The notes under the pieces were generated by a model. That model had not been told where the DNA came from. It saw only the letters and a list, made by a program, of their open reading frames with translations, and searched no databases. Shown in pieces: positions 1 through 64,000 of a stretch of DNA of 64,000 nucleotides; position 1 is the first letter of the stretch; the number at the start of each line of letters is the position of its first letter. Source of the DNA: Candidatus Bathyarchaeota archaeon (GTDB taxonomy: Archaea; Thermoproteota; Bathyarchaeia; Bathyarchaeales; DTEX01). Location of the stretch: the NCBI GenBank assembly GCA_963714275.1, contig CAVQNT010000003.1, forward strand, positions 128,001 through 192,000, in the 5' to 3' direction. The position numbers and the translations under genes are program-made.

Positions 1-680
1 GAGATGTTCTGTTGTCCGGTGGAGACCCGCTGATTCTGCCTGACGACAGGATTGAATTTCTGCTTAGGAATCTAAGAGCGATACCTCATGTTGAAGTTCT
101 GAGAATCGGGACAAGGGCACCATGCACGCTTCCACAAAGGATAACGCCTCAACTGTGTAACATACTGAAGAAGTATCACCCATTGTACGTTAACATGCAT
201 TTTAATCACCCGCGGGAAATAACTGAAGAAAGCTCAAGAGCCTGCGGGCTCCTTGCTGACGCAGGAATCCCACTTGGCAACCAATCTGTGCTGCTTAAAG
301 GAATCAACGATGACTCCGAGACCATGAAGAGCCTTGTTCAAAAGCTTCTAAAAATCAGGGTTAAACCTTACTATCTCTTCCAGATGGACCTTGTTAAAGG
401 CACCTACCACTTTAGGACAAGGGTGGAAACTGGACTCAAAATAATCGAAGACCTCACAGGATACACTTCAGGCTTCGCTGTTCCACGCTACGTGATAGAC
501 GCACCAGGCGGCGGAGGAAAAATTCCGATTCAGCCAAAGTACGTAGTAAGTATTGAAGAGAACCAAGTCATCATGAAAAACTATCAGGGAAAACAGTACG
601 TTTACCCGCAGATTCCACAGGAAAAGAAGCCTTTGCAACAAATGGAGGGTCCTGTAGAGGTCTCTAGTGAAAGACGATGA
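1..680 (+). CDS. kamA: KamA-family radical SAM lysine 2,3-aminomutase-like protein (5'-truncated at window edge)
   Basis: SGGDPL, RIGTR, HFNHPRE, LGNQSVLLKGIND, PYYL and YVIDAPGGGGKIP motifs typical of KamA. Confidence 0.9.
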   Translation, partial: DVLLSGGDPLILPDDRIEFLLRNLRAIPHVEVLRIGTRAPCTLPQRITPQLCNILKKYHPLYVNMHFNHPREITEESSRACGLLADAGIPLGNQSVLLKGINDDSETMKSLVQKLLKIRVKPYYLFQMDLVKGTYHFRTRVETGLKIIEDLTGYTSGFAVPRYVIDAPGGGGKIPIQPKYVVSIEENQVIMKNYQGKQYVYPQIPQEKKPLQQMEGPVEVSSERR

Positions 681-1732
681 CGCTTAACGTCGGGTTAACT
701 TACAACCTGAAAAAACCAGTTGACATGGTTGCGGGGCAACCGGAAGATTTCTACATCGAGTTTGACGATGAAGTGACAGTGGACGCTATAGCAGAGGCTT
801 TGGGGAAAGGCGGATGCGAAGTAATAAAAATTGAAGCAAACGAAGAAGTATACAGTAAACTCTTGAGCCTAAGACCCGACTTCGTCTTCAACATTGCTGA
901 GGGAATACGAGGTGAAAGCAGAGAGTCACAGATTCCCGTAATGCTGGAGATGCTTGGGATACCATACACTGGTTCAGGACCGTTAACGCTAGCCATAGCA
1001 TTAGACAAGGCTCTAACTCATCAGGTTCTAAGCGTTAACGGCGTTCCTTCCCCAAACTTTCAGGTGTTTTCGACGCCTAACCAGAAAAGGCAACGTAATC
1101 TTAAATTTCCGCTTGTTGTCAAGCCATTAGCTGAGGGCTCAAGCAAAGGGATCAGAAGCACCTCTCTCGTGAAAGACGAACAAAGCCTGCGGGAACAACT
1201 TTCATGGGTCATAAAGACCTATAAACAACCAGCCATAGTCGAAGAGTTCCTTCCTGGCAGAGAGTTCACGGTTGGCTTAATTGGCAATGATGCCCCCTAT
1301 GTCTTGCCCATAGTAGAAATCCTGCTTGAAAAACTGCCAAGTGGAGCCAGCCCAATATATTCTTACGAAGCAAAGTGGATCTGGGACGTGCCAGAAAAAC
1401 CATTGGACATTTTTAATTGTCCAGCTGACATTCCTGACGAGCTCGAAAAGGAAATACGAAAGACAGCCATTAAAACTTTCAAAGTTCTTAATTGCCGAGA
1501 CCTATGCCGCATGGATGTGAGACTCGACAAGAGTGACAAACCATGTATACTCGAAGTTAATCCTTTACCTGGGTTAATACCTGATCCCGACGCGCATTCC
1601 TGTCTTCCTGAAGCTGCTGGTGAAGCAGGTTTAACTTATGAGCAACTTATTTGCACCGTTTTGTGGCAGGCTCTGAAAAGGTATAATCTTCAACACCTGT
1701 TTAATGACCGTTCGCTTGTATGCCTTTTATAA
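677..1732 (+). CDS. D-Ala-D-Ala-ligase-like ATP-grasp enzyme
   Basis: GIPYTGS, VKPLAEGSSKGI, EEFLPGREFTVG, RMDVRLD, LEVNPLPG; start overlaps the kamA stop (ATGA). Confidence 0.88.
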   Translation: MTLNVGLTYNLKKPVDMVAGQPEDFYIEFDDEVTVDAIAEALGKGGCEVIKIEANEEVYSKLLSLRPDFVFNIAEGIRGESRESQIPVMLEMLGIPYTGSGPLTLAIALDKALTHQVLSVNGVPSPNFQVFSTPNQKRQRNLKFPLVVKPLAEGSSKGIRSTSLVKDEQSLREQLSWVIKTYKQPAIVEEFLPGREFTVGLIGNDAPYVLPIVEILLEKLPSGASPIYSYEAKWIWDVPEKPLDIFNCPADIPDELEKEIRKTAIKTFKVLNCRDLCRMDVRLDKSDKPCILEVNPLPGLIPDPDAHSCLPEAAGEAGLTYEQLICTVLWQALKRYNLQHLFNDRSLVCLL

Positions 1733-1745
1733 TTGAACTGTAAGG

Positions 1746-2777
1746 TTACTGGCTGCATTGCGATGCCCTATGCAAGGCAAAGTGGATTATTTTTTCGACG
1801 AACTGTTCATACGATAATCCAACAGCCTTCAAGGAACGCGAAAAACCTGCTTCCGGAGAAATGTCTGGGTTAGGGTTAACCTCTAAAATCCACGGCGAAT
1901 TGTCTCTTAGGCGAATGTCGATTCTCGCATAGTCTCTGCAGTAAAGAACCTCAAATGCCTGTAACGCAATCCTTTCAACGTTATTTTTTACTGAAGGGTC
2001 AAGTAAAGCGGGGCACACGGGCTTGGTTTTTTTGTATTCATCGCTTTCCTTAAACCATTTTGCTGAAAAGCCCACTATTTTTGGTTCGTCCTTAAAATCG
2101 AACGTTATCTCAGAGATTGGCAACGCTCTTGGGTTTTCGTTGCCCAATATCGCAACGTTCAGTTCTCTTCCAGCAATGTACTCCTCAACCAAAGCAGGCT
2201 GCTTGTAGCGATTGGTTATGTATTCAACTTGAGCCTTAAGTTCGGCTTCGTTTCTAACATAGCTTTTGTTTGATATGCCAATGCTTGCGTCCTCCCTTAA
2301 AGGTTTTACAAATAGGGGAAACCCTATGTCGTCCTGCAAATTTTGAGGGTTTTCGAGAACCTTGAATTTAGGTGTAGGCAACCCATTTGCTTCCAAAATT
2401 TTTTTAGTAAGCCCTTTATTTTGACACATTCCAAGTGCCAAAGGAGGTGAACCAGTGTAGGGTATGTTTAACAGCTCAAGCATTGATGGTACGTTCAACT
2501 CGTGGTGGCTGTTTCCAAAGGCACCTTCACAAAGGTTTATGACCACGTCAGGTCTGTAATTTTTTAATGCCTTGATTAAAAGTTCGAGGTCAATTTCAAA
2601 AGGCAACATTTGGTATTCGAAGCCCAGTTTATCCAGGGCTTTTTGAACCGATTCTGCTTGTTCCTCAACTTCAGCTTCAGCCACGTAGTCAGAATCTTCA
2701 CCTCTTGGCGGTTCAGCTGGGCGGTTGAAAAGAATACCAACTTTAAGTTTTTTCTTTCGTTTATCGCTTGTGCTCAT
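1746..2777 (-). CDS. Second D-Ala-D-Ala-ligase-like ATP-grasp enzyme
   Basis: IPYTGS, VKPLREDASIGI, EEYIAGRELNV, RIDIRL, LEVNPNPD. Confidence 0.88.
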   Translation of the reverse strand: MSTSDKRKKKLKVGILFNRPAEPPRGEDSDYVAEAEVEEQAESVQKALDKLGFEYQMLPFEIDLELLIKALKNYRPDVVINLCEGAFGNSHHELNVPSMLELLNIPYTGSPPLALGMCQNKGLTKKILEANGLPTPKFKVLENPQNLQDDIGFPLFVKPLREDASIGISNKSYVRNEAELKAQVEYITNRYKQPALVEEYIAGRELNVAILGNENPRALPISEITFDFKDEPKIVGFSAKWFKESDEYKKTKPVCPALLDPSVKNNVERIALQAFEVLYCRDYARIDIRLRDNSPWILEVNPNPDISPEAGFSRSLKAVGLSYEQFVEKIIHFALHRASQCSQ

Positions 2778-2938
2778 TCTCTTTTCATCCTAAATTACGA
2801 AGTAATGAATGTCTTAACATTTAACATTTAATTACTAAATTTATTGGACTTTCTTGAAGATAAGGAAAAACAAAACGTCAAGATAAAGCTTAAATAATTC
2901 CACTTTGGTCTCTTGTTTTATCCCTTTGGAGGGACGCT

Positions 2939-3490
2939 TTGAAACCTGAAATTATTAACGCAAAACAAACTAAACTTAAAGTTAAAGACATCAAAGCCAT
3001 CGCTGAAATAGAGTGTCACGAAAAAGTTCGCGGCTGGCTCATTATACGCGTCGAGAACGACGTTGAAAGAGAGTACCTATCCTATAGAAGATTCTTTCGA
3101 AACTTGCCAAAAAACAGAAGAGCCGAAATCCTCGTAGCTAAACAAGATGACAGAGTCGCTGGATTCCTGGGATTATGGCGGTTGGGAGGATACATGGACC
3201 ATGTTGCAGCCATAGGTGTCAGCGTTCACCCCGATTTTTGGGGAAAAAAAATCGCCACACACCTCATGAAGGCAGCAATCAAACTTGCAAAAAAGAACGG
3301 ACTTCTTAGGTTAGAAATTGAAACTCGTTCAGACAACACAGCAATGCGGCACGTGGCAGAGAAGTCAGGATTCAAACTTGAAAAGTTAAGGCGTAAACGA
3401 ATTCGGAAGAACGGGTCCTTCTTTGACGAAGCCTCATATTACTTACTTATCGACAATGCGGTCCCAGGGAAACTAAGACGAAAGGAATAG
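2939..3490 (+). CDS. GNAT-family N-acetyltransferase
   Basis: Acetyl-CoA motif VHPDFWGKKIATHL and NTAMRHVAEKSGF. Confidence 0.8.
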   Translation: MKPEIINAKQTKLKVKDIKAIAEIECHEKVRGWLIIRVENDVEREYLSYRRFFRNLPKNRRAEILVAKQDDRVAGFLGLWRLGGYMDHVAAIGVSVHPDFWGKKIATHLMKAAIKLAKKNGLLRLEIETRSDNTAMRHVAEKSGFKLEKLRRKRIRKNGSFFDEASYYLLIDNAVPGKLRRKE

Positions 3491-3635
3491 ATTTCGGAAA
3501 CGATTATATTTATATGAAACCAGCAATTTCAATAGTGAATAATTGTTTGCTGGAGGAAAGGTGGTTCAAACGTTACCGCAACACCGTCATCGCCAAGTAC
3601 TTTAGCCCATTTTGGGCCTCCCTCTAGTATGATTC

Positions 3636-6149
3636 ATGAATCTTCTTTCCCAACTCGAAAAAATTTATTTAAACATCGTGACCGTTATGAAGACTGAAGA
3701 CTCTCAGATGTTCAAGCCCAGTTTAGTCGTGAAGACTTGGGACCCCAAGATTGAACCAGTCTTGTTCCAGAAGTGGCAAGAAGAAGGAATTTTCAGGTTT
3801 GACGAGGTAAGTGAAAAACCAACCTTTAGCATTGACACCCCGCCTCCATACGTGAACACTCCCGTTCACATCGGTCAAGCTTACACGTACACTTGGATGG
3901 ACATTTTCGCAAGATACAAACGGATGACTGGACACAACGTGCTGTTTCCGATGGGGTTGGACAAGAACGGCTTACCAGTAGAGGTTCAGACTGAAAAGAT
4001 TTTTAGAATTTCCATGCATGAGACTCCCCGAGAAGAGTTCATCGAGAAATGCAGGAAAATACTTGGGGAAAGCGGAGACAAGTCTCTGGATACTTTCAAA
4101 AGGTTAGGTTTGAGCTGCAACTCTTGGTCTCTTGAACATAGGATCGGCGGCAGATACGAGACCGATGACCCAGAATACAGGAGGCTCACGCAGCAGACTT
4201 TCATTGATTTCTGGAACAAGGGATTCATCTACGAAGACGAGAAGACAACAAACTATTGTCCAATCTGCGGAACCACAATTTCGGACGCCGAGGTTGAGTA
4301 TGAAGAGAAAGAAACAGAACTGAATTACGTAAAGTTCAAGATTCAAGAAACTGGGCAAGATCTCGCCATAGCGACAACGAGACCAGAGCTCCTGTGTTCG
4401 TGCCGAACCGTAATTTATAATCCAGACGATGAACGGTACAAAAACCTCGAAGGCAAACACGTTATAGTGCCCATTTACGGACACGCAGTCAAGATTCAAC
4501 CTCACCCTTACGCTAAGACCGAGTTTGGTTCAGGATTAGTTATGATATGCAGTTTCGGCGACTACGGAGACGTCCGCATTCTGAGGGAAATGAACCTAGA
4601 CCCAGTTTACGCAATAGACCCGAAGGGTAAAATGAACTCGAACGCGGGCAAATACAGTGGTCTATCAGTCCGAGAAGCAAAGAAACAAATCATTGAAGAC
4701 TTGAAAACGCAAGGTTTGCTTTTGAAGACAGAGAAAATTGTGCAGAGGAGACCGATTTGTTGGAGGTCTAAGAATCCGATTGAGTTTGTTCCGATGAAAG
4801 AGATTTACCTGAAACAAGTTGAGTCGAAGGATGACCTTTTACGGATGGCTGACCAAATGGCTTTCTTTGCACCCGAAAGCAAGCAGATTCTCATCGACTG
4901 GATAAACTCGGTTGGCATAGACTGGGTCATCTCGAGGCGTCGTTACTACGGAACCGAAATTCCATTGTGGTATTGCGTGAACTGCGGATTCGTCTTTGTG
5001 CCACAGCCCGGAAGATATTTTCAGCCTTGGAGAGAGAAGCCTCCCATAGACGAATGCCCAAAATGCGGTTCAACCGAGTTCAGGGGCGAAGAAAGAACGT
5101 TCGACACGTGGTTCGATTCAGCCACGTCCGAAGCCTACATACTCGGATTCCTTTGGAACAAAGCGTTCTTTGAAAAAAACTTTCCGTGCAGCCTTCGCCC
5201 TCAGGGAAAAGAGATCGTCAGAAACTGGCTTTACTTCACAATGCTGAAGTCGCATCTGCTCTTCAACAAAGCGCCCTTCCGTGACGCTTGGATACACATG
5301 CATGTCGTCGACGAAGAGGGCAGAAAAATCAGCAAAAGCGACCCCAAAACCTGGATTGACCCGCAGGAAGCCATCAACAGGTTTGGTTCCGAAGCCTTCC
5401 GAGTTTGGTCAGCCTTAGAGGGTAACATCACCAAAGGCGATATACGGTGTTCGTTTGAAAGGATTCGGGGGAATTCCAAGTTCCTAACAAAACTTTGGAA
5501 CATTGCTAGGTACATCTCGTCATTCCCGCAAACATCAGAAGGTTACAGGCTAGCTGCATTGGACCTGATGATTTTGGCAAAACTTAACGAACTCGTTGCT
5601 GAATGCGTCATAGGGTATGAGGATATGAATGCATTTACTGCAGCAACTGCCATTCGGACTTTCACGTGGAACCTTTTCGCGGACCATTATGTAGAGGCAG
5701 TGAAGTCTCGAGCCTACAACAGAGACGGAGTGTTCGATTCGGAACTTCAGAAAGGCGCATGGTTCACTCTGCACAAATGCTTGGAAACAATCCTGAAATT
5801 GTTGGCTCCTACCTGTCCATTCATAACTGAGGCTTTATGGCTTGAACTCTATCAAAAAAAGAGCATCCACGTTCAGGATTTTCCTAAAGAGACCCCTGAA
5901 TGGAAAAGTGAACTTGCAGAACTGTTTCCAGGACTTGTGGAATTCAATAATGCAGTCTGGCGTTACAAAAAAAGCCGAGGGCTAGCCCTAAGCGAGGAAC
6001 TAGCAACATCCATTTATGCGCCATATAAGCTTGGACCCTTGAAAGAAGACCTTAAAGTCATGCATAAGATTCCGAACCTTGTCTTCGGAAAGCCTGAGAA
6101 CCAAGAAATATTTGAAGAGTTGTCCGAAGGCATCTTCGTCGCGAAGTAA
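3636..6149 (+). CDS. valS: Valyl-tRNA synthetase (archaeal type; true start may be slightly downstream)
   Basis: FSIDTPPPY, HIGQ (HIGH-like), ATTRPELL, DWVISRRRYYG, DTWFDS, LRPQGKEI, KISKS (KMSKS-like). Confidence 0.93.
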   Translation: MNLLSQLEKIYLNIVTVMKTEDSQMFKPSLVVKTWDPKIEPVLFQKWQEEGIFRFDEVSEKPTFSIDTPPPYVNTPVHIGQAYTYTWMDIFARYKRMTGHNVLFPMGLDKNGLPVEVQTEKIFRISMHETPREEFIEKCRKILGESGDKSLDTFKRLGLSCNSWSLEHRIGGRYETDDPEYRRLTQQTFIDFWNKGFIYEDEKTTNYCPICGTTISDAEVEYEEKETELNYVKFKIQETGQDLAIATTRPELLCSCRTVIYNPDDERYKNLEGKHVIVPIYGHAVKIQPHPYAKTEFGSGLVMICSFGDYGDVRILREMNLDPVYAIDPKGKMNSNAGKYSGLSVREAKKQIIEDLKTQGLLLKTEKIVQRRPICWRSKNPIEFVPMKEIYLKQVESKDDLLRMADQMAFFAPESKQILIDWINSVGIDWVISRRRYYGTEIPLWYCVNCGFVFVPQPGRYFQPWREKPPIDECPKCGSTEFRGEERTFDTWFDSATSEAYILGFLWNKAFFEKNFPCSLRPQGKEIVRNWLYFTMLKSHLLFNKAPFRDAWIHMHVVDEEGRKISKSDPKTWIDPQEAINRFGSEAFRVWSALEGNITKGDIRCSFERIRGNSKFLTKLWNIARYISSFPQTSEGYRLAALDLMILAKLNELVAECVIGYEDMNAFTAATAIRTFTWNLFADHYVEAVKSRAYNRDGVFDSELQKGAWFTLHKCLETILKLLAPTCPFITEALWLELYQKKSIHVQDFPKETPEWKSELAELFPGLVEFNNAVWRYKKSRGLALSEELATSIYAPYKLGPLKEDLKVMHKIPNLVFGKPENQEIFEELSEGIFVAK

Positions 6150-6175
6150 TCCGAATAAAACAATTTAACTGAAAG

Positions 6176-7006
6176 CTAAGGTTCCATGAAACTAGTTAAG
6201 TCTGCCTGTTCATTGGGTTTACTAAAGAGGATTTTTTCGGCAAAGGCTATGCGCATTCCGTCCTTGGCAGCTTTCGTCGTTGTTCCAGTTGATTCCTGTA
6301 TTAAGGATGCTTCGCCGTCCGGTCCCTTAATTATCATCAGCGTTCCAAGATGCGTCATTACAGCCATCTCTGGGCGAACCTCGTTTATGATTTTTACCGC
6401 GTCATCAGTTGACATGTGTCCTTTCCACGGTTTACCTGACGGTCTCAGAACCGAGAGAATTAGGAGCCTTACTCCCTTGAGGGAGTCGCTGATTCCTTCA
6501 TAATATTCCGAGTCAGGCATGTACGCAAAAGACCCAAAGTTTCCCGTCTCGAACCGGAACCCAACAGTCTCTGGGTCGGAATGCACAGCCTTGCAGACCT
6601 TAACGTTAACATTGCCTATGGTGAAGGTGCCTCCAGCTTTGGCTTCAATGATTCTTTCTGGAAGATTTAAGTGATAATGGGAGATTGCCTTGTCGCATAT
6701 TTCGTTCCCGTAAAGGACGCTGTGAGAAGCAGCCAGAAAACCGTGCTTTCTGGTTCCTCCATCAGTCATGGCTTCTATCAGAACCGCAGCGTCATTCGTG
6801 TGATCTATGTGGGAATGCGACACGATTATCCCGTCTAGTTTCTGTGGGTCGAGTCCTGCCTCCAAAGAATAGATCAGAGCTCCGGGACCGGGATCCAAGT
6901 GGACATTCAGTTCTTCTGAGAGTATGCGGATGCCGCCTGTTCGCAGCTTCTGCGTTATCGTTGCGAACCGACCTCCGCCCGTGCCAAGAAAAATTATTTC
7001 AAGCAT
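6176..7006 (-). CDS. Metallo-beta-lactamase-fold hydrolase
   Basis: FLGTGGG, DPGPG and SHSHIDH (HxHxDH) metal motif. Confidence 0.85.
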   Translation of the reverse strand: MLEIIFLGTGGGRFATITQKLRTGGIRILSEELNVHLDPGPGALIYSLEAGLDPQKLDGIIVSHSHIDHTNDAAVLIEAMTDGGTRKHGFLAASHSVLYGNEICDKAISHYHLNLPERIIEAKAGGTFTIGNVNVKVCKAVHSDPETVGFRFETGNFGSFAYMPDSEYYEGISDSLKGVRLLILSVLRPSGKPWKGHMSTDDAVKIINEVRPEMAVMTHLGTLMIIKGPDGEASLIQESTGTTTKAAKDGMRIAFAEKILFSKPNEQADLTSFMEP

Positions 7007-7157
7007 AGCAATCTTCGCCTTTGATGCAGCCTTAGTTTCTCACATACCTTTATGATGGACGTTTAATAGTTAAACAAACCCATAAAGCAAGCGTTCTGAA
7101 TTGCCACTTGCGGAAAGAGTATGATATTTATACTCAGAAAATCAGAAAGATTGTCTG

Positions 7158-7841
7158 GTGCAATTCATGAGAGTCGTCATACGGATTGGCGGTTCAGTTG
7201 TCGCTTCGCCGCCAAACCCCCAGCTTATACAGAAATATGCTGAGGTTATCAATCGCTTAAGGGCGCAAGGTCACGAATTGGTCATAATCGTCGGCGGAGG
7301 CGCCCCTGCCAGACAATACATTCAACATGCAAAAGACGTGGGACTGACGGAACAAGAACAGGACGAGGTCGCAATAACGGTTTCCAGATTGTTCGCCCAA
7401 TTGTTAGCAATGAAACTGGGAGGTCTAGAATGGAAAAATGTTCCGACGTCGTTAGAGGATGCTCAAGAGCTGCTTTCAGAAAGGGGAATTGTTGTGATGG
7501 GAGGACTAAAGCCCGGTATGACGACTGACACAGTTGCTGCAATGGTTGCCTCGCAGGTGGGCGCTGATTTTATTGTTAAATCCACTGATCAAGATGGTGT
7601 TTATACAAAGGACCCGAAAAAACACGCTGACGCCCGTAAAATCGACACATTAGGCTTTGATGAATTGAGTCAGCTCATGGAGCAAGACAGGCACAAAGCG
7701 GGAATTCATCAGATAATTGACCCAGAGGCTGTTCGTTTACTTAAAGCGAAACACATAAAGACCTTTGTCGTCAATGGAGCAAACCCCGACAATCTGATTG
7801 CCGTATTGGAGGGCAAAAAAGTCGGGACAACGATCCAATGA
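7158..7841 (+). CDS. pyrH: UMP kinase (archaeal)
   Basis: RIGGSV, VGGGAPAR, PGMTTD, DGVYTKDPK, IDPEA. Confidence 0.92.
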   Translation: MQFMRVVIRIGGSVVASPPNPQLIQKYAEVINRLRAQGHELVIIVGGGAPARQYIQHAKDVGLTEQEQDEVAITVSRLFAQLLAMKLGGLEWKNVPTSLEDAQELLSERGIVVMGGLKPGMTTDTVAAMVASQVGADFIVKSTDQDGVYTKDPKKHADARKIDTLGFDELSQLMEQDRHKAGIHQIIDPEAVRLLKAKHIKTFVVNGANPDNLIAVLEGKKVGTTIQ

Positions 7842-7881
7842 TGGATTTGTTTTATTGTTTAAATTTTTTAAGCTATCATGT

Positions 7882-9219
7882 TTAGGTATGAACTTTTTCA
7901 ACCTCTCCTTGAAGCACCTTTAAAGCTAAATTGAACGTTTTTTTGGCTAAGTTTGAGATTTGGCTGTTGTTGTAGCCGACAACGTAGCTTTCCACCCGGT
8001 TGTTTAGTGGATCAATCCATTTTTCTGGCAATTTTTTCGCTCCTAACATGACACCGAGGATTGACCCTGTGGTTGCGCCGTTGCAATCTGTGTCCCATCC
8101 GCCCATGACGCTGATGGCTATGCTTTTTTCGTAGTCTCCTTTCCCGTGCAGCAGCCCCAAGAGGACAAGTGCAGCGTTGTTTATCGTGTGAACTCCGTGG
8201 TAGTGACCGTATTTTGCGTTGATTTGTTGCCAAGTGTCTCTCCAGTCATTATTTTTTTTGCTCCAAGCAACCACGTTCTTCATGGCTTCAGCGAGTCTAG
8301 ATTTCATTGGTATTTCTGAAAGCCCAATGTCGATTACTTCTTCGATGCTACTGGTTGTGAACGCTGCGCTGATCATGGCGCTCACGAACATTTCGCCGTA
8401 AATCCCGTTTTTCACGTGAGACAAGCTGGCGTCTCTGTATGCAAGTTCAGCTCCCAGTTCAGGCATTCCGGGCGTCACGTAACCAAACATGTCTGCTCGA
8501 ATTTGAGCACCAATCCATTCGCGGTACGGGTTCACGTAAGAGGCTGTTTCTGGCGGAACAAACCCGTTAACGAGGTTTCTGTAGGCTACTCGCTCAGCAG
8601 TGTAGACTTTATTGTATGGGAGGTTTTCAAGCCAGTTGTTTCCCACATCCATTGCTGAAAAGTTGAATCCTTTGGTTTCGAGAAGGTGAAGGTTAATTAT
8701 CGGATAATCTATGTCGTCGTCACGCGACATGTGGGTAATGTGCCCCGACAATACTTCCATCCATGAAGCTCGACGTTTCAGCCAGTCTGGAACAGCCTTA
8801 GTTTCTGGTAGATGCGGAAAATAGTCGTTAAGCGGATATGCGTCTGCAAGTTTCAGCCACTCCTCAATCTTTTCTTTATGTAAACCTTCAACTGGTTTCC
8901 CGAGAAGACAACCAGCGCATCGCCCCAACCACCCACCGTAAATCTTGTCAAAAATCTGTTCTTCAGAAAGTTTGAGGCCTATTTTTCTTGGACCTTTCGG
9001 GCGTTCATCTCTTATTCCTTCAAGGTCTGAGGGTTCAGCGTAAGGAAAATCGGTTCTTGGGGAGAGTTTAGAGACATTTTTTAATACAGCTTCGAGTTTG
9101 GATTGATTTTTTCCTGTAATGTTTTCTAACACTTTTCTGGCTTCTGCGACGTCGCAGCCTTCTTCTTCTCTCTGGGTGATCTCTTCTTTAACTAGTCCTT
9201 CGAGTTCTTCGTACCTCAT
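7882..9219 (-). CDS. ADP-ribosylglycohydrolase-family protein
   Basis: GCLLGKPVEG, RDDDIDY, EWIGAQIRAD, GGWDTDCNGATTGS. Confidence 0.88.
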   Translation of the reverse strand: MRYEELEGLVKEEITQREEEGCDVAEARKVLENITGKNQSKLEAVLKNVSKLSPRTDFPYAEPSDLEGIRDERPKGPRKIGLKLSEEQIFDKIYGGWLGRCAGCLLGKPVEGLHKEKIEEWLKLADAYPLNDYFPHLPETKAVPDWLKRRASWMEVLSGHITHMSRDDDIDYPIINLHLLETKGFNFSAMDVGNNWLENLPYNKVYTAERVAYRNLVNGFVPPETASYVNPYREWIGAQIRADMFGYVTPGMPELGAELAYRDASLSHVKNGIYGEMFVSAMISAAFTTSSIEEVIDIGLSEIPMKSRLAEAMKNVVAWSKKNNDWRDTWQQINAKYGHYHGVHTINNAALVLLGLLHGKGDYEKSIAISVMGGWDTDCNGATTGSILGVMLGAKKLPEKWIDPLNNRVESYVVGYNNSQISNLAKKTFNLALKVLQGEVEKVHT

Positions 9220-9319
9220 TGCGGACTCCTCAATATCCTATGTTAGGGGATTGAGGAAATAAATCTTGGCGGAAACAATTAAAACTTAATATAACATAAT
9301 TCAGAATGGTGCAAAGAGA

Positions 9320-10423
9320 TTGAGGTCTCGAGCGAATCTAAAGTTCCGTCACAAGTTCATTGACAGGCACACGATTGTTTCCGGGAACTCTGTTTGTTTG
9401 GTCGCCGATTTCAACGGCGATGGCTTCAACGATGTGGTCGTAGGTAGCTACGCGAACCCTCCGACCGAGGAGGGGTATTTGGTTCTGTACGAGTATCCGA
9501 AATGGACGAAACGTTACATTGCTAGGGCAAATTTGGAGGCAGGCAGCGCTGTTATGGATTTGAATAATGATGGACGATTAGACATTGTTGCGGGACAGCC
9601 ATATTACGGTCATGAGCTTTACTGGTTTGAGAATCCTTCTGACCCAACTGAAGTTTGGACACGGCGCGTGATTGACAACAGCCTCCATAAATACCACGAT
9701 CAGGCAGTCGGAGACGTAGACAACGACGGAGAAGACGAGATTCTTGTTCCCTCGCAGCTGGCAAAGGTTCTGGTCTACTACGATGTTCCCTCTGACCCAA
9801 CGGTTTCTCCTTGGCCTAAGGAGTGCCGCCACCTCATCTGTGGCAACATAAGCATTGAGGGCTTAGCCGTCGCCGACCTTGACGGAGACGGACTGAACGA
9901 AGTTGTAGCGGGACCAAACATTTTCAAGCCGCCAAAAACGCAGAAAGGGAAATGGTCACGCACAATCCTGAAAGAGTTTCACGCACGAACCTACGCAGGT
10001 TTCGTGTTTTCTGAAACTAGGGTTCAGGCAGCTGACGTGAACGGAGACGGCGTCCTCGACCTAGTGATGACTGAGGCTGAAAGCGACATCGGAAGGCTAG
10101 TTTGGTTCGAGAGTCCAGACTGGAAGATGCATGTTATAGCCGATAATTTGTTTCATCCTCACAGTCTCGCAGCGGCAGACTTCAACAAGGACGGACGCGT
10201 GGACATTTTCGTTGGCGAGATGGGTCTTGGAAGGCGCGAGAATCCTAGGTTGCTGATTTATCTCAACAATGGCGATGGCTCATTTACTGAGCACCTTGTC
10301 TCTAAAGGAATTCCGACTCACGAAGCGAAGGTGGCAGACTTCGGGAAAAAGGGAAAACTGAGCATCGTAGGCAAGCCCTACATGCCGCTGACGCAGGTGG
10401 ACCTCTGGGAAAATGTTTCGTAG
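9320..10423 (+). CDS. FG-GAP/VCBS repeat beta-propeller protein
   Basis: About seven DxNxDGxxD-type repeats (ADFNGDGFND, DLNNDGRLD, DVDNDGEDE, DLDGDGLNE, DVNGDGVLD, DFNKDGRVD). Confidence 0.85.
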   Translation: MRSRANLKFRHKFIDRHTIVSGNSVCLVADFNGDGFNDVVVGSYANPPTEEGYLVLYEYPKWTKRYIARANLEAGSAVMDLNNDGRLDIVAGQPYYGHELYWFENPSDPTEVWTRRVIDNSLHKYHDQAVGDVDNDGEDEILVPSQLAKVLVYYDVPSDPTVSPWPKECRHLICGNISIEGLAVADLDGDGLNEVVAGPNIFKPPKTQKGKWSRTILKEFHARTYAGFVFSETRVQAADVNGDGVLDLVMTEAESDIGRLVWFESPDWKMHVIADNLFHPHSLAAADFNKDGRVDIFVGEMGLGRRENPRLLIYLNNGDGSFTEHLVSKGIPTHEAKVADFGKKGKLSIVGKPYMPLTQVDLWENVS

Positions 10424-10492
10424 CACGGAAAACCGTAGAGAGACCTGATTGGAAAAGAATAATAGAATCATACATTTTTATTAAACAAACAC

Positions 10493-10631
10493 GCGGGGGT
10501 CGCAGAGCTAGGTCAACCCTTTCAAAAAAAGGACCATATGCGCGGAGCAACAGGGCAAAACCCCCATGCACGCAGGACTCAAGATCCCGTCCCGAAGGGG
10601 TTCGTGGGTTCAAATCCCATCCCCCGCACCA
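10493..10631 (+). tRNA. tRNA-Leu(CAA) with two introns (about 10517-10537 in the D arm; about 10546-10575 in the anticodon stem); CCA encoded
   Basis: Acceptor GCGGGGG/CCCCCGC+ACCA; T arm GTGGG-TTCAAAT-CCCAT; long variable arm; anticodon loop CTCAAGA. Removing the two inserts gives GCAGAGCTAGGTCAAATGC-G-CGGGA-CTCAAGA-TCCCG, a standard archaeal Leu cloverleaf. Confidence 0.9.
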
Positions 10632-10685
10632 TTCAATGACCTTTGTATGGTTTTTTACAGAATTTTCTGATGTGAACGCGAAAAA

Positions 10686-11146
10686 TTATTTGGGAAAAAC
10701 GAGTTCGAAGTTTTCACAGATCACCAGAAGACCTTCTTTCATCGCAAATCCGAGTTTCTGACCTTTTCGGGTCCAGTATTTCCAGTGTTCTCTCCTCCGA
10801 GATTCTAGGGTGCGGTCGTCTTCGCCCTCGGATTAGGCAAACACTTCTTTAACTTCGTTGAATGGTTTGACCTCAATGGCTGTGGTACGGAGGACTGCAG
10901 CGGGTTTTTCTTTGCCGTCAAGAATAACGTTGCGGTCCCCGACCTTAGGCATTTCCCCTCCTTCTCTCTCCAGCTCAATAACCAGCGTCGCCGTTCCTGT
11001 CTTCTTTCCTGTTAACACCAACCTCAACAGTTCATCAGCCAGTTCAGGACCGTCCCCGAAAGACCAAGCGTCAACGAAGGACCCTTAACCCCAGTTTCTT
11101 TCTGAAAACAGTCCCAGTAATCCACGACCTCTTTTAGAAACTTCAT
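10686..11146 (-). pseudogene. ASCH-domain protein, disrupted (frameshift near 11085 and in-frame stop at about 10833)
   Basis: WSFGD...ADELLRLVLTGKKTGT...GDRNVILDG...EVKPFNEV, then *SEGEDDRTLESRRREH...VICENFELV continuing past the stop. Confidence 0.75.
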
Positions 11147-11198
11147 TCAGACACCTTATCACACAAAACAAACCAAGACATGAAAAACTTACTTTCAA

Positions 11199-11492
11199 TT
11201 AAATATAATGTTTATGCGAACTAGCTGAGCTAACCTCGCTCTCTTCCGCAACCATCGCATCAAGCAAGGCGTTCCTGTACATCTGTTCCAGAGTCAGCGG
11301 TGGAGACGGAGTCGGAAAGACGATGCGGAGACCTTCAGACAACCCTAATCCGAGGATGAAACTAGCCATGAAAAGCAAAAGAATTGCTACATAGCCTTTA
11401 TGTACCTTTATGGTAAATGCATCTCCAATTCCCTTTTTCTTATCATCAAATAAATAAATATAACATAAATTGAGCCAACAAATGGTTCGCAA
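11199..11492 (-). CDS. Small hypothetical membrane protein or fragment
   Basis: 97-aa ORF with one hydrophobic stretch; no recognised family. Confidence 0.25.
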   Translation of the reverse strand: MRTICWLNLCYIYLFDDKKKGIGDAFTIKVHKGYVAILLLFMASFILGLGLSEGLRIVFPTPSPPLTLEQMYRNALLDAMVAEESEVSSASSHKHYI

Positions 11493-11563
11493 TAAAAAAA
11501 TTGACCATTTATGCGTCAGAACTCATCATGCCGAGGTCAAGGCTTTTCCCAATGATGGCTAGT

Positions 11564-14500
11564 TCATGCTTGTTGGACACGGATGGTTCTTATTTCGAAC
11601 GGTCTGAGCGTAAGCCTTATTTTATTTGCTTGAGGCTCAAGGGTTTGTAGCTTTTTCTCCGTCAAGTCAACTTCTTCGGCTTCTCGAACATTGAATCCAA
11701 AGGTTAGTTCCGCCTCTACCCCAGAACCTGTGGCGTCGTAGATTCTGACGATGCAATTTTCTGAGTCTTCTGCTGAGCTTGACGCAGGACACGACCACAT
11801 TGTCAGGCTTAACTTGCAGAAAACTGGTTTCCTCAGACGCACACTCTTTCGATACCAATCGATCCACGATAACGAAGGCTTTAAGCGGATGATTAACCTC
11901 GTAGCCTTTCCTGAAGGTTAAGGCTTCCTTCCAGCTGTTTCTGTGCGGATAAACAGAATACTTTATTTCGTGAACCTTTAGGTCTGGTCTGGGGTCAGGA
12001 TTGTAACTGGTTCTGACAAGCGTCATTCTAACCGTGTTGCCTTTAACGTCGAACCCGTACTTAGAATCATTCAAAAGGCTGAACCCGTATTCCTCGTCTG
12101 AAACGTCGACCCACCTAAGCGCAGGAACCTCCGTGCCATCAGCTGGTCTTTCAATGTACCCGAACGGAACCTCAAACGATGCTTTAGAATATCCCAAGAT
12201 TGGAGTGAAAGAAACCTTCAACATGGGTGCCTCGGTTTTTTCGTCGGAAACTTCTTTCCAGTCTACGATTGTTTTAAAGTCTAATCTTGGAACGCCTTTA
12301 CATAAAGAAATGTACTGAACAATCTCGGACCCTCTGAACCTGTGGGTCACTTTAACCGTTGCCCTTACGGGTCCAGTCTCGATAGGCTCGGTTTTCGCGC
12401 CTCTTATGAGATTCTCCGAACGGCTGATTTCGCCTATGATCCAAGCCGACATATTGTGAGGAAGCTCGTACAAAACCTGCAGGAGATTACTGAAAACAGG
12501 TCTCGTGTATAGATACCTATTTTTTTGGACAACGAACCGTCCAGCAGACTTGTCGTAAAGCGATTTAACTGTGCCAGATTCCTTCTCGATTTCAACCCTG
12601 AAAAACTCGTTCTCAAGTACGTTATCGCTTTCAGTAAGATTTGTCGAACCTTCTACGCTGCCTTCTCCCTCAACGAGATAGAAGGTTTTGTAACCCATAG
12701 AAGGCACCTTAGCCAAAAAAAGAACTTCGTCGCCATTCACCTGCACAAAATTTTTTTCTCCACCCTCGGTTGAAACAGCAATTGGGTTCTGCGGAATCAA
12801 ATTTTTGGGAACTTTAGCTTGAACAACTTCAGCACGGTCCCACGACAAAGGGTTGAAAACAACTATCGGCACTCCCGATTTAGAAAATTTTATTTTCTCT
12901 ATAAAGACTTTTAAAAGATGCTATTAGAGTTTCATCTGCAATCTTTAAGGCTTCTTCAGCCAGCTCAAAAGGATATTCGTATGCTTCTGGGGTTCCACTT
13001 CCATCCAGTATATCGTGGAACTGGTTAAAGAGGGCATTCGACCAAGCCTTGCGAAGGGCGTCTCTGGGATAATTGCCTGAGAAAACAGCGAACTTTTCGG
13101 CGTCCACAAGCAGACTTTCACAAAGCCGATTGTAGCGTTTTATGTCGCCGTGCGTAGTGTAACATCCGTCAAGGGTGAACTGAAGCTCATCCCTGACCAC
13201 AGGAGCCTTTTTTACACCAGGGTCCTTTTCGAACTCTTCATAAAACCTGTGGGTTGAACTGAAGATGAGTCAGGGAAAACCTGTTTTTTCTGGAGCTCGA
13301 AAGCGGCTTCGAGGTCATCAACCGTTGCTCCTCCACCATGGTTGCCTACCCCGTAAACAAACATGCTTGTCTTCACCCCGTAATGCTTTACGAGGTAGAG
13401 AACCAGCTCCATAATGTTCCTCGGTGTCACAGTGTTGTTGTACAGGCTTGCGAAAACCAGAACTTTCGACCCGTCGGGTGATTCCCACCAGAAGACAGGT
13501 CCTTTGCTACATCTCGTTAGATAGTAGTATCTGCACCTCGACTTCCTCAAAAGTTGCGGCATAGTCGAGATGTGACCAAAAGTGTCAGGTTCCCAGCATA
13601 CTTTAGGCTCGAACCCGAACGCTTGCTTAATGTAGCGGTTGGCTTCTAGAAACTGCCTAACCAACGCTTCGTTTCCGCCCATGTTTAAGTCAGCTTCGAC
13701 CCACGTGGAAGCGGTGATGTCCCAGTTCCCCCTTTTCACGTGCCTTTTTATCGAGTCAAAGAGGTCTGGAAACTTTTCCTCAACAACCTTGTACGTGAAG
13801 GCTTGACTTTGCGAGAAGTGGAAATCGGGATACTTGTCTAACAATTTAACCATCGTGCCAAAAGTGTCTTTTATGATGTCCACGGTGTCGGTCCAAGGCC
13901 ACAACCAATTCATGTCAATGTGTGCGTGACCCACAAGAAAAACCCTGAACTCCTTAGCTTTTCTGGAAAGAACGGATAACTTGGCTCGTGCTATTTCAAT
14001 TTCGTCAATTAGCACCGAAGGATGCTTCTCTAAAACCTTCACGTTGAATTCTTTGGACACGTTATCGGTGATTTTCTTGTCCAGAACAGTTGCGAACCTG
14101 AGTTCCTGGATGAACGATTCAAGTTCAAACGCCACTTTTTCAACATTACTGTAAGTTATGCCAAAACTAGGTATTCCCACAGGCTCAAACCTAGGAAAGA
14201 CGTGAACTGCAACGACATATTCCTTTTGGGACTTAGTCTCCTCATCAAGAACTATTCTGGGTCCACGGAGCTCAGTCCAGTAATCAGCGCCCAAAACCTT
14301 CTCAGAATTCACAAAAATCTCTATTTTGTTCATTATGATGCCAGACGGCATCTTTACGGTTGAACCGGAGACATCTATGCCCAAAATCTCTTTGGGAACC
14401 AAAATTCTGGTCCTAAGCCAAGCCCCGCCTTTCCTTGCATCAACGGTCAGGGGGAGCTTAACTTGTTCCCAAGCAGAATCGTTAAAATCAGATTTATAGG

Positions 14501-14621
14501 CGTCTGGAGATTCTCCTTGATAGAACCTCCAAGAAAGGCTTTCGCGGTATCTTGTCAACTCTGTATGTTTTTCTAGAAGCTTTTGTAATAGAGGCGAGAA
14601 GTCATAGTTTTGGTTGTGCAT
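11564..14621 (-). CDS. GH38 alpha-mannosidase, split by three frameshifts (ORFs 13212-14621, 12880-13200, 11667-12872, 11564-11842)
   Basis: VGHAHIDMNWLW, WEPDTFGH, YGVGNHGGG, NQFHDILDGS, VVFNPLSW, LLNDSKYG and C-terminal LRPFEIRT in collinear fragments. Confidence 0.88.
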
Positions 14622-14828
14622 AAATGTGAAAAAGAGAAATGCATTTATATAATTTACTTTTGGCTCCAGACATGAGTGTTCGCTAAACCTGTTGGTGACA
14701 ATGAGGAGCCATTTTGTATATGATGAGAAAATTACCTAGTAGAAACCCCGCTTTGAAGTACTATGCTTAACACCAAGCGAAAAGTTTAGGGCATAGAAAA
14801 AGAGAAACGATGATCAGCTAATCCTCTT

Positions 14829-16854
14829 TTAGCACATTATGTCATAGAGAACGTGCCCTTCGCTTTGAGCGGGCGCAGGAAAGTCAAGCAAATAGGCTAA
14901 CGTTGGCGCCACATCCACAAGCCATATGGGTTCAGTCCGCAAGTAGCCCTTTTTTACGCCAGGACCAGATATTACGAATATCGCTTCATTCGAGCATCCT
15001 CCCAGTTTCGCAGTAGGCAAGAATCCCGAATGATTGCCTCGTCCAGGTCTTGAGGATATCATCATTTTTTTCTCTTCATCGGTGTATCGCATTTTTTCAG
15101 GCAAAGGAACAGGTCCTGGGTCTCCTGTGTATCCTGGTTTATAGAAATACAGCATGTCTGAAGCTCTTTCTCCCCAATGACCCAGCATTTTTGCGTCCTC
15201 CTTCCGTAAAGCAAGAGCGATGGGGCATCTTCCAGTCTCGGGGTCTTTTAGTCCATAAAGTAGGCTGAGGGTTTGGTCAATGACATCGTCATAGTCTTGT
15301 CCCGGATCAACAATTCCCTGGGGGTCTCGACCCTTCAAATTTACCCAAATATATTCCATTGGGAACCCAGGTCGGATGTAAGCCTTCGTTCTAGACCAAT
15401 CTATCTTTGAATACCCAGTTTCCTTGTCAGTCTTTATTGTCAATAATCTAGCTAACTGCAACACTCCGTTCACTGAAATGGATTTTCTTATTGGTACCGC
15501 AGCGTGGTCTGATATTACGATGGTTAGCATGTCTTCGCTCCAGCATTCCTTAACCATTTTTCCAACCTGCTCGTCCATGTGCTCGTACATCTTCCTGATG
15601 ATTCCCCAGTGAGCCTTCTCTATCTTGGGGTCATAGCCAGGAGCAGAAGGATTAATGCCATCAAAGCCAATCTGATGGCCTATTTCGTCCTGTAAATGAA
15701 GCAAAGAAAACAGTCCGTCCCAACTGTACTTTTTTTTCAGGTAACGGGCTACGTTGACAAAATAGTTCAGTTGATGCGACGTGCATTCAAAGTAAATGTC
15801 TAAGAGCTTAGGTTTCTCTACGCGAATCGGGTGCCTGTAACCCATGTACGTTTCAAAACCGCCAGCGTAAATGCCAACATTTTCTACGATTTCTTGGGCC
15901 AAATTCGGAGGATAGGTCCATCCGTCCGTCTTGTAGGGGATGGTTCGGAAAATTTCGATTTTGTCGCCTTTGGGCGATAGCTCGTTCAGTCTAAACTTGA
16001 ACCCTACCTTAAATCTTTGACTGTCGCTGACAACTTTGTCGTATGTCCAATCGCTCCACTCTTTCACTCTAAGATTGGCTATTGAGGTCGCAATGTTTTT
16101 TTCACGGCAAACGTAAACTTTGTCGTATCCTTCATTTTTAGAGTCAATTATCAATAAATGATAAGTTGGGTCCCAAATTGGGTCGCTCTTTTCTTCTTCA
16201 GTTTTCCCGTAATGTAACTGTTCCCATTCGCTTTGCCACACGTCTGATGCAAGTTTGCTGCTCGTAAAATTACTTGGAATCTTGGATTCTAAAGGTTGAG
16301 AAAACGATTTTGGAAGGTTTTCCCATCCCTCTGCTTTTTTCAACGAAATCTGGAATTCAAATATGTCCTGTGTTTCCTTTGAACTGGGAGATTCAGTGAT
16401 AAAATTCACGGGTACTCCTTTGTTCCACTTAGGCGCACAGCCTGAAGGTGATGGACCACCAACCAACATTCCATTTTTGAAAGTAGGTGGCCACGAGCAT
16501 AAGTAATTCATAACTAAACATTTCTTTCCCGCCTTTTCCGCTGCATCCCAAAGGAACTCGGCTTTACAGAGTCTTTGTTGAGTCTAAACCCACAGTTGAC
16601 CGCCCAACATCCAATGGGTCGCCTGGAAGATGAATCGTAAAACTTGTTATGCCATGGGTACCAGGCCAAGCACCCGTAACTATTGTAACCCAATTAGTGG
16701 GAGAGTCGACGGGAGGAGCTGGAAGCGCTCGGGAGTATGTCCCCTTTTTGATTAATCGTGCAATATTGGGCATGTGTCCTTCATGCAGAAATCGGTTAAA
16801 ATGCTCAGGCATTGCGCCATCAAACCCAAGAATCATGAACTTCTTGGCTTTCAT
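14829..16854 (-). CDS. Alkaline-phosphatase-superfamily (nucleotide pyrophosphatase/phosphodiesterase-like) protein, frameshift near 16570
   Basis: ILGFDGA, SPTNWVTIVTGAWPGTHGI, VISDHA, WVNLKGRDPQG, DVAPTLAYLL. Confidence 0.85.
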
Positions 16855-17118
16855 AACTCTGTAATAATAGGTTTCCAATATAAAAGTTACAATGAAGTAC
16901 ACGCAATAATAAAATTTAAACCCAAATTCGAGAATCCTTTTCTTAATTTGATGTGTATTAGAGGATTTCAATAAAATGTTCAACTATAAGAAAAATTGTA
17001 TGTTGTTCATTAAAAGAATGGTCGATTCAGTAAGTGTCGCATGAATTTTTCTTCTTTGAAATGAGAAATCGTATATCTTCTGTTGCTGTAATGGTAGGAC
17101 AATGGGTAATATAACTCG

Positions 17119-17233
17119 GTTATAATTATAACATATTTAAGCGACTATGATAGTCGTAAAATTAAAAAAATTATAACAGTGTATGGTAAGAGTTAAAATT
17201 CTGAAAAGAAGTTAAAATACCGTAAAGTTAAAA
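17119..17233. promoter_or_regulatory. Candidate operators in the divergent promoter upstream of module 1
   Basis: Perfect palindromes GTTATAATTATAAC (17119-17132) and CGACTAT-G-ATAGTCG (17142-17156); three AGTTAAAA copies (17191, 17210, 17226). Confidence 0.4.
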
Positions 17234-17257
17234 CATAGACAAATATACATAAAAAAT

Positions 17258-19330
17258 ATGGAAAGAAAAGAGGTAATCATGATGGCAAATGAAAAAAGTG
17301 AAACAAAACCAGTAACATTGAGAGCGATAATAGTTGCTGTACTCATGTTCGCTATCTTTCTACCAATCTCCGAAATTTTGCTCCTTTACAACAGGAACCC
17401 ATCAACATACTACGGTTTTCCATTAACATTCTTCTGGCTTACAATGATGTTCTACGCTTTAGGCAAAGTAAGTAACAAGCTTAGACTAAGCGTATCAGAA
17501 TATGCGTTTGTCTTTGTGGTCGTTAACATTCTAGCAGGCGCTAGAGGAATGAGTATGTGGGCTCAAACAGAGAACTTCCTTAGATTCTCAGACGAAGCTG
17601 CTTCTATTCTGATTACAGGACTATTCAATACACCCAGCCTATACAATTCTTTGGTTCCGGAAATACTCTTCCCCGCTGCTCAAAGAGCAGACGTAGTAAA
17701 CATGGTGATGTTGGGAATTAGTCCAGGACAAATCTTTCCTTGGGCAGCCTTAGCTGTACCTGTGGCAATGTACTCGATTTTCACATTCCTCATAATGTCT
17801 ATTTCTGCGTTCATATCCTTCGCTATACTGAGCCCAGTATGGACTGACATTGAAAAACTGCCCTTCCCTATCCATGCGCTTTCAGCCATAGAATTTGCTA
17901 GAGACGGCATAGAAAAAAGAAGAATCTTTAACCTAAAAGAAGGAGACAGAAAAGTCTTCTGGATATTCTTCCTGATTGGTGCTTTAGCATCTCTGACGCC
18001 AGTATTGCTTGAATTAGTTCCCACGTTGCCTCTACTGAACGCCTTTAACTTCGGAGAAACCCGTGTACCAATACTTTCGTCAATATCGTCTGTTCTACCT
18101 GGATGGATAGGATACGGATGGTGGGTTTTCCCACAGTTCTTCATAGGCCTAGTTGTCTCTAACGAAGCACTCATTTCCGCTATAGTAGCATATCTTGTTC
18201 ATTGCATCTACAACGTCATAGCCGTTCAAGCAGGATGGTACCAGTACTACGTACCTGGATCAGAGGTAACTGGCGGATACTGGGACTTACCTTCAGGACA
18301 ATCTCCATTCCCACTACGATACATGATCATGCCAGGCGGTTTCGTCGGTGTAGGCATCATACTCTTCTGGGCAGCCAGGCACAGAATCAAAAAAGTTGTC
18401 AACGCCTTACTTGGAAAAGAAAACGTTGTAGAAGCGGGTCTATCATTACGTTTCGTGAGTTACATCGGAGTCGCCAGCATTGTCCTATTTCTGGGACTGT
18501 TCGCTGTCGTCGGAGTTCCATTTATAATTGGTCTAATGTGGCTAGTGATGTGGATTTGCTTCTATACTGCTGCTGCAAGAGCTGCCGCTGTGTACGGTGG
18601 CGCAGGTGGAGCTTTGAATTATGGCGACTGGAAAGTGATGTATCCGGTAGGTTCAAGTCTGGGTTATTGGCCAGCCGACCCGCCCGGTAACCAAGCATAT
18701 TTTGTTACAAGAGCTGTTACATATGGATTCGCAGACACAATGGCCAGAGGCGGAGGAATGTACGACATGGTTGCGCTGACAGCGTTATGCCATATCGAAA
18801 AGTCCTTCAACGTTAATATGAAGCACGTTTACATCGCGGTTCTAGTGGTAGCTGGACTCGGAACACCTCTAATGTACCTTTCAGGTTATTGGTTCACAGT
18901 ACACACTGGCGGACTTTATTCAGTAAATTCCATGCCATACTACGACATGATGATGGACTACCAAGGCGTAATGGTCGCTTACTTCACTGCAGGCGGAAAC
19001 TTCTTCCTTGAATCAGCATGGTTCGTCACAGGAATCGGGATATCGGTGGGCATTTATGCATTAAAAATGTTTGTGCCCATACTTCCAATAGACCCTACTA
19101 TACTCACAATACTCTTGTGGAATCCTGAGTGGTTCTGGATGACGGCAATTGCTTCGCTGGTAGTAAAATTCGTCGCAATAAGAATCGTCGGACAAAAGAC
19201 CTTCATGGAATACGCAAAAGCAGTCGTTGTAGGATCGATGGCTGGATTCGGAGCGATATTCACACTGTTGGCTCTTTCCCAATTGGGATTAGTAGCAATA
19301 CCAAGATTCCTAAGCCTATACACTCCATAG
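17258..19330 (+). CDS. Polytopic membrane protein, OPT/DUF6785-like (module 1, subunit A)
   Basis: 690 aa with many TM helices; WTDIEKLPFP motif shared with three paralogues in the window. Confidence 0.7.
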   Translation: MERKEVIMMANEKSETKPVTLRAIIVAVLMFAIFLPISEILLLYNRNPSTYYGFPLTFFWLTMMFYALGKVSNKLRLSVSEYAFVFVVVNILAGARGMSMWAQTENFLRFSDEAASILITGLFNTPSLYNSLVPEILFPAAQRADVVNMVMLGISPGQIFPWAALAVPVAMYSIFTFLIMSISAFISFAILSPVWTDIEKLPFPIHALSAIEFARDGIEKRRIFNLKEGDRKVFWIFFLIGALASLTPVLLELVPTLPLLNAFNFGETRVPILSSISSVLPGWIGYGWWVFPQFFIGLVVSNEALISAIVAYLVHCIYNVIAVQAGWYQYYVPGSEVTGGYWDLPSGQSPFPLRYMIMPGGFVGVGIILFWAARHRIKKVVNALLGKENVVEAGLSLRFVSYIGVASIVLFLGLFAVVGVPFIIGLMWLVMWICFYTAAARAAAVYGGAGGALNYGDWKVMYPVGSSLGYWPADPPGNQAYFVTRAVTYGFADTMARGGGMYDMVALTALCHIEKSFNVNMKHVYIAVLVVAGLGTPLMYLSGYWFTVHTGGLYSVNSMPYYDMMMDYQGVMVAYFTAGGNFFLESAWFVTGIGISVGIYALKMFVPILPIDPTILTILLWNPEWFWMTAIASLVVKFVAIRIVGQKTFMEYAKAVVVGSMAGFGAIFTLLALSQLGLVAIPRFLSLYTP

Positions 19331-19481
19331 AGTATCCCTTTTATCTGTGGAGTGTAACCTTCTATTTTGTTTATTATCTATCATGATTATGAAAAAGTTT
19401 CTACGAAAATCGAGTGTGGAATGAAATTTGCGAGGTAAACTCCTTAACCCTCATGAAAGCAAATTTGCCACAAAAATCTTA

Positions 19482-22400
19482 ATGGTGATGCTGTTATTAT
19501 GCACGATTGGGGTGACGGTGCCTCTAAGCTTCGGTTCAACAAGTGCAGTCTCCAATTTCTCAAACAAATTCTAATTTGGATTTTTTTCTCGATGAAAACG
19601 TTTACAGTAACGTTCTAGACAGGATAACTTTTCTTTCAAACTTAGGCTCAAGAGTGACGGGGTATGAAGGAAACTATAGGGCTGCCCAATACATAATCGA
19701 CGAATTTTCTAAACTTGGGCTTAACGTGCAAGTCCAGAAATTCAATGTAACAGTGCCCATAGACCTAGGTTCAGACATAACAATCCTTACACCAATCACG
19801 GCAACCATAAATGCTTACGCTGTTTGGCCAAACGGCGTTCAACCTTCCCCTGCAAAAGATTTGGAAGGTCCATTGGTGTACGTGAAGGGTGATTCGTTAG
19901 GAAATTTCGACGGAAAAAATATAACGGATTCCATTGTTCTCATGGAGTTTAACTCCAGCTCCAATTGGCTTTACGGTGTAGATTTGGGTGCCAAAGCCGT
20001 AATATTCATTGAACCTTCCGATTCGTCAAGCAGCGAAAGTCTACAAAAATTCGTTGAAGCCCCCGTCTACTTCCCGAAGTTGTTTGTGAAACATGATGAT
20101 GGACAAAGGCTTAAAAATTTGGTTCAAAGTTCCCAATCCGAAGTTCGAGTAAAAATAAACCTCAGGATGGAATGGAGAACCGTTGAAACACAAAACATCA
20201 TAGCCATGCTTAAGGGTACGGGAAATCCTGGAGATGTCATAGTTCTTACGTCACATTATGACTCGTGGTCGGTTGTTCCCGCCATTTCCTACGGCGCTTC
20301 TGACGCCACGGGCGTTTCATGGCTTATAGAATTGGCTAGGTATTTTTCGGTTAATAAGCCTGTCAGATCCGTTTGGTTTGTAGCCTTCTCTGCTCATTGG
20401 CAGGCTATGGCTGGGGAAAGAGAGTTCGTCGATGAAATGTTCTTTAGCAGTCAGGTTCAAAGTGGAGCGGTCAAACCTTGGGTCTTCATAGGTTTAGGAC
20501 CTTTCTCCGGAGACTCTTTCAATATCCAGCTATTGGACACAAGCTTTTACGCAGGAGCCTGTTCATCTGAGCTGATTACCTCCGACCGATTTACATGGAT
20601 ACAAAGACGCATAACCCAATCTTACCTTCTAAACAACGAATTAAGACTGACAATTGAGGAGCTCACTGGGAGAAATCTTGACCCTACGCTTTTAGTTGAA
20701 GAAAGGCTGTCTACAACCTCTATGTGGTGGGGAACAATCCAACAGCCAATCATGCTTGAAAGCGAAATTCCCCTTACAGCTGGCTGTATATCCTTTAACA
20801 TTCTCAGTTCTCCTGTTTACACATACTCCAAGTACATAGGGTCGCCCGTTAACGACTTGGAACTCGTTAACCTAGAAAATATAAAACCTCAGTTTCTTGT
20901 TTCAGGCTTCATTGTTTCATCCATACTTAACGATAATGAATGGTCCCTTAGTTGGGCCAGCGTTAAACCTGTCAGAAGCGTGTACGTGGGAAGCAGCATA
21001 ATTGCTTCACAAAACGCGGGGTTCATCACGTTGAATGGTAAAGTCCTGTTTTTTAACAATAGTTTAGGTTGGTATGAACCTATTTCCCACGCACTAGTTC
21101 AAGTGCAAATGACGACCATGAATAATCCCTTAGCAAAGATAATTACGATGGCTGATGAAAATGGAAGCTTCCAAATTAGGGGCATAACACCCTACACTCT
21201 CACTTATAACAAGGGCGGATGGGAAACCAAAGCTTGGATTATCGATAAAGAAACCGGGAATATACTATATGCTCCAGACCTCGGAGTTCAAGGCGGCAGA
21301 GTTTTTACAAGCACAATCTTTCCTATGAGTCATCCTGCGCAAGTGTCTGCTGTGGTTGCAGAACTCCGAGCTATAACAGTTTTTAACCTGCTGGACCCAA
21401 GATACGACAGACCACTGATGGTTTTGGACCAAAGGTTTTCCTCGCTTGTCTCAAGCGACATATTTGTATCAGTCAGCGGGTTCATACGCCCCATCGAATT
21501 TTCGTCTAAAAGCGATTTTCTCACTTATGGCGCTTATTATAATCCTTGGGAAACTGTGGGAATAGTTTTTGTCCCGCCGTCCTCAAAAAGTGCTATTTTA
21601 TTGAAAATGGGAGGCACAGGAGCATCTTCGTTAAGCTGGCCCATGTTTCTTACTAATTCGACTGATGAAGAACCTGAAGGGGCAGGAGTTACAATGTCTA
21701 ACGACTCAATCACGATTCCCTTCTCAATTTACGCTTTTGCCTCTGACATGTTCAGAGCAACAAAATCCAGATACGAAAAGTTAACGGCATACAATGTGAG
21801 AAGCCTCAGCATAGAAAAAGCGCTTGATGAATCCCAAAAGAACTTAGCATTGGCTGAAAGCTTGTTTAACAGTAAAAACTACAGCGAAGCTTATAGTTAC
21901 GCTACTTTGTCCTATTCTTGGTCAACCCGAGCTTACAATGAAGTTATGGCTATAATTAACGAAGCAGGCACAAGCATAACGACACTTTTTATCCTTGCCA
22001 TAATAGTTTCCTTCGTAGTGGAGCGAATATTGGTTCAAGCCACGAAAGGTCTTGTAAGGTTACTTTTCATAGTAGGATTCACGGTACTCTCCATTATCAC
22101 GATGAGCCTCATACATCCAGCTTACACGGTCATGAGCAACGCGATCATAGCGAATATTGGTTCAGTTCTGATGATAATGTTCGTTATAAGTCTGGGAATA
22201 CTGGCCATTGAAGCGGAAAAAATGTCAAAAGCCCTTTCTGTACGGTATCTTGGTACGCACAGTATTGAGAAGGCTCGATTGGGCGTCGTAGCCCTAGCTT
22301 CCTCGATATCTGTTAACTTCATAAGAAAACATCGTCTCCGGGCTGTGCTAACGTTCCTAACAGTTTTCATAGTCAGTACAGCCATCACGTCAATTACTTC

Positions 22401-23989
22401 CATGGCACCATTCATAGGTGTCAAGATTTCGCCAAAGTCACTGGGAACATTGGATTTACTTTATCCGACGCAGTTGTTCTTAAAGAATGGTCAAGGTTTG
22501 CCTCAAAATGACATTTTCTCAGCACAAGTCGTTGAAGTCCTTAATCAGGTTTTGAAGGACAAATTCGTAATATTGCCTAGGGTCGTTTACTATCCTCAAA
22601 CAATATTCAGATACGGCGTTTATCAGGGAATATCGTCTCAAACTCAGACAAGTTACTTAAGGGCTATTCTGGGAGTGTCACCTGCAGAATCTGTCTTCCA
22701 GCAAAACTTGACATCTGGAAGATTCTTTTTAGAAGACGATTTTCAAACATGCATACTGTCCTCGGCGCAGGCTGAGGCGTTAAATGTAAAGGTAGACGAC
22801 AAGATTAGCACCGGCGAGCTACGAACTAGTTGTCGTAGGAATCTTTAATGAAAGTACCTTCAGACAATTAAAAGAACCGAACGGTATTCAGTTTGGAGTT
22901 CCAGACCCCTCCTATAATTCCTACATTGCTAAAGACATGGCTCAGCCTTTGAATCCTGGAGTTACTATTCCTCTACTTTCATGGGAATTTGTCTTGGTGG
23001 TTCCACAAAGATTTGCTCTTAGCCTCGGAGGGTTTGTCCAATCAATAGTCGCTGTACCCGTGTCGTCCGAGGTTTCAAGCAGTGAAATTCGAATAATCGC
23101 GAGTAATTTAGCTTTAACTCTGGATTTGAACATCTCGTTCGTTATTAACGGCTTAATTTCATCAGCTTCAAGATTACCTTCGTACGTTACTTTCGGGTTC
23201 GAGTCCCTAATGGTTCTTGTTGTCATCGCAGCTCTAAACATTGCTGTAACAATACTTTCGAGCATAAGAGAAAGAAACAGAGAGATTCAAGTTTTCGCAG
23301 TGACAGGATTGACGCCTCTGGGCTCCATGTCCATGTTTATTTTGGAATCGGAGATTTACGCCATCATCGGAGGGTTCCTAGGATACTTCGCCGGTTTTGG
23401 ACTTAATACTGCCTTCCGCAATTTTGGATTGTTGCCCTCGGAGATACCCTTCAATCACATTTCTTCAACCACAATGCTCACAATTGTCATAATTTTGGTG
23501 GTCAGCTTTGTCACGTCTTTGTGGCCATCTTTTTCAGCAGGCAAATCCGTTACACCTTCACTTCTTAGAAAATGGGAGTTCACCACCGAGCCAGGACAAG
23601 ATGATTGGGAAATACCAATACCTTCAAGAGCCTCATCCAAAGAGGAAGCGATAAGCATTCTTAGATTCCTGAAAGAATTTTTTGACGGTGCCGGCAACGT
23701 GGGACACATGTTCATGATTACTGAAACAAAGAACGTGATGGCAGAAGACGCCACGATAAGGTTTGTGATTAGGCAAGCTCCCTACGAACTGTTGATTCTT
23801 TCAGACGTGGAAATTCGATTCGTAGCGGACACTGAGGGATACTCAACACAAGTGTATCTGAAAAGAACATCGGGAGATAGAAAAGCGTGGATCGTCTCAA
23901 GCTACTATTTCGTGGACTCCCTGAGGAAGCAATTATTGCTTTGGAGAAGCCTTGCGGTTGCTGATCGTAGGAAGTTTTTGAATGACTAA
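19482..23989 (+). CDS. Giant membrane protein: signal peptide, PA/M28-peptidase-like ectodomain, TM block and FtsX/MacB-like permease domain (module 1); frameshifts near 19545 and 22830
   Basis: LGSRVTGYEG, TSHYDSWS, GASDATG; later SSIRERNREIQVFAVTGLTP (FtsX motif) and VTPSLLRKW; signal peptide MVMLLLCTIGVTVPLSFG lies in an adjacent frame from 19482; ORFs 19543-22848 and 22937-23989. Confidence 0.78.
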
Positions 23990-25878
23990 ATCTGTGCAGG
24001 AAAATGCATCGTCTCTTAAGCCTGGACTAACTTGGAGAAGCTTTATTGCAATGCTGACAGCAATCCTAATCTTTTTGCCAGCATCCATATATATGAACTT
24101 GACGTCAGGAGCCGGCACTTTAGGCGTAGCAGCATCCTTCGTTATCGCCATCATATTTAGCGAAATAACAAGGTACTTTGGGAACCCTCTTACAAAACAG
24201 GAACTTTTCATTATGTTTTCCGTGGTTTCAGCGGTATCCAGCCTTGTTACGCCCTATTATGGTCTTATTTGGAGAGTCTACTTTTCAACTCATCCCGTGT
24301 TCTCCCACGTAATGCTTTACGGCGAACCCCTGATTAACCTTATTCCTTCATGGTTTGTTCCTAAAGATGCCAGTGTCCTGCAGTTGCGAACCTTTTTTGT
24401 CGCGGAGTGGTTCCAACCAATCGCCATAGTTCTTACAATGGTTATCTTGTCTCTCATCCAATCGGTTTCTATAGCACTGTTCTGCTCTCATCTATTCATA
24501 GACGTTGAAAAGTTAGAGTTTCCATTCGCCAAGATTCAAAGCAGCCTCGTTCAGGTACTGTCTGAGAAGAAAGAGAACCAAATGAGAATCTTTATTTTTT
24601 CAGTAATGATTGGGCTTGTGTTCGGTTTGATTCTTTACGCTCCTCAACTTATCGGCACGCCCATAATTCCTCTTCCCTTCGTGGACCTTACGAGTTTTAC
24701 TCAAGACATCGTTCCGGGTGCCATAATTGGCTTGTCTACCGACATATTGACGTACGCAATGGGCATAGTAATTCCGCTTAATGTCGCTGCGTGCCTCGTC
24801 GTATCCTCCATCTTCGTGTACGTGATAGCGAATAACCTGTTTTTGGTTACTTTCCCGAACGTATTTCCACAATGGGTTCAAGAATACTACCCCGGAATGG
24901 GCATAGCCAGCCTCCAGTATAGGTCAACTCTACGAATATGGCTCCCGTTCCAGTTCGGAATGAGCATGGCTATGGCTATTTTCTACGTTCTCCTTTTGAG
25001 AAAGGAAGTTTTCAAATCCTTTAAGCTCCTAGGAAAAATCAAAAGCGGAACTGAGGATCATCCGTCAATTCCCATAGTTCTGATAATATTCATACTTTCT
25101 TCGTTGGCTTCGGCTGGTCTTTTCTTGTATTTTGTACCTGAATATCCAGCGTGGATAGCTGATTCTACTGTCAACGGGCTACAGCTTTCTGATGGCTTTA
25201 ATTTCATCAAGAGCTTTAGGTGTAGGAGGTATGAGCCCGTCTTTCCCGTACCCGTGGCGCATGATAACACTGTTCACGGATTATAAAGGGCTAGTAGGAT
25301 GGGACTTCCAACCTGCCATAGAAACAGGGGGATCAGCAGGCATAGTTCAGTCGATGAAAATAGCCTATCTGACTGAGACGAAACCTATGGATTACATAAA
25401 AATGTTCATCATAGGTAACATCGTGGCGCTTCTGTTAAGCGTAATATTCTACGATTTCTTCTGGAGAATGACGCCTATCCCGTCCACCGCCTATCCTTAC
25501 ACGTTAATGTATTGGCCTCAAAGCATGTTAGAGCTTCTAATGTACGCAACTAGGCAGATACAGATCCCTCCAGAAAGAATCGGCATAGGCATGGGAATCT
25601 CGATGCTATTATTAGCAGTCGAGTTTGGCTTAAACAGAATCAGCGTTCCATTCTCAGCCATCGGGTTACTTCTTGGAGCCTTCCAGATACCGCCAGCAGC
25701 CCTAGCCATATTCGTAGGCTCACTCATCAGTGACGTAATAATCGTCAGAATAATACCTGACTGGAAAGACCTTAAATTTATGGCGATGGCAGGTCTGATG
25801 GCTGGTGTAAGCATTAGTGCAGGCTTAGGAGTGTCCGTGTCCATTATTCTTAAATCGTCATGGATATGGTCATGGTAA
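23982..25878 (+). CDS. Polytopic membrane protein, OPT-like (module 1, subunit B); frameshift near 25170
   Basis: GLTWRS, LFIDVEKLEFP, FFWRMTPIPSTAYPY; ORFs 23982-25286 and 25192-25878; start overlaps the upstream stop. Confidence 0.72.
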
Positions 25879-25939
25879 AATCCTATAAAATAGACAATCT
25901 TATGTTCAGTCATTGTACTGTAGAAGGATATGATGCTAT

Positions 25940-26966
25940 ATGATGGTCTCTGAAGAATATGATAAAGAAATGAAAAGAGTACTTTTCGTTGTCATAGACC
26001 AGCTTGCTGGTCATTGGGCTAAAGGGGTCAGCGTCGCCAAAGACATGCCGCCAGTTAACGTTTGGGGCTACCACGAGAAAGGCTTGACTCCAAACTTTTC
26101 ATACATCATCAAAAACGGAATCTTTGCTTTCGCGTGGAACCGAGGAACCTGTGACACTCCGCATGGAATGAAGTATCTCGCGACGGGAAGCTGACAATGT
26201 GGAGCCTTTCTGGAAATCCCTGAAGAACCAGTCATATTATGCTAGGAAAGACTCAGACCCTATAGGTTTGTTCGAATATGCCAAACACTACAATCCTGAG
26301 GGCATTACGTCTGCTTGTTTCACAACCGATAATTGGGCGGCTCCGGGTTACTTTTTCACTGCTGCCGACACGCACGCTTTAACGTCTTATTTTCCTGATG
26401 AGACGATGTGGAGAGAGTTTGCGTTAACGTACTTGAGAAGAAAGAAGAATTGGAACCTTGCCCACGTTTATTTCCCGACCAACGACATTGTTTCTAACTG
26501 TCCGTCTTACGCGTTTTGGAATCCTCATGTTCGCTCATCAAAACATTCGTACATACAATATCTGGATAGCCTTCTAGGAGAAATCGTCGAGTTCCTAAAA
26601 TTCAACGAACTGTGGGACAAAACCTACTTAATATTGGCGTCTGACCACGGTTTTCACGCTGCTTGCTCAGCTGCAAGAAACGTCGGCAAAATGATAGGCA
26701 TTAATTCGCCTAACTGGTGTTGTGACCATCTTCCGCCGTATGACTGCGAAATCTGGGACTACGAAAATGACCATTCGAAAGGCGAATATTCTGGGTGTGC
26801 CAGAAGAGTTTTGTCCATCGTTTCAGGGGGAGCTCTCGAAAAATCCCTTCAAGGCAAAGTCATAAATGAATCAGAAATAATTGACGTCGCACCGACAATA
26901 GCGGACATCCTCAAAATTCCCTATAAATGCGAGGGAAAATCCCTATTTGAAAAATTAAAGCGTTGA
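25940..26966 (+). CDS. Alkaline-phosphatase-superfamily protein, split near 26195
   Basis: VLFVVIDQL, LILASDHG, IIDVAPTIADIL...EGKSL. Confidence 0.75.
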
Positions 26967-27064
26967 AGTATCTTAGAAAATTTTTATGTGCATTAATGGA
27001 TTTGCAATAAAACCTTAAGAAAGAAAGCTCGAAGTTGTAAATGTTCGTGAGGTTGGTCAGAAAG

Positions 27065-29743
27065 ATGTCGGATGTGCAGTCTATCGTCGTGTCGCACACT
27101 CACTGGGACCGCGAGTGGTACATGCCTTTTCAAGAGTACAGAATATGGCTTGTGGAATTCATGGACGACCTGTTAAGGGTGTTCGACCAGAAACCGGGCT
27201 ACAAATGTTTCACACTAGACGGTCAAACGTCTGTAATCAACGACTATCTGGAGGTGCGTCCAGAAAAAACTGAAAGATTAAAGAAACTGGTTGCTGAAGG
27301 AAAAATTTTTGTCGGTCCATGGTACACGCAGCCTGATGAGTGGCTTGTCAGTTCAGAGTCGCTTATTCGGAACTTGATGCTTGGTCACAGAGTTGGGCAA
27401 CAATTTGGCAACGTCTTGAAGGTTGGGTACGTCCCTGACAATTTCGGTCACCCTTCGCAGCTTCCCCAAATTTTCCGAGGGTTCGAAATTGACAACTTCG
27501 TTTTCATGAGAGGAATGGGAAACGAAGGGGATAAACTGAAAACCGAGTTTATCTGGCAGGCTCCGAACGGTTCAAAAGTCATCGCCATGCACCTGATCGA
27601 TTCTTACGTTAACGCGGCGTTGTTAGGCCTTCCGCCATCTATGCAGGACAGATTCGTCAGACTTTGGGAGGGACCAAGCGGGTCTCTGACGTATCCAAGA
27701 TCGTTCAGTGATATACTGGACAAATTCGATTGTGAGACTCTTGTTGACAAAGTCAAACGATTGGCAGAGGTGTTATCGCTTAAATCGGTTTCGGGTAAGC
27801 TGTTGTTCATGAATGGCTATGATCATGCACACGCGCAACCGGGAATAGTTGACGCCATAGAATTTGTCAATAAACAAGACATGGGCATCAAGCTAATCCA
27901 GGGAGGACTGGAGGACTACATAAACCCATTGCGTTCAATGATGGGGAAGATGCAGACTTATACAGGGGAGTTTTGGGGAGCCAAGTACCATTACCTTTTG
28001 CCGGGCGTGCTTTCTACTCGCATGTACCTTAAACAGCAGAATCGGCAGGCTGAGATTCTTTTAGAGAGCTACGCTGAACCTTTGTCGTGCTATGCGGTTC
28101 TCTTCGGGTATGAGTATCCAAGGAGTCTTCTTTCGTTGGCGTGGAAACTTCTGCTTCTGAATCAGGCTCACGACAGCATTCACGGCAGCAGCGTTGACGC
28201 GGTTCACGTGGAGATGGAGGCGCGGTACCAACAGGCAATCCAGATTGCTAACGCAGTTACGTATGACGCATTAAGGTACATAGCCAGCAAGGTTGAGAAT
28301 TTTTCGGACACTGATACCTTAAGGGTGGTCGTTTATAACCCGTCAAACTGGGCACGCAGCGACATAGTAAAGCTTTGGGTCGACCTTTCAACAGGCAACT
28401 ATGTAGCCATGGATAAAGAAGGAGACGCTGCGCCCATTCAATTCCTTAAAGAAGAAAACACGAGATTCCCAAAAGAGACCTTTTCACACATATCATTCTT
28501 CGCCAAGGATGTACCTCCTAATGGCTTCAGGGAATTTGCGGTTGTAGAAGCTGAAAAAACTGAACGGAAAAAAGCACAATCAGCTTTGAGAGCAGGTTCC
28601 CACTTGTTAGAGAATGAGTTCTTCCGAGTAGTTGCTGATGTTGATGAAGGCGGTTCTCTAACGGTAACTGATAAACGCAACAATGTCGCGTATAAAGGCT
28701 TTAACTTGTTCGTTGACGAGGGAGACCACGGCGACGTGTGGGATTATTCGCCTCCTAAAGGCGGAGACAAAGTTGTCACAAGCAAAAACAGACGTGCACA
28801 AATAGAGACTGTTGAGAAGGGACCTGTTTCCGCTACTTTAAAGGTTAGCCTAGTTTTGGATGTGCCTAAAAAGACTGAAGGAGATAGGCGCAGCAGCGAG
28901 ACGGCGGAAGTTCCCATAACGTCCTATGTTTCGTTACATTCAGGCGTTCCCAGAATAGACATAAAAACAGTTGTGGACAACACAGCCGAGGACCACAGGC
29001 TCAGGGTAAAGTTTCCAACTGGCATACGAACGTCTTCAGTGAACTCTGACGGACTGTTTGTCGTCAACGAAAGACCCGTGAAAAACGACGTAAAAGGCGA
29101 AAATTGGAAGCAACCCCCTCCGACGACGTTTCCGCAAATGTTCTGGCTTGAAGTTCACGACGACGAAAAAGGCATCACCGTAGCCAACAATGGACTGCCC
29201 GAATATGAATGCAGAGAAGAAGACGGAGTCAGCGTCTACATTACTTTGATGAGATGCGTGGGATCCCTAAGTAAAGAAGACCTATTAACCCGAAAAGGAC
29301 ACGCAGGACCGCCGCTTCAAGTGCCCGGAGCGCAGTGCCATCGACTGCACGCCTTTGAATACTCAATAATTCCACACATGGGAGATTGGGTTAAATCAAG
29401 GTCGTATCAGCAGGCAAAGAACTTCGTTAATCCGCTTGCTAGCTGGAGCGTTAAAGGCGAAGGTGGGACCATTCCGGTTGACGACGGGTTCGTTAAGATT
29501 GGGCCTGACAATCTGGTTGTCACCGCCATTAAACGGGCTGAAGATGACTGTTCCACCATACTCAGATTCTATGAAGTTGCGGGTAAACCATGTACTGCCC
29601 AAATCGAATTTAAAAAAGGTTTCCGCGAAGCGTGGTTAACTAACCTTAACGAGGAAGACAAGCGACGTGTGGAAATAAAAAACGGAAAAATCAAAATCCC
29701 CGTAGCAGCATTCGAAATAATTTCTTTGAAGCTTAAGACATAA
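27065..29743 (+). CDS. GH38 alpha-mannosidase (MngB-like), intact
   Basis: VSHTHWDREWY, LDGQT, GPWYTQPDE, YVPDNFGH, NQAHDSIHGSSVD, GLPEYE. Confidence 0.92.
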   Translation: MSDVQSIVVSHTHWDREWYMPFQEYRIWLVEFMDDLLRVFDQKPGYKCFTLDGQTSVINDYLEVRPEKTERLKKLVAEGKIFVGPWYTQPDEWLVSSESLIRNLMLGHRVGQQFGNVLKVGYVPDNFGHPSQLPQIFRGFEIDNFVFMRGMGNEGDKLKTEFIWQAPNGSKVIAMHLIDSYVNAALLGLPPSMQDRFVRLWEGPSGSLTYPRSFSDILDKFDCETLVDKVKRLAEVLSLKSVSGKLLFMNGYDHAHAQPGIVDAIEFVNKQDMGIKLIQGGLEDYINPLRSMMGKMQTYTGEFWGAKYHYLLPGVLSTRMYLKQQNRQAEILLESYAEPLSCYAVLFGYEYPRSLLSLAWKLLLLNQAHDSIHGSSVDAVHVEMEARYQQAIQIANAVTYDALRYIASKVENFSDTDTLRVVVYNPSNWARSDIVKLWVDLSTGNYVAMDKEGDAAPIQFLKEENTRFPKETFSHISFFAKDVPPNGFREFAVVEAEKTERKKAQSALRAGSHLLENEFFRVVADVDEGGSLTVTDKRNNVAYKGFNLFVDEGDHGDVWDYSPPKGGDKVVTSKNRRAQIETVEKGPVSATLKVSLVLDVPKKTEGDRRSSETAEVPITSYVSLHSGVPRIDIKTVVDNTAEDHRLRVKFPTGIRTSSVNSDGLFVVNERPVKNDVKGENWKQPPPTTFPQMFWLEVHDDEKGITVANNGLPEYECREEDGVSVYITLMRCVGSLSKEDLLTRKGHAGPPLQVPGAQCHRLHAFEYSIIPHMGDWVKSRSYQQAKNFVNPLASWSVKGEGGTIPVDDGFVKIGPDNLVVTAIKRAEDDCSTILRFYEVAGKPCTAQIEFKKGFREAWLTNLNEEDKRRVEIKNGKIKIPVAAFEIISLKLKT

Positions 29744-29795
29744 TAAAAAATTATTTTTGTATTGCTAAGATTTTTTGTTTTTCTCTTTTTTTGAA

Positions 29796-30531
29796 TTAGT
29801 AATGTCGTTTCTTTATTGCCTCAGTTATTGCTGTTTTTGTTGAAACGCCGATTAATTCGCTCATTTTGGTGTGTCCGCCCGTTATCCGCAGCGGCTTCCC
29901 AACCATTTTTCCCGAAGCCACAATGATGTTATCGGTTCCTGTACCAGTCGCCTGATTCTGTGGGGTATATGTGCTTCTGACATTCAAGTCTTGAAGGACG
30001 GCAGTTTTTGCTTCTGTAGCGGTAATAATTGCACGAGCCAACGATCCGTCGCTTAGAGGAGCATTGGTTAAGAGAAGCGTGTTGATTGTTCCAACCGTTT
30101 TTTCATACTTTCCGTCCCTTTCCACCCAGTTTGTTTCGTCCACTCCTGTCCTCATAGCGTTGCCTTTTACTCCAGCGGTTGCCAAACAGCACACCGTGAA
30201 CTCCTGATAGGATTTTTCGCAGACAGCCACGTTGTCCATGTCGACTCCTGTGCCCAAAAAAGTGATTTCACCAGCTGGGATCCCTGAGAGCTAAGGTAGG
30301 GAAACTGTCTTCGAACTCTTGATAATCTTTCATCGCGTACTCCGATACGGGATACGGGATGTAAGCGTTGGCTACATATTTTACGTCTCTAAATCCATCT
30401 AAAGTTGAGAGGACCCTGCGTTTTTCTTCAAAGGAGACGAGTAGGGTGTTCTGCTTTACCCCTTTGAAAGTGTGGTAAATCACCTTTGCCTTTGTCCCTT
30501 CCAGCTTTAACGTGATTTCTTTTTCGTTCAT
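29796..30531 (-). CDS. cbiZ: Adenosylcobinamide amidohydrolase CbiZ, frameshift near 30280
   Basis: TGVDMDN, ATAGVKGNA, GTINT, TATEAKTAVLQDL, ATGTGTD, GGHTK. Confidence 0.82.
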
Positions 30532-30548
30532 ATCATGTCTCTCCTTTT

Positions 30549-31821
30549 CTAGTTGGATCCACCCAAAGTATCTGGAATCCTAGATAAAATGGGGATTACG
30601 ACAAGCATCTCGATGAAGACGGGAAGGAGGATAACCAGTTCCATCATTCCCATTTGCCACAAGAAACCGCCCAACATGAATGCTGGAATCGTAATAAGTG
30701 TGTTAAATATACCAGTGAATCCGAACCATCTTCCCCTCTTCTCCGCTGGAACTAACTCCCAGTACATTGTCATGAAGGGAATATAGCTGAGAATGCCTAT
30801 GCCTTCCATTAGTCCCATTGCGCCCAGAACCCCTGCTATGATGAGAAAATTCGGTGCGGGCGCAAAAATTAAAATCAAGGTGCCCAAGTACGAGACAGGG
30901 CGTAGAACATAATATGCCTTTTTTCGCCCAATCTTGTCGGCTAGTCTTCCTATTGGCATCTGTAACAAAGTGGATATTCCCATGCTCAAGGTGCTCATGG
31001 TTCCGAGGATGTAAGGGTCTGCTCCTTTCACGTTCACCATCCAGAGGGGAACGTATGTTACGGATAGACTCGACGCAAAATACCACAGGCTCATTACAAT
31101 CGTCCATTTTTTTAGTCCTTTTTCGCCCTTGAATAATTCTTTAAAGCCTTCAATTAGGTTCATGCCCTTGGATTTTTTATTTACTACAGGCTGATCACGG
31201 GGGCTTTTCATCATGAAAGCCACAAACAGAATAATTATGAGGGTCAAAACCATCTGAATTGTGTACAATGGACGGATGCCTTGAGCCGATATTCCGCCAA
31301 ACGTGATTACAATCACGGATGCTATGATGGGTGTGAAAATGCTTGGTATGGTACCGATTGTCCGCGCGAAGCCTATCGATTGGGCTCTTTTTTCAGGCTT
31401 GATCGACTCAATCAGTACCATGTCAGGAAGAGAATAGACCATGTTGAAGCTGAATCTGGTAAATTATCATTGCTGGAATAAGCATCAACCAGCTGGAAGC
31501 ATTACCATAAATTCCTGAGACAAAAACGGATAAAATTAAACCCAAGATAATAGCCCGTTTTATGCCGTGCCTATCAATAAACCATCCCATGGGAGCCGAA
31601 ATTGCGCAATAGACCAGTTGGCCAATGCTGTATAATGACCCCATCTGAAGCGCATCTGCTCCTAAGGCTGCGACATAAAGCTGGACGTACTTGGATGGAA
31701 GGCCACCTGAAAAGTTGTAAAGCCCAATAGTAGCAAGCATGACTTTGGACCTTCTGTCAAAAGTTTTTATGAATCCGGAGACAGCTTCTTTTACGCCAAT
31801 TTTCATCCCGAAACCATCCAT
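30549..31821 (-). CDS. MFS transporter, frameshift near 31440
   Basis: MFS motif A twice (GWFIDRHGIKR, GRLADKIGRKK); about 12 TM helices across two ORFs. Confidence 0.85.
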
Positions 31822-32001
31822 GTTGAGTATAGTATTATGGTGTTATATTTTGGGCTGATGAATAATTGCGTATTATAAATATAAATATTATTGGGCTGTC
31901 CGTGATAATTTTTGCTGAAAAATTTTTATGCGATATACAGTTGCGTGCAGGAAAATATGAACACTTTAAAGATTAATACTTCATAGATAGATGCGTCAGG
32001 T

Positions 32002-32973
32002 TTGGTGACTATGATGAAAGTTTCCGTTTGGAGCGGTAACCTTTCGGACTCCTACCTTAAATTGGTAACACATCTAGGAGCGGACTGCATTGACTTTAAC
32101 CGAGGAACCGATCTTACCAGCGACAAAAAGAAGGGTTACCCAGACCTTGAGAATGTTCTAAAGATAAAGGAGAGAATCCGCTCCTTTGGGTTAGAAGTGA
32201 ACCGCGTAACCTTGCCAGACATAACGGAAAAGTTCATGAAGAACCAGAAGGGCGGAGACGACGAGCTCGACAATACGTGCCGAGCTTTGAAGGCTTTTGG
32301 CGAAGCTGAGGTTCCACTGGCAAGGCAACGGTTCGCAGGTGAAACCGTCGAATGGGCTTTAACCCATTATAGATCTGTGCATCGAGGTGGATATTTTTCT
32401 CGTGGAGAAAGGTTCGATTCAAGCAGGCTTCAACAGGAAGCCTTAACGAAAGAAGAAACAGAAGACTGGTGGCGTCGCTTCCACCTTGTCTACGAACGCC
32501 TGGTTCCAATCGCAGAAGAACATAACGTCAAACTTGCCATTCACCCGTCTGACCCGCCTTTGCCGGGTGCACCTTTAGACACTTCAGGATTCAACCGCGT
32601 CATTAAGGAGTTTCCTAGCAGAGTCGTAGGCTACATTTATTGTTGTGGAACCAGAGGAGAAGCAGGCGGCTTACCATTGGTTCTGAATGAGATACGCAAC
32701 TATGGCCGCGAGGGTCGCATCTTTCAAGTTCACTTCCGTAACATCAAAGGCAACTTACCCTCATCAAGCGGGTTTGAGGAGACGCTTCTCGACGACGGAA
32801 ACATGAGCATGTTCAGAATCCTCCAAGCGTTAAAGGAAGCTAATTTTGACGGCTGCCTTAACCCAGACCACATTCCAACAGTTGAAGGAGACGGAAAACA
32901 GGTGCACCACGGACTTGCCTACTCAGTCGGATACATCAAAGCCCAAATAGCAGCATTAGAAGCCATGAAATAA
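32002..32973 (+). CDS. uxuA: Mannonate dehydratase family (UxuA-like)
   Basis: VPIAEEHNVKLAIHPSDPP, CCGT, QVHFRNI, FEETLLDDG, PDHIP, AYSVGYIKA. Confidence 0.8.
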   Translation: MVTMMKVSVWSGNLSDSYLKLVTHLGADCIDFNRGTDLTSDKKKGYPDLENVLKIKERIRSFGLEVNRVTLPDITEKFMKNQKGGDDELDNTCRALKAFGEAEVPLARQRFAGETVEWALTHYRSVHRGGYFSRGERFDSSRLQQEALTKEETEDWWRRFHLVYERLVPIAEEHNVKLAIHPSDPPLPGAPLDTSGFNRVIKEFPSRVVGYIYCCGTRGEAGGLPLVLNEIRNYGREGRIFQVHFRNIKGNLPSSSGFEETLLDDGNMSMFRILQALKEANFDGCLNPDHIPTVEGDGKQVHHGLAYSVGYIKAQIAALEAMK

Positions 32974-33238
32974 ACAATCTTTCCAGAACAAAGAATTGTC
33001 AGTGTTTGCGCCCCAAAACAACAGAAATATTGCGCCGCAAATCAGACAGGTCTTCAACATCGACGGCTATTAATATGCAAACGGAAAATCCTATTGTCAC
33101 ACAAAACAGACAGCCTCCCGAAAACAGCAAATGATGTTCAAACAGCAAAAACTGTTGATGAACAAATCAGATAGTAGAAACTTGGGTTTTTATCGTATGG
33201 AAAATCCACAAAAAAATGTAATAGGTTTCTGAAGCTTT

Positions 33239-34672
33239 TTATAATGACGTGAAACTGGACACGTTGTCCATGACGGTGCTGATTCTGCTTAGGCTGTCAA
33301 AGACCACGTTAAGCCGATACGTGCTTTTCAGTGTGAGCTGAATCTGCCTCATTACGAAACGGGGAGACCAAAGAAAACTTTGGTAAAAATCACGCACCAT
33401 CTCCCTCATCTCGTTAAGAGACACAGCGTTGGGATAAACGTCTGAAACGCCGACTCCTCTCTCCCAATACTTGTCTTCGTCTATGAGACCCTTCTCCTTG
33501 AACTCCTGCCAAATATTGTCACCAGGAAAAGCGCCCAAAACGTTGATTTGGGGAATGTCGAGATTCAACCCTTTCACGAAATTGAGGGTCTTTTGAATGT
33601 CCGCCTTCGTTTCGTTAGGAGCGCCAATAATGAACGAGCCAACTATGAGGTCCATTCCCGCCTTCCTCGCCTTCTTCACGGCTTCCATGGACTGCTGCAG
33701 AGTCGTCCGCTTATTGTAATAGTCAAGAACCTTCTGGATACCGCTTTCAATCCCGAAATACATCATTCGGCAACCCGCCTTTACCATCCCCCGAAACATG
33801 TCATAAGAAGACTGGTCAACCCTTCCCTCGCATATCCATTCCACGTCGATTTTTTCCTTCCTTATCCTCCGGCAAAGCTCCACCACCCTTTTACGGTTCA
33901 AAGTGAAGTTGTCGTCAACAAACATTATTTGCTTGTAACCCTCGCTGGCTAAAAGGTGAAGCTCCTCCAAAACGTTTTCGACAGACCTTGCCCTCCAGAT
34001 GCTATGGGCGATGCTGGAGCAGCAACAGAAACGGCACTTGAACATGCACCCTCGGGAAGAAAGGAAACTGGTAAACTTCTTTGGCGCCACGTTAATCCCG
34101 ACGGTCGTGTTGTGGTACTCGTTGTCCAAAAGGCTCCGTTCGGGAAAAGGTAACGAATCAACGTCCTTTATCAATGGCCTGTCCGGGTTCGAAACAACAC
34201 GATTGTTGTGTCTAAAGGTGACCCCCCAAACATCTTTGAGATTCCTTTTTTCCTTAAGACGAGTCACAAGTTCAAGGCAGGTTTGCTCGCCCTCGCCCCT
34301 AACGACAACATTCACGAAAGGGTACTTCCTGAGAATCCTTTCAGCATTAAAGGTCGCATGATGGTTCCCGAAAACAACGACGATGTCAGGATTCGCCTTT
34401 TTGGCTTCCTCCGCGATTTTAGGCGCCGTCAAACTGGAACTAACAAGCACGGACAAGCCGAGGACATCAGGATCTTCTTTTTTGACCCAATCAACAACCC
34501 TCTTAACGGAGATTTTTTCAGCCGCATGATCTAACACGGACGCCTCTATTCCCCTGCTTCTCAGCGTCGAGGCTAAATATAAAATCCCAAGGGGAGGACA
34601 CGCAGCAGTCATGGTGTTCTCGCCCTCTAGAAGAGACCCGTTAGGGCCAGGATTTACGAAAGTAACTTTCAT
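33239..34672 (-). CDS. Cobalamin-binding radical SAM protein
   Basis: PPLGILYLAS, GNHHAT, RGEGE, SRGCMFKCRFC (CxxxCxxC), FVDDNF, FGIESG. Confidence 0.9.
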   Translation of the reverse strand: MKVTFVNPGPNGSLLEGENTMTAACPPLGILYLASTLRSRGIEASVLDHAAEKISVKRVVDWVKKEDPDVLGLSVLVSSSLTAPKIAEEAKKANPDIVVVFGNHHATFNAERILRKYPFVNVVVRGEGEQTCLELVTRLKEKRNLKDVWGVTFRHNNRVVSNPDRPLIKDVDSLPFPERSLLDNEYHNTTVGINVAPKKFTSFLSSRGCMFKCRFCCCSSIAHSIWRARSVENVLEELHLLASEGYKQIMFVDDNFTLNRKRVVELCRRIRKEKIDVEWICEGRVDQSSYDMFRGMVKAGCRMMYFGIESGIQKVLDYYNKRTTLQQSMEAVKKARKAGMDLIVGSFIIGAPNETKADIQKTLNFVKGLNLDIPQINVLGAFPGDNIWQEFKEKGLIDEDKYWERGVGVSDVYPNAVSLNEMREMVRDFYQSFLWSPRFVMRQIQLTLKSTYRLNVVFDSLSRISTVMDNVSSFTSL

Positions 34673-35060
34673 GGCTGTAAGCTCTTAAGAGTTTTTTACG
34701 TATTCTCCTATTTTAGCTAGCTAACTTAGCTAGAGCACGTATAAAATCTTCTTTCAACATATGAGTATTTCATTTTTCGTCAGCAAGGTCCATAGATTGC
34801 AGACTTAAGGTTTTGTGCCATTCTAAAAAGCTTTCAAAAAAACATTTCTCCCATTTTTATGTTAAGCAAAACTGAAAAAGGTTTGTTACACAAATCAGAT
34901 AGATTTCTAAATAAACGTGTTTTTTGTTTTAGGATTAGAACATCGACCCGAAACATACCAAAAAAGGGGATTTTATTTGAGTCAAGTCAAAATGGCTTAC
35001 AACAACAATGAAGCGCAATCCTATTCAAGTAAATTTCAATGTATGGTTCAAACATTACGT

Positions 35061-37017
35061 TTAATAGGGCAGCAACCAAGTAGACTTGCTCAGAAGGGTA
35101 ATTATTACAAGAACGGTTGAGACAACACCATCTCCAACCAAGAAGCCGATAGTGATGAACCCTTTATTTGACTCCCAGAACTCGCGACCCACCGTTTTCC
35201 CTATTATGTGCGAAACCAATGAGCCGATGAACATGGCGAGCCAAAAAGAAAATGAGGAAGGAGGTACTGCTGCAAGCATAGCAATTGCGTAATAAGGTCT
35301 ATGGAAAATAAGGTCAGAAATGAGGTAGAGACCCGTGGATATGCTGAATCCTGTCACCATGAAGTACGGTACCTGAAACTTTGCGAAACTAAGATCAAGC
35401 GTAAATTTCGGTCCGAAAAGGTTGCCTGTCCACAGCCAAGATTGCCAACGCCAGAAGTTCATGGCTTCCACCGGCCAGCCTGTAATCGTATATGTGTACG
35501 CGAATCCAGGTATTGGGTTGAGACGCCAAAAGACTGAGACGAAGATTAGGCTTCCAATAAGTCCCAGCACAATCAAAAGGAAATATACTTTAGTGTATTC
35601 TTTCACGTCCTCGTCGACCATTGAAGCCATAAGAAGCTGCTGAGTGACACCTGAACCGCCAAGAAACAGAAACATCTCCTGTGGCAAGAACCATATGTCT
35701 AATCCTCTGTATCCACTGTAATATATCATTGTTTCGCGGAGATAGGGGACGCTTCCACCAAACGTAACACCCGCTGAACGAGTCTGCAGAAGGGTTATCA
35801 CAAAGGAGATACCTAACGTAAAGACAACTGAGAGCCACAGTGGAAAACCGGGAACAAGAAGCATTGTCAAAAGAATGGCAGCTGACGACGTTGCTAAATA
35901 TATAAGAATCAGGTTTCTTCCATTAAGCCACCATTCAGTTGTTCCACCGAAGCTCCGTCCAATGCCTTTAAACGCCCTAATAACTGATTTGTACCTGATG
36001 AGAAGCGGTATCGTGGCAATGGCTAAACCCCATCCTATTGCGAAGCTGTTCCAGAAGTAAAGTGAAGACATGTTAGTTATCCACAGGACTCCTAAGTTTG
36101 GAGCCCATTTGATTTCAGCTGGCCAAAGGTTATTTATTGTAACGTAAGGGTTTCCTCCTAGGTATATTGCTGCTGACATCAATAATTGCGCAGCCGCGAG
36201 GTCCAAGGGGAAAAGGAACCCCCAAAGGTAATTCGTAGCGTCCAACGTAAATGAGAAGGAAGCCTCCTTTAAGCGAGTTTTCGATAATGGCCGTTAAATC
36301 TATTGGGTAACGTGGAACCAACGGAATCCCCAGTATTGAGGTCAACCCGTTTGATGCAAACCCGTAAAGTACTCCTCCAGTAATCGCCAGTGCAATGACC
36401 CGTATTTTGGGCATTTCTCTTTCTCCGAACGCCCTCATCGTTCTAGCATCCCACGTTGCTGCAGGAAAAGCAAGCTTTTCTTCTCGAACATATAGGCTAT
36501 AGGCCAAAAGTCCCAATGTATAATTGGCCACAGCAGACAGTAAAATGGGCACACATACGCTGGCTAAAATAGGTAATCCCCACGCTGGGTCAAAAAATGT
36601 TCGAGACAGCATGACCCTTTGGGCGTCCGCTCCTAGAGGAGAGAAGAAAGACGGAACTGCCGATTGAATCCCATAAATCCTGGCAATCTCGGAATTTGCG
36701 AAGTACTGGTTACGTAATAAATAGGCGAAATAGTAGCCAGTATTCATCAAGCCTACAGACTCAACAATCCTGATTATAAAAATTTCTTTAGAGCTAAGGG
36801 ATGCCCCCCAAAGCCTCGTTATTCCCACCCACAACAGTATAACTGTCCAGCTCATCATTCCTCCCCAAAACGGAAGCCCCCAAAGCCCATTCACAAGCCA
36901 ATTGTACACGATAGCGGGCTGTATAACAAAAATTAAGAAAACGAAGGCTAACATTGTACGCCATGTTAAGCCTTTTTGGGAACTGCCCGTTACTTTTATG
37001 CTGCTTTGCTCCTCCAT
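35061..37017 (-). CDS. Polytopic membrane protein, OPT-like (module 2, subunit B); frameshift near 36255
   Basis: GLTWRT, LYVREEKLAFP, FWRLNPIPGFAY; paralogue of 23982-25878; ORFs 36130-37017 and 35061-36245. Confidence 0.72.
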
Positions 37018-40000
37018 GCTGCCATCGCCTTTTCAATATATTTCTTTTGATCGTCCTGCCGAAGGGCTCTCCAAATCAGGAACTGTTTACGAATTATGTC
37101 AAGTAACGCCTTGTTGGTAGTGGTCCAGATACTCTCCAATCCTTCAATTCTTTTTATTAAAATTTCAAAGCCATACCTGTCAGGCTGCTATTGGTCTACT
37201 AATGACGTTGAAGTCCTGGATCACTCCCGCGTCGAACGGCGACAACTGAAGCCTAGCACTCAGGACTTTTCTTTCGTCCTCTTGGGTCAGTTGCACTGGC
37301 TTCAAAAGCATGAATATTCCTGTTCTTTCAGTCGCAGAGGCTTCGAAAAACTCGCTGAGGAACCCTAGAACACCGATAGACTCGTCTGGTGTAGCGCTGA
37401 ATGGTAAACCTATACTCCAGAGGTCGCCTACAGGTTTGCTGCCAATTCTCCATTTTCTTAAAAGTGACGGCGTCACCATTTTTGAAGCCTTCGAAACAGG
37501 ATAGATCGAGGACAGCACAGTTGCTGCCATCATTATGCCCATCACGATGATGACGACTCCAGACGACACATTGGGTATCAAATCCTTTGGAAAAATGTGC
37601 AAGTTCGACAATAAAGATGTCACGCTAGCCCCAGTGAAGTAACCCAAGAAGCTTCCCAAGAAGGCAAGGGCCACACTTTCTGTTATAAAAATGGCTCCAA
37701 TATGGCGAGGTGACAGCCCAATTGTGCTCAACGTTCGAATCTCACGTGTTCTTTCAAAAACCGCGCTCAACATCATTGACAGCAGAGTAAGAGACGACAG
37801 AAACAAAGGAATAATCATGTTTTCTGCTCCGCTAAGCATATAGATGTCTCTTGTAGTTATTTGCTGTGCATTAGTTTCACCCTTTATTCCGTAAGACACA
37901 TCAAACTGCTGCAACGTAAGAACCATATCGAAGGCACGTTGTCCCAAATCACCCAATGTTAACGTCGTCGAGTTTGAACTGAGAGCGATTACATTGGGTT
38001 GAACATTGAAGTATTCTGTCGCAAAGTCGTAGGGAACTATGATTAATGAAGAAAGTCCTAGTGGAGAATACACACCTCCCAGACCAGATACTTGAGGGTC
38101 TGGAGGCAGAATTGCGTTTCTGTCCAAGTCTTTGGACAGGAGAGCGTTTCCTATATCTTCAAAAATAATACATCTCACGGTAACAGGAACCCCATAAATG
38201 TTAAGCTTAGTTCCATATGTGACGTTAATGCCTAAATCAATGCCCATTCTTTCAGCAAGCGTGTCCGTGATAATGATGGAATTTATCATCCCCGGTTCAA
38301 AGACGTCTCCTTGCCCAGGGACTCTTGCGCCCTCCAAAATTTTTGATTCTTCGAGCTGTCATTGCCAGCATACCTCTTACTGAAGAGGTAGTAGCGTTCC
38401 AAATTATGAACATGTTCTGCCCAGATGGATATATCCAAGCCCTAGGGTTTAATTGAAATTCAGATAATCCTTCCGAAGCAACATCCTTTATGGAAATCAG
38501 ATAGAGTTCTGATGTTGGATTGTATACGTTCGAAGCTGGTGGTATAGGTCTTGTTAGAAGCAGTCCTGTGTAAGTGGCGCTGCCTACTGATGATGTCCGC
38601 GGCTGGACCATAACTCCCATTGTTGTAAACAAAGTCATCGCTGAGACCGTTATAATGATTGTCGTTAAAGTCAATGCTGTCCGCATAGGTCTTTTCTTGA
38701 GGTTCTCAACTCCCATGGATAAAGCCGACATGATTAGACTTCCTCTTTCAATGTCAGATCGGTGAGAACCCAGAACTGATCGGCTTATTGCACTTATTGC
38801 CGTGTTAAACTCATCTAAGACTATGTAAAGCAACAGAAAAGAGAAAAGAATAACGGAGAGCCCGTCAATAAGCATCCAAACGTTTGAAGCGATTACATAA
38901 CCAGGATGAACTTGGCTAAGAGCTACGTTTGTTATAACGAAAAATACTATGATTGCTAACATCCTCTTTATTCCAGTTTCTCTGCCCAAGACCAGCTTTC
39001 CTAAGAAAACCACGAAGGCAGCGGAGAGGAAGAAGAAGAAAGTCGCCGTGTTTACGACATCGTATATTAACGCAAAGGACGAAACATAAGTGTTTGCTGC
39101 ATACAACCAGTAAGCGATGGAATACGAGTATAGTTTTCCGTTTTCACCGTTTTGGCGAGCTTCATCAGCCAACTGTTTTAAGTGATGCATCCCATCAAGA
39201 TACAGAACCATCTTAGCATTAGATGACATCTTTGACTCCAAGAAGCCGCCTCTTTGGTTCGCTAAATAATACATGTTTTCCACAGCATCAAAAATGGTTA
39301 GCACAGTGGTTTTTCTCTGAACTAGACTATACCCTTGTCCATCAGGGAACTTTTCAGAAGCGTTATTCAACACTGCAACCACTGTTCCTGATGATCTAAT
39401 GAGGATCTCCACATTCGTATCTGGTTGAGCGAAAACCATAGCTTCAGGTGTAAATTCCAACACGTCTCTCCAAACAAGGTAACTGTGAGAAACGAAGTTT
39501 AGGATATCAATACTTAGCGTTTGCGGACTTCCCATAGTCCACAGGTTTAGATAATCTATAAGCGCAATAGATGAAACATTAATAATAGGAACATAGCGGA
39601 ATCCATGCGCAGAATTATCAGAAAAACTTCTTGCCATTCTACCAGTACTCATTAGATATCCAACTCCCCCTGTTCCTGGAGTGGCTGTTGGAGGCTGCAG
39701 CTGATGACGCTGCACCAAAAAGAGTCCCTTGCCTTAATAACAGCGTACCAAAGGGGCCTGTGTCAGTGGCACATAAAACGTCCCCAGTTTCCGGGTCGAG
39801 AATATAGCCTTGAGCGTCAATGCCGCAACGAGGTCTAAGTCCTTTTATGACAACTTTGCCTTCTTCGTCTGGCTTTAGGACTACAGTGAACCCGATTCCT
39901 GGACTTAGGGATCCTGATGAAACGATTCCGCCTGAAGTTTGTACTGGTGCAACAGTGAATACTCCCGCAATCACTCCTAAGACAACTGCGCTTCTTGCGG

Positions 40001-41699
40001 ATCCAGTGCCTGCGGATGGGGTGAGTCCTGCGACGACTACGTTACCTGCTGGGTTACTGCTTGGTCCTACTGAAACAAAAAATAGTCCATTTTCGTTGGT
40101 ATACTTGTTGAAATTGTTTGTTGTCTTGTTATATGTTGCTAATTGAATTGTCACATCGACCAATCCATGGTCCGAGACGCCTGACAGGTCTGCTCTTCCA
40201 GGAGACAACTGACCAAAATTCGCAAAAAAACTGGCAGAATTATATAGGACAGGCCACAAGAAAACTACTTGTTTTTGTAAGTTTTGTTGTTGTACGTTAG
40301 CATAGGTGTCAAAAGGAGTGTATTGGTATATTCTGAAAGAATCCGTTGTGACGAAACCTAACCCTCCTCCATAACAAGTCTCAGTGAAAACTTCAGCCTC
40401 GAAATATTTTGGGAACGGTTCAAATGGAACAAATCCCACGATAAAATTTGGATAGGACCATTGTATTCCGTTAATCATGTGGGATTTTTGGTCCAACTGT
40501 TGTTCAAAGTCTGGGTAACCATCCGGTCTTACATTGAATATATCATCAAGCCAAGGAGCATAATATCGTAGGAACTGGGTAGGTCTATCATATTGGTACA
40601 TTGCCCCCGTTGCATATACTACAGTAATGTCGCTGTCACTGGCCAAGTCGAGAGAAAACATCATTTTAATTTTAGAACGCAATTCGCTGAAGTGACTGTC
40701 TATATATTCCCTGGCACCAGCTAGTCCTTGATAATGCCCTGCGAAGGCGACAAGCCAGACGGTTCTCTCGGGTCTAGACTCGGTAAGAAGCCTAGACAGT
40801 TCAAGAAGGAACGCAATACCCATTGAGTCAGTGGCACCAGGAGAAAGCTGTGGCACAATAGACCACGAGTCATAGTAAGCACCAATTATTACCACCTCAT
40901 TCCTTAAAGTCGGGTTGGTTCCTTCAATGACAGCCACAAGGTTTGATACGGTTTTTTCCTTCCAAACCATGCGGGAGTCAACCCAGATTTTCACCTCGCC
41001 TTGTTGATTTACAAGTTCTCTGAGCAGCGAAGCATTCTCTCCTCTGACATATAATCTTGGAAAATTAAGAGGAACACTGAATGTTTTTTGAACAGCTTCA
41101 ACACAACTTGTGCTATCTGGTTCTAGGAAAATCACTCCTTTAGCTCCAAAGGTAGCTGCGTTCTTCCAATACCACCTGTTATTAAAATCCATCAGAACAA
41201 AGGTTCCTTCAGGATTGAGACCGTCAAAATCCTCAGGAAGCCCTTGAGGTACATAAATTAAATTATCGCCCTCTTCGGGACTTTGATAGGGACACGGATT
41301 TATGTGATTTGGCCAAAGAGGATAAACCTGTATCTCAATTTTGCTCCCATTTGGCAACTGAACGGTTACAACTGCTTTCTCAGTGATAGGAGTCACTATG
41401 TCGAAAGATTCAGATCCCACGGTTAACCCGAGTGATTCCCAATAGTTCTTAATATAATCAGCAGCCTCGAAAAAGCCATCATACCCCGTTACACGAGAAC
41501 CAAAGCTTGTAAAAATTTGGATATGCTGAAGTACATTGTTGAAATCAAGTTCAGCGAGCCTGTCTACTCCAGTTTGCTGAATTGAGGCAGTTGACAAAGA
41601 TTGTTCTACTGTCCATGTTTGGGATGCAACAATCAAGATTAAGGTAAGAATCAACGGACATCGGAGAAGAACCTTTCGAACCATCATATCACCTAACAA
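36996..41699 (-). CDS. Giant M28-like/FtsX-like membrane protein (module 2), three frameshifts (ORFs 39639-41699, 38297-39718, 37180-38337, plus a tail to about 36996)
   Basis: FGSRVTGYDG, GAYYDSWS, PGATDSMG, SAVFERTREIRTLSTIGLSP, VTPSLLRKW; tail RKQFLIWR matches RKQLLLWR of module 1. Confidence 0.78.
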
Positions 41700-41786
41700 T
41701 TTTCCTCTCCGGATAGTTCGGTGTATTATACGACCATCGTGATGTTAATAAGACTTTTGCATTGTTGTGTTATTTTTTATTTAAAT

Positions 41787-41851
41787 GGTTAATCTTATAT
41801 ATATTTATAAATTATTATATATTTATAATTTTAAGCGGTTAATCTTATATA
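41787..41851. promoter_or_regulatory. 15-bp direct repeat in the divergent promoter of module 2
   Basis: GGTTAATCTTATATA at 41787-41801 and 41837-41851 (50 bp apart), with duplicated TATATTTATAA between them. Confidence 0.5.
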
Positions 41852-41896
41852 CAAAAAGAGAAGAGCTATTAAACACAAAAATAGAAGTGAAAGAAA

Positions 41897-43913
41897 ATGA
41901 CTGAAGAAGCTAAACGCGTTTTGACACCAAAATCGTGGGCAGCACTTATAGCGTTGTCTGTGGTCATGAGCTTCGTAGGTGTTCTAACATCGCCATATGG
42001 ACCTAGTTGGATGTTCTCAATGGTTCTAGGATCGTTTACAGCTCCAATTGTCGCATTGTTCATCGTGATGGTCATAGCCAAAATATCCAGCTCGTTCTCA
42101 AAATCCCTTACACCACAACTACTGGCACTAGTATACACTGTAACAGCAATGTCAGTTGTCTTCTGTTACAGCATGATTCCCTACGGTATAGTACACAACG
42201 CAGTTAATGCGCGACTGAACACGTTCGATTGGCACCCAGCTACATGGCTTGTTAAGGATAACTGGGTATTCGGTCCAACTAATCTCGCTACTGTAAATCC
42301 TATCTTGACTGGCGGAGCAGCAACACCTTGGGCTGACTGGTCACCATTCCTTGGTTGGTGGTTAGCATACACAATTTGCTGGCTAGTATTTTGGCTTGGA
42401 TGGATGGCGCTCTTAGAAGAACGATGGATTGAAGTTGAAAAACTTCCTTATCCAGCAGCTTTGACTGGCACAATGCAGATTACTATGGCAACTCAAAAAG
42501 AGAAAACTGAAGAAAGCCCAAGTTCCAAAATGTTCCTAATCGGCATCTTAATAGGAGTGATATTAGTCGTACCAATAGTCGCTCGTACACTTAGTTCAGC
42601 AGTACCTGACATCTACGGTTGGACTGCGGCTCCATACCTACCTTGGATGTTAGGAACCATCAGCCTCGGACAAATTCCTGCGGCAAGCGTTATTCCAGTA
42701 ATGGCCTTCCTACCAGTAAATCCGATGATCTACGCACTGTTCTACCTCTTCCCATTGAAGATACTGTTTTCAATGTGGGCTTTCTGCTTAGTTGGTGTAT
42801 TGATTCCAAGCCAGATTGCCTATTACGGCGGATACTACACTGCACTTGCGCAGACCGGTGACAGATTCCACGCATTCATGGATGGCGCACCATTCTTTTG
42901 GAATGATATATGGATAGGTTCCATTATAGGAATAGTTATCACATGGTTTGCCCTTAACTACTCGTACGTTGGAGGCTTGTTCAAGAAATCGGCTGAACCA
43001 GAGAAAAAGGCTGTTTCGCCATTATTAGGCTGGGCAATGGTTGGAGGCGCCACTGTAATGCTCATTGCTTTGCTCATTGTTGCAGGAACAAACCCATTAG
43101 GTAGCATTGTGATAGTGTTGACAATGTGGCTGTTATACCTGTCAATTATCAGGGTATACGGCTTCGGTGGTGTAGCTGGTACTGCTTGGGCATTCCCGAA
43201 CGACTGGACTCACTTAGGATTCCTGACAAAGTATATCTATACTCCTCCAGGATATGCTGGAAGTGCTTTGGCCTATACTCGTACTCCAGAGTTCACAACA
43301 ACAATGTGGTTGTCGAATAGATGGACAGGAGAAATAATGGCTGAGAACAACACACAATTTGGACTGGTTTTTGCTATTCCAATGTGTTACAAGGTTGCTT
43401 ATGACACAGGAACCCATCCAAAAGATGTCACAAAACTGATCCTAATATCAGGTATCCTATCAGCAGTCATAGGCTTCCCAACTGCAATATGGTTCAGCTA
43501 TACGGTCGGTGTAAACAACTGGCCAATGGGACAATTTGACGCTTGGTGGCATTGGACTTTCGATGCGCCTTGGGGAAATATTAACAGTGGTCTAGGAATC
43601 ATAGAACCAGCTTATCCTTATATGATTGCAGGTATTGTTCTGGTACTAGTATTAGGAGTCTTGAACTTCCGCTTCATCTGGTGGCCAATTGATCCCGCAG
43701 GTGTCACTCTCGGTTTAGGTGCAGCTGGAACTGGATGGCTTATGCCCGCTATAGTTGCATGGATTGCAAAAACATTGGTTCTAAGAACTGGTGGAACAAA
43801 GACTTAACGACCGAACAGTTTTGCCACTAATCATTGGACTGCTCGTAGGCTATTGGGTCATGATATTCGTCGGCGCTATGGGTGGCTTAATAAATTACTT
43901 CATTCCGAAGTAG
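41897..43913 (+). CDS. Polytopic membrane protein, OPT/DUF6785-like (module 2, subunit A); frameshift near 43803
   Basis: RWIEVEKLPYP, RFIWWPIDPAG; last TM helix (VLPLIIGLLVGYWVMIFVG...) continues in another frame to TAG at 43913. Confidence 0.72.
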
Positions 43914-43927
43914 TCTCCCACAACCCC

Positions 43928-43963
43928 CTTTCTTTTTTTTCTTTTTCTTTTTTTTATTTATTT
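43928..43963 (+). terminator. Archaeal oligo-T terminator candidate
   Basis: Long T tracts directly after the module 2 subunit A stop. Confidence 0.4.
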
Positions 43964-44120
43964 CAGTGTACAATAGATTATTTTCATTTAAAAAAAAGAG
44001 TCGAAGTTTTTTCTTTCAATAAATTATCTATTTTTACCTTAGATTGTATGATTCTATATTAAAAATGAACCAATTTTTATAGTTCGTTTTTTTGTAGGTT
44101 CAACGAATGAGTTCACTTAA

Positions 44121-44441
44121 TTATTTGTTTTTTCTTCCGTGCAAATGGGACCTATTTAGGTTTTTATTATGTTTCTTTATGACTTCATCTTCAAGGTTTA
44201 TTCCCCAGACTTCACATAAATTAACAAGTCTTATGAAAATGTCGGCAAGCTCCTCAGCGAATCCTTCAACGTCATTGTCTCGGATTGCTTCAGAGGCTTC
44301 GCCTACTTCACTGTGTATCCTTAAAAGCATTGTATCAACGTCCTTTTTAACCCAAGAAAAACCCTTGGAAACTGCCCACTCAGTGACTATTTGTTGCCAG
44401 TCTTTAATGCTTCTTAAAGACCCGTTTGGAACATAGTGCAC
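44121..44441 (-). CDS. MazG-like nucleotide pyrophosphohydrolase
   Basis: IHSEVGEASEAIR...EELADIFIR; GGAGGT RBS before GTG at 44441. Confidence 0.8.
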   Translation of the reverse strand: MHYVPNGSLRSIKDWQQIVTEWAVSKGFSWVKKDVDTMLLRIHSEVGEASEAIRDNDVEGFAEELADIFIRLVNLCEVWGINLEDEVIKKHNKNLNRSHLHGRKNK

Positions 44442-44592
44442 AATTTTACCTCCTACATACGGTTTGTCTCGTTTAGCAATATTTAAGACATGTCGCAAAA
44501 CCGTTTTAAATATACTTAAGCTGAAAACGAAACATCTGCAGAAATCTTAAGAATTAAGGTCAGCATAAACATATCAAAGAAGATGTGTTGGT

Positions 44593-45562
44593 GTGTACAT
44601 GTTAGACATTGTTACCTTAGGCGAAGTTTTGATACAATTAAACGCTGCTTCAAATGGTCCATTAAGGCACGTTACATACTTTGAGAAACACGCGGCGGGA
44701 GCAGAAGCAAATTTCGCGATAGGAATGACGAGACTGGGATTCAAAGCTGGCATTATATCACGGGTAAGGGACGATGAGTTCGGGAAATATATTATCAATC
44801 TTTTAAGAGGAGAGGGATTAGATATTTCAAGAATAAAATATGAAAATGAAGCCCCTAACGGCGTATATTTCATACAACGTAACTATCCAATTCCGGGAAA
44901 AAGCAGCGTATTGTATTACCGAAAAGGCTCAACTGCAAGCAAGATGTCAGTTGGTGACATAGACGCGGAATACATAAAAAATGCCAGACTTTTGCATTTG
45001 ACGGGAATAACTCCAGCCTTAAGCTCCAGCTGTAAAGAAGCATGTTTTGAAGCTCTTAAAATTGCGTCAGAAGTTGGCGTCACAATATCTGTTGACACTA
45101 ATATAAGACTAAGCTTGTGGGGCGACGAAGAAGCCCGAAAGACATTATTGCCAATGATTGAAAAGGCGAACATTGTACTCACAGAACCCCAAGACGCCGA
45201 GATTCTTTTGGGAACAAGGAACTCTGAAGACATCGCCAAGAAAATTTTACGAATGGGACCTGAAACTGTAGCCATTAAGCTGGGCGAGGAAGGAGCAATA
45301 GCATACACAAAAAGGGAGACTGCAAGAAAATCTGCTTTCAAGGTTCCGACAGAAGACGCGATTGGGGCAGGTGACGCGTTTGCAGCAGGATTCATTTCAT
45401 AGCTTGTTACGCGGTTTAAACCTAGAAGATGCATTAGAAATTGGAAACGTGGCCGGAGCCTTAGTTGTTACAGTAAAAGGCGACTTTGAGAACATGCCTT
45501 CAATCGATGACGTGAAAAAGTTTCTGGCTGCTCAAAGAAAGGAAATATCTGATCTGAGGTAA
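44593..45562 (+). CDS. kdgK: PfkB sugar kinase, 2-keto-3-deoxygluconate kinase-like; frameshift near 45395
   Basis: AGAEANFAIG, YYRKGSTAS, DTNIRLSLW, DAIGAGDAFAAG; C-terminal GNVAGALVVTVKGD is in the next frame. Confidence 0.8.
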
Positions 45563-45650
45563 ATTATTCAAGGTAACTTCCCTTTTTTAGGCTCACAAGC
45601 TTTTAATTTTAATTATTTATGTGACCTCCCTTTTTTGAAGAGTCAGAACG

Positions 45651-45683
45651 TTTATATATTACTAGATGGTAATAATTATTACC
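45651..45683 (+). promoter_or_regulatory. TATA box plus 16-bp perfect palindromic operator
   Basis: TTTATATA at 45651, then GGTAATAATTATTACC at 45668-45683, upstream of the regulator-Hsp20 pair. Confidence 0.6.
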
Positions 45684-45705
45684 TAATGGTAAGGATCATT
45701 GGACT

Positions 45706-46410
45706 ATGACAACGAGTCACCAGAATCTAATCAAAAAGGCAAAGACGATTTTAATAAAAAAGGGATTCAAAGAAGATCAAATCTACGAAGAATTCGGGTT
45801 CTTGGATTATCGAATTGACGTTGTAGGGTGGAGTGCAAACAAAAAAATAGCGGTAGAATACAGATATTCTGATTCAAAAAAACTTAAAGACCTCGAAAAA
45901 TTCTTTGACGAAGTCATTTGTTTACCTACAGAGAATCCTACTCTCTCATTAACCTCTGAAACTAAGGCGCCTGAACCCTATGAAAAACCTCATCCAGAAA
46001 AACTTGTTGGAATGAGATTGTTGTTATCTAAAAACGAAAACGTTCTCATCGAAATACCACTGTCCATTAAAGATTGGTCAAGGAAACAACTTGAGGATGA
46101 GATGTCATCTTTTGAGGATCAATCTAACAGATTCTCAAAGCTTTTTGATGCCTTGTCGCATGAAACACGTTTAAGAATGATGAACAACCTCTTAGTTGAC
46201 GAGGACCAAACTGTAACTTTCGCCGAATTTATGCGCGACTTGGACCTAAACCCGAAACTTGTCTGGGAGAACACTCGGAAACTAACTGAAGGCGGATTCC
46301 TAAAGAAGACTGGTAGAGGAGAGTATAGATTCTCAGAGTTCGGAGAAACCGAGTTCATGATGATGAGCCTTGCCTTAAGACGTTTAATGGAAGCTCTTGA
46401 AGAGCTTTAG
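45706..46410 (+). CDS. ArsR-like wHTH regulator with an extra N-terminal domain
   Basis: C-terminal FDALSHETRLRMM...LNPKLVWENTRKLTEGGFLKKTGRGEY; N-terminal YRIDVVG...KIAVEY. Confidence 0.65.
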   Translation: MTTSHQNLIKKAKTILIKKGFKEDQIYEEFGFLDYRIDVVGWSANKKIAVEYRYSDSKKLKDLEKFFDEVICLPTENPTLSLTSETKAPEPYEKPHPEKLVGMRLLLSKNENVLIEIPLSIKDWSRKQLEDEMSSFEDQSNRFSKLFDALSHETRLRMMNNLLVDEDQTVTFAEFMRDLDLNPKLVWENTRKLTEGGFLKKTGRGEYRFSEFGETEFMMMSLALRRLMEALEEL

Positions 46411-46424
46411 AACATATAAAGGAG

Positions 46425-47000
46425 GTGAATGAAGAAATGGACTCATTCTTTAATTTTGATGAATTATTTGAAGACTTTGGTAAGTTCAACAAACAATTTA
46501 TGGACAGAATTCAGAAAGAAATCGATGAAACTGAGAAAGCCATCAAAAAAAGCGAACTAAAAGGCAACTGGGATATTAAAAAAATTGATGAGCCGGGAGT
46601 AAAAGGATTCATAATTCAAGGAAAATTCTGGACAAACGAGCCGTTCGAAACGTTTGACCCCGTTGAACCACTTAGACCTAGAATCAGAAAACCGTTTCCA
46701 GAAAAACCACTAGAATTAAAAGCAGATGATTCTGGAGAAATCCGCGAGCCACTAACAGACCTATTTGAAGAAGACAATACCATAAGGATTTTTGCTGAAT
46801 TACCAGGGGAAGAAAAAGGCGATATAAAACTGGATTTCAAAAAAGACAAGGTTGAAATTAAGGGTAAGAAATTCAATAAGACTGTTACACTTTCAACAGA
46901 AAACATTGACAAAGAAAAAACGACTACAAAATACAAAAATGGCGTACTCGAAATCACTATACCAAAAAAAGGGCACGAACCTAAAATCCACAGACTGTAA
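46425..47000 (+). CDS. hsp20: Small heat-shock protein Hsp20
   Basis: REPLTDLFE, AELPGEEK, YKNGVLEITIPK; GGAGG RBS. Confidence 0.9.
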   Translation: MNEEMDSFFNFDELFEDFGKFNKQFMDRIQKEIDETEKAIKKSELKGNWDIKKIDEPGVKGFIIQGKFWTNEPFETFDPVEPLRPRIRKPFPEKPLELKADDSGEIREPLTDLFEEDNTIRIFAELPGEEKGDIKLDFKKDKVEIKGKKFNKTVTLSTENIDKEKTTTKYKNGVLEITIPKKGHEPKIHRL

Positions 47001-47297
47001 TTAACTTAAAAAGTATTGACCAAAAACAACCGAAAATTCTAGTATAAATCACGTTTATATCGTGATGCGTGATATCACTTTAAGTGTTAGAATGGAAATA
47101 TTTTTTATTCAATATTTTTTTATGATATATTTTTTATTTTATATTTTGGACATCTGATTTTTCTATATAAGAGTCCCTAATTTTAATAGTTTATTTTTTT
47201 CATCTGAATGAATATTTTAAGAGAAACTTATTTCATAAAAAAACATCTAAACATGTTTTTAGTTGTTTTACCTAAAATTTTATTGGATTAAACATGT

Positions 47298-50031
47298 TTG
47301 TTATTATTGATGAACAAACAAAAAATAATTATTGTTATTCTTGGGGTGATTTTGTTGACCGTGTTTATTGCGAATACTATGCTGCAAAGTAAACCAGAAC
47401 AGAAGCTTTTTCCGTTTTATCTGCCTTGGGACGATTCTGAAGAGACAATCGTGAGTCTTAGCCATTATCTGAATAAACCAGCAGGAAGGCTTGGAAGGGT
47501 TCAAGCTGGCACAGACGGTCACCTTTACAGTGGCGGAGATAGAATAAAATTTTTGGGAGTAAATATTTGTGCTGGAACTGCTTTTCCCGAAAAAGAAAAA
47601 GCTGAACAAATTGCTGCGAGACTAGCTAAATATGGCATTAATGTTGTTCGGTTCCATCACATGGACGCTGCTTGGGAATCCTTTAACATTTTTGACCGAT
47701 CTTATGGAAATACTAGGCATTTGAGTGAAGAGGCTCTTGATCGTTTAGACTATTTTATAGCTAGCCTTAAAAAAAACGGCGTATACGTGGACCTTAATCT
47801 TCTGGTGTCCCGAGGGCTTTCAAGTGCAGATGGATTGTCATCAGAAATTGATTTAGTAGATTGGAAGGACCAGCAGGTATTAGGGTTCTTTATTGACGAA
47901 GTCCAAGGACTTCAAAAAGAGTATGCCAGACAACTTTTAACTCATTACAATTCCTACACTGGATTAACTAATGCTGAAGATCCAGCTGTAGCGTTTGTGG
48001 AAATAGTCAATGAGCAAGGCCTGATACAAGGCTGGCTTAGCGGAGTAATCGACAGGCTTCCACAAATTTATAAGGACCGATTATCAAAACAATGGAACCT
48101 TTTTCTAAAACAAAAATATGGATCAACAGAGAACCTAACAGCGTCCTGGAACGAAGGGCAAGGACTCCCGCAGGTGGAAATGCTGACAAACGGTTATTTT
48201 ACACTAGGCTTAGAAGGGTGGGTTGTAGAAACGCATGAACCAGCAAGCACATCCTATGAAGTTACATCTGGATCTGATGAAAATAATGTTCTTAGAATAA
48301 CAGTCACTAACCCTGGAATGGCAGGATGGCACGTTCAATTCAATTACCCAACTTTGGCAATAGAGGCTGAAGAAAGTTATTTTGTTCGGTTCAAGGCCAG
48401 AGCTGACCAGCCTGTAACGTTAAGTGTTGGAATAGGGCAAGCGTATGAGCCTTGGTCATCTCTATCTAACACGGTATCAATTGATTTGACGACTGAATGG
48501 AAAGATTATGAGATACCTCTCATAGCCTCAGAGTCTGACGATAACGCTAGACTGAGCATATCAAACTTGGGAACAACGACTACCACGTACCAATTCTCCT
48601 GTTTCTCTATGAAGCCATTCAAAGGCTATTCTCTGAAAGAAGACGAAACTCTTGAGCTTTCTTCAGTCAGAATCTTCACGCTTGATGTATTTGGGAGTAG
48701 GACTCTGAATGCTAAAAGGGATTGGGTAGAGTTTCTTTATGGGCTAGAGGAAGAGTATTTTTCTGGGATGCGAAGATACCTGAAAGAGGACCTTGGAGTA
48801 CAATCCCTCATCATAGGAACAATAGTGGGTTGCAGCACACCTAACATAATGGCTCAGCTTGACGTTGTCGATACACATTCTTACTGGCAACACCCCTCGT
48901 TTCCCGGCGTGTCATGGGACTCAAACAACTGGTATGTCATAAACGAACCGATGGTCAATTATTTGAATACCAGCACAATTCCCGGACTGGCTTTAAAAAG
49001 AGTCTATGGTAAACCTCTTTTTGTGACTGAATACAACCATCCATCGCCTAACATGTATGACGCTGAAACCGTAGTTACCTTGGCAACATATGCCGCGCTT
49101 CAAGATTGGGATGGAATCTTTTTGTTTGATTATGGCAGCCGAGATAACTGGGACTCAAGAATGATTAGAAGTTACTTCGACAATGACCAGCATCCACTTA
49201 AAATGGCGTCATTGATACCTGCGTACATGATTTTCGTAAGGGGAGACGTCAAACCGCTAACAATTTAGTAGCTGAAAAGTTGAATGAACATGAAGAAATT
49301 GACTTTATTGCGAAAGGAAGAGCGAACGCCTGGACCCTTATCGATGGTAAGACCCTTGGAATACAATCATATATGCCGCTCTTTTATAAAACTGCCATTT
49401 TAGTTGAGGGAATCACTGAACCCGAAAGGTTTCTAACACCACAAGAAGTAGAGACACTGGTTCAGTCCACGATTCAGATACCGGTGAAATAGTTTGGGAC
49501 ATTTCAAACGGGGAACATGGCGTATTACTTGTTAACACCTCTAAAAGCGTAGCAGTCATAGGGTTTGGATGTGGAAAAAAGTTAAATTTTGAAAACGTCG
49601 CCATTGAACCAGGAAAGACGTTACTTGACACTTGGAGCATTATGACTCTTTCAGTGATTGATGGAGAAAGTTTCGACAATTGGAACTCTTTGCTTCTCGT
49701 AACAGCTGGCTTTTCTACAAATAATGGCTCGACCATACGTGAATACCAAACTGGAAACATTTTAGTAACAGGATCCATGAATACATCACAGATCACACAA
49801 TACAATGGAGAGATCACGTGCGCTAACACTTGGGGACAGGCACCCACACTTGTCGAAGGAATCCCTGGCGTAGTCTGGGTTCGAACCTCAAAAGACATCG
49901 AAGTTTGGGCTTTGAATAATAAAGGCGAAAGAGTACAAGAAGTGCCTGTCTCAACAGAAGGCGAATACAAATTGTTTACAATAAGGTCAGAGTACAAAAC
50001 CATATGGTATGAAGTTACAGTTAAAAGCTAG
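47298..50031 (+). CDS. Membrane-anchored clan GH-A glycoside hydrolase (GH148/GH5-like) with inserted CBM4/9-like module; two frameshifts
   Basis: N-terminal TM, FLGVNI, GINVVRFHHMD, EIVNEQG (acid/base), VTEYNHP (nucleophile), CBM-like NGYFTLGLEGW...WHVQF...FKARAD; ORFs 47298-49268, 49280-49492, 49642-50031. Confidence 0.78.
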
Positions 50032-50122
50032 ATACTTACGCCACTCGATTTTTACACACACGAATATTTTTATTTATTTTATAATTCAGAAACAGCAAAG
50101 GTTTTATCTTTACTTTTTTTAA

Positions 50123-51037
50123 ATGTCATTCCGTCTTGGAGGAATGTCTTTGAAGATAATAGGATGCCCCGGTTCATTTGAATTGGCGGGCAAAATTAGT
50201 ATTTTAACAACTTGGCCGAGGTTTTTAATCGATACGAAAAGGTTTCCTGATGGAGAATTCTATTTTAGGTTCGAAGAAAATATTTCTGGGGAAGAACTGC
50301 TTGTTGTTCAGAGCTTGTTTCCGTCGCAAGATACTCATTTAGTTGAACTTTTTTTGATTCTTCAAACGGCAAGATACCTCAAAGCTAAATCAATCAATGT
50401 CTTCATTCCTTACTTGGCTTATAGTCGACAAGATGAACGATATCTGGACGGAGAATGCTTAAGCGCAGGTCTGATAGCTGAACTGCTGCAACACCTGGGG
50501 GCTGACTCCCTTTATACAATTGACGTGCACAACCAAAATGTTTTAAACATGTATAAAATTCCTGCTTATACCTTATCAGCGTCAGCGGAACTGGCAAAAT
50601 ACTTTGTTTCAAAAAACCTCAAGGATCCGTTTGTTGTTGCTCCTGACGATGAAGAGATGGCTTTGAAACGGGCTGAAACTGCTGCAAAAAGTATTGGCGC
50701 TGAATATGATTTTTTCGAAAAAAGCAGAGACCGTCACACCGGTGATATCATAACGCATTCAAAGAAGGTTAACGTAAAAGGTAGAGACGTAATAATAATC
50801 GACGACATCATAAGCACTGGTAAAACTTCGGCTAATGTAGCAAAAATACTTAAAAAGCAAGGAGCACGAAGAGTGTTCATCGGAGTCTCGCATGCGCTAC
50901 TTTTGGGGAACGCTTTGAAACTCTTAACTTCTTCAGGAGTAGATGAAATTGTTGGAACAGATAGCGTGGCCAATAGTTTTGCAAAGGTCTCCGTCGCACC
51001 AATATTAACTAAAGCTCTAAAAACATGTAATAAATAA
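50123..51037 (+). CDS. prs: Ribose-phosphate pyrophosphokinase
   Basis: RFPDGE, PYLAYSRQD, IDVH, VAPD, IIDDIISTGKT. Confidence 0.92.
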   Translation: MSFRLGGMSLKIIGCPGSFELAGKISILTTWPRFLIDTKRFPDGEFYFRFEENISGEELLVVQSLFPSQDTHLVELFLILQTARYLKAKSINVFIPYLAYSRQDERYLDGECLSAGLIAELLQHLGADSLYTIDVHNQNVLNMYKIPAYTLSASAELAKYFVSKNLKDPFVVAPDDEEMALKRAETAAKSIGAEYDFFEKSRDRHTGDIITHSKKVNVKGRDVIIIDDIISTGKTSANVAKILKKQGARRVFIGVSHALLLGNALKLLTSSGVDEIVGTDSVANSFAKVSVAPILTKALKTCNK

Positions 51038-51177
51038 AATTTTATATGTAAATATCTATAATCTTTTTTGTGAGATTAAGGATAGCTCACTAATTTTTAA
51101 CATTTTTTTAAAAAAATGTTAACTAAAGTTATATGGTTTGGTTGTGGAATAATATTTTCTTTTCAATTATACAATAT

Positions 51178-51453
51178 TTATATTTCTATTAACTTTTTTT
51201 GACCTATGCCAGTTAATACCCAAATATATGGTTTTTTACTGTTTCTTTTAATAATATTTTCGTTTTCCAATAAATGTAAATGATGCAGAATTGAGGAGTA
51301 GTGAATCCCAGTTTTTTCGTTAATTGCCTTTGCGGTACATTGGAGTATATCTAGGGTTGAGACTATTTTTGTTCTTGTCACAAGCCCCTTTTTTACATTC
51401 TTTGTTTTTATCAAAAAGGCTTTTGGATGATAATAATCTCTAATCATTTCCAT
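51178..51453 (-). CDS. Small winged-helix DNA-binding protein
   Basis: TAKAINEKTGIHYSSILHHLHLLENENII...PYIW. Confidence 0.7.
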   Translation of the reverse strand: MEMIRDYYHPKAFLIKTKNVKKGLVTRTKIVSTLDILQCTAKAINEKTGIHYSSILHHLHLLENENIIKRNSKKPYIWVLTGIGQKKLIEI

Positions 51454-51486
51454 TAGAATTATGTAGGGAAGTTGAATAAAAAATTT

Positions 51487-51798
51487 TTATTCTGTATGGA
51501 TTCTACAAAGAATGGTTGTGGACCATTTTTCTATCGTTCGCCCCATCGTCCTTTTGTAAGTATTTTGGGCGATCTCTTTTCTTTTATCTGCACAGTTTCG
51601 GCATCTTTCGTGTCTCATGTCAGATGGTCCATCACATTTTCCACAGTTGAGAAGTAACGTTTCCCCTAGCCCCTTCAAATCAGTCCAAGCATATTCTCTT
51701 TCGTCGAATTCGGGTTCAAAGTCTGGCCATAGATCATAAATATTGTTTTGTTTCATGGCTTCCTTTAAAGATGTAAAATAATGCTCAAATGAAGTCAT
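51487..51798 (-). CDS. Small Cys-rich hypothetical protein (CxxC...CxxC)
   Basis: NCGKCDGPSDMRHERCRNC; GGAGG RBS; follows GGGP synthase. Confidence 0.65.
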   Translation of the reverse strand: MTSFEHYFTSLKEAMKQNNIYDLWPDFEPEFDEREYAWTDLKGLGETLLLNCGKCDGPSDMRHERCRNCADKRKEIAQNTYKRTMGRTIEKWSTTILCRIHTE

Positions 51799-51821
51799 GG
51801 TGTTTTGCCTCCTTTTTATTA

Positions 51822-52592
51822 TTATTTTCTATTGTTGACTCCTTCTTTTATACCTTCCATTATTTCAGTAATTTTATTTTTGATAGATTCTTTTGCTGTT
51901 TTTTCGAAAATGGTGCTAGTCACAATAATGTCTGCACCGGCCGAAACGATATCTCTAGTTTGTTCGCCTGTTCTAATTCCACCTCCTACAATTAACGGGA
52001 TACCGACAACTGTTTTTACCATACGTACCATTTCAGTTGGAACAGGCTTGCCTACACCTGACCCCGCTTCTAAATAAATGAAGCGCATACCAAGATATTT
52101 TGCTGCTAAAGAATGAGCGACTGAAAGTTCAGGTTTATTGTTTGGAATTGAAATGGCTTTTCCGATTACTGCAGCAGCTCCGCCTTCTCCAATTATGAGA
52201 TAGCCTAGCGGAATTACTTCTATCCCATATTTCATGACTAAAGGGGCAGCGAGTACTTGAACGCCCATTATAAAATATGGATCTAAAGAATTGAGAAGAG
52301 ACATAAACCATATAGCGTCCGCATGTTTGCTTATGCCTGTTAAATTGTTAGGAAAAAGAATGATTGGAATCTTTACACACTTTTTTATTGCTTTGACTGT
52401 TGAATCCAAATGACATGACGATGTTATTGTAGAGCCACCTATCATTATAGATGAGCTTCCACATGCTTCGCACTCTTCTGCTAAAAAGGATGCTTCATCT
52501 TGACCAATCTTTTCCGGATCTATAAGGGTCATGTGTATAGCACCATTTTGCTTAATTTTTTCTAAAATATACTTCTCGGTTTTTCCAATCAT
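51822..52592 (-). CDS. Geranylgeranylglyceryl phosphate synthase (group II)
   Basis: HMTLIDPEK, IMIGGS, ILFP, MSLLNS, YLEAGSG, VGGGIRT. Confidence 0.92.
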   Translation of the reverse strand: MIGKTEKYILEKIKQNGAIHMTLIDPEKIGQDEASFLAEECEACGSSSIMIGGSTITSSCHLDSTVKAIKKCVKIPIILFPNNLTGISKHADAIWFMSLLNSLDPYFIMGVQVLAAPLVMKYGIEVIPLGYLIIGEGGAAAVIGKAISIPNNKPELSVAHSLAAKYLGMRFIYLEAGSGVGKPVPTEMVRMVKTVVGIPLIVGGGIRTGEQTRDIVSAGADIIVTSTIFEKTAKESIKNKITEIMEGIKEGVNNRK

Positions 52593-52615
52593 TCAATGTA
52601 CCCCTTGGACCTCGG

Positions 52616-52843
52616 TTATTTATAAAATTCGTCAATAAACTTACAATAGACATCAACTTCTTCAGATGAAGGCTTAACTGATATTTCTTTAATGAGACCA
52701 CATCCTCCACATTTTAATATGCCCTTTTCTTCTTTAGCGTTTATCTCAACTCTTAATGCTTCTCTTCCACATTTTGGGCATAGAAAAATTTTTGGTAGTC
52801 TTTTCTTAGGAATTCTGACGACCTTTCTTCTGCGTCTTCCCAT
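52616..52843 (-). CDS. elf1: Transcription elongation factor Elf1
   Basis: MGRRRRK...[11 protein letters not shown]...CGGCG...VDVYCKFID. Confidence 0.88.
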
Positions 52844-52926
52844 GGTAATTCGCCGTAATAGTATGACTTTGTTTGACACTTAAAGATTTGTGATTTGAAC
52901 ATTTTATAAAATTTTGTTAATTTAAT

Positions 52927-53002
52927 ATCATAAGCAAATCACATTGCAGATCATATGTAACATCACGACTGTTATCACAAATTATATCACGCTAAGCATC
53001 AC
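52927..53002 (+). repeat. Phased array of seven ATCAY pentamers with 12-bp period
   Basis: ATCAC/ATCAT start at 52927, 52938, 52950, 52962, 52974, 52986, 52998, with non-conserved spacers. Confidence 0.85.
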
Positions 53003-53257
53003 AGTCGGGGTTGAAATCAAAAGTATTCAATACATAATTAAGTGTATATTAAATTCAATGCTCTTTTAATAAAAAATCAAAGACGTCCTTTAAGTAGAGT
53101 GGTATTATTAATTCATTATAATTATAATGTATAATTAAATATAATCCTTTATAAGATATTAAAAAATGTTTTGCCTAAAAAAAGTTAATGAAAATATTTA
53201 TATTATGCAAAAAAAGATGTGTATACAAAGTTGTATTCTTCTTAAGGGTCGGTTAAG

Positions 53258-53749
53258 ATGGTTAATCCCAATACAAAAGAAAGTATTAGAAAATGGTTAA
53301 TAGGCATCTCTACAGATCCAATTGCTAAATCACTTTTAGAAAATAGTCATTTAACCAAAATACAATTAGAAACATTCTTAATTGATGTTTTAGCTGGAAA
53401 AACAACTCGTAAATTTTTGACATATGAAAAAAAGGCTAATATGAGGTTAATAAAAACAGGTGTAAGTCGCGGAGCATTTAATCGAACTCTCTCTCAAGCC
53501 AGAAAAAACATCATAAAATCAATATATACTTTAATTTTGTTAGGGTATCTTGGTTTATTTGAAACTACTAATCTTGAGCCTTACGTAGAAATTGCTAACA
53601 GAATACAGACTTATACCGAAGCTTACAGGGAACTTCTAACATCAAAAAAAGCTTCAGATGAACATCTCCGTATCATAAATATGCTTCAAAACGAGATAGA
53701 GAAAACTTTACAGCAATTATCACGACCTAAAGAAATGTCAAGAAAGTGA
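53258..53749 (+). CDS. Hypothetical HTH-like protein
   Basis: 163 aa; SHLTKIQLE...LTYEKKA...VSRGAFNRTLSQARKNI resembles a helix-turn-helix. Confidence 0.7.
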   Translation: MVNPNTKESIRKWLIGISTDPIAKSLLENSHLTKIQLETFLIDVLAGKTTRKFLTYEKKANMRLIKTGVSRGAFNRTLSQARKNIIKSIYTLILLGYLGLFETTNLEPYVEIANRIQTYTEAYRELLTSKKASDEHLRIINMLQNEIEKTLQQLSRPKEMSRK

Positions 53750-53945
53750 CATCACATATCACAATTTTAATGTTACATAAAATTTTGTATGATGTGTTTT
53801 TTATGAAAATTATGACGTGATAATCACGCTTGTGAGTAATATTTGTTATATTGTGAGATGATTTTGTTTTTTTGTGATACGAAAACTTTATTAAAAATAT
53901 GTGATTTCTTTTAATACTAATGTGATATGTGATTTATGATGTCAC
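53746..53945. repeat. Dense cluster of GTGAT/ATCAC motifs
   Basis: ATCAC at 53751 and 53758; palindrome CGTGATAATCACG 53816-53828; GTGA at 53832, 53853, 53874, 53901, 53922, 53929; ATGAT at 53936. Confidence 0.75.
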
Positions 53946-53964
53946 AATGAATGGAGAAAAATGA

Positions 53965-54657
53965 ATGATTGATATCTTTGCAGCAATATACGTTTTTCTT
54001 TTCCTTTTCACATCATGCATGACCCTCTCTTATTATCTAAAAATTAAACAGGCTTCTAAAGAATACATGAAAGCAAAAAAAGCATTGGATGAGATAATAA
54101 TCAGTTTTAATAAGGAACTTCGAACTGAGGATGAAAAAATTCGAGACCTTGAACAAAAAAATAACTCAAAAATTGTGGAAGCGCTTGACGCTGTGACCCG
54201 TATTGAACCGAAAATAACAAATTTAGAAGATAGACTAAAGAAAATTGAAGAATCTGCAACAATAGTCAATAATCATAAAAAAAACACCAAAAAAATGATT
54301 AATAATACATTAAGCCAACAAACTGAACCTATAAAAGAAACTATCATGACTTCTGTGGCTACAAACGGTTATGAAACCAATGAAAAATTAGACGTTTCCC
54401 CAATTCCTTTAAGAAGAGAAAGCGCCCTTGCCTCGCTTACAGAAACTGAATTAAAAATATTAGAGCTATTAGCTCAGCAAGGCGAGAAAACAGCTGTTCA
54501 GATACGTAATGAAATAAAATTAACTAGAGAACATACGGCACGACTTATGAAAAAGCTGTATGTCAGTGATTATGTGGAACGACGAACGGATCGAACACCG
54601 TACGTTTATCGTCTGAAAAAGGAGATGGAGACCCTTTTGAACGCGAATGACTCTTAA
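53965..54657 (+). CDS. Membrane-anchored coiled-coil protein with C-terminal winged-helix domain
   Basis: N-terminal TM (IFAAIYVFLFLFTSCMTLSYYL), heptad-rich middle, LTETELKILELLAQQGEKTAVQIRNEIKLTREHTARLMKKL...PYVYRL. Confidence 0.8.
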   Translation: MIDIFAAIYVFLFLFTSCMTLSYYLKIKQASKEYMKAKKALDEIIISFNKELRTEDEKIRDLEQKNNSKIVEALDAVTRIEPKITNLEDRLKKIEESATIVNNHKKNTKKMINNTLSQQTEPIKETIMTSVATNGYETNEKLDVSPIPLRRESALASLTETELKILELLAQQGEKTAVQIRNEIKLTREHTARLMKKLYVSDYVERRTDRTPYVYRLKKEMETLLNANDS

Positions 54658-54666
54658 TTTAGGGAT

Positions 54667-55077
54667 TTAACGATTTTTTATGAAATTTCTTAATTCTTCA
54701 GATACAAGCCTGAAAAGAACTTTGTTTGAATTCTTTTCTTTTATTAGTATTCCCTTGTCAGATAATCTGGATAAGTATGTTGAAATAGTGCTTAAATCGA
54801 TTTGTTCTCCCGTTTCCTGATTATACGTTAATTGTGCTTCACTGGCAGAAAATTTTGTTAAAAGAAAATGTTTTTCGATTATGAATCTGACTTTATCAAT
54901 TTTTGAAAATCCTTCAGTTTTTTGAGGATTGTTCTCGAATGCCGGTATTCCTCCAAGTAGCTCAATCATGTCTAAAATTCGTAGAGCGCTTTTTCTAGTT
55001 ACATTTCCTTCAACGCTAACTTTATACCTATTTCCTGTTTCATCGAAAACTTCGACTCTCATTTTCTTAAGGGGCAT
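54667..55077 (-). CDS. Winged-helix protein adjacent to the origin
   Basis: C-terminal LSTISTYLSRLSDKGILIKEK...FRLV wHTH; N-terminal beta-beta-alpha domain. Confidence 0.75.
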   Translation of the reverse strand: MPLKKMRVEVFDETGNRYKVSVEGNVTRKSALRILDMIELLGGIPAFENNPQKTEGFSKIDKVRFIIEKHFLLTKFSASEAQLTYNQETGEQIDLSTISTYLSRLSDKGILIKEKNSNKVLFRLVSEELRNFIKNR

Positions 55078-55199
55078 AATTGATACTGCCTATTATTTTG
55101 TATTAGCGTTAAGTATTTACATTTTACAACCTATAAAGAATTCGGTTAATAAAAAAAGATAAAAAGCAAAAAAATGAAACGATTTTAAAATAAAGGGAT

Positions 55200-55680
55200 T
55201 TTTAAGCATATTTGATTTAACACCATTAACAATAGATTCGTTTTTTAAAAAAGTGATTAAATAAAACTTAGTCTTATTTTCCACAGGAAAGGGAGGGGTA
55301 ACAAATTAACTTTCTAAAAGAAGAAAAAAATGACAGATTAATTAAAATTGGGCTAAAAAAAGAGAGTTTGATGCCCTAAAACATATTTTAACAGAATAGT
55401 AAATAAGAAAAAAAAATTATATTTTATTAATAAAACTGATTTTAATTCAATATAATATATTGTATTTTTAGTAATCCCTCACCCCTATGTTTCCTTTAGA
55501 ATGTTATAAAATTAAAATTTTAAAAAATATATTTATTATTTATTATTCATTTTTTGAAGAATATAAAATAATTTCTGTAGTGGAAATATAGGGGGCTGGA
55601 TTCTCTAAAAAATATATTAAGACTAGTTTATTTTTTTGTATAGTTCCCCTTATTTTCAGTTTTACGAATTTTAGATTTCA
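55200..55680. other. Probable replication origin (oriC) with ORB-like elements and AT-rich unwinding region
   Basis: TTCCACAGGAAAGGGAGGGGT (55279-55299, +), TTCTAAAGGAAACATAGGGGT (55481-55501, -), CTGTAGTGGAAATATAGGGGG (55575-55595, +); very AT-rich spacers; directly upstream of cdc6. Confidence 0.8.
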
Positions 55681-55693
55681 CTAAAAATTCCTA

Positions 55694-56953
55694 ATGAGGA
55701 TTGATATGATTCTTCAACAAAACGTGCTAGACGATGTATTCAATAAATTTTTAAAGGGTTCAGTCATTTTTAAAAAGAGAGAGGCACTTTGTCATGATTA
55801 TATTCCTGATTCTCTTCCACATAGAGAAGATCAAATACGATATTTGGGTGAAATGTTAGCTCCTGCACTCAAAGGTTCAATATGTTCTAACATTTTGATT
55901 TATGGAAAAACGGGAACAGGAAAAACAGCGGTTGTTAATTATGTTCTTAATAAGCTTAGAATAAAAGCTGATGAATTATGTTCAAACGTTAAAGTTAGTT
56001 TTATTAATTGTCGTTTGGTTGGCACAGAATATAGGATTTTTTCATATTTATGTTCCAAACTTGATACAGAAATTCCCTTTACCGGACTCGCTTTAGGCGA
56101 AGTATTTGATCGTTTCAAAAAATCATTAGATTCAAAAAAAGTTCTTCTTATCGTGGCCTTAGATGAAATTGATGCAATTATAAAGAATCGGGGGGACATA
56201 CTCCTTTATGAATTAACTCGAATAAATGAAGGACTAACAAATAGTAAAGTAACAATTCTCGGTATTTCTAATGATTTAAAATTCAAGGAATTATTGGATC
56301 CTAGAGTACTTAGTACATTAAGAGAAGAGGAATTAATTTTCCGACCTTACAATGCAGAAGAACTTCATGATATACTATTCGAACGTGCAAAGGTTGCTTT
56401 TCAGGAAACAGTGCTAGACAAAGGGGTAATTGATTTATGTTCCGCCCTTGCTGCTGCTGAGCATGGTGATGCTCGTCGAGCATTGGACCTTTTAAGAGTC
56501 GCAGGTGAGGTAGCTGAGAGAAGAGGAGACAAGTTCGTTAATGAAGGGCACGTTCGTGAAGCGCAAACAAGAATTGAGCATGATAGAATATTAGAAACCA
56601 TAAAAAGTTTACCTATACACTCACGAATTGTGCTTCTAAGCGTATTTCTTCTAAAAAATTCAAATGTTGACCACTCAATTACTGGAGATATTTATAACAT
56701 ATACTGTGAGATGTGTGACGAAACAGGGTATACGCCACTCACGCAAAGAAGGGTAAGTGGTTTAATCAGCGAACTTGACATTATGGGACTTTTGAATTCT
56801 AGAGTAATCAGTCTAGGTCGTTATGGAAGGACAAAGAAAATTAGCCTAGGGATTCCAAGCCGAATCATTAGGCAATGCTTCTTAGGAGATGACAGATTCA
56901 AAAAAATGATTGATTACTGTCCAAAATATTTAGTGAACCTTAAGAATAATTGA
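55694..56953 (+). CDS. cdc6: Orc1/Cdc6 replication initiator
   Basis: LPHREDQI, Walker A GKTGTGKT, Walker B LDEID, HGDARRALDLLR, C-terminal wHTH GRYGRTK. Confidence 0.96.
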   Translation: MRIDMILQQNVLDDVFNKFLKGSVIFKKREALCHDYIPDSLPHREDQIRYLGEMLAPALKGSICSNILIYGKTGTGKTAVVNYVLNKLRIKADELCSNVKVSFINCRLVGTEYRIFSYLCSKLDTEIPFTGLALGEVFDRFKKSLDSKKVLLIVALDEIDAIIKNRGDILLYELTRINEGLTNSKVTILGISNDLKFKELLDPRVLSTLREEELIFRPYNAEELHDILFERAKVAFQETVLDKGVIDLCSALAAAEHGDARRALDLLRVAGEVAERRGDKFVNEGHVREAQTRIEHDRILETIKSLPIHSRIVLLSVFLLKNSNVDHSITGDIYNIYCEMCDETGYTPLTQRRVSGLISELDIMGLLNSRVISLGRYGRTKKISLGIPSRIIRQCFLGDDRFKKMIDYCPKYLVNLKNN

Positions 56954-57085
56954 TTATTATAGACCGCTTTAAATATTTTATAAAAAAATGGTCATAATTA
57001 ATCAAATAATAAGTTGGTCATACAACTTTATATTTTCCATTGAACTATTATTCTATTTATAATATACCGTTTTTGAGGGAATCAT

Positions 57086-58066
57086 ATGGAGCTTCGTAAA
57101 ATTCAGAAAACAAGGGGTGGCACATTTTTCGTCACCCTTCCCAAAGAATGGGCTGTGAAAAACGGAATTAACAAAGGAACTGTTGTATCAACTTCTATAA
57201 CGTCTGATGGCCATCTGATCATTGATCCGCAATATAATTTGGAACCTGTCCCTCAAATTATTGTTTTGAAGCCCACTCCTTATCTAAGCCGTGAAATCAT
57301 TGGAAAATACCTGCTTGGATATGACATAATACGGGTTGAAGCCAAAGACAGGATCACAACGGAACAAAGAGAAGCCATCAAAGAAACGTCAAGCCGGTTA
57401 ATCGGTCTAGAGATTATTGAGGAAGACTACACTAAAATGGTGATGCAATGTCTTTTGGAACCATCAGCTCTTCCTCCTGAAAAGGTCCTTCGTCGTGAAC
57501 ACTTAATTACGTCCGGCATGTTTAACGATGCTTTAACTGCCCTAGTTGAAGGTGATGTACAACTTGCGAAAAACGTGATAGCTAGGGACAATGAAGTTGA
57601 CCGCCTTTACTTTTTATTAGTACGAATACTTCGAACAGTTATTCAAAATCCTGGATTAAGCGAAAAACTAGAAATTCCTCCTATAGATTGTCTGGACTAC
57701 CGTTTAACTGCAAGTTTAGTAGAGTCTGTAGGAGACCTTTCTTCGCAAATTGCTGATTATGCGACTCATTTTAGTGGAAAAAGATTAGACATAGAATATT
57801 CAAAACCTTTTACAAAACTCTACAAAATTATACACGAATCTTATAATGATGCGTTAACAGCATTTCTTTCTCGTAATATTTCAACGGCTGCATCAGTTCG
57901 GAATAGAAAGACTGACATCACAGAAATGCATCACCAAGCTGATTCCATATGTAATGCTTTACCGATGGACGTTGCACAAAACATAATCTCAGTGACTTCT
58001 CTCATCAATCAAATATATGATTACAGTGTAGACATATCCGATCTTACGACACCAAAGGGGTCGTAA
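57086..58066 (+). CDS. phoU: AbrB-PhoU phosphate uptake regulator
   Basis: RKIQKTRGGTFFVTLPKEW (AbrB), YLLGYDII, RDNEVDRLYFL, ESVGD. Confidence 0.85.
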   Translation: MELRKIQKTRGGTFFVTLPKEWAVKNGINKGTVVSTSITSDGHLIIDPQYNLEPVPQIIVLKPTPYLSREIIGKYLLGYDIIRVEAKDRITTEQREAIKETSSRLIGLEIIEEDYTKMVMQCLLEPSALPPEKVLRREHLITSGMFNDALTALVEGDVQLAKNVIARDNEVDRLYFLLVRILRTVIQNPGLSEKLEIPPIDCLDYRLTASLVESVGDLSSQIADYATHFSGKRLDIEYSKPFTKLYKIIHESYNDALTAFLSRNISTAASVRNRKTDITEMHHQADSICNALPMDVAQNIISVTSLINQIYDYSVDISDLTTPKGS

Positions 58067-58178
58067 CTTTGATTTGAAGAATTAAAGGCGTTTAATGTAT
58101 ATCACATGACCTCACAGTCATCTGTATCGATATGACGCTGTTAGGGTTTCTTGATCAAAAAGGACCATGAATCTTAAC

Positions 58179-58475
58179 CTAGAAGATTTCCTTTTCACCA
58201 ATTTTTCTGTATGTTTTTCCTCTGACTTTTACTGATTGAACGGTGTCTTCTTCGGGTTCTTTCTCAACCGTTTTGCGTTTTACGGTTTCTCCGCACTTGC
58301 CGTTGGATAGCAAGCGTCTTGTCAAGCATATTGGATAGTTGCAGTTTGTTGGATCGCATTGTTCTTCGCTCCATATGCACCACGCTGCCCTTCCTCTGAA
58401 TTGTAGAGCATTTTTTCCGCATCGAAATTTCGGGCAGTTTGGAGAACATAAATTAGGGGTTTGCATGTTCAGCAC
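58179..58475 (-). CDS. Small Cys-rich hypothetical protein
   Basis: Eight Cys in the first about 60 aa; basic/acidic tail. Confidence 0.55.
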   Translation of the reverse strand: MLNMQTPNLCSPNCPKFRCGKNALQFRGRAAWCIWSEEQCDPTNCNYPICLTRRLLSNGKCGETVKRKTVEKEPEEDTVQSVKVRGKTYRKIGEKEIF

Positions 58476-58681
58476 AACCTTGGTGGATAAAACAGTTTAC
58501 GAGGTTGCATTTTTCAACCATTGAGTTTGAATATTTATAGGTGGTTATAAACTTTTCTTGTGGTTCTTCCCTAAAACATTTGTGAACTCTTCAATCATAA
58601 AACGTTATTAAAAAAAAGAAAATATGTTATAATATTTTATAATAGTAACATGACATCGTTTTAACATATAAACGGTTCATA

Positions 58682-59716
58682 GTGAGTATCTTGGGAGTCA
58701 ACCTAACACCCATAATGTTAAAAAACGATATCCAATTACGGGACCTTACAGGAAAAAAACTTGCGATCGACGCAAACAATTTCATCTACCAATTCCTTTC
58801 CGTCATCAGAACGCGTGATACGACTCCATTAACTGGTCCGGATGGAACCGTGACATCACATTTAGCAGGTATTCTTTACCGCGTCACGCACTTAATTTCC
58901 GAATATAGCATGAGTTTCGTTTTCGTTTTTGACGGTCCCCCTCCAAAGCTCAAGCAAGAGGAAATTGAGAAGAGGCGTCAGCTTCGAGAAAAGGCAACCA
59001 GGGAATGGAAGGAAGCCTTGAGGATGGGAGATTATGATAAAGCTTTTTCTAAAGCAGTAATGATGAGCCGTTTAACTGGTCCTATGGTTCAGGACGCAAA
59101 GAAGCTCTTGACATTACTTGGTATTCCCCATGTTCAGGCGCCGTCCGAGGCAGAGTCACAGGCAGCCTACATGGCGATGAAAGGCGATGTCTGGGCGTCA
59201 AGCAGCAAGGATTATGATTCGCTGCTTTTTGGTACCCCTAGGCTTGTGAGGTATCTTACGATTTACGGTAAGGAGTATCTTCCTTCCAAGGGGGTTTCGA
59301 GACCCTTAAACCCCGAATTAATTGTTTTAGACGAATTTTTAACGAAACACGGCATATCACGTAACCAATTAGTCGACATGTCAATCCTAATCGGGACAGA
59401 TTTTAACAAGGGAGTAAAGGGTATCGGTCCGAAGATAGCGTTAAAGCTCATTAAGGAATACAACAGACTCGAAAATTTTCCTAACGACATTCGATCTAGG
59501 ATTGCTGACCATTATGAGGAAGTTAGGGCGATTTTCCTGAAGCCCGAAGTAACTTCCAATTATGATACAACGACTACTTCATTGAAAGAGAACGACATCT
59601 ATACGTTCCTGTGTGACGAGAAAGGGTTTTCGAGAATACGAGTTGAAAACGCCATCAACAGAATTAAAGAATCATTTGAAAATGTGGAACAGCTCAATTT
59701 AGGTAAATGGCTGTAA
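58682..59716 (+). CDS. fen: Flap endonuclease 1
   Basis: AIDANN..YQFL, VFDG, QAPSEAESQ, SKDYDSLLFG, GTDFN.GVKGIGPK; PIP box QLNLGKWL. Confidence 0.95.
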   Translation: MSILGVNLTPIMLKNDIQLRDLTGKKLAIDANNFIYQFLSVIRTRDTTPLTGPDGTVTSHLAGILYRVTHLISEYSMSFVFVFDGPPPKLKQEEIEKRRQLREKATREWKEALRMGDYDKAFSKAVMMSRLTGPMVQDAKKLLTLLGIPHVQAPSEAESQAAYMAMKGDVWASSSKDYDSLLFGTPRLVRYLTIYGKEYLPSKGVSRPLNPELIVLDEFLTKHGISRNQLVDMSILIGTDFNKGVKGIGPKIALKLIKEYNRLENFPNDIRSRIADHYEEVRAIFLKPEVTSNYDTTTTSLKENDIYTFLCDEKGFSRIRVENAINRIKESFENVEQLNLGKWL

Positions 59717-59757
59717 AATTCGTATTGAAATTTTGTATAAGTCTTAGCTTATCAGTA

Positions 59758-60048
59758 TTAAACAATGGTTAGTTTGCCGTATCTTCCCACGTTAAGTTGG
59801 ATTTCGCCTCGGAACGATTTTATGTAGCCATTTTCGATTTTGACAGTGTCACTTACGTTTACTTGCCCGATCTGTTCGTTCCATAGTACGAGCTTTATTG
59901 TTCCGCTGTCATCCTTAATGGTTGCTTCAGCCACTTTGTAGGTTTCACCGGTAAACTTGGAACTTACTTCTCGAGGTTCAGAAACTTCTATTACCTGTGC
60001 TTCTACATCTATCCTTCTTAAGCCGTCTCTTAACTCAGCGATTTTCAC
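59758..60048 (-). CDS. ssb: Single-OB-fold single-stranded DNA-binding protein
   Basis: KIAELR, DDSGTIKLVLWNE, IENGY, LNVGRYG. Confidence 0.85.
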   Translation of the reverse strand: MKIAELRDGLRRIDVEAQVIEVSEPREVSSKFTGETYKVAEATIKDDSGTIKLVLWNEQIGQVNVSDTVKIENGYIKSFRGEIQLNVGRYGKLTIV

Positions 60049-60267
60049 GTTTTTTCCTCCTGTTTGTTTTTTAGTTACAAAATTCTTTCAGAACACACAA
60101 TTAAAGCCATGATATTATTTTTGTTTGTTTTGGACATTAGTAATGCTTGGAAGTCGAATGTTTGATATAAGTTTTATCATTGAGTTAAAAAAAACAGTAA
60201 AAAGATATAGATTAAGGAACGAGATAAAGACTGAGTTGAGTGTGGAATTGTTACGTGTGACGAATAG

Positions 60268-61689
60268 GTGAATGTAATGGAACATGTTAGAATTCTTGTT
60301 GTTTCATATGGCTCTAGAGCTGCTTCCATGGTAGACGCCCTATGTCGAAGCCAAGAGTACATCACTGAACTGTATATTGTTGACAAACAAAAAAATCCAT
60401 TCAACCTAAAAAGGGCTAAAGAACATGTTGTCGCCCCTTCGCTTTCTCCAAATGAGATATGCAAGTTTGCTAAGAAATTTCGTGAAAAAATTGATTTCGG
60501 AATCGTAGGTCCAGAAAAACCCATCATTGCGGGTGTTAGAGATATCGTTGAAAAAGAAGCAGGCATACCGTTGATTTGTCCAACCCAGAAATATGCCATT
60601 GAAGGAAGTAAGGTTACACAGAGAAGACTGTTTCAAGACATCATCCCGGAAGTTAATCCCCAGTTCAAGGTCTTCGATCCAAAGGATTACCACAACCTAG
60701 ACGAGGTGAAAAAGCCGCTTTTCAAATGGATAGATGAACTAGAGAACCAAGTTGCCATAAAACCAGATACGCCAGTGGCTGGTAAAGGGGTTGGAGTTTG
60801 GGGTGACCACTTCAATACCCGTGACCAATTATGGGAACATTTCATGTTAAATTTTAGCCAAGGCTCAGTTATTGTTGAAGAAAAAATAGAAGGGGAAGAG
60901 TCAAGTTTTCAAGCCTTCTGCGACGGAAAACATCTTATTCCTCTGCCTGAAACTCGAGACCACAAACGCGCATTCGATGGTGATGCTGGACCGAATACGG
61001 GCGGGATGGGATCATACAAAGGCCAAAGTAACTTCTTACCGTTTATGAGTCACGGCGACTGGGATAAAGAAGTCAAGATTGTCAATAAAATCTTTAACAA
61101 GTTAAGGGGTAACAGTAACAATCCCGGTTTACGTGGCATACCGTTCTATGTGGCTTTCATACACACACGGAAAGGACCCATGATTCTTGAAAATAATAGC
61201 AGAGCCGGAGATCCCGAAATTATGAACATTCTGCCTATTCTGAAGGATGATTTTGTCGAAGTTTGTTTTAAGATGATTGAAGGGTCCTTAATAAAAGTCG
61301 AAGTCGAGAAAAAAGCGACAGTGACAACATACAAGGTTCCTCCAGAGTATGGCGGATATGCGGATGTGTTCCCCGATAAAGTCAACAAAACCGACATCGG
61401 GACGCCTGTTGTCCTAGGCGATGCGGAAAAATTAGTGTCAAAGCAAGGCGACATAATGCGAATTTATCCTGGATCATTGGAGATCAGGGACGATGGACAA
61501 TGTTATGCGTTAGGGTCACGAACGGTCTGCTGCGTCGGTGTCGGAGAAAATATTCAATCAGCACGCGAAATTTCTCTCAAAGGAATAGCAGCCATCAAAG
61601 GGGGAGCTCTTTGGAACCGAACAGACATAGCTTCTCCGCAGCATATAGGCAAGAGCATAAAACACATGCAAAATTTGAGGAAGCCTTAA
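60268..61689 (+). CDS. purD: Phosphoribosylamine-glycine ligase-like ATP-grasp enzyme (divergent PurD)
   Basis: VGPEKP, AGKGV, EEKIEGEE, DHKRAFDGDAGPNTGGMGSY, NSRAGDPE; N-terminal GGREHA motif replaced by YGSRAAS. Confidence 0.8.
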   Translation: MNVMEHVRILVVSYGSRAASMVDALCRSQEYITELYIVDKQKNPFNLKRAKEHVVAPSLSPNEICKFAKKFREKIDFGIVGPEKPIIAGVRDIVEKEAGIPLICPTQKYAIEGSKVTQRRLFQDIIPEVNPQFKVFDPKDYHNLDEVKKPLFKWIDELENQVAIKPDTPVAGKGVGVWGDHFNTRDQLWEHFMLNFSQGSVIVEEKIEGEESSFQAFCDGKHLIPLPETRDHKRAFDGDAGPNTGGMGSYKGQSNFLPFMSHGDWDKEVKIVNKIFNKLRGNSNNPGLRGIPFYVAFIHTRKGPMILENNSRAGDPEIMNILPILKDDFVEVCFKMIEGSLIKVEVEKKATVTTYKVPPEYGGYADVFPDKVNKTDIGTPVVLGDAEKLVSKQGDIMRIYPGSLEIRDDGQCYALGSRTVCCVGVGENIQSAREISLKGIAAIKGGALWNRTDIASPQHIGKSIKHMQNLRKP

Positions 61690-62777
61690 TGAAAAAAGGG
61701 CCAAGAGTTTTTGTTACTGATTGCGAAGGCCCTATTTCAAAAAATGACAACGCGTTCGAGCTGATGAGCCGCATCGTTCCAAACGGCAATCGCCTTTTTC
61801 CGCTGATCAGCCGTTACGACGACGTTCTCGCTGACATTGTAAAGAAACCTGGTTACAAGGCTGGAGACACGTTAAAGCTTATTCTTCCATTTCTGAAGGC
61901 TTATGGAGCCACAAACAAATTGTTTAAGGATTACTCTTCGCAGAATGTTTTGCTGGTTCCGGGAGCCGGCGAAACCTTAAGATTCGTTAATAGCTTCATG
62001 CCCTCATACATTGTAAGCACTAGCTACGAGCATTACCTTTTTTCGTTGTGTGACATCATTGGGTTTCCTAAAGAAAACGTGTATTGCACCAAGCTAGACA
62101 TTGACAAATACCAACTTCCTGAAGGCGAAATCACAAAGATAAAAACAATTACCGAAGAACTCTCAACGATGCCCATGATTGAGATGCCTAACAGCGCTGT
62201 TTCTTTAGGTAGTTTTCCTAAAGAATCTCAAGATTCTATCGCAAGACTTGACGAATTATTTTGGCAGGAACTAATCGGCACGCAAGCAGGAAAAATGATT
62301 AAAGAGGTTAATCCAGTAGGTGGCTACGAGAAAGCAAATGCGATTAAAAACATTACCAAGAAAACCAATGCTGACCTTTCGGACGTAATCTATGTAGGTG
62401 ACAGCATAACCGATGTTGACCCTTTCCGACTTGTTAGAAACGCTGGTGGCTTAACTGTTTCTTTTAATGGCAACCGCTACGCTGTTAGAGAGGCTGAAAT
62501 CGCTGTGATGTCGCATCACACTTACATCACAACTATTCTGGCTGAGGTCTTCAATCGGTTCGGAAAACAGAAAGTGTTCGACTTAACCGAGAACTGGTCA
62601 CTGGATTATATAAAATCGTTCTGTAGCCTTTCCCTATTCAGTATGCTTAAGAGGGTTGTTTTAGAAAAGCCCGTTAGAATCGAAAAAATAACGTCAAGCA
62701 ATATGGAGAAGCTCGCATCAGAGAGCAGCGACTTCAGAAAGATGGTCAGAGGGAAAGCCACGGGAAAACTTGGTTAA
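61689..62777 (+). CDS. HAD-superfamily protein of EhaR type
   Basis: TDCEGPISKNDNAFEL, AGDTLKLILPFL, IVSTSY, YVGDSITD, SFNGNRYA; ATG overlaps the purD stop. Confidence 0.75.
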   Translation: MKKGPRVFVTDCEGPISKNDNAFELMSRIVPNGNRLFPLISRYDDVLADIVKKPGYKAGDTLKLILPFLKAYGATNKLFKDYSSQNVLLVPGAGETLRFVNSFMPSYIVSTSYEHYLFSLCDIIGFPKENVYCTKLDIDKYQLPEGEITKIKTITEELSTMPMIEMPNSAVSLGSFPKESQDSIARLDELFWQELIGTQAGKMIKEVNPVGGYEKANAIKNITKKTNADLSDVIYVGDSITDVDPFRLVRNAGGLTVSFNGNRYAVREAEIAVMSHHTYITTILAEVFNRFGKQKVFDLTENWSLDYIKSFCSLSLFSMLKRVVLEKPVRIEKITSSNMEKLASESSDFRKMVRGKATGKLG

Positions 62778-62902
62778 AGACTAATGTGACCAAATCAGAA
62801 CGCTTCATCATTGTGGAATTTCGGGTTCTTTTTTAAAATAATAATCCATTAATCATCATGCATTTATCCACTGTAACTTAATATGATTGTATGTTGCGGT
62901 AG

Positions 62903-63817
62903 GTGGGATTTGTGATGGTAGAGGTTGAGGACACTTATGCTGAGGCTTTTGAAGGTTTGTATTTCAGAATTCTCGTTACTGCTGACGATAAGGCTACGGT
63001 TAGGAGAGCTGCAGAAGACGCTACTGCAACACCCTCAATAGTTATTGGAAGAGTCGAAGGCGGAATCGAGAAAAACGTCGACAAGGAAAACACACCTGAT
63101 AAACGTTGGGGCGCAATCCTGCAGTTCTGGAGCGCCATTGACGAGAAAAAACCGTTAAATGAGGTAATTGAAAAGTTCTACAAGGAATTCTCATATCGGA
63201 TACGTCAAGACATACTTGTCAAGCCCTTTACGTCAGTCTTCGACGCTTGTCAAGACCAAATTGGCAAAATAGACGCGATGGACCGTATAGGACACTGTGG
63301 AGATGGCTACGAATGGACAGAAAAGTTCCTTGACAAAGAAATGATAACGGTGCCTATCATGGTTCCAGACTTTCGCATTGAACGTTACCTTGGCTACGGA
63401 AGGGGGGTTATAGGTGGCAACTTCTGGTACATGTGTTCAACCAAAAAGGCTGTAATGAAAGCAGGAAATAGGGCTCTTAGAGCAATCAGTACGGTTGAAG
63501 GCGCTATCGCACCATTCGGAATATGCTCTGCTGGGTCAAAAGCTGAAACCATTTTTCCTAAAATTGGACCAACCACAAATCATCCCTATTGTCCCTCGCT
63601 TAAGAGGAATCTCGGAACATTGTCGAAGGTTCCAAAGGAGGTAGGGTTCATCCCAGAAATCGTCATCAATGGTATAACTTTGTCTGTGGTAAAAAAGGCA
63701 ATGAAAGTCGGAATAGAGGCTGCGTCAAGTGTTGAAGGGGTAATGAATATTTCCGCAGGCAATTATGGGGAAAAACTTGGTAAATACAGGATCAACTTAA
63801 AGGAGTTGCTCCGTTGA
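62903..63817 (+). CDS. Formylmethanofuran:H4MPT formyltransferase-like protein (divergent, EhaS-type)
   Basis: VEDTYAEAF, TPD, GDGYE, GGNF, AGSK, EIVING, ISAGNYG; divergent segments RIRQDILVKPFT and GPTTNHPYCPSL. Confidence 0.8.
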   Translation: MGFVMVEVEDTYAEAFEGLYFRILVTADDKATVRRAAEDATATPSIVIGRVEGGIEKNVDKENTPDKRWGAILQFWSAIDEKKPLNEVIEKFYKEFSYRIRQDILVKPFTSVFDACQDQIGKIDAMDRIGHCGDGYEWTEKFLDKEMITVPIMVPDFRIERYLGYGRGVIGGNFWYMCSTKKAVMKAGNRALRAISTVEGAIAPFGICSAGSKAETIFPKIGPTTNHPYCPSLKRNLGTLSKVPKEVGFIPEIVINGITLSVVKKAMKVGIEAASSVEGVMNISAGNYGEKLGKYRINLKELLR

Positions 63818-64000
63818 CGTTTGATGTTGTCTGCTTTGGCGCCCTAAATGTTGATAAGCTTTACAAGGTCAACCGTATAGCCAAAGCTGAAGAAGAAAGC
63901 GAAATTCAGGAATTCGTTGAGTCGCCAGGCGGCTCTGCTGCAAACACCGCTGTTGGATTGGCAAGGCTTGGCGTAAGAACCGGTTACATCGGGAAGGTTG
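63814..64000 (+). CDS. PfkB/ribokinase-family kinase (3'-truncated; not in the ORF track)
   Basis: TTG start overlapping the upstream TGA; FDVVCFGALNVD...SPGGSAANTAVGLARLGVRTGYIGKV. Confidence 0.85.
   Translation, partial: MTFDVVCFGALNVDKLYKVNRIAKAEEESEIQEFVESPGGSAANTAVGLARLGVRTGYIGKV

Follow-up and report, generated by a model that had tools for sequence, protein, structure and literature searches.

The P1-B-P2 cassette and its neighbours

The window, a 64,000-nucleotide stretch of the genome of a Candidatus Bathyarchaeota archaeon, carries a cassette (module 1) in which the gene for a large membrane protein, B, lies between genes for two polytopic proteins, P1 and P2. Enzyme genes flank it, and a diverged second copy of the cassette (module 2) lies at 35061-43807.

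11667..14621, minus strand: GH38 alpha-mannosidase, split (11667-12872 and 13212-14621; GH38C 2.3e-44, GH38N 2e-54)
14829..16983, minus strand: type I phosphodiesterase / AlkP-superfamily enzyme, split (14829-16511 and 16564-16983; Phosphodiest 3.4e-16)
17258..19330, plus strand: P1 (A), 690 aa, intact ORF
19428..23989, plus strand: B, about 1520 aa, ORF in three pieces
23982..25878, plus strand: P2 (C), about 632 aa, ORF in two pieces
about 25940..26966, plus strand: second phosphodiesterase/sulfatase-like enzyme, split (Phosphodiest 9.2e-8, Sulfatase 5.9e-6)
27041..29743, plus strand: second GH38 alpha-mannosidase, 900 aa, intact, four GH38 domains
35061..37017, minus strand: module 2 P2-type protein, pieces 36130-37017 and 35061-36245 (DUF6784 3.6e-4)
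37180..41699, minus strand: module 2 B paralogue, three pieces (M28 3.2e-17, FtsX 7.2e-18)
41897..43807, plus strand: module 2 P1-type protein, 636 aa, clade P1 (DUF6785 1.6e-17, DUF6784 6.2e-9)

As assembled, B consists of a TTG start at 19428 and open frames at 19543-22848 (1101 aa) and 22937-23989 (350 aa), and P2 of 23982-25286 (434 aa) and 25192-25878 (228 aa). Across its three frames B matches residues 1-1519 of P0001, an intact 1519-aa homologue, with 94% identity. Because two frameshifts split B, the length of about 1500 aa given in the sequence-only reading holds only after read-through; once this is done, the P0001 match and Pfam bear out the proposed fusion of a PA/M28-like ectodomain to an FtsX/MacB permease. 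The overlap of B's stop (23989) with the P2 start (23982), also described there, measures 8 nt. Comparison with contigs of other metagenome runs places one-base insertions in B near 19549 and 22816 and in P2 near 25161/25162, where the base is missing in contigs of runs X1 and X4. Since each of the three sites has one extra base that is missing from the other-metagenome contigs, the frameshifts are probably assembly errors, and the module 1 genes are probably intact in nature.

A search of a genome collection gave 295 related loci, of which we kept 80 (52 archaeal and 28 bacterial). At least one P gene adjoins B in 50 of the 52 archaeal loci and two P genes do so in 39; P is absent beside B in 10 of the 28 bacterial loci, several of these with short flanks. 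P1-B-P2 is a real conserved cassette and not a chance arrangement, in agreement with the earlier view of the trio as a unit. In module 2 the P2-type protein is 26-27% identical to P2, the B paralogue (39639-41699 with M28, 38297-39718, and 37180-38337 with FtsX) is 38% and 28-30% identical to B, and the P1-type gene is divergent from that of the B paralogue.

The mannosidase and phosphodiesterase neighbours had been named correctly from the sequence. The only two GH38N matches in the whole genome flank module 1, as do all three Phosphodiest matches, two of them within 14829..16983. The N-terminal part of the downstream phosphodiesterase lies in another frame, the upstream frame reading MKRVLFVVIDQ..., and no signal peptide was found at the N-termini of the flanking GH38 and phosphodiesterase proteins. 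Of the 40 window ORFs or ORF pieces scanned, none matched a solute-binding-protein family, in line with what had been noted for the vicinity of the cassette.

Carbohydrate-active enzymes (CAZymes) had been expected near homologues, and this was found in archaea only. Among 179 non-redundant archaeal neighbours, tallied without a genomic background control, there were Phosphodiest (5), Sulfatase (4), GH38, GH31, GHL10 and GHL6 (2 each), GH106, GH10, GH2 and GH66 (one each), GFO_IDH_MocA and AP_endonuc_2 (5 each) and TrmB (2). In contrast, the 124 bacterial neighbours showed no CAZyme enrichment; they look housekeeping or envelope-related, with LptF/G (2), MlaD (2), Lgt (1), MreB (1) and aminotransferases.

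Protein B and the two permeases

B comprises, in order, an N-terminal TM anchor, a PA/M28-fold ectodomain, beta-sandwiches, a helical stalk, three TM helices, a MacB/FtsX unit and a conserved cytoplasmic tail of about 140 aa. In the topology of P0001 the MacB/FtsX unit is canonical, namely a TM helix, MacB_PCD, then three TM helices with a coupling helix. The HMM check of the two assigned families was positive, with Peptidase_M28 at 1.8e-10 in piece B1 and FtsX at 3e-11 in piece B2; MacB_PCD in P0001 scored 26.7 bits, just under the cut-off of 27.

Foldseek found the PA plus M28 fold in roughly the first 480 residues, with matches to the aminopeptidase 2ek8 (1.4e-24) and to GCPII and TfR1 (near 1e-18 to 1e-19); the ectodomain also matches the aminopeptidases PaAP and BSAP, and profile matches include TfR1 (about 4e-11) and nicalin. 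In the B family profile His-Trp stands where 2ek8 and YwaD have their catalytic Glu-Glu, and the ectodomain is accordingly predicted to be a catalytically dead PA/M28 aminopeptidase fold.

Used as a profile, the FtsX unit of B matches MacB, LolC/E, YtrF and LolF chains. In its coupling segment (TM2-TM3), E1281 and R1282 are invariant in an 8-sequence alignment, and R1282, G1293, L1294 and P1296 in a 16-sequence alignment that includes bacteria. In the first TM trio a loop of only ~9 residues stands at the corresponding place, and no FtsX match was obtained there at E<=1. B thus has one recognisable FtsX unit with a kept coupling segment, and is predicted to need a partner.

P1 and P2 share the EKLxFP motif noticed earlier, as DIEKLPFP in P1 and DVEKLEFP in P2; the P1 consensus is E(K/R)LPFP, with E199 and P204 nearly invariant. 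Pfam scans gave no family for P1 or for the first piece of P2, and OPT (PF03169) in the C-terminal piece of P2 at 7.7e-8 (31.9 bits, cut-off 25.8). The AlphaFold model of P1 (pLDDT 82, pTM 0.88) had a single PDB match at or below 1e-3 in Foldseek, barley Yellow Stripe 1 (7wsr_A; E 1.3e-6, TM 0.57/0.64, 704 columns), with which P1 has 13% sequence identity. P1 thus models with an OPT/Yellow-Stripe fold as a polytopic protein, and the OPT-like assignment of both flanking proteins was upheld. P1 and P2 fall into two deep paralogous clades; these, and the pairs of P genes in most archaeal loci, fit the suggested heterodimeric carrier, although they fall short of proof.

An ATPase and candidate helper genes outside the window

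The genome has 62 PF00005 matches, none of them inside the window, so that the reported lack of an ABC ATPase gene nearby is correct; the nearest matches are at C3:92075-92542, 36 kb before the window, and C3:197835-198260, 5.8 kb after it. The description of the system as ATPase-less was not supported, however. The operon of Armatimonadota type has the gene order B-P2-X-Y-Z-N, all genes pointing the same way and either separated by short gaps or slightly overlapping; in locus L041, for example, P lies at 14460-16526, X at 16568-17545, Y at 17547-17963, Z at 17960-18589 and N at 18658-19398. N is an ABC ATPase (ABC_tran 4.1e-33), Z (FtsX 6.5e-18) a 4-TM mini-FtsX without ectodomain, Y a PqqD match (8.8e-12; range 1e-9 to 1e-12), and X a Cys/His-rich, predicted cytoplasmic protein of roughly 300-335 aa with no Pfam or other known family. 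Of the 28 bacterial loci, 9 have N, 8 have Z, 8 have Y and 7 have X. In those 9 the ATPase is LolD-type and follows B-P on the same strand at a distance of 0.7-5.4 kb, and in 8 of them it is accompanied by mini-FtsX. Orthologues of all four genes are present in this genome (G000):

C4:51580-52215, plus strand: Z, mini-FtsX
C4:52334-53053, minus strand: N, LolD/MacB-type ATPase, orthologue of the bacterial in-operon N
C7:67347-68354, plus strand: X, Cys/His protein
C7:69312-69857, minus strand: Y, PqqD-like protein

N is 67-71% identical to bacterial in-operon N, compared with 26-34% for the other ATPases listed on C4, and its Walker A, LSGGQ, Walker B and H-loop motifs are all retained. Z is 43-52% identical to its bacterial in-operon counterparts; X and Y are each single copy.

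Consistent linkage of homologues to an ATPase of their own would have counted against the sequence-only reading, and such linkage was found in 9 of the 28 bacterial loci but in none of the 52 archaeal loci, whose flanks of up to 10 kb lack an N orthologue as well as X, Y and a small Z. Archaeal linkage therefore rests on co-occurrence plus one relative, G044, with N 2.2 kb from B. In Bathyarchaeia without B, Z-N lies beside an 860-955-aa B-like permease in all four loci inspected. This shorter permease matches the B profile at 1e-41 to 1e-46; the three examples scanned had FtsX (3/3), MacB_PCD (2/3) and a CarboxypepD_reg-like N-terminus (2/3), and one is also encoded here at C1:20497-23169. 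Since Z-N pairs, with 64-72% identical N, are common in Bathyarchaeia that lack B, X and Y, the identity of N to its bacterial counterparts is no proof of specificity for B, and Z-N could serve only the shorter permease.

Co-occurrence was examined in 151 genomes of the window's class (Bathyarchaeia) and 101 Armatimonadota, kin being non-independent in both samples. B, X and Y are found in the same 6 of the 151 Bathyarchaeia, with a strong P1 match in 5 of these, and N orthologues of 90-96% identity occur in all 5 B-bearing relatives. The only B-less member of the family, the 100% complete G020, had no X, Y or P1 at the thresholds used, no N match at E<=1e-60 and a Z match of only 3.6e-9. The archaeal co-occurrence represents a single family and one gain or loss. 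Of the Armatimonadota, 80 have B and 79 have X; set side by side, the two tables give both in 79, B only in 1, X only in 0 and neither in 21. In at least 42 of the 79, X and a listed B match are no more than about 7 kb apart. Where X does not adjoin B it was found once in each of the five other archaeal and five other bacterial B-bearing genomes examined, clustering with Y and/or Z in four of the latter. This genome has two copies of B and one of X, G014 and G050 each have three and one, and B is single-copy in the five bacterial genomes checked.

Candidate mechanism and known systems

These data are consistent with a model, to which we give an even chance, where a shared type VII ABC engine acts in trans on substrate-specific cassettes for glycan uptake, within a six-component system that is widespread and unstudied. 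Module 1 would be one of two paralogous cassettes here, and the single-copy N, Z, X and Y its engine. B may act as a surface receptor fused to a transducer, Z may be the source of B's missing second FtsX half, and P1 and P2 probably form the translocation path. We infer that N and Z energise B, ATP hydrolysis by N being transmitted mechanically through Z and B, by way of putative contacts, to the ectodomain, which would capture substrate from the cell exterior and pass it on to P1/P2 for inward transport. In the case of module 1 this substrate is likely to be a glycan or glycoconjugate with mannose and phosphodiester groups, which the flanking GH38 and phosphodiesterase enzymes would then cleave in the cytoplasm. 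Glycan import is probably the role of the system, judging by gene context; given the lack of bacterial CAZyme enrichment and the presence of B in 80 of 101 Armatimonadota, the ancestral role may have been another.

The known roles of type VII ABC systems are extraction, export and mechanotransduction, and they are not known as importers. The characterised systems treated in PMC12646458 extract or actuate and do not import. This is in line with an envelope machine, in which B-Z-N would work by mechanotransmission like LolCDE, FtsEX or YbbAP to extract, present or remodel a surface or membrane-anchored glycoconjugate such as a lipid-linked or S-layer glycan, with P flippase-like and the neighbouring hydrolases recycling products. 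The prevalence and single copy of B in bacteria, its housekeeping and envelope neighbours there, and an ectodomain that appears to be a dead enzyme on a long helical stalk would suit such a role. Archaeal cassettes, however, are multi-copy with paralogues 27-38% identical, and lie in catabolic loci with cytoplasmic hydrolases, not glycosyltransferases, a combination typical of substrate-specific uptake; we consider the envelope machine unlikely.

Oligopeptides and metal chelates are the classical substrates of OPT carriers, and in RiPP pathways PqqD-like domains serve as peptide-recognition elements. A system for uptake or export of oligopeptides or a ribosomal peptide, with termini bound by the ectodomain, OPT-fold proteins as carriers and Y binding peptide on the cytoplasmic side, would also agree with the aminopeptidase matches and with bacterial loci devoid of CAZyme context. 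It is nevertheless quite unlikely, considering the His-Trp in place of Glu-Glu, the mannosidases and phosphodiesterases beside module 1, the absence of peptidase families from either top-25 list of the 179 archaeal neighbours, and the lack of a recognisable RiPP-maturation set in those lists (B12-binding and radical-SAM matches in 3 of 179).

Very unlikely, in our estimate, is a truly ATPase-independent importer, with B reduced to a surface receptor and scaffold after loss of the ABC partner of its FtsX unit, and P1/P2 a proton-driven heterodimeric oligosaccharide carrier. The coupling segment is among the most conserved parts of the FtsX unit, Z and N lie inside bacterial operons, B, X and Y co-occur in both samples with N in all five B-bearing relatives, and archaeal Z-N adjoins a B-like short permease. 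These weigh against the ATPase-free window and archaeal flanks, the secondary-carrier-family fold of P (OPT carriers are proton-driven), the two P clades with two P genes in most archaeal loci, the archaeal CAZyme context and the precedent for unlinked permeases in the ADOP 'orphan' duplicated FtsX permeases.

That both modules are decaying pseudogenes with real frameshifts is highly improbable. In its favour, module 1 has three frameshifts and module 2 at least three, further genes are split (GH38, both phosphodiesterases, an MFS gene, Z), and contigs of the closest run, X2, end short of the three sites, so that the closest population is not informative. Against it, exactly one base is missing at all three sites in other runs, with 12 differing letters in 840 and 4 in 607 for the pieces of X1 and a greater distance for X4. 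Splitting of genes is widespread in this genome, where several of the ABC ATPase matches are cut or have stops, and the assembly has 10 contigs for 2.64 Mb, which fits indel errors of long-read assembly. The pieces, so close to intact P0001, have no other decay.

The preferred model of cassettes with a shared engine has partial counterparts among known systems. The earlier likening to SusCD of Bacteroidota holds for locus logic, a surface binding module and membrane transporter inside glycan-degrading enzyme loci, but the module has no TonB-dependent barrel or SusD family member and the archaeon no outer membrane. ADOP proteins (TIGR03434, 'Acidobacterial duplicated orphan permease') are large FtsX-type permeases with two MacB_PCD+FtsX units, many paralogues per genome, no adjacent ABC ATPase genes and no M28 or OPT partners; B2 matches weakly (3.4e-6), and 25.5 bits against a cut-off of 622.3 led us to reject B as a member.

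TfR1 and nicalin lack catalytic residues. B shares the PA+M28 fold with these inactive ectodomains, with active GCPII/PSMA and with the aminopeptidases 2ek8, BSAP and PaAP; in B, unlike these, beta-sandwiches and a helical stalk come after it, and it is part of the same chain as a polytopic ABC-type permease. The P proteins resemble OPT/Yellow-Stripe (PF03169, YS1 7wsr) and DUF6785/DUF6784 proteins in the fold of P1, the PF03169 match of P2 and the DUF matches of the module 2 P1-type protein, but P1 is far from YS1 in sequence and outside any Pfam family, and the P proteins form two paralogous clades flanking a type VII permease gene, a pairing that our literature search did not find.

With type VII ABC systems (MacB, LolCDE, FtsEX and above all YbbAP-TesA, whose permease YbbP is a single pseudo-dimeric chain) the cassette shares the C-terminal FtsX/MacB_PCD unit of B with its TM2-TM3 coupling segment, and a LolD/MacB-type ATPase with all motifs. 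According to PMC12646458, YbbAP-TesA and FtsEX-EnvC likewise pair a permease with a hydrolase-fold extracytoplasmic module. B differs in that only one FtsX unit is recognisable, alongside four further TM helices, and in a hydrolase-fold module that is fused and apparently dead; its NCBIfam scores are far under every cut-off (LolC, 25.4 versus 473). A separate mini-FtsX without ectodomain is encoded with the ATPase, the archaeal permease genes are multi-copy and unlinked from it, and nothing in the characterised systems corresponds to the OPT-fold partners, X and Y.

Shared engines have precedents. Group II ECF transporters use one EcfAA'T module with many scattered S components, and some sugar ABC importers share one MsmK/MalK-type ATPase. 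These are functional analogies with no homology to the present system, in which sharing is proposed, but the layout is alike, with several divergent cassettes per genome and a single-copy energising set elsewhere.

Gene layout, B anatomy and the P proteins

We read module 1 (17258-25878), which comprises P1 (also called A), B and P2 (also called C), as one of several substrate-specific cassettes that would share a type VII engine of Z and N, and we give the mechanism as a whole about an even chance. The ORF map of the window places five forward-strand ORFs or ORF pieces in this interval.

ORFs of module 1 (window coordinates)
17258-19330, + strand, P1 (A), ORF of 690 aa
19543-22848 and 22937-23989, + strand, B in two ORF pieces
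23982-25286 and 25192-25878, + strand, P2 (C) in two overlapping ORF pieces

P0001, an intact B homologue of 1519 aa, is 94% identical to the B of the window and aligns with it in three frames (P0001 residues 1-40 with 19428-19547, 41-1129 with 19549-22815 and 1092-1519 with 22685-23986). B therefore begins with the TTG at 19428, stops at 23989 and is frameshifted twice, near 19549 and near 22816, and C has a single frameshift near 25161. The three genes described in the sequence-only reading are borne out by the ORFs, Pfam and the P0001 alignment, together with the motif it saw in both flanking proteins (DIEKLPFP in A, DVEKLEFP in C) and the start of C inside the end of B, an overlap of 8 nt. 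Module 2, a diverged copy at 35061-43807, is 26-38% identical to module 1 and likewise broken.

Topology of B from the hydropathy of P0001 (P0001 residues)
17-35, TM1
after TM1, ectodomain of about 810 residues
850-924, three TM helices, the first cytoplasmic loop only about 9 residues
between this trio and TM5, cytoplasmic segment of 48 residues
973-991, TM5, then a MacB_PCD-like ectodomain
after that ectodomain, TM6, the segment IRERNREIQVFAVTGLTP, TM7 and TM8
C-terminal, about 140 residues of cytoplasmic tail, with RKQLLLWRSL at the end

The sole recognisable FtsX unit of B is the C-terminal one. FtsX (PF02687) matches 22937-23989 at 3e-11 (43.8 bits, cut-off 25.5) and P0001 at 1.9e-10, and the order TM5-ectodomain-TM6-8 in P0001 is that required of type VII permeases. 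PF12704 (MacB_PCD) scores 26.7 bits in P0001 for a cut-off of 27; it is listed for many B homologues in precomputed annotation, and the Pfam scan did not find it in the fragmented B of the window. Neither the first TM trio nor the tail gave a profile match at E<=1. The segment between TM6 and TM7, IRERNREIQVFAVTGLTP, contains several of the invariant columns of the B family: E1281, R1282, G1293, L1294 and P1296 are invariant in an alignment of 8 sequences, and R1282, G1293, L1294 and P1296 across 16. By its position and by passages on YbbP in PMC12646458, this segment is the predicted coupling helix for docking of an ABC ATPase.

In the model of the B ectodomain (pLDDT 91.8, pTM 0.90) the first 480 or so residues adopt a PA plus M28 aminopeptidase fold (Foldseek match to 2ek8 at 1.4e-24, with PaAP, BSAP, GCPII and TfR1 among the other matches), followed by beta-sandwiches and long helical hairpins. 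Foldseek with the whole 861-residue ectodomain model gave no identity for the beta-sandwich region (about 480-720) or the helical stalk. Pfam M28 scores 41.3 bits in the B1 piece (cut-off 21.3), over profile positions 1-77 of 193. The EE pair of the active enzymes, which we take to be the catalytic Glu and a metal-ligand Glu in 2ek8 and YwaD, is absent: in profile alignments their AEE(N/L)GL aligns to SGHWQAL of the family, and the B of the window has SAHWQAM. The inactive TfR1 and nicalin are also among the matches of the ectodomain profile. These alignments make a binding role, and not peptidase activity, most likely for the ectodomain.

A jackhmmer search of the ORFs of related loci places A, C and their module 2 counterparts in one superfamily. 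A FastTree phylogeny of 109 rows, built from ORFs of 560-760 aa only, resolves two deeply separated clades within it (support 100, branch 1.25). Clade P1 includes A and the divergent gene of module 2 and lies mostly upstream of B in archaea; clade P2 lies mostly directly downstream of B and commonly overlaps it. The P1 model (pLDDT 82, pTM 0.88) has one significant match in the PDB, barley Yellow Stripe 1 (7wsr_A; E 1.3e-6, probability 1.00, TM 0.57/0.64; runner-up E 0.017, TM 0.10), and on this match of a predicted structure the earlier label 'OPT-like' appears correct at the level of the fold. PF03169 matches the C-terminal piece of P2 at 31.9 bits (cut-off 25.8), over profile positions 448-615 only, and gave no Pfam match for P1 or the first piece of P2. 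The P1 of module 2 scores 63.7 bits for DUF6785 (cut-off 25) and 36.4 for DUF6784 (cut-off 26.4), Pfam gathering scores reached by neither P1 nor P2 of module 1. In some Latescibacterota/Gemmatimonadota-type loci (L072, L077 and L080) the P protein downstream of B has 900-1090 aa, suggesting an extra domain.

Family spread and genomic neighbourhood

The first protein search returned 92 relatives of B, nearly all of 1450-1580 aa. A species-representative genome collection yielded 295 loci, of which 80 were kept, 52 archaeal (Bathyarchaeia, Thermofilaceae, Desulfurococcaceae, Brockarchaeota and others) and 28 bacterial (Armatimonadota/Fimbriimonadales, Latescibacterota and Gemmatimonadota) by record title. 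At least one P gene is present in 50 of the 52 archaeal loci, the two exceptions ending right at B, and at least two in 39; a P gene lies beside B in 18 of the 28 bacterial loci.

Genome-wide there are two GH38N and three Phosphodiest matches, none of them farther than 5 kb from module 1, in the order GH38 (-), PDE (-), P1-B-P2 (+), PDE (+), GH38 (+). No signal peptide was found at the N-termini of these flanking proteins, so their substrates would have to enter the cell, which points to an inward direction of transport. Directly upstream of this block are an FG-GAP repeat protein with a dockerin-like segment (9320-10423) and an ADP-ribosylglycohydrolase (7882-9219), which may belong to the same catabolic locus. 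Elsewhere the window holds two convergent D-Ala-D-Ala-ligase-like ATP-grasp genes (677-1732, + strand; 1746-2777, - strand) and a low-GC stretch at 50000-57000 (0.30-0.35 versus about 0.44 elsewhere) that adjoins a Cdc6/Orc1 gene at 55694-56953 and may be a replication origin region.

For the neighbour tallies, at most three ORFs of 120 aa or longer were taken greedily on either side of the core. Removal of duplicates more than 60% identical (23 among the 202 archaeal neighbours, 13 among the 137 bacterial ones) left 179 and 124. The archaeal set contains Phosphodiest (5), Sulfatase (4), GH38, GH31, GHL10 and GHL6 (2 each), GH106, GH10, GH2 and GH66 (1 each), GFO_IDH_MocA (5), xylose-isomerase-like TIM barrels (5) and TrmB regulators (2). 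Its most frequent family is URO-D (PF01208), with 10 of the 179; B12-binding and radical-SAM matches occur in three, and one such protein is encoded at 33239-34672, between the two modules of the window.

The bacterial neighbour genes are housekeeping or envelope-related, and glycoside hydrolases are absent from the top-25 list for the 124, except for one NamZ muramidase. The link to CAZymes drawn in the sequence-only reading stands in archaea, where the contrast is with the bacterial tally alone, and falls for the system as a whole. A machine for envelope extraction or remodelling would suit the bacterial surroundings; with the archaeal tally also in view, we consider it improbable. The M28 fold of B would in turn suit a peptide system, which we regard as quite improbable: the EE pair is missing, and no peptidase family appears in either top-25 list of archaeal neighbours.

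Putative helper genes, co-occurrence and the frameshifts

Genome-wide PF00005 matches place no ABC ATPase in the window, and module 1 had been described as ATPase-less. That description probably gives way before the bacterial loci, nine of 28 of which have a LolD-type ATPase in the operon (N, 243-257 aa, downstream of B-P), and before an orthologue in this genome. ORF maps of eight bacterial loci show B, P2, X, Y, Z and N in one orientation, often overlapping, with X of about 300 aa, Y of about 140 aa and Z of about 210 aa. Pfam assigns Y as PqqD-like, Z as an FtsX protein (one without ectodomain) and N as an ABC ATPase; X has no Pfam family, and its conserved features are GW(Q/N)G, CxxC, a His, a Cys and a C-terminal CH. 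With the operon X, Y, Z and N as queries, tblastn found one copy of each in the genome of the window, on contigs C4 and C7.

Putative helper genes in the genome of the window
C4:51580-52215, Z, 43-52% identity to bacterial Z, one more frameshift
C4:52334-53053, N, 67-71% identity, tail to tail with Z, catalytic motifs all kept
C7:67347-68354, X, by tblastn
C7:69312-69857, Y, by tblastn

Orthologues of X, Y, the small Z and N occur in none of the 52 archaeal loci; another ABC ATPase is present in four, two at 47-50% identity to N and two unrelated. As a sign of how widespread the system is, the X family by itself has 1373 cluster representatives at E<=1e-10 in a 50%-identity library. A search with the X alignment found no fused forms (666-2000 aa), and the best 150 X relatives of an exhaustive profile search have 226-406 aa with no fusion among them. 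A protein atlas holds only 'hypothetical protein' clusters for X, from Armatimonadota, Bathyarchaeota and Thermoproteota. Complex prediction with the B tail (P0001 residues 1366-1519) and X gave a score of 0.00, which is no evidence either way.

Among 151 genomes of the class, B (E<=1e-30), X and Y occur in the identical six genomes, all of one family. Strong P1 matches are present in five of these six and weak ones (1e-11 to 1e-16) in three of the 145 others, and all five B-bearing relatives have N orthologues at 90-96% identity. G020, the only B-less member of the family and 100% complete, gave no match to X, Y or P1 under the thresholds applied, nor to N at E<=1e-60; its best Z match is 3.6e-9. 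Among 101 sampled Armatimonadota, B is found in 80 and X in 79 (both in 79, B only in 1, X only in 0, neither in 21), and in 42 or more of these genomes X and a listed B match are no more than about 7 kb apart. Where X is unlinked from B it is single-copy in all five further archaeal and all five further bacterial B-bearing genomes looked at; it adjoins Y and/or Z in four of these five bacterial genomes, and Y in a Brockarchaeota genome. B is often multi-copy where X is single, and single-copy in five bacterial genomes checked. Since related genomes are not independent, the co-occurrence amounts to two lineage-level observations, not 252. Across the family N is 90-96% identical, while B paralogues are 26-37% identical to P0001.

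The identity of 67-71% to the bacterial operon ATPase had suggested that N is specific to B. Many Bathyarchaeia without B, X and Y have pairs resembling Z and N (N 64-72% identical), and therefore identity is no proof of specificity. In all four B-less Bathyarchaeia loci inspected the Z-N pair adjoins a B-like permease of 860-955 aa. The short permeases match B profile positions 750-1405 at 1e-41 to 1e-46, and Pfam on three of them found FtsX in three, MacB_PCD in two and a CarboxypepD_reg-like N-terminus below cut-off in two.

Short B-like permeases
C1:20497-23169 of this genome (G000), - strand
L093:5433-8297, related locus
L094:1-2586, related locus
L095:4251-7103, related locus
L099:3694-6561, related locus

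These loci support a view of Z-N as the engine of a wider B-type permease family, with X and Y specific to the long form that goes with P proteins, and they favour a pairing of B-type FtsX units with Z and N; Z-N may also serve only the short form in this genome. Together with Z-N, the short permease has the look of a separate, uncharacterised type VII ABC system of archaea. In one relative, G044, the distance between N and a P1-P2-B cassette is 2.2 kb. A gene of 615-633 aa adjoins N or Z in G044, G014 and G050 (L096:10089-11936, L097:6114-8015 and L098:5571-7442), and its G044 copy matches aldehyde:ferredoxin oxidoreductase (AFOR_N/AFOR_C).

A carrier working free of any ATPase, as first proposed for module 1, would sit easily with the 52 archaeal loci, none of which holds an N orthologue; with N in the bacterial operons and its orthologue in this genome, we hold it to be very unlikely. 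The case shows that a search for a remote ATPase should come before any claim that an 'orphan' FtsX permease is ATPase-independent.

The frameshifts were examined by comparing Logan contigs from four wetland and sediment metagenome runs with 19300-25400. One base is missing at 19549 in contigs of run X4, and at 22816 and 25161/25162 in contigs of runs X1 and X4. These three single-base gaps are the only indels listed, and their sites coincide exactly with the frameshifts of module 1. The X1 pieces differ at 12 of 840 letters across 22816 and at 4 of 607 across 25161; contigs of X2, the closest run, end just before each site and are uninformative there. Split genes are frequent throughout the assembly (10 contigs, 2.64 Mb), in which several ABC ATPase matches are cut and GH38, both phosphodiesterases, an MFS gene, module 2 and Z are also split.

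Regions split by frameshifts
11667-16983, window
25940-26966, window
30549-31821, window
35061-41699, window
C4:51580-52215

Splits this widespread fit the uncorrected indels of a long-read assembly, and annotations of this genome will over-call pseudogenes. We read the module 1 frameshifts as probable assembly indels, not decay, also in the source population; that the modules are pseudogenes, as their broken frames might suggest, is extremely unlikely.

A proposed shared engine and its relation to known systems

Building on the observed anatomy, conservation, operon linkage and co-occurrence, we infer contacts, energy coupling, direction and substrate as follows. Each cassette would be a substrate-specific front end, in which substrate binding falls to the dead-peptidase ectodomain of B and passage through the membrane to P1/P2. 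The single FtsX unit of B would pair with the constant mini-FtsX Z, as LolC does with LolE, and two N subunits would dock on the two coupling helices. ATP-driven mechanotransmission could then shift the B ectodomain and load P1/P2, with X and Y on the cytoplasmic side, perhaps acting on the conserved tail of B. If this engine-plus-cassette reading is true, it gives an account of complex-glycan uptake in these archaea that can be tested, and it would extend type VII ABC mechanotransmission to a new task.

More tentatively, and at less than even chances, the system may represent a hitherto undescribed class of ATP-driven importers. In this view several interchangeable cassettes in glycan-degradation loci would draw in trans on one type VII mechanotransmission engine, made up of Z and N plus X and Y in the cytoplasm, each cassette consisting of a dead-peptidase receptor-FtsX fusion and P1/P2 channels of OPT fold. 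It would then be the first type VII ABC system to import and the first setting in which an ABC motor works an OPT-fold protein; in archaea it would correspond to polysaccharide-utilisation loci.

Literature searches, which covered texts outside supplementary gene tables, found no paper on the combination of permease, ATPase, OPT-fold carrier, X and Y; they found none on DUF6785/DUF6784 or on Bathyarchaeia with GH38 and a transporter, and nothing related on FtsX, M28, archaea and permease together. The FtsX/MacB permease, the LolD-type ATPase and the OPT-fold carrier are known families; X is without a family and Y is PqqD-like. A likeness to SusCD had also been suggested; at the level of components it fails, as Pfam found neither a TonB-dependent outer-membrane barrel nor a SusD-like lipoprotein among the 40 window ORFs or pieces scanned.

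The C-terminal unit of B is in the type VII ABC superfamily, and the system would work like a type VII machine. B falls far below the NCBIfam cut-offs of LolC/E, MacB, FtsX and ADOP; the duplicated ADOP permease (TIGR03434), tried as a candidate, gave 25.5 bits for a cut-off of 622.3. Group II ECF transporters, in which one engine is common to several cassettes, resemble the shared engine proposed here. Of the characterised architectures, the closest to the B system is YbbAP-TesA (PMC12646458), in which two ATPases and a hydrolase accompany a permease that forms a pseudo-dimer in a single chain.
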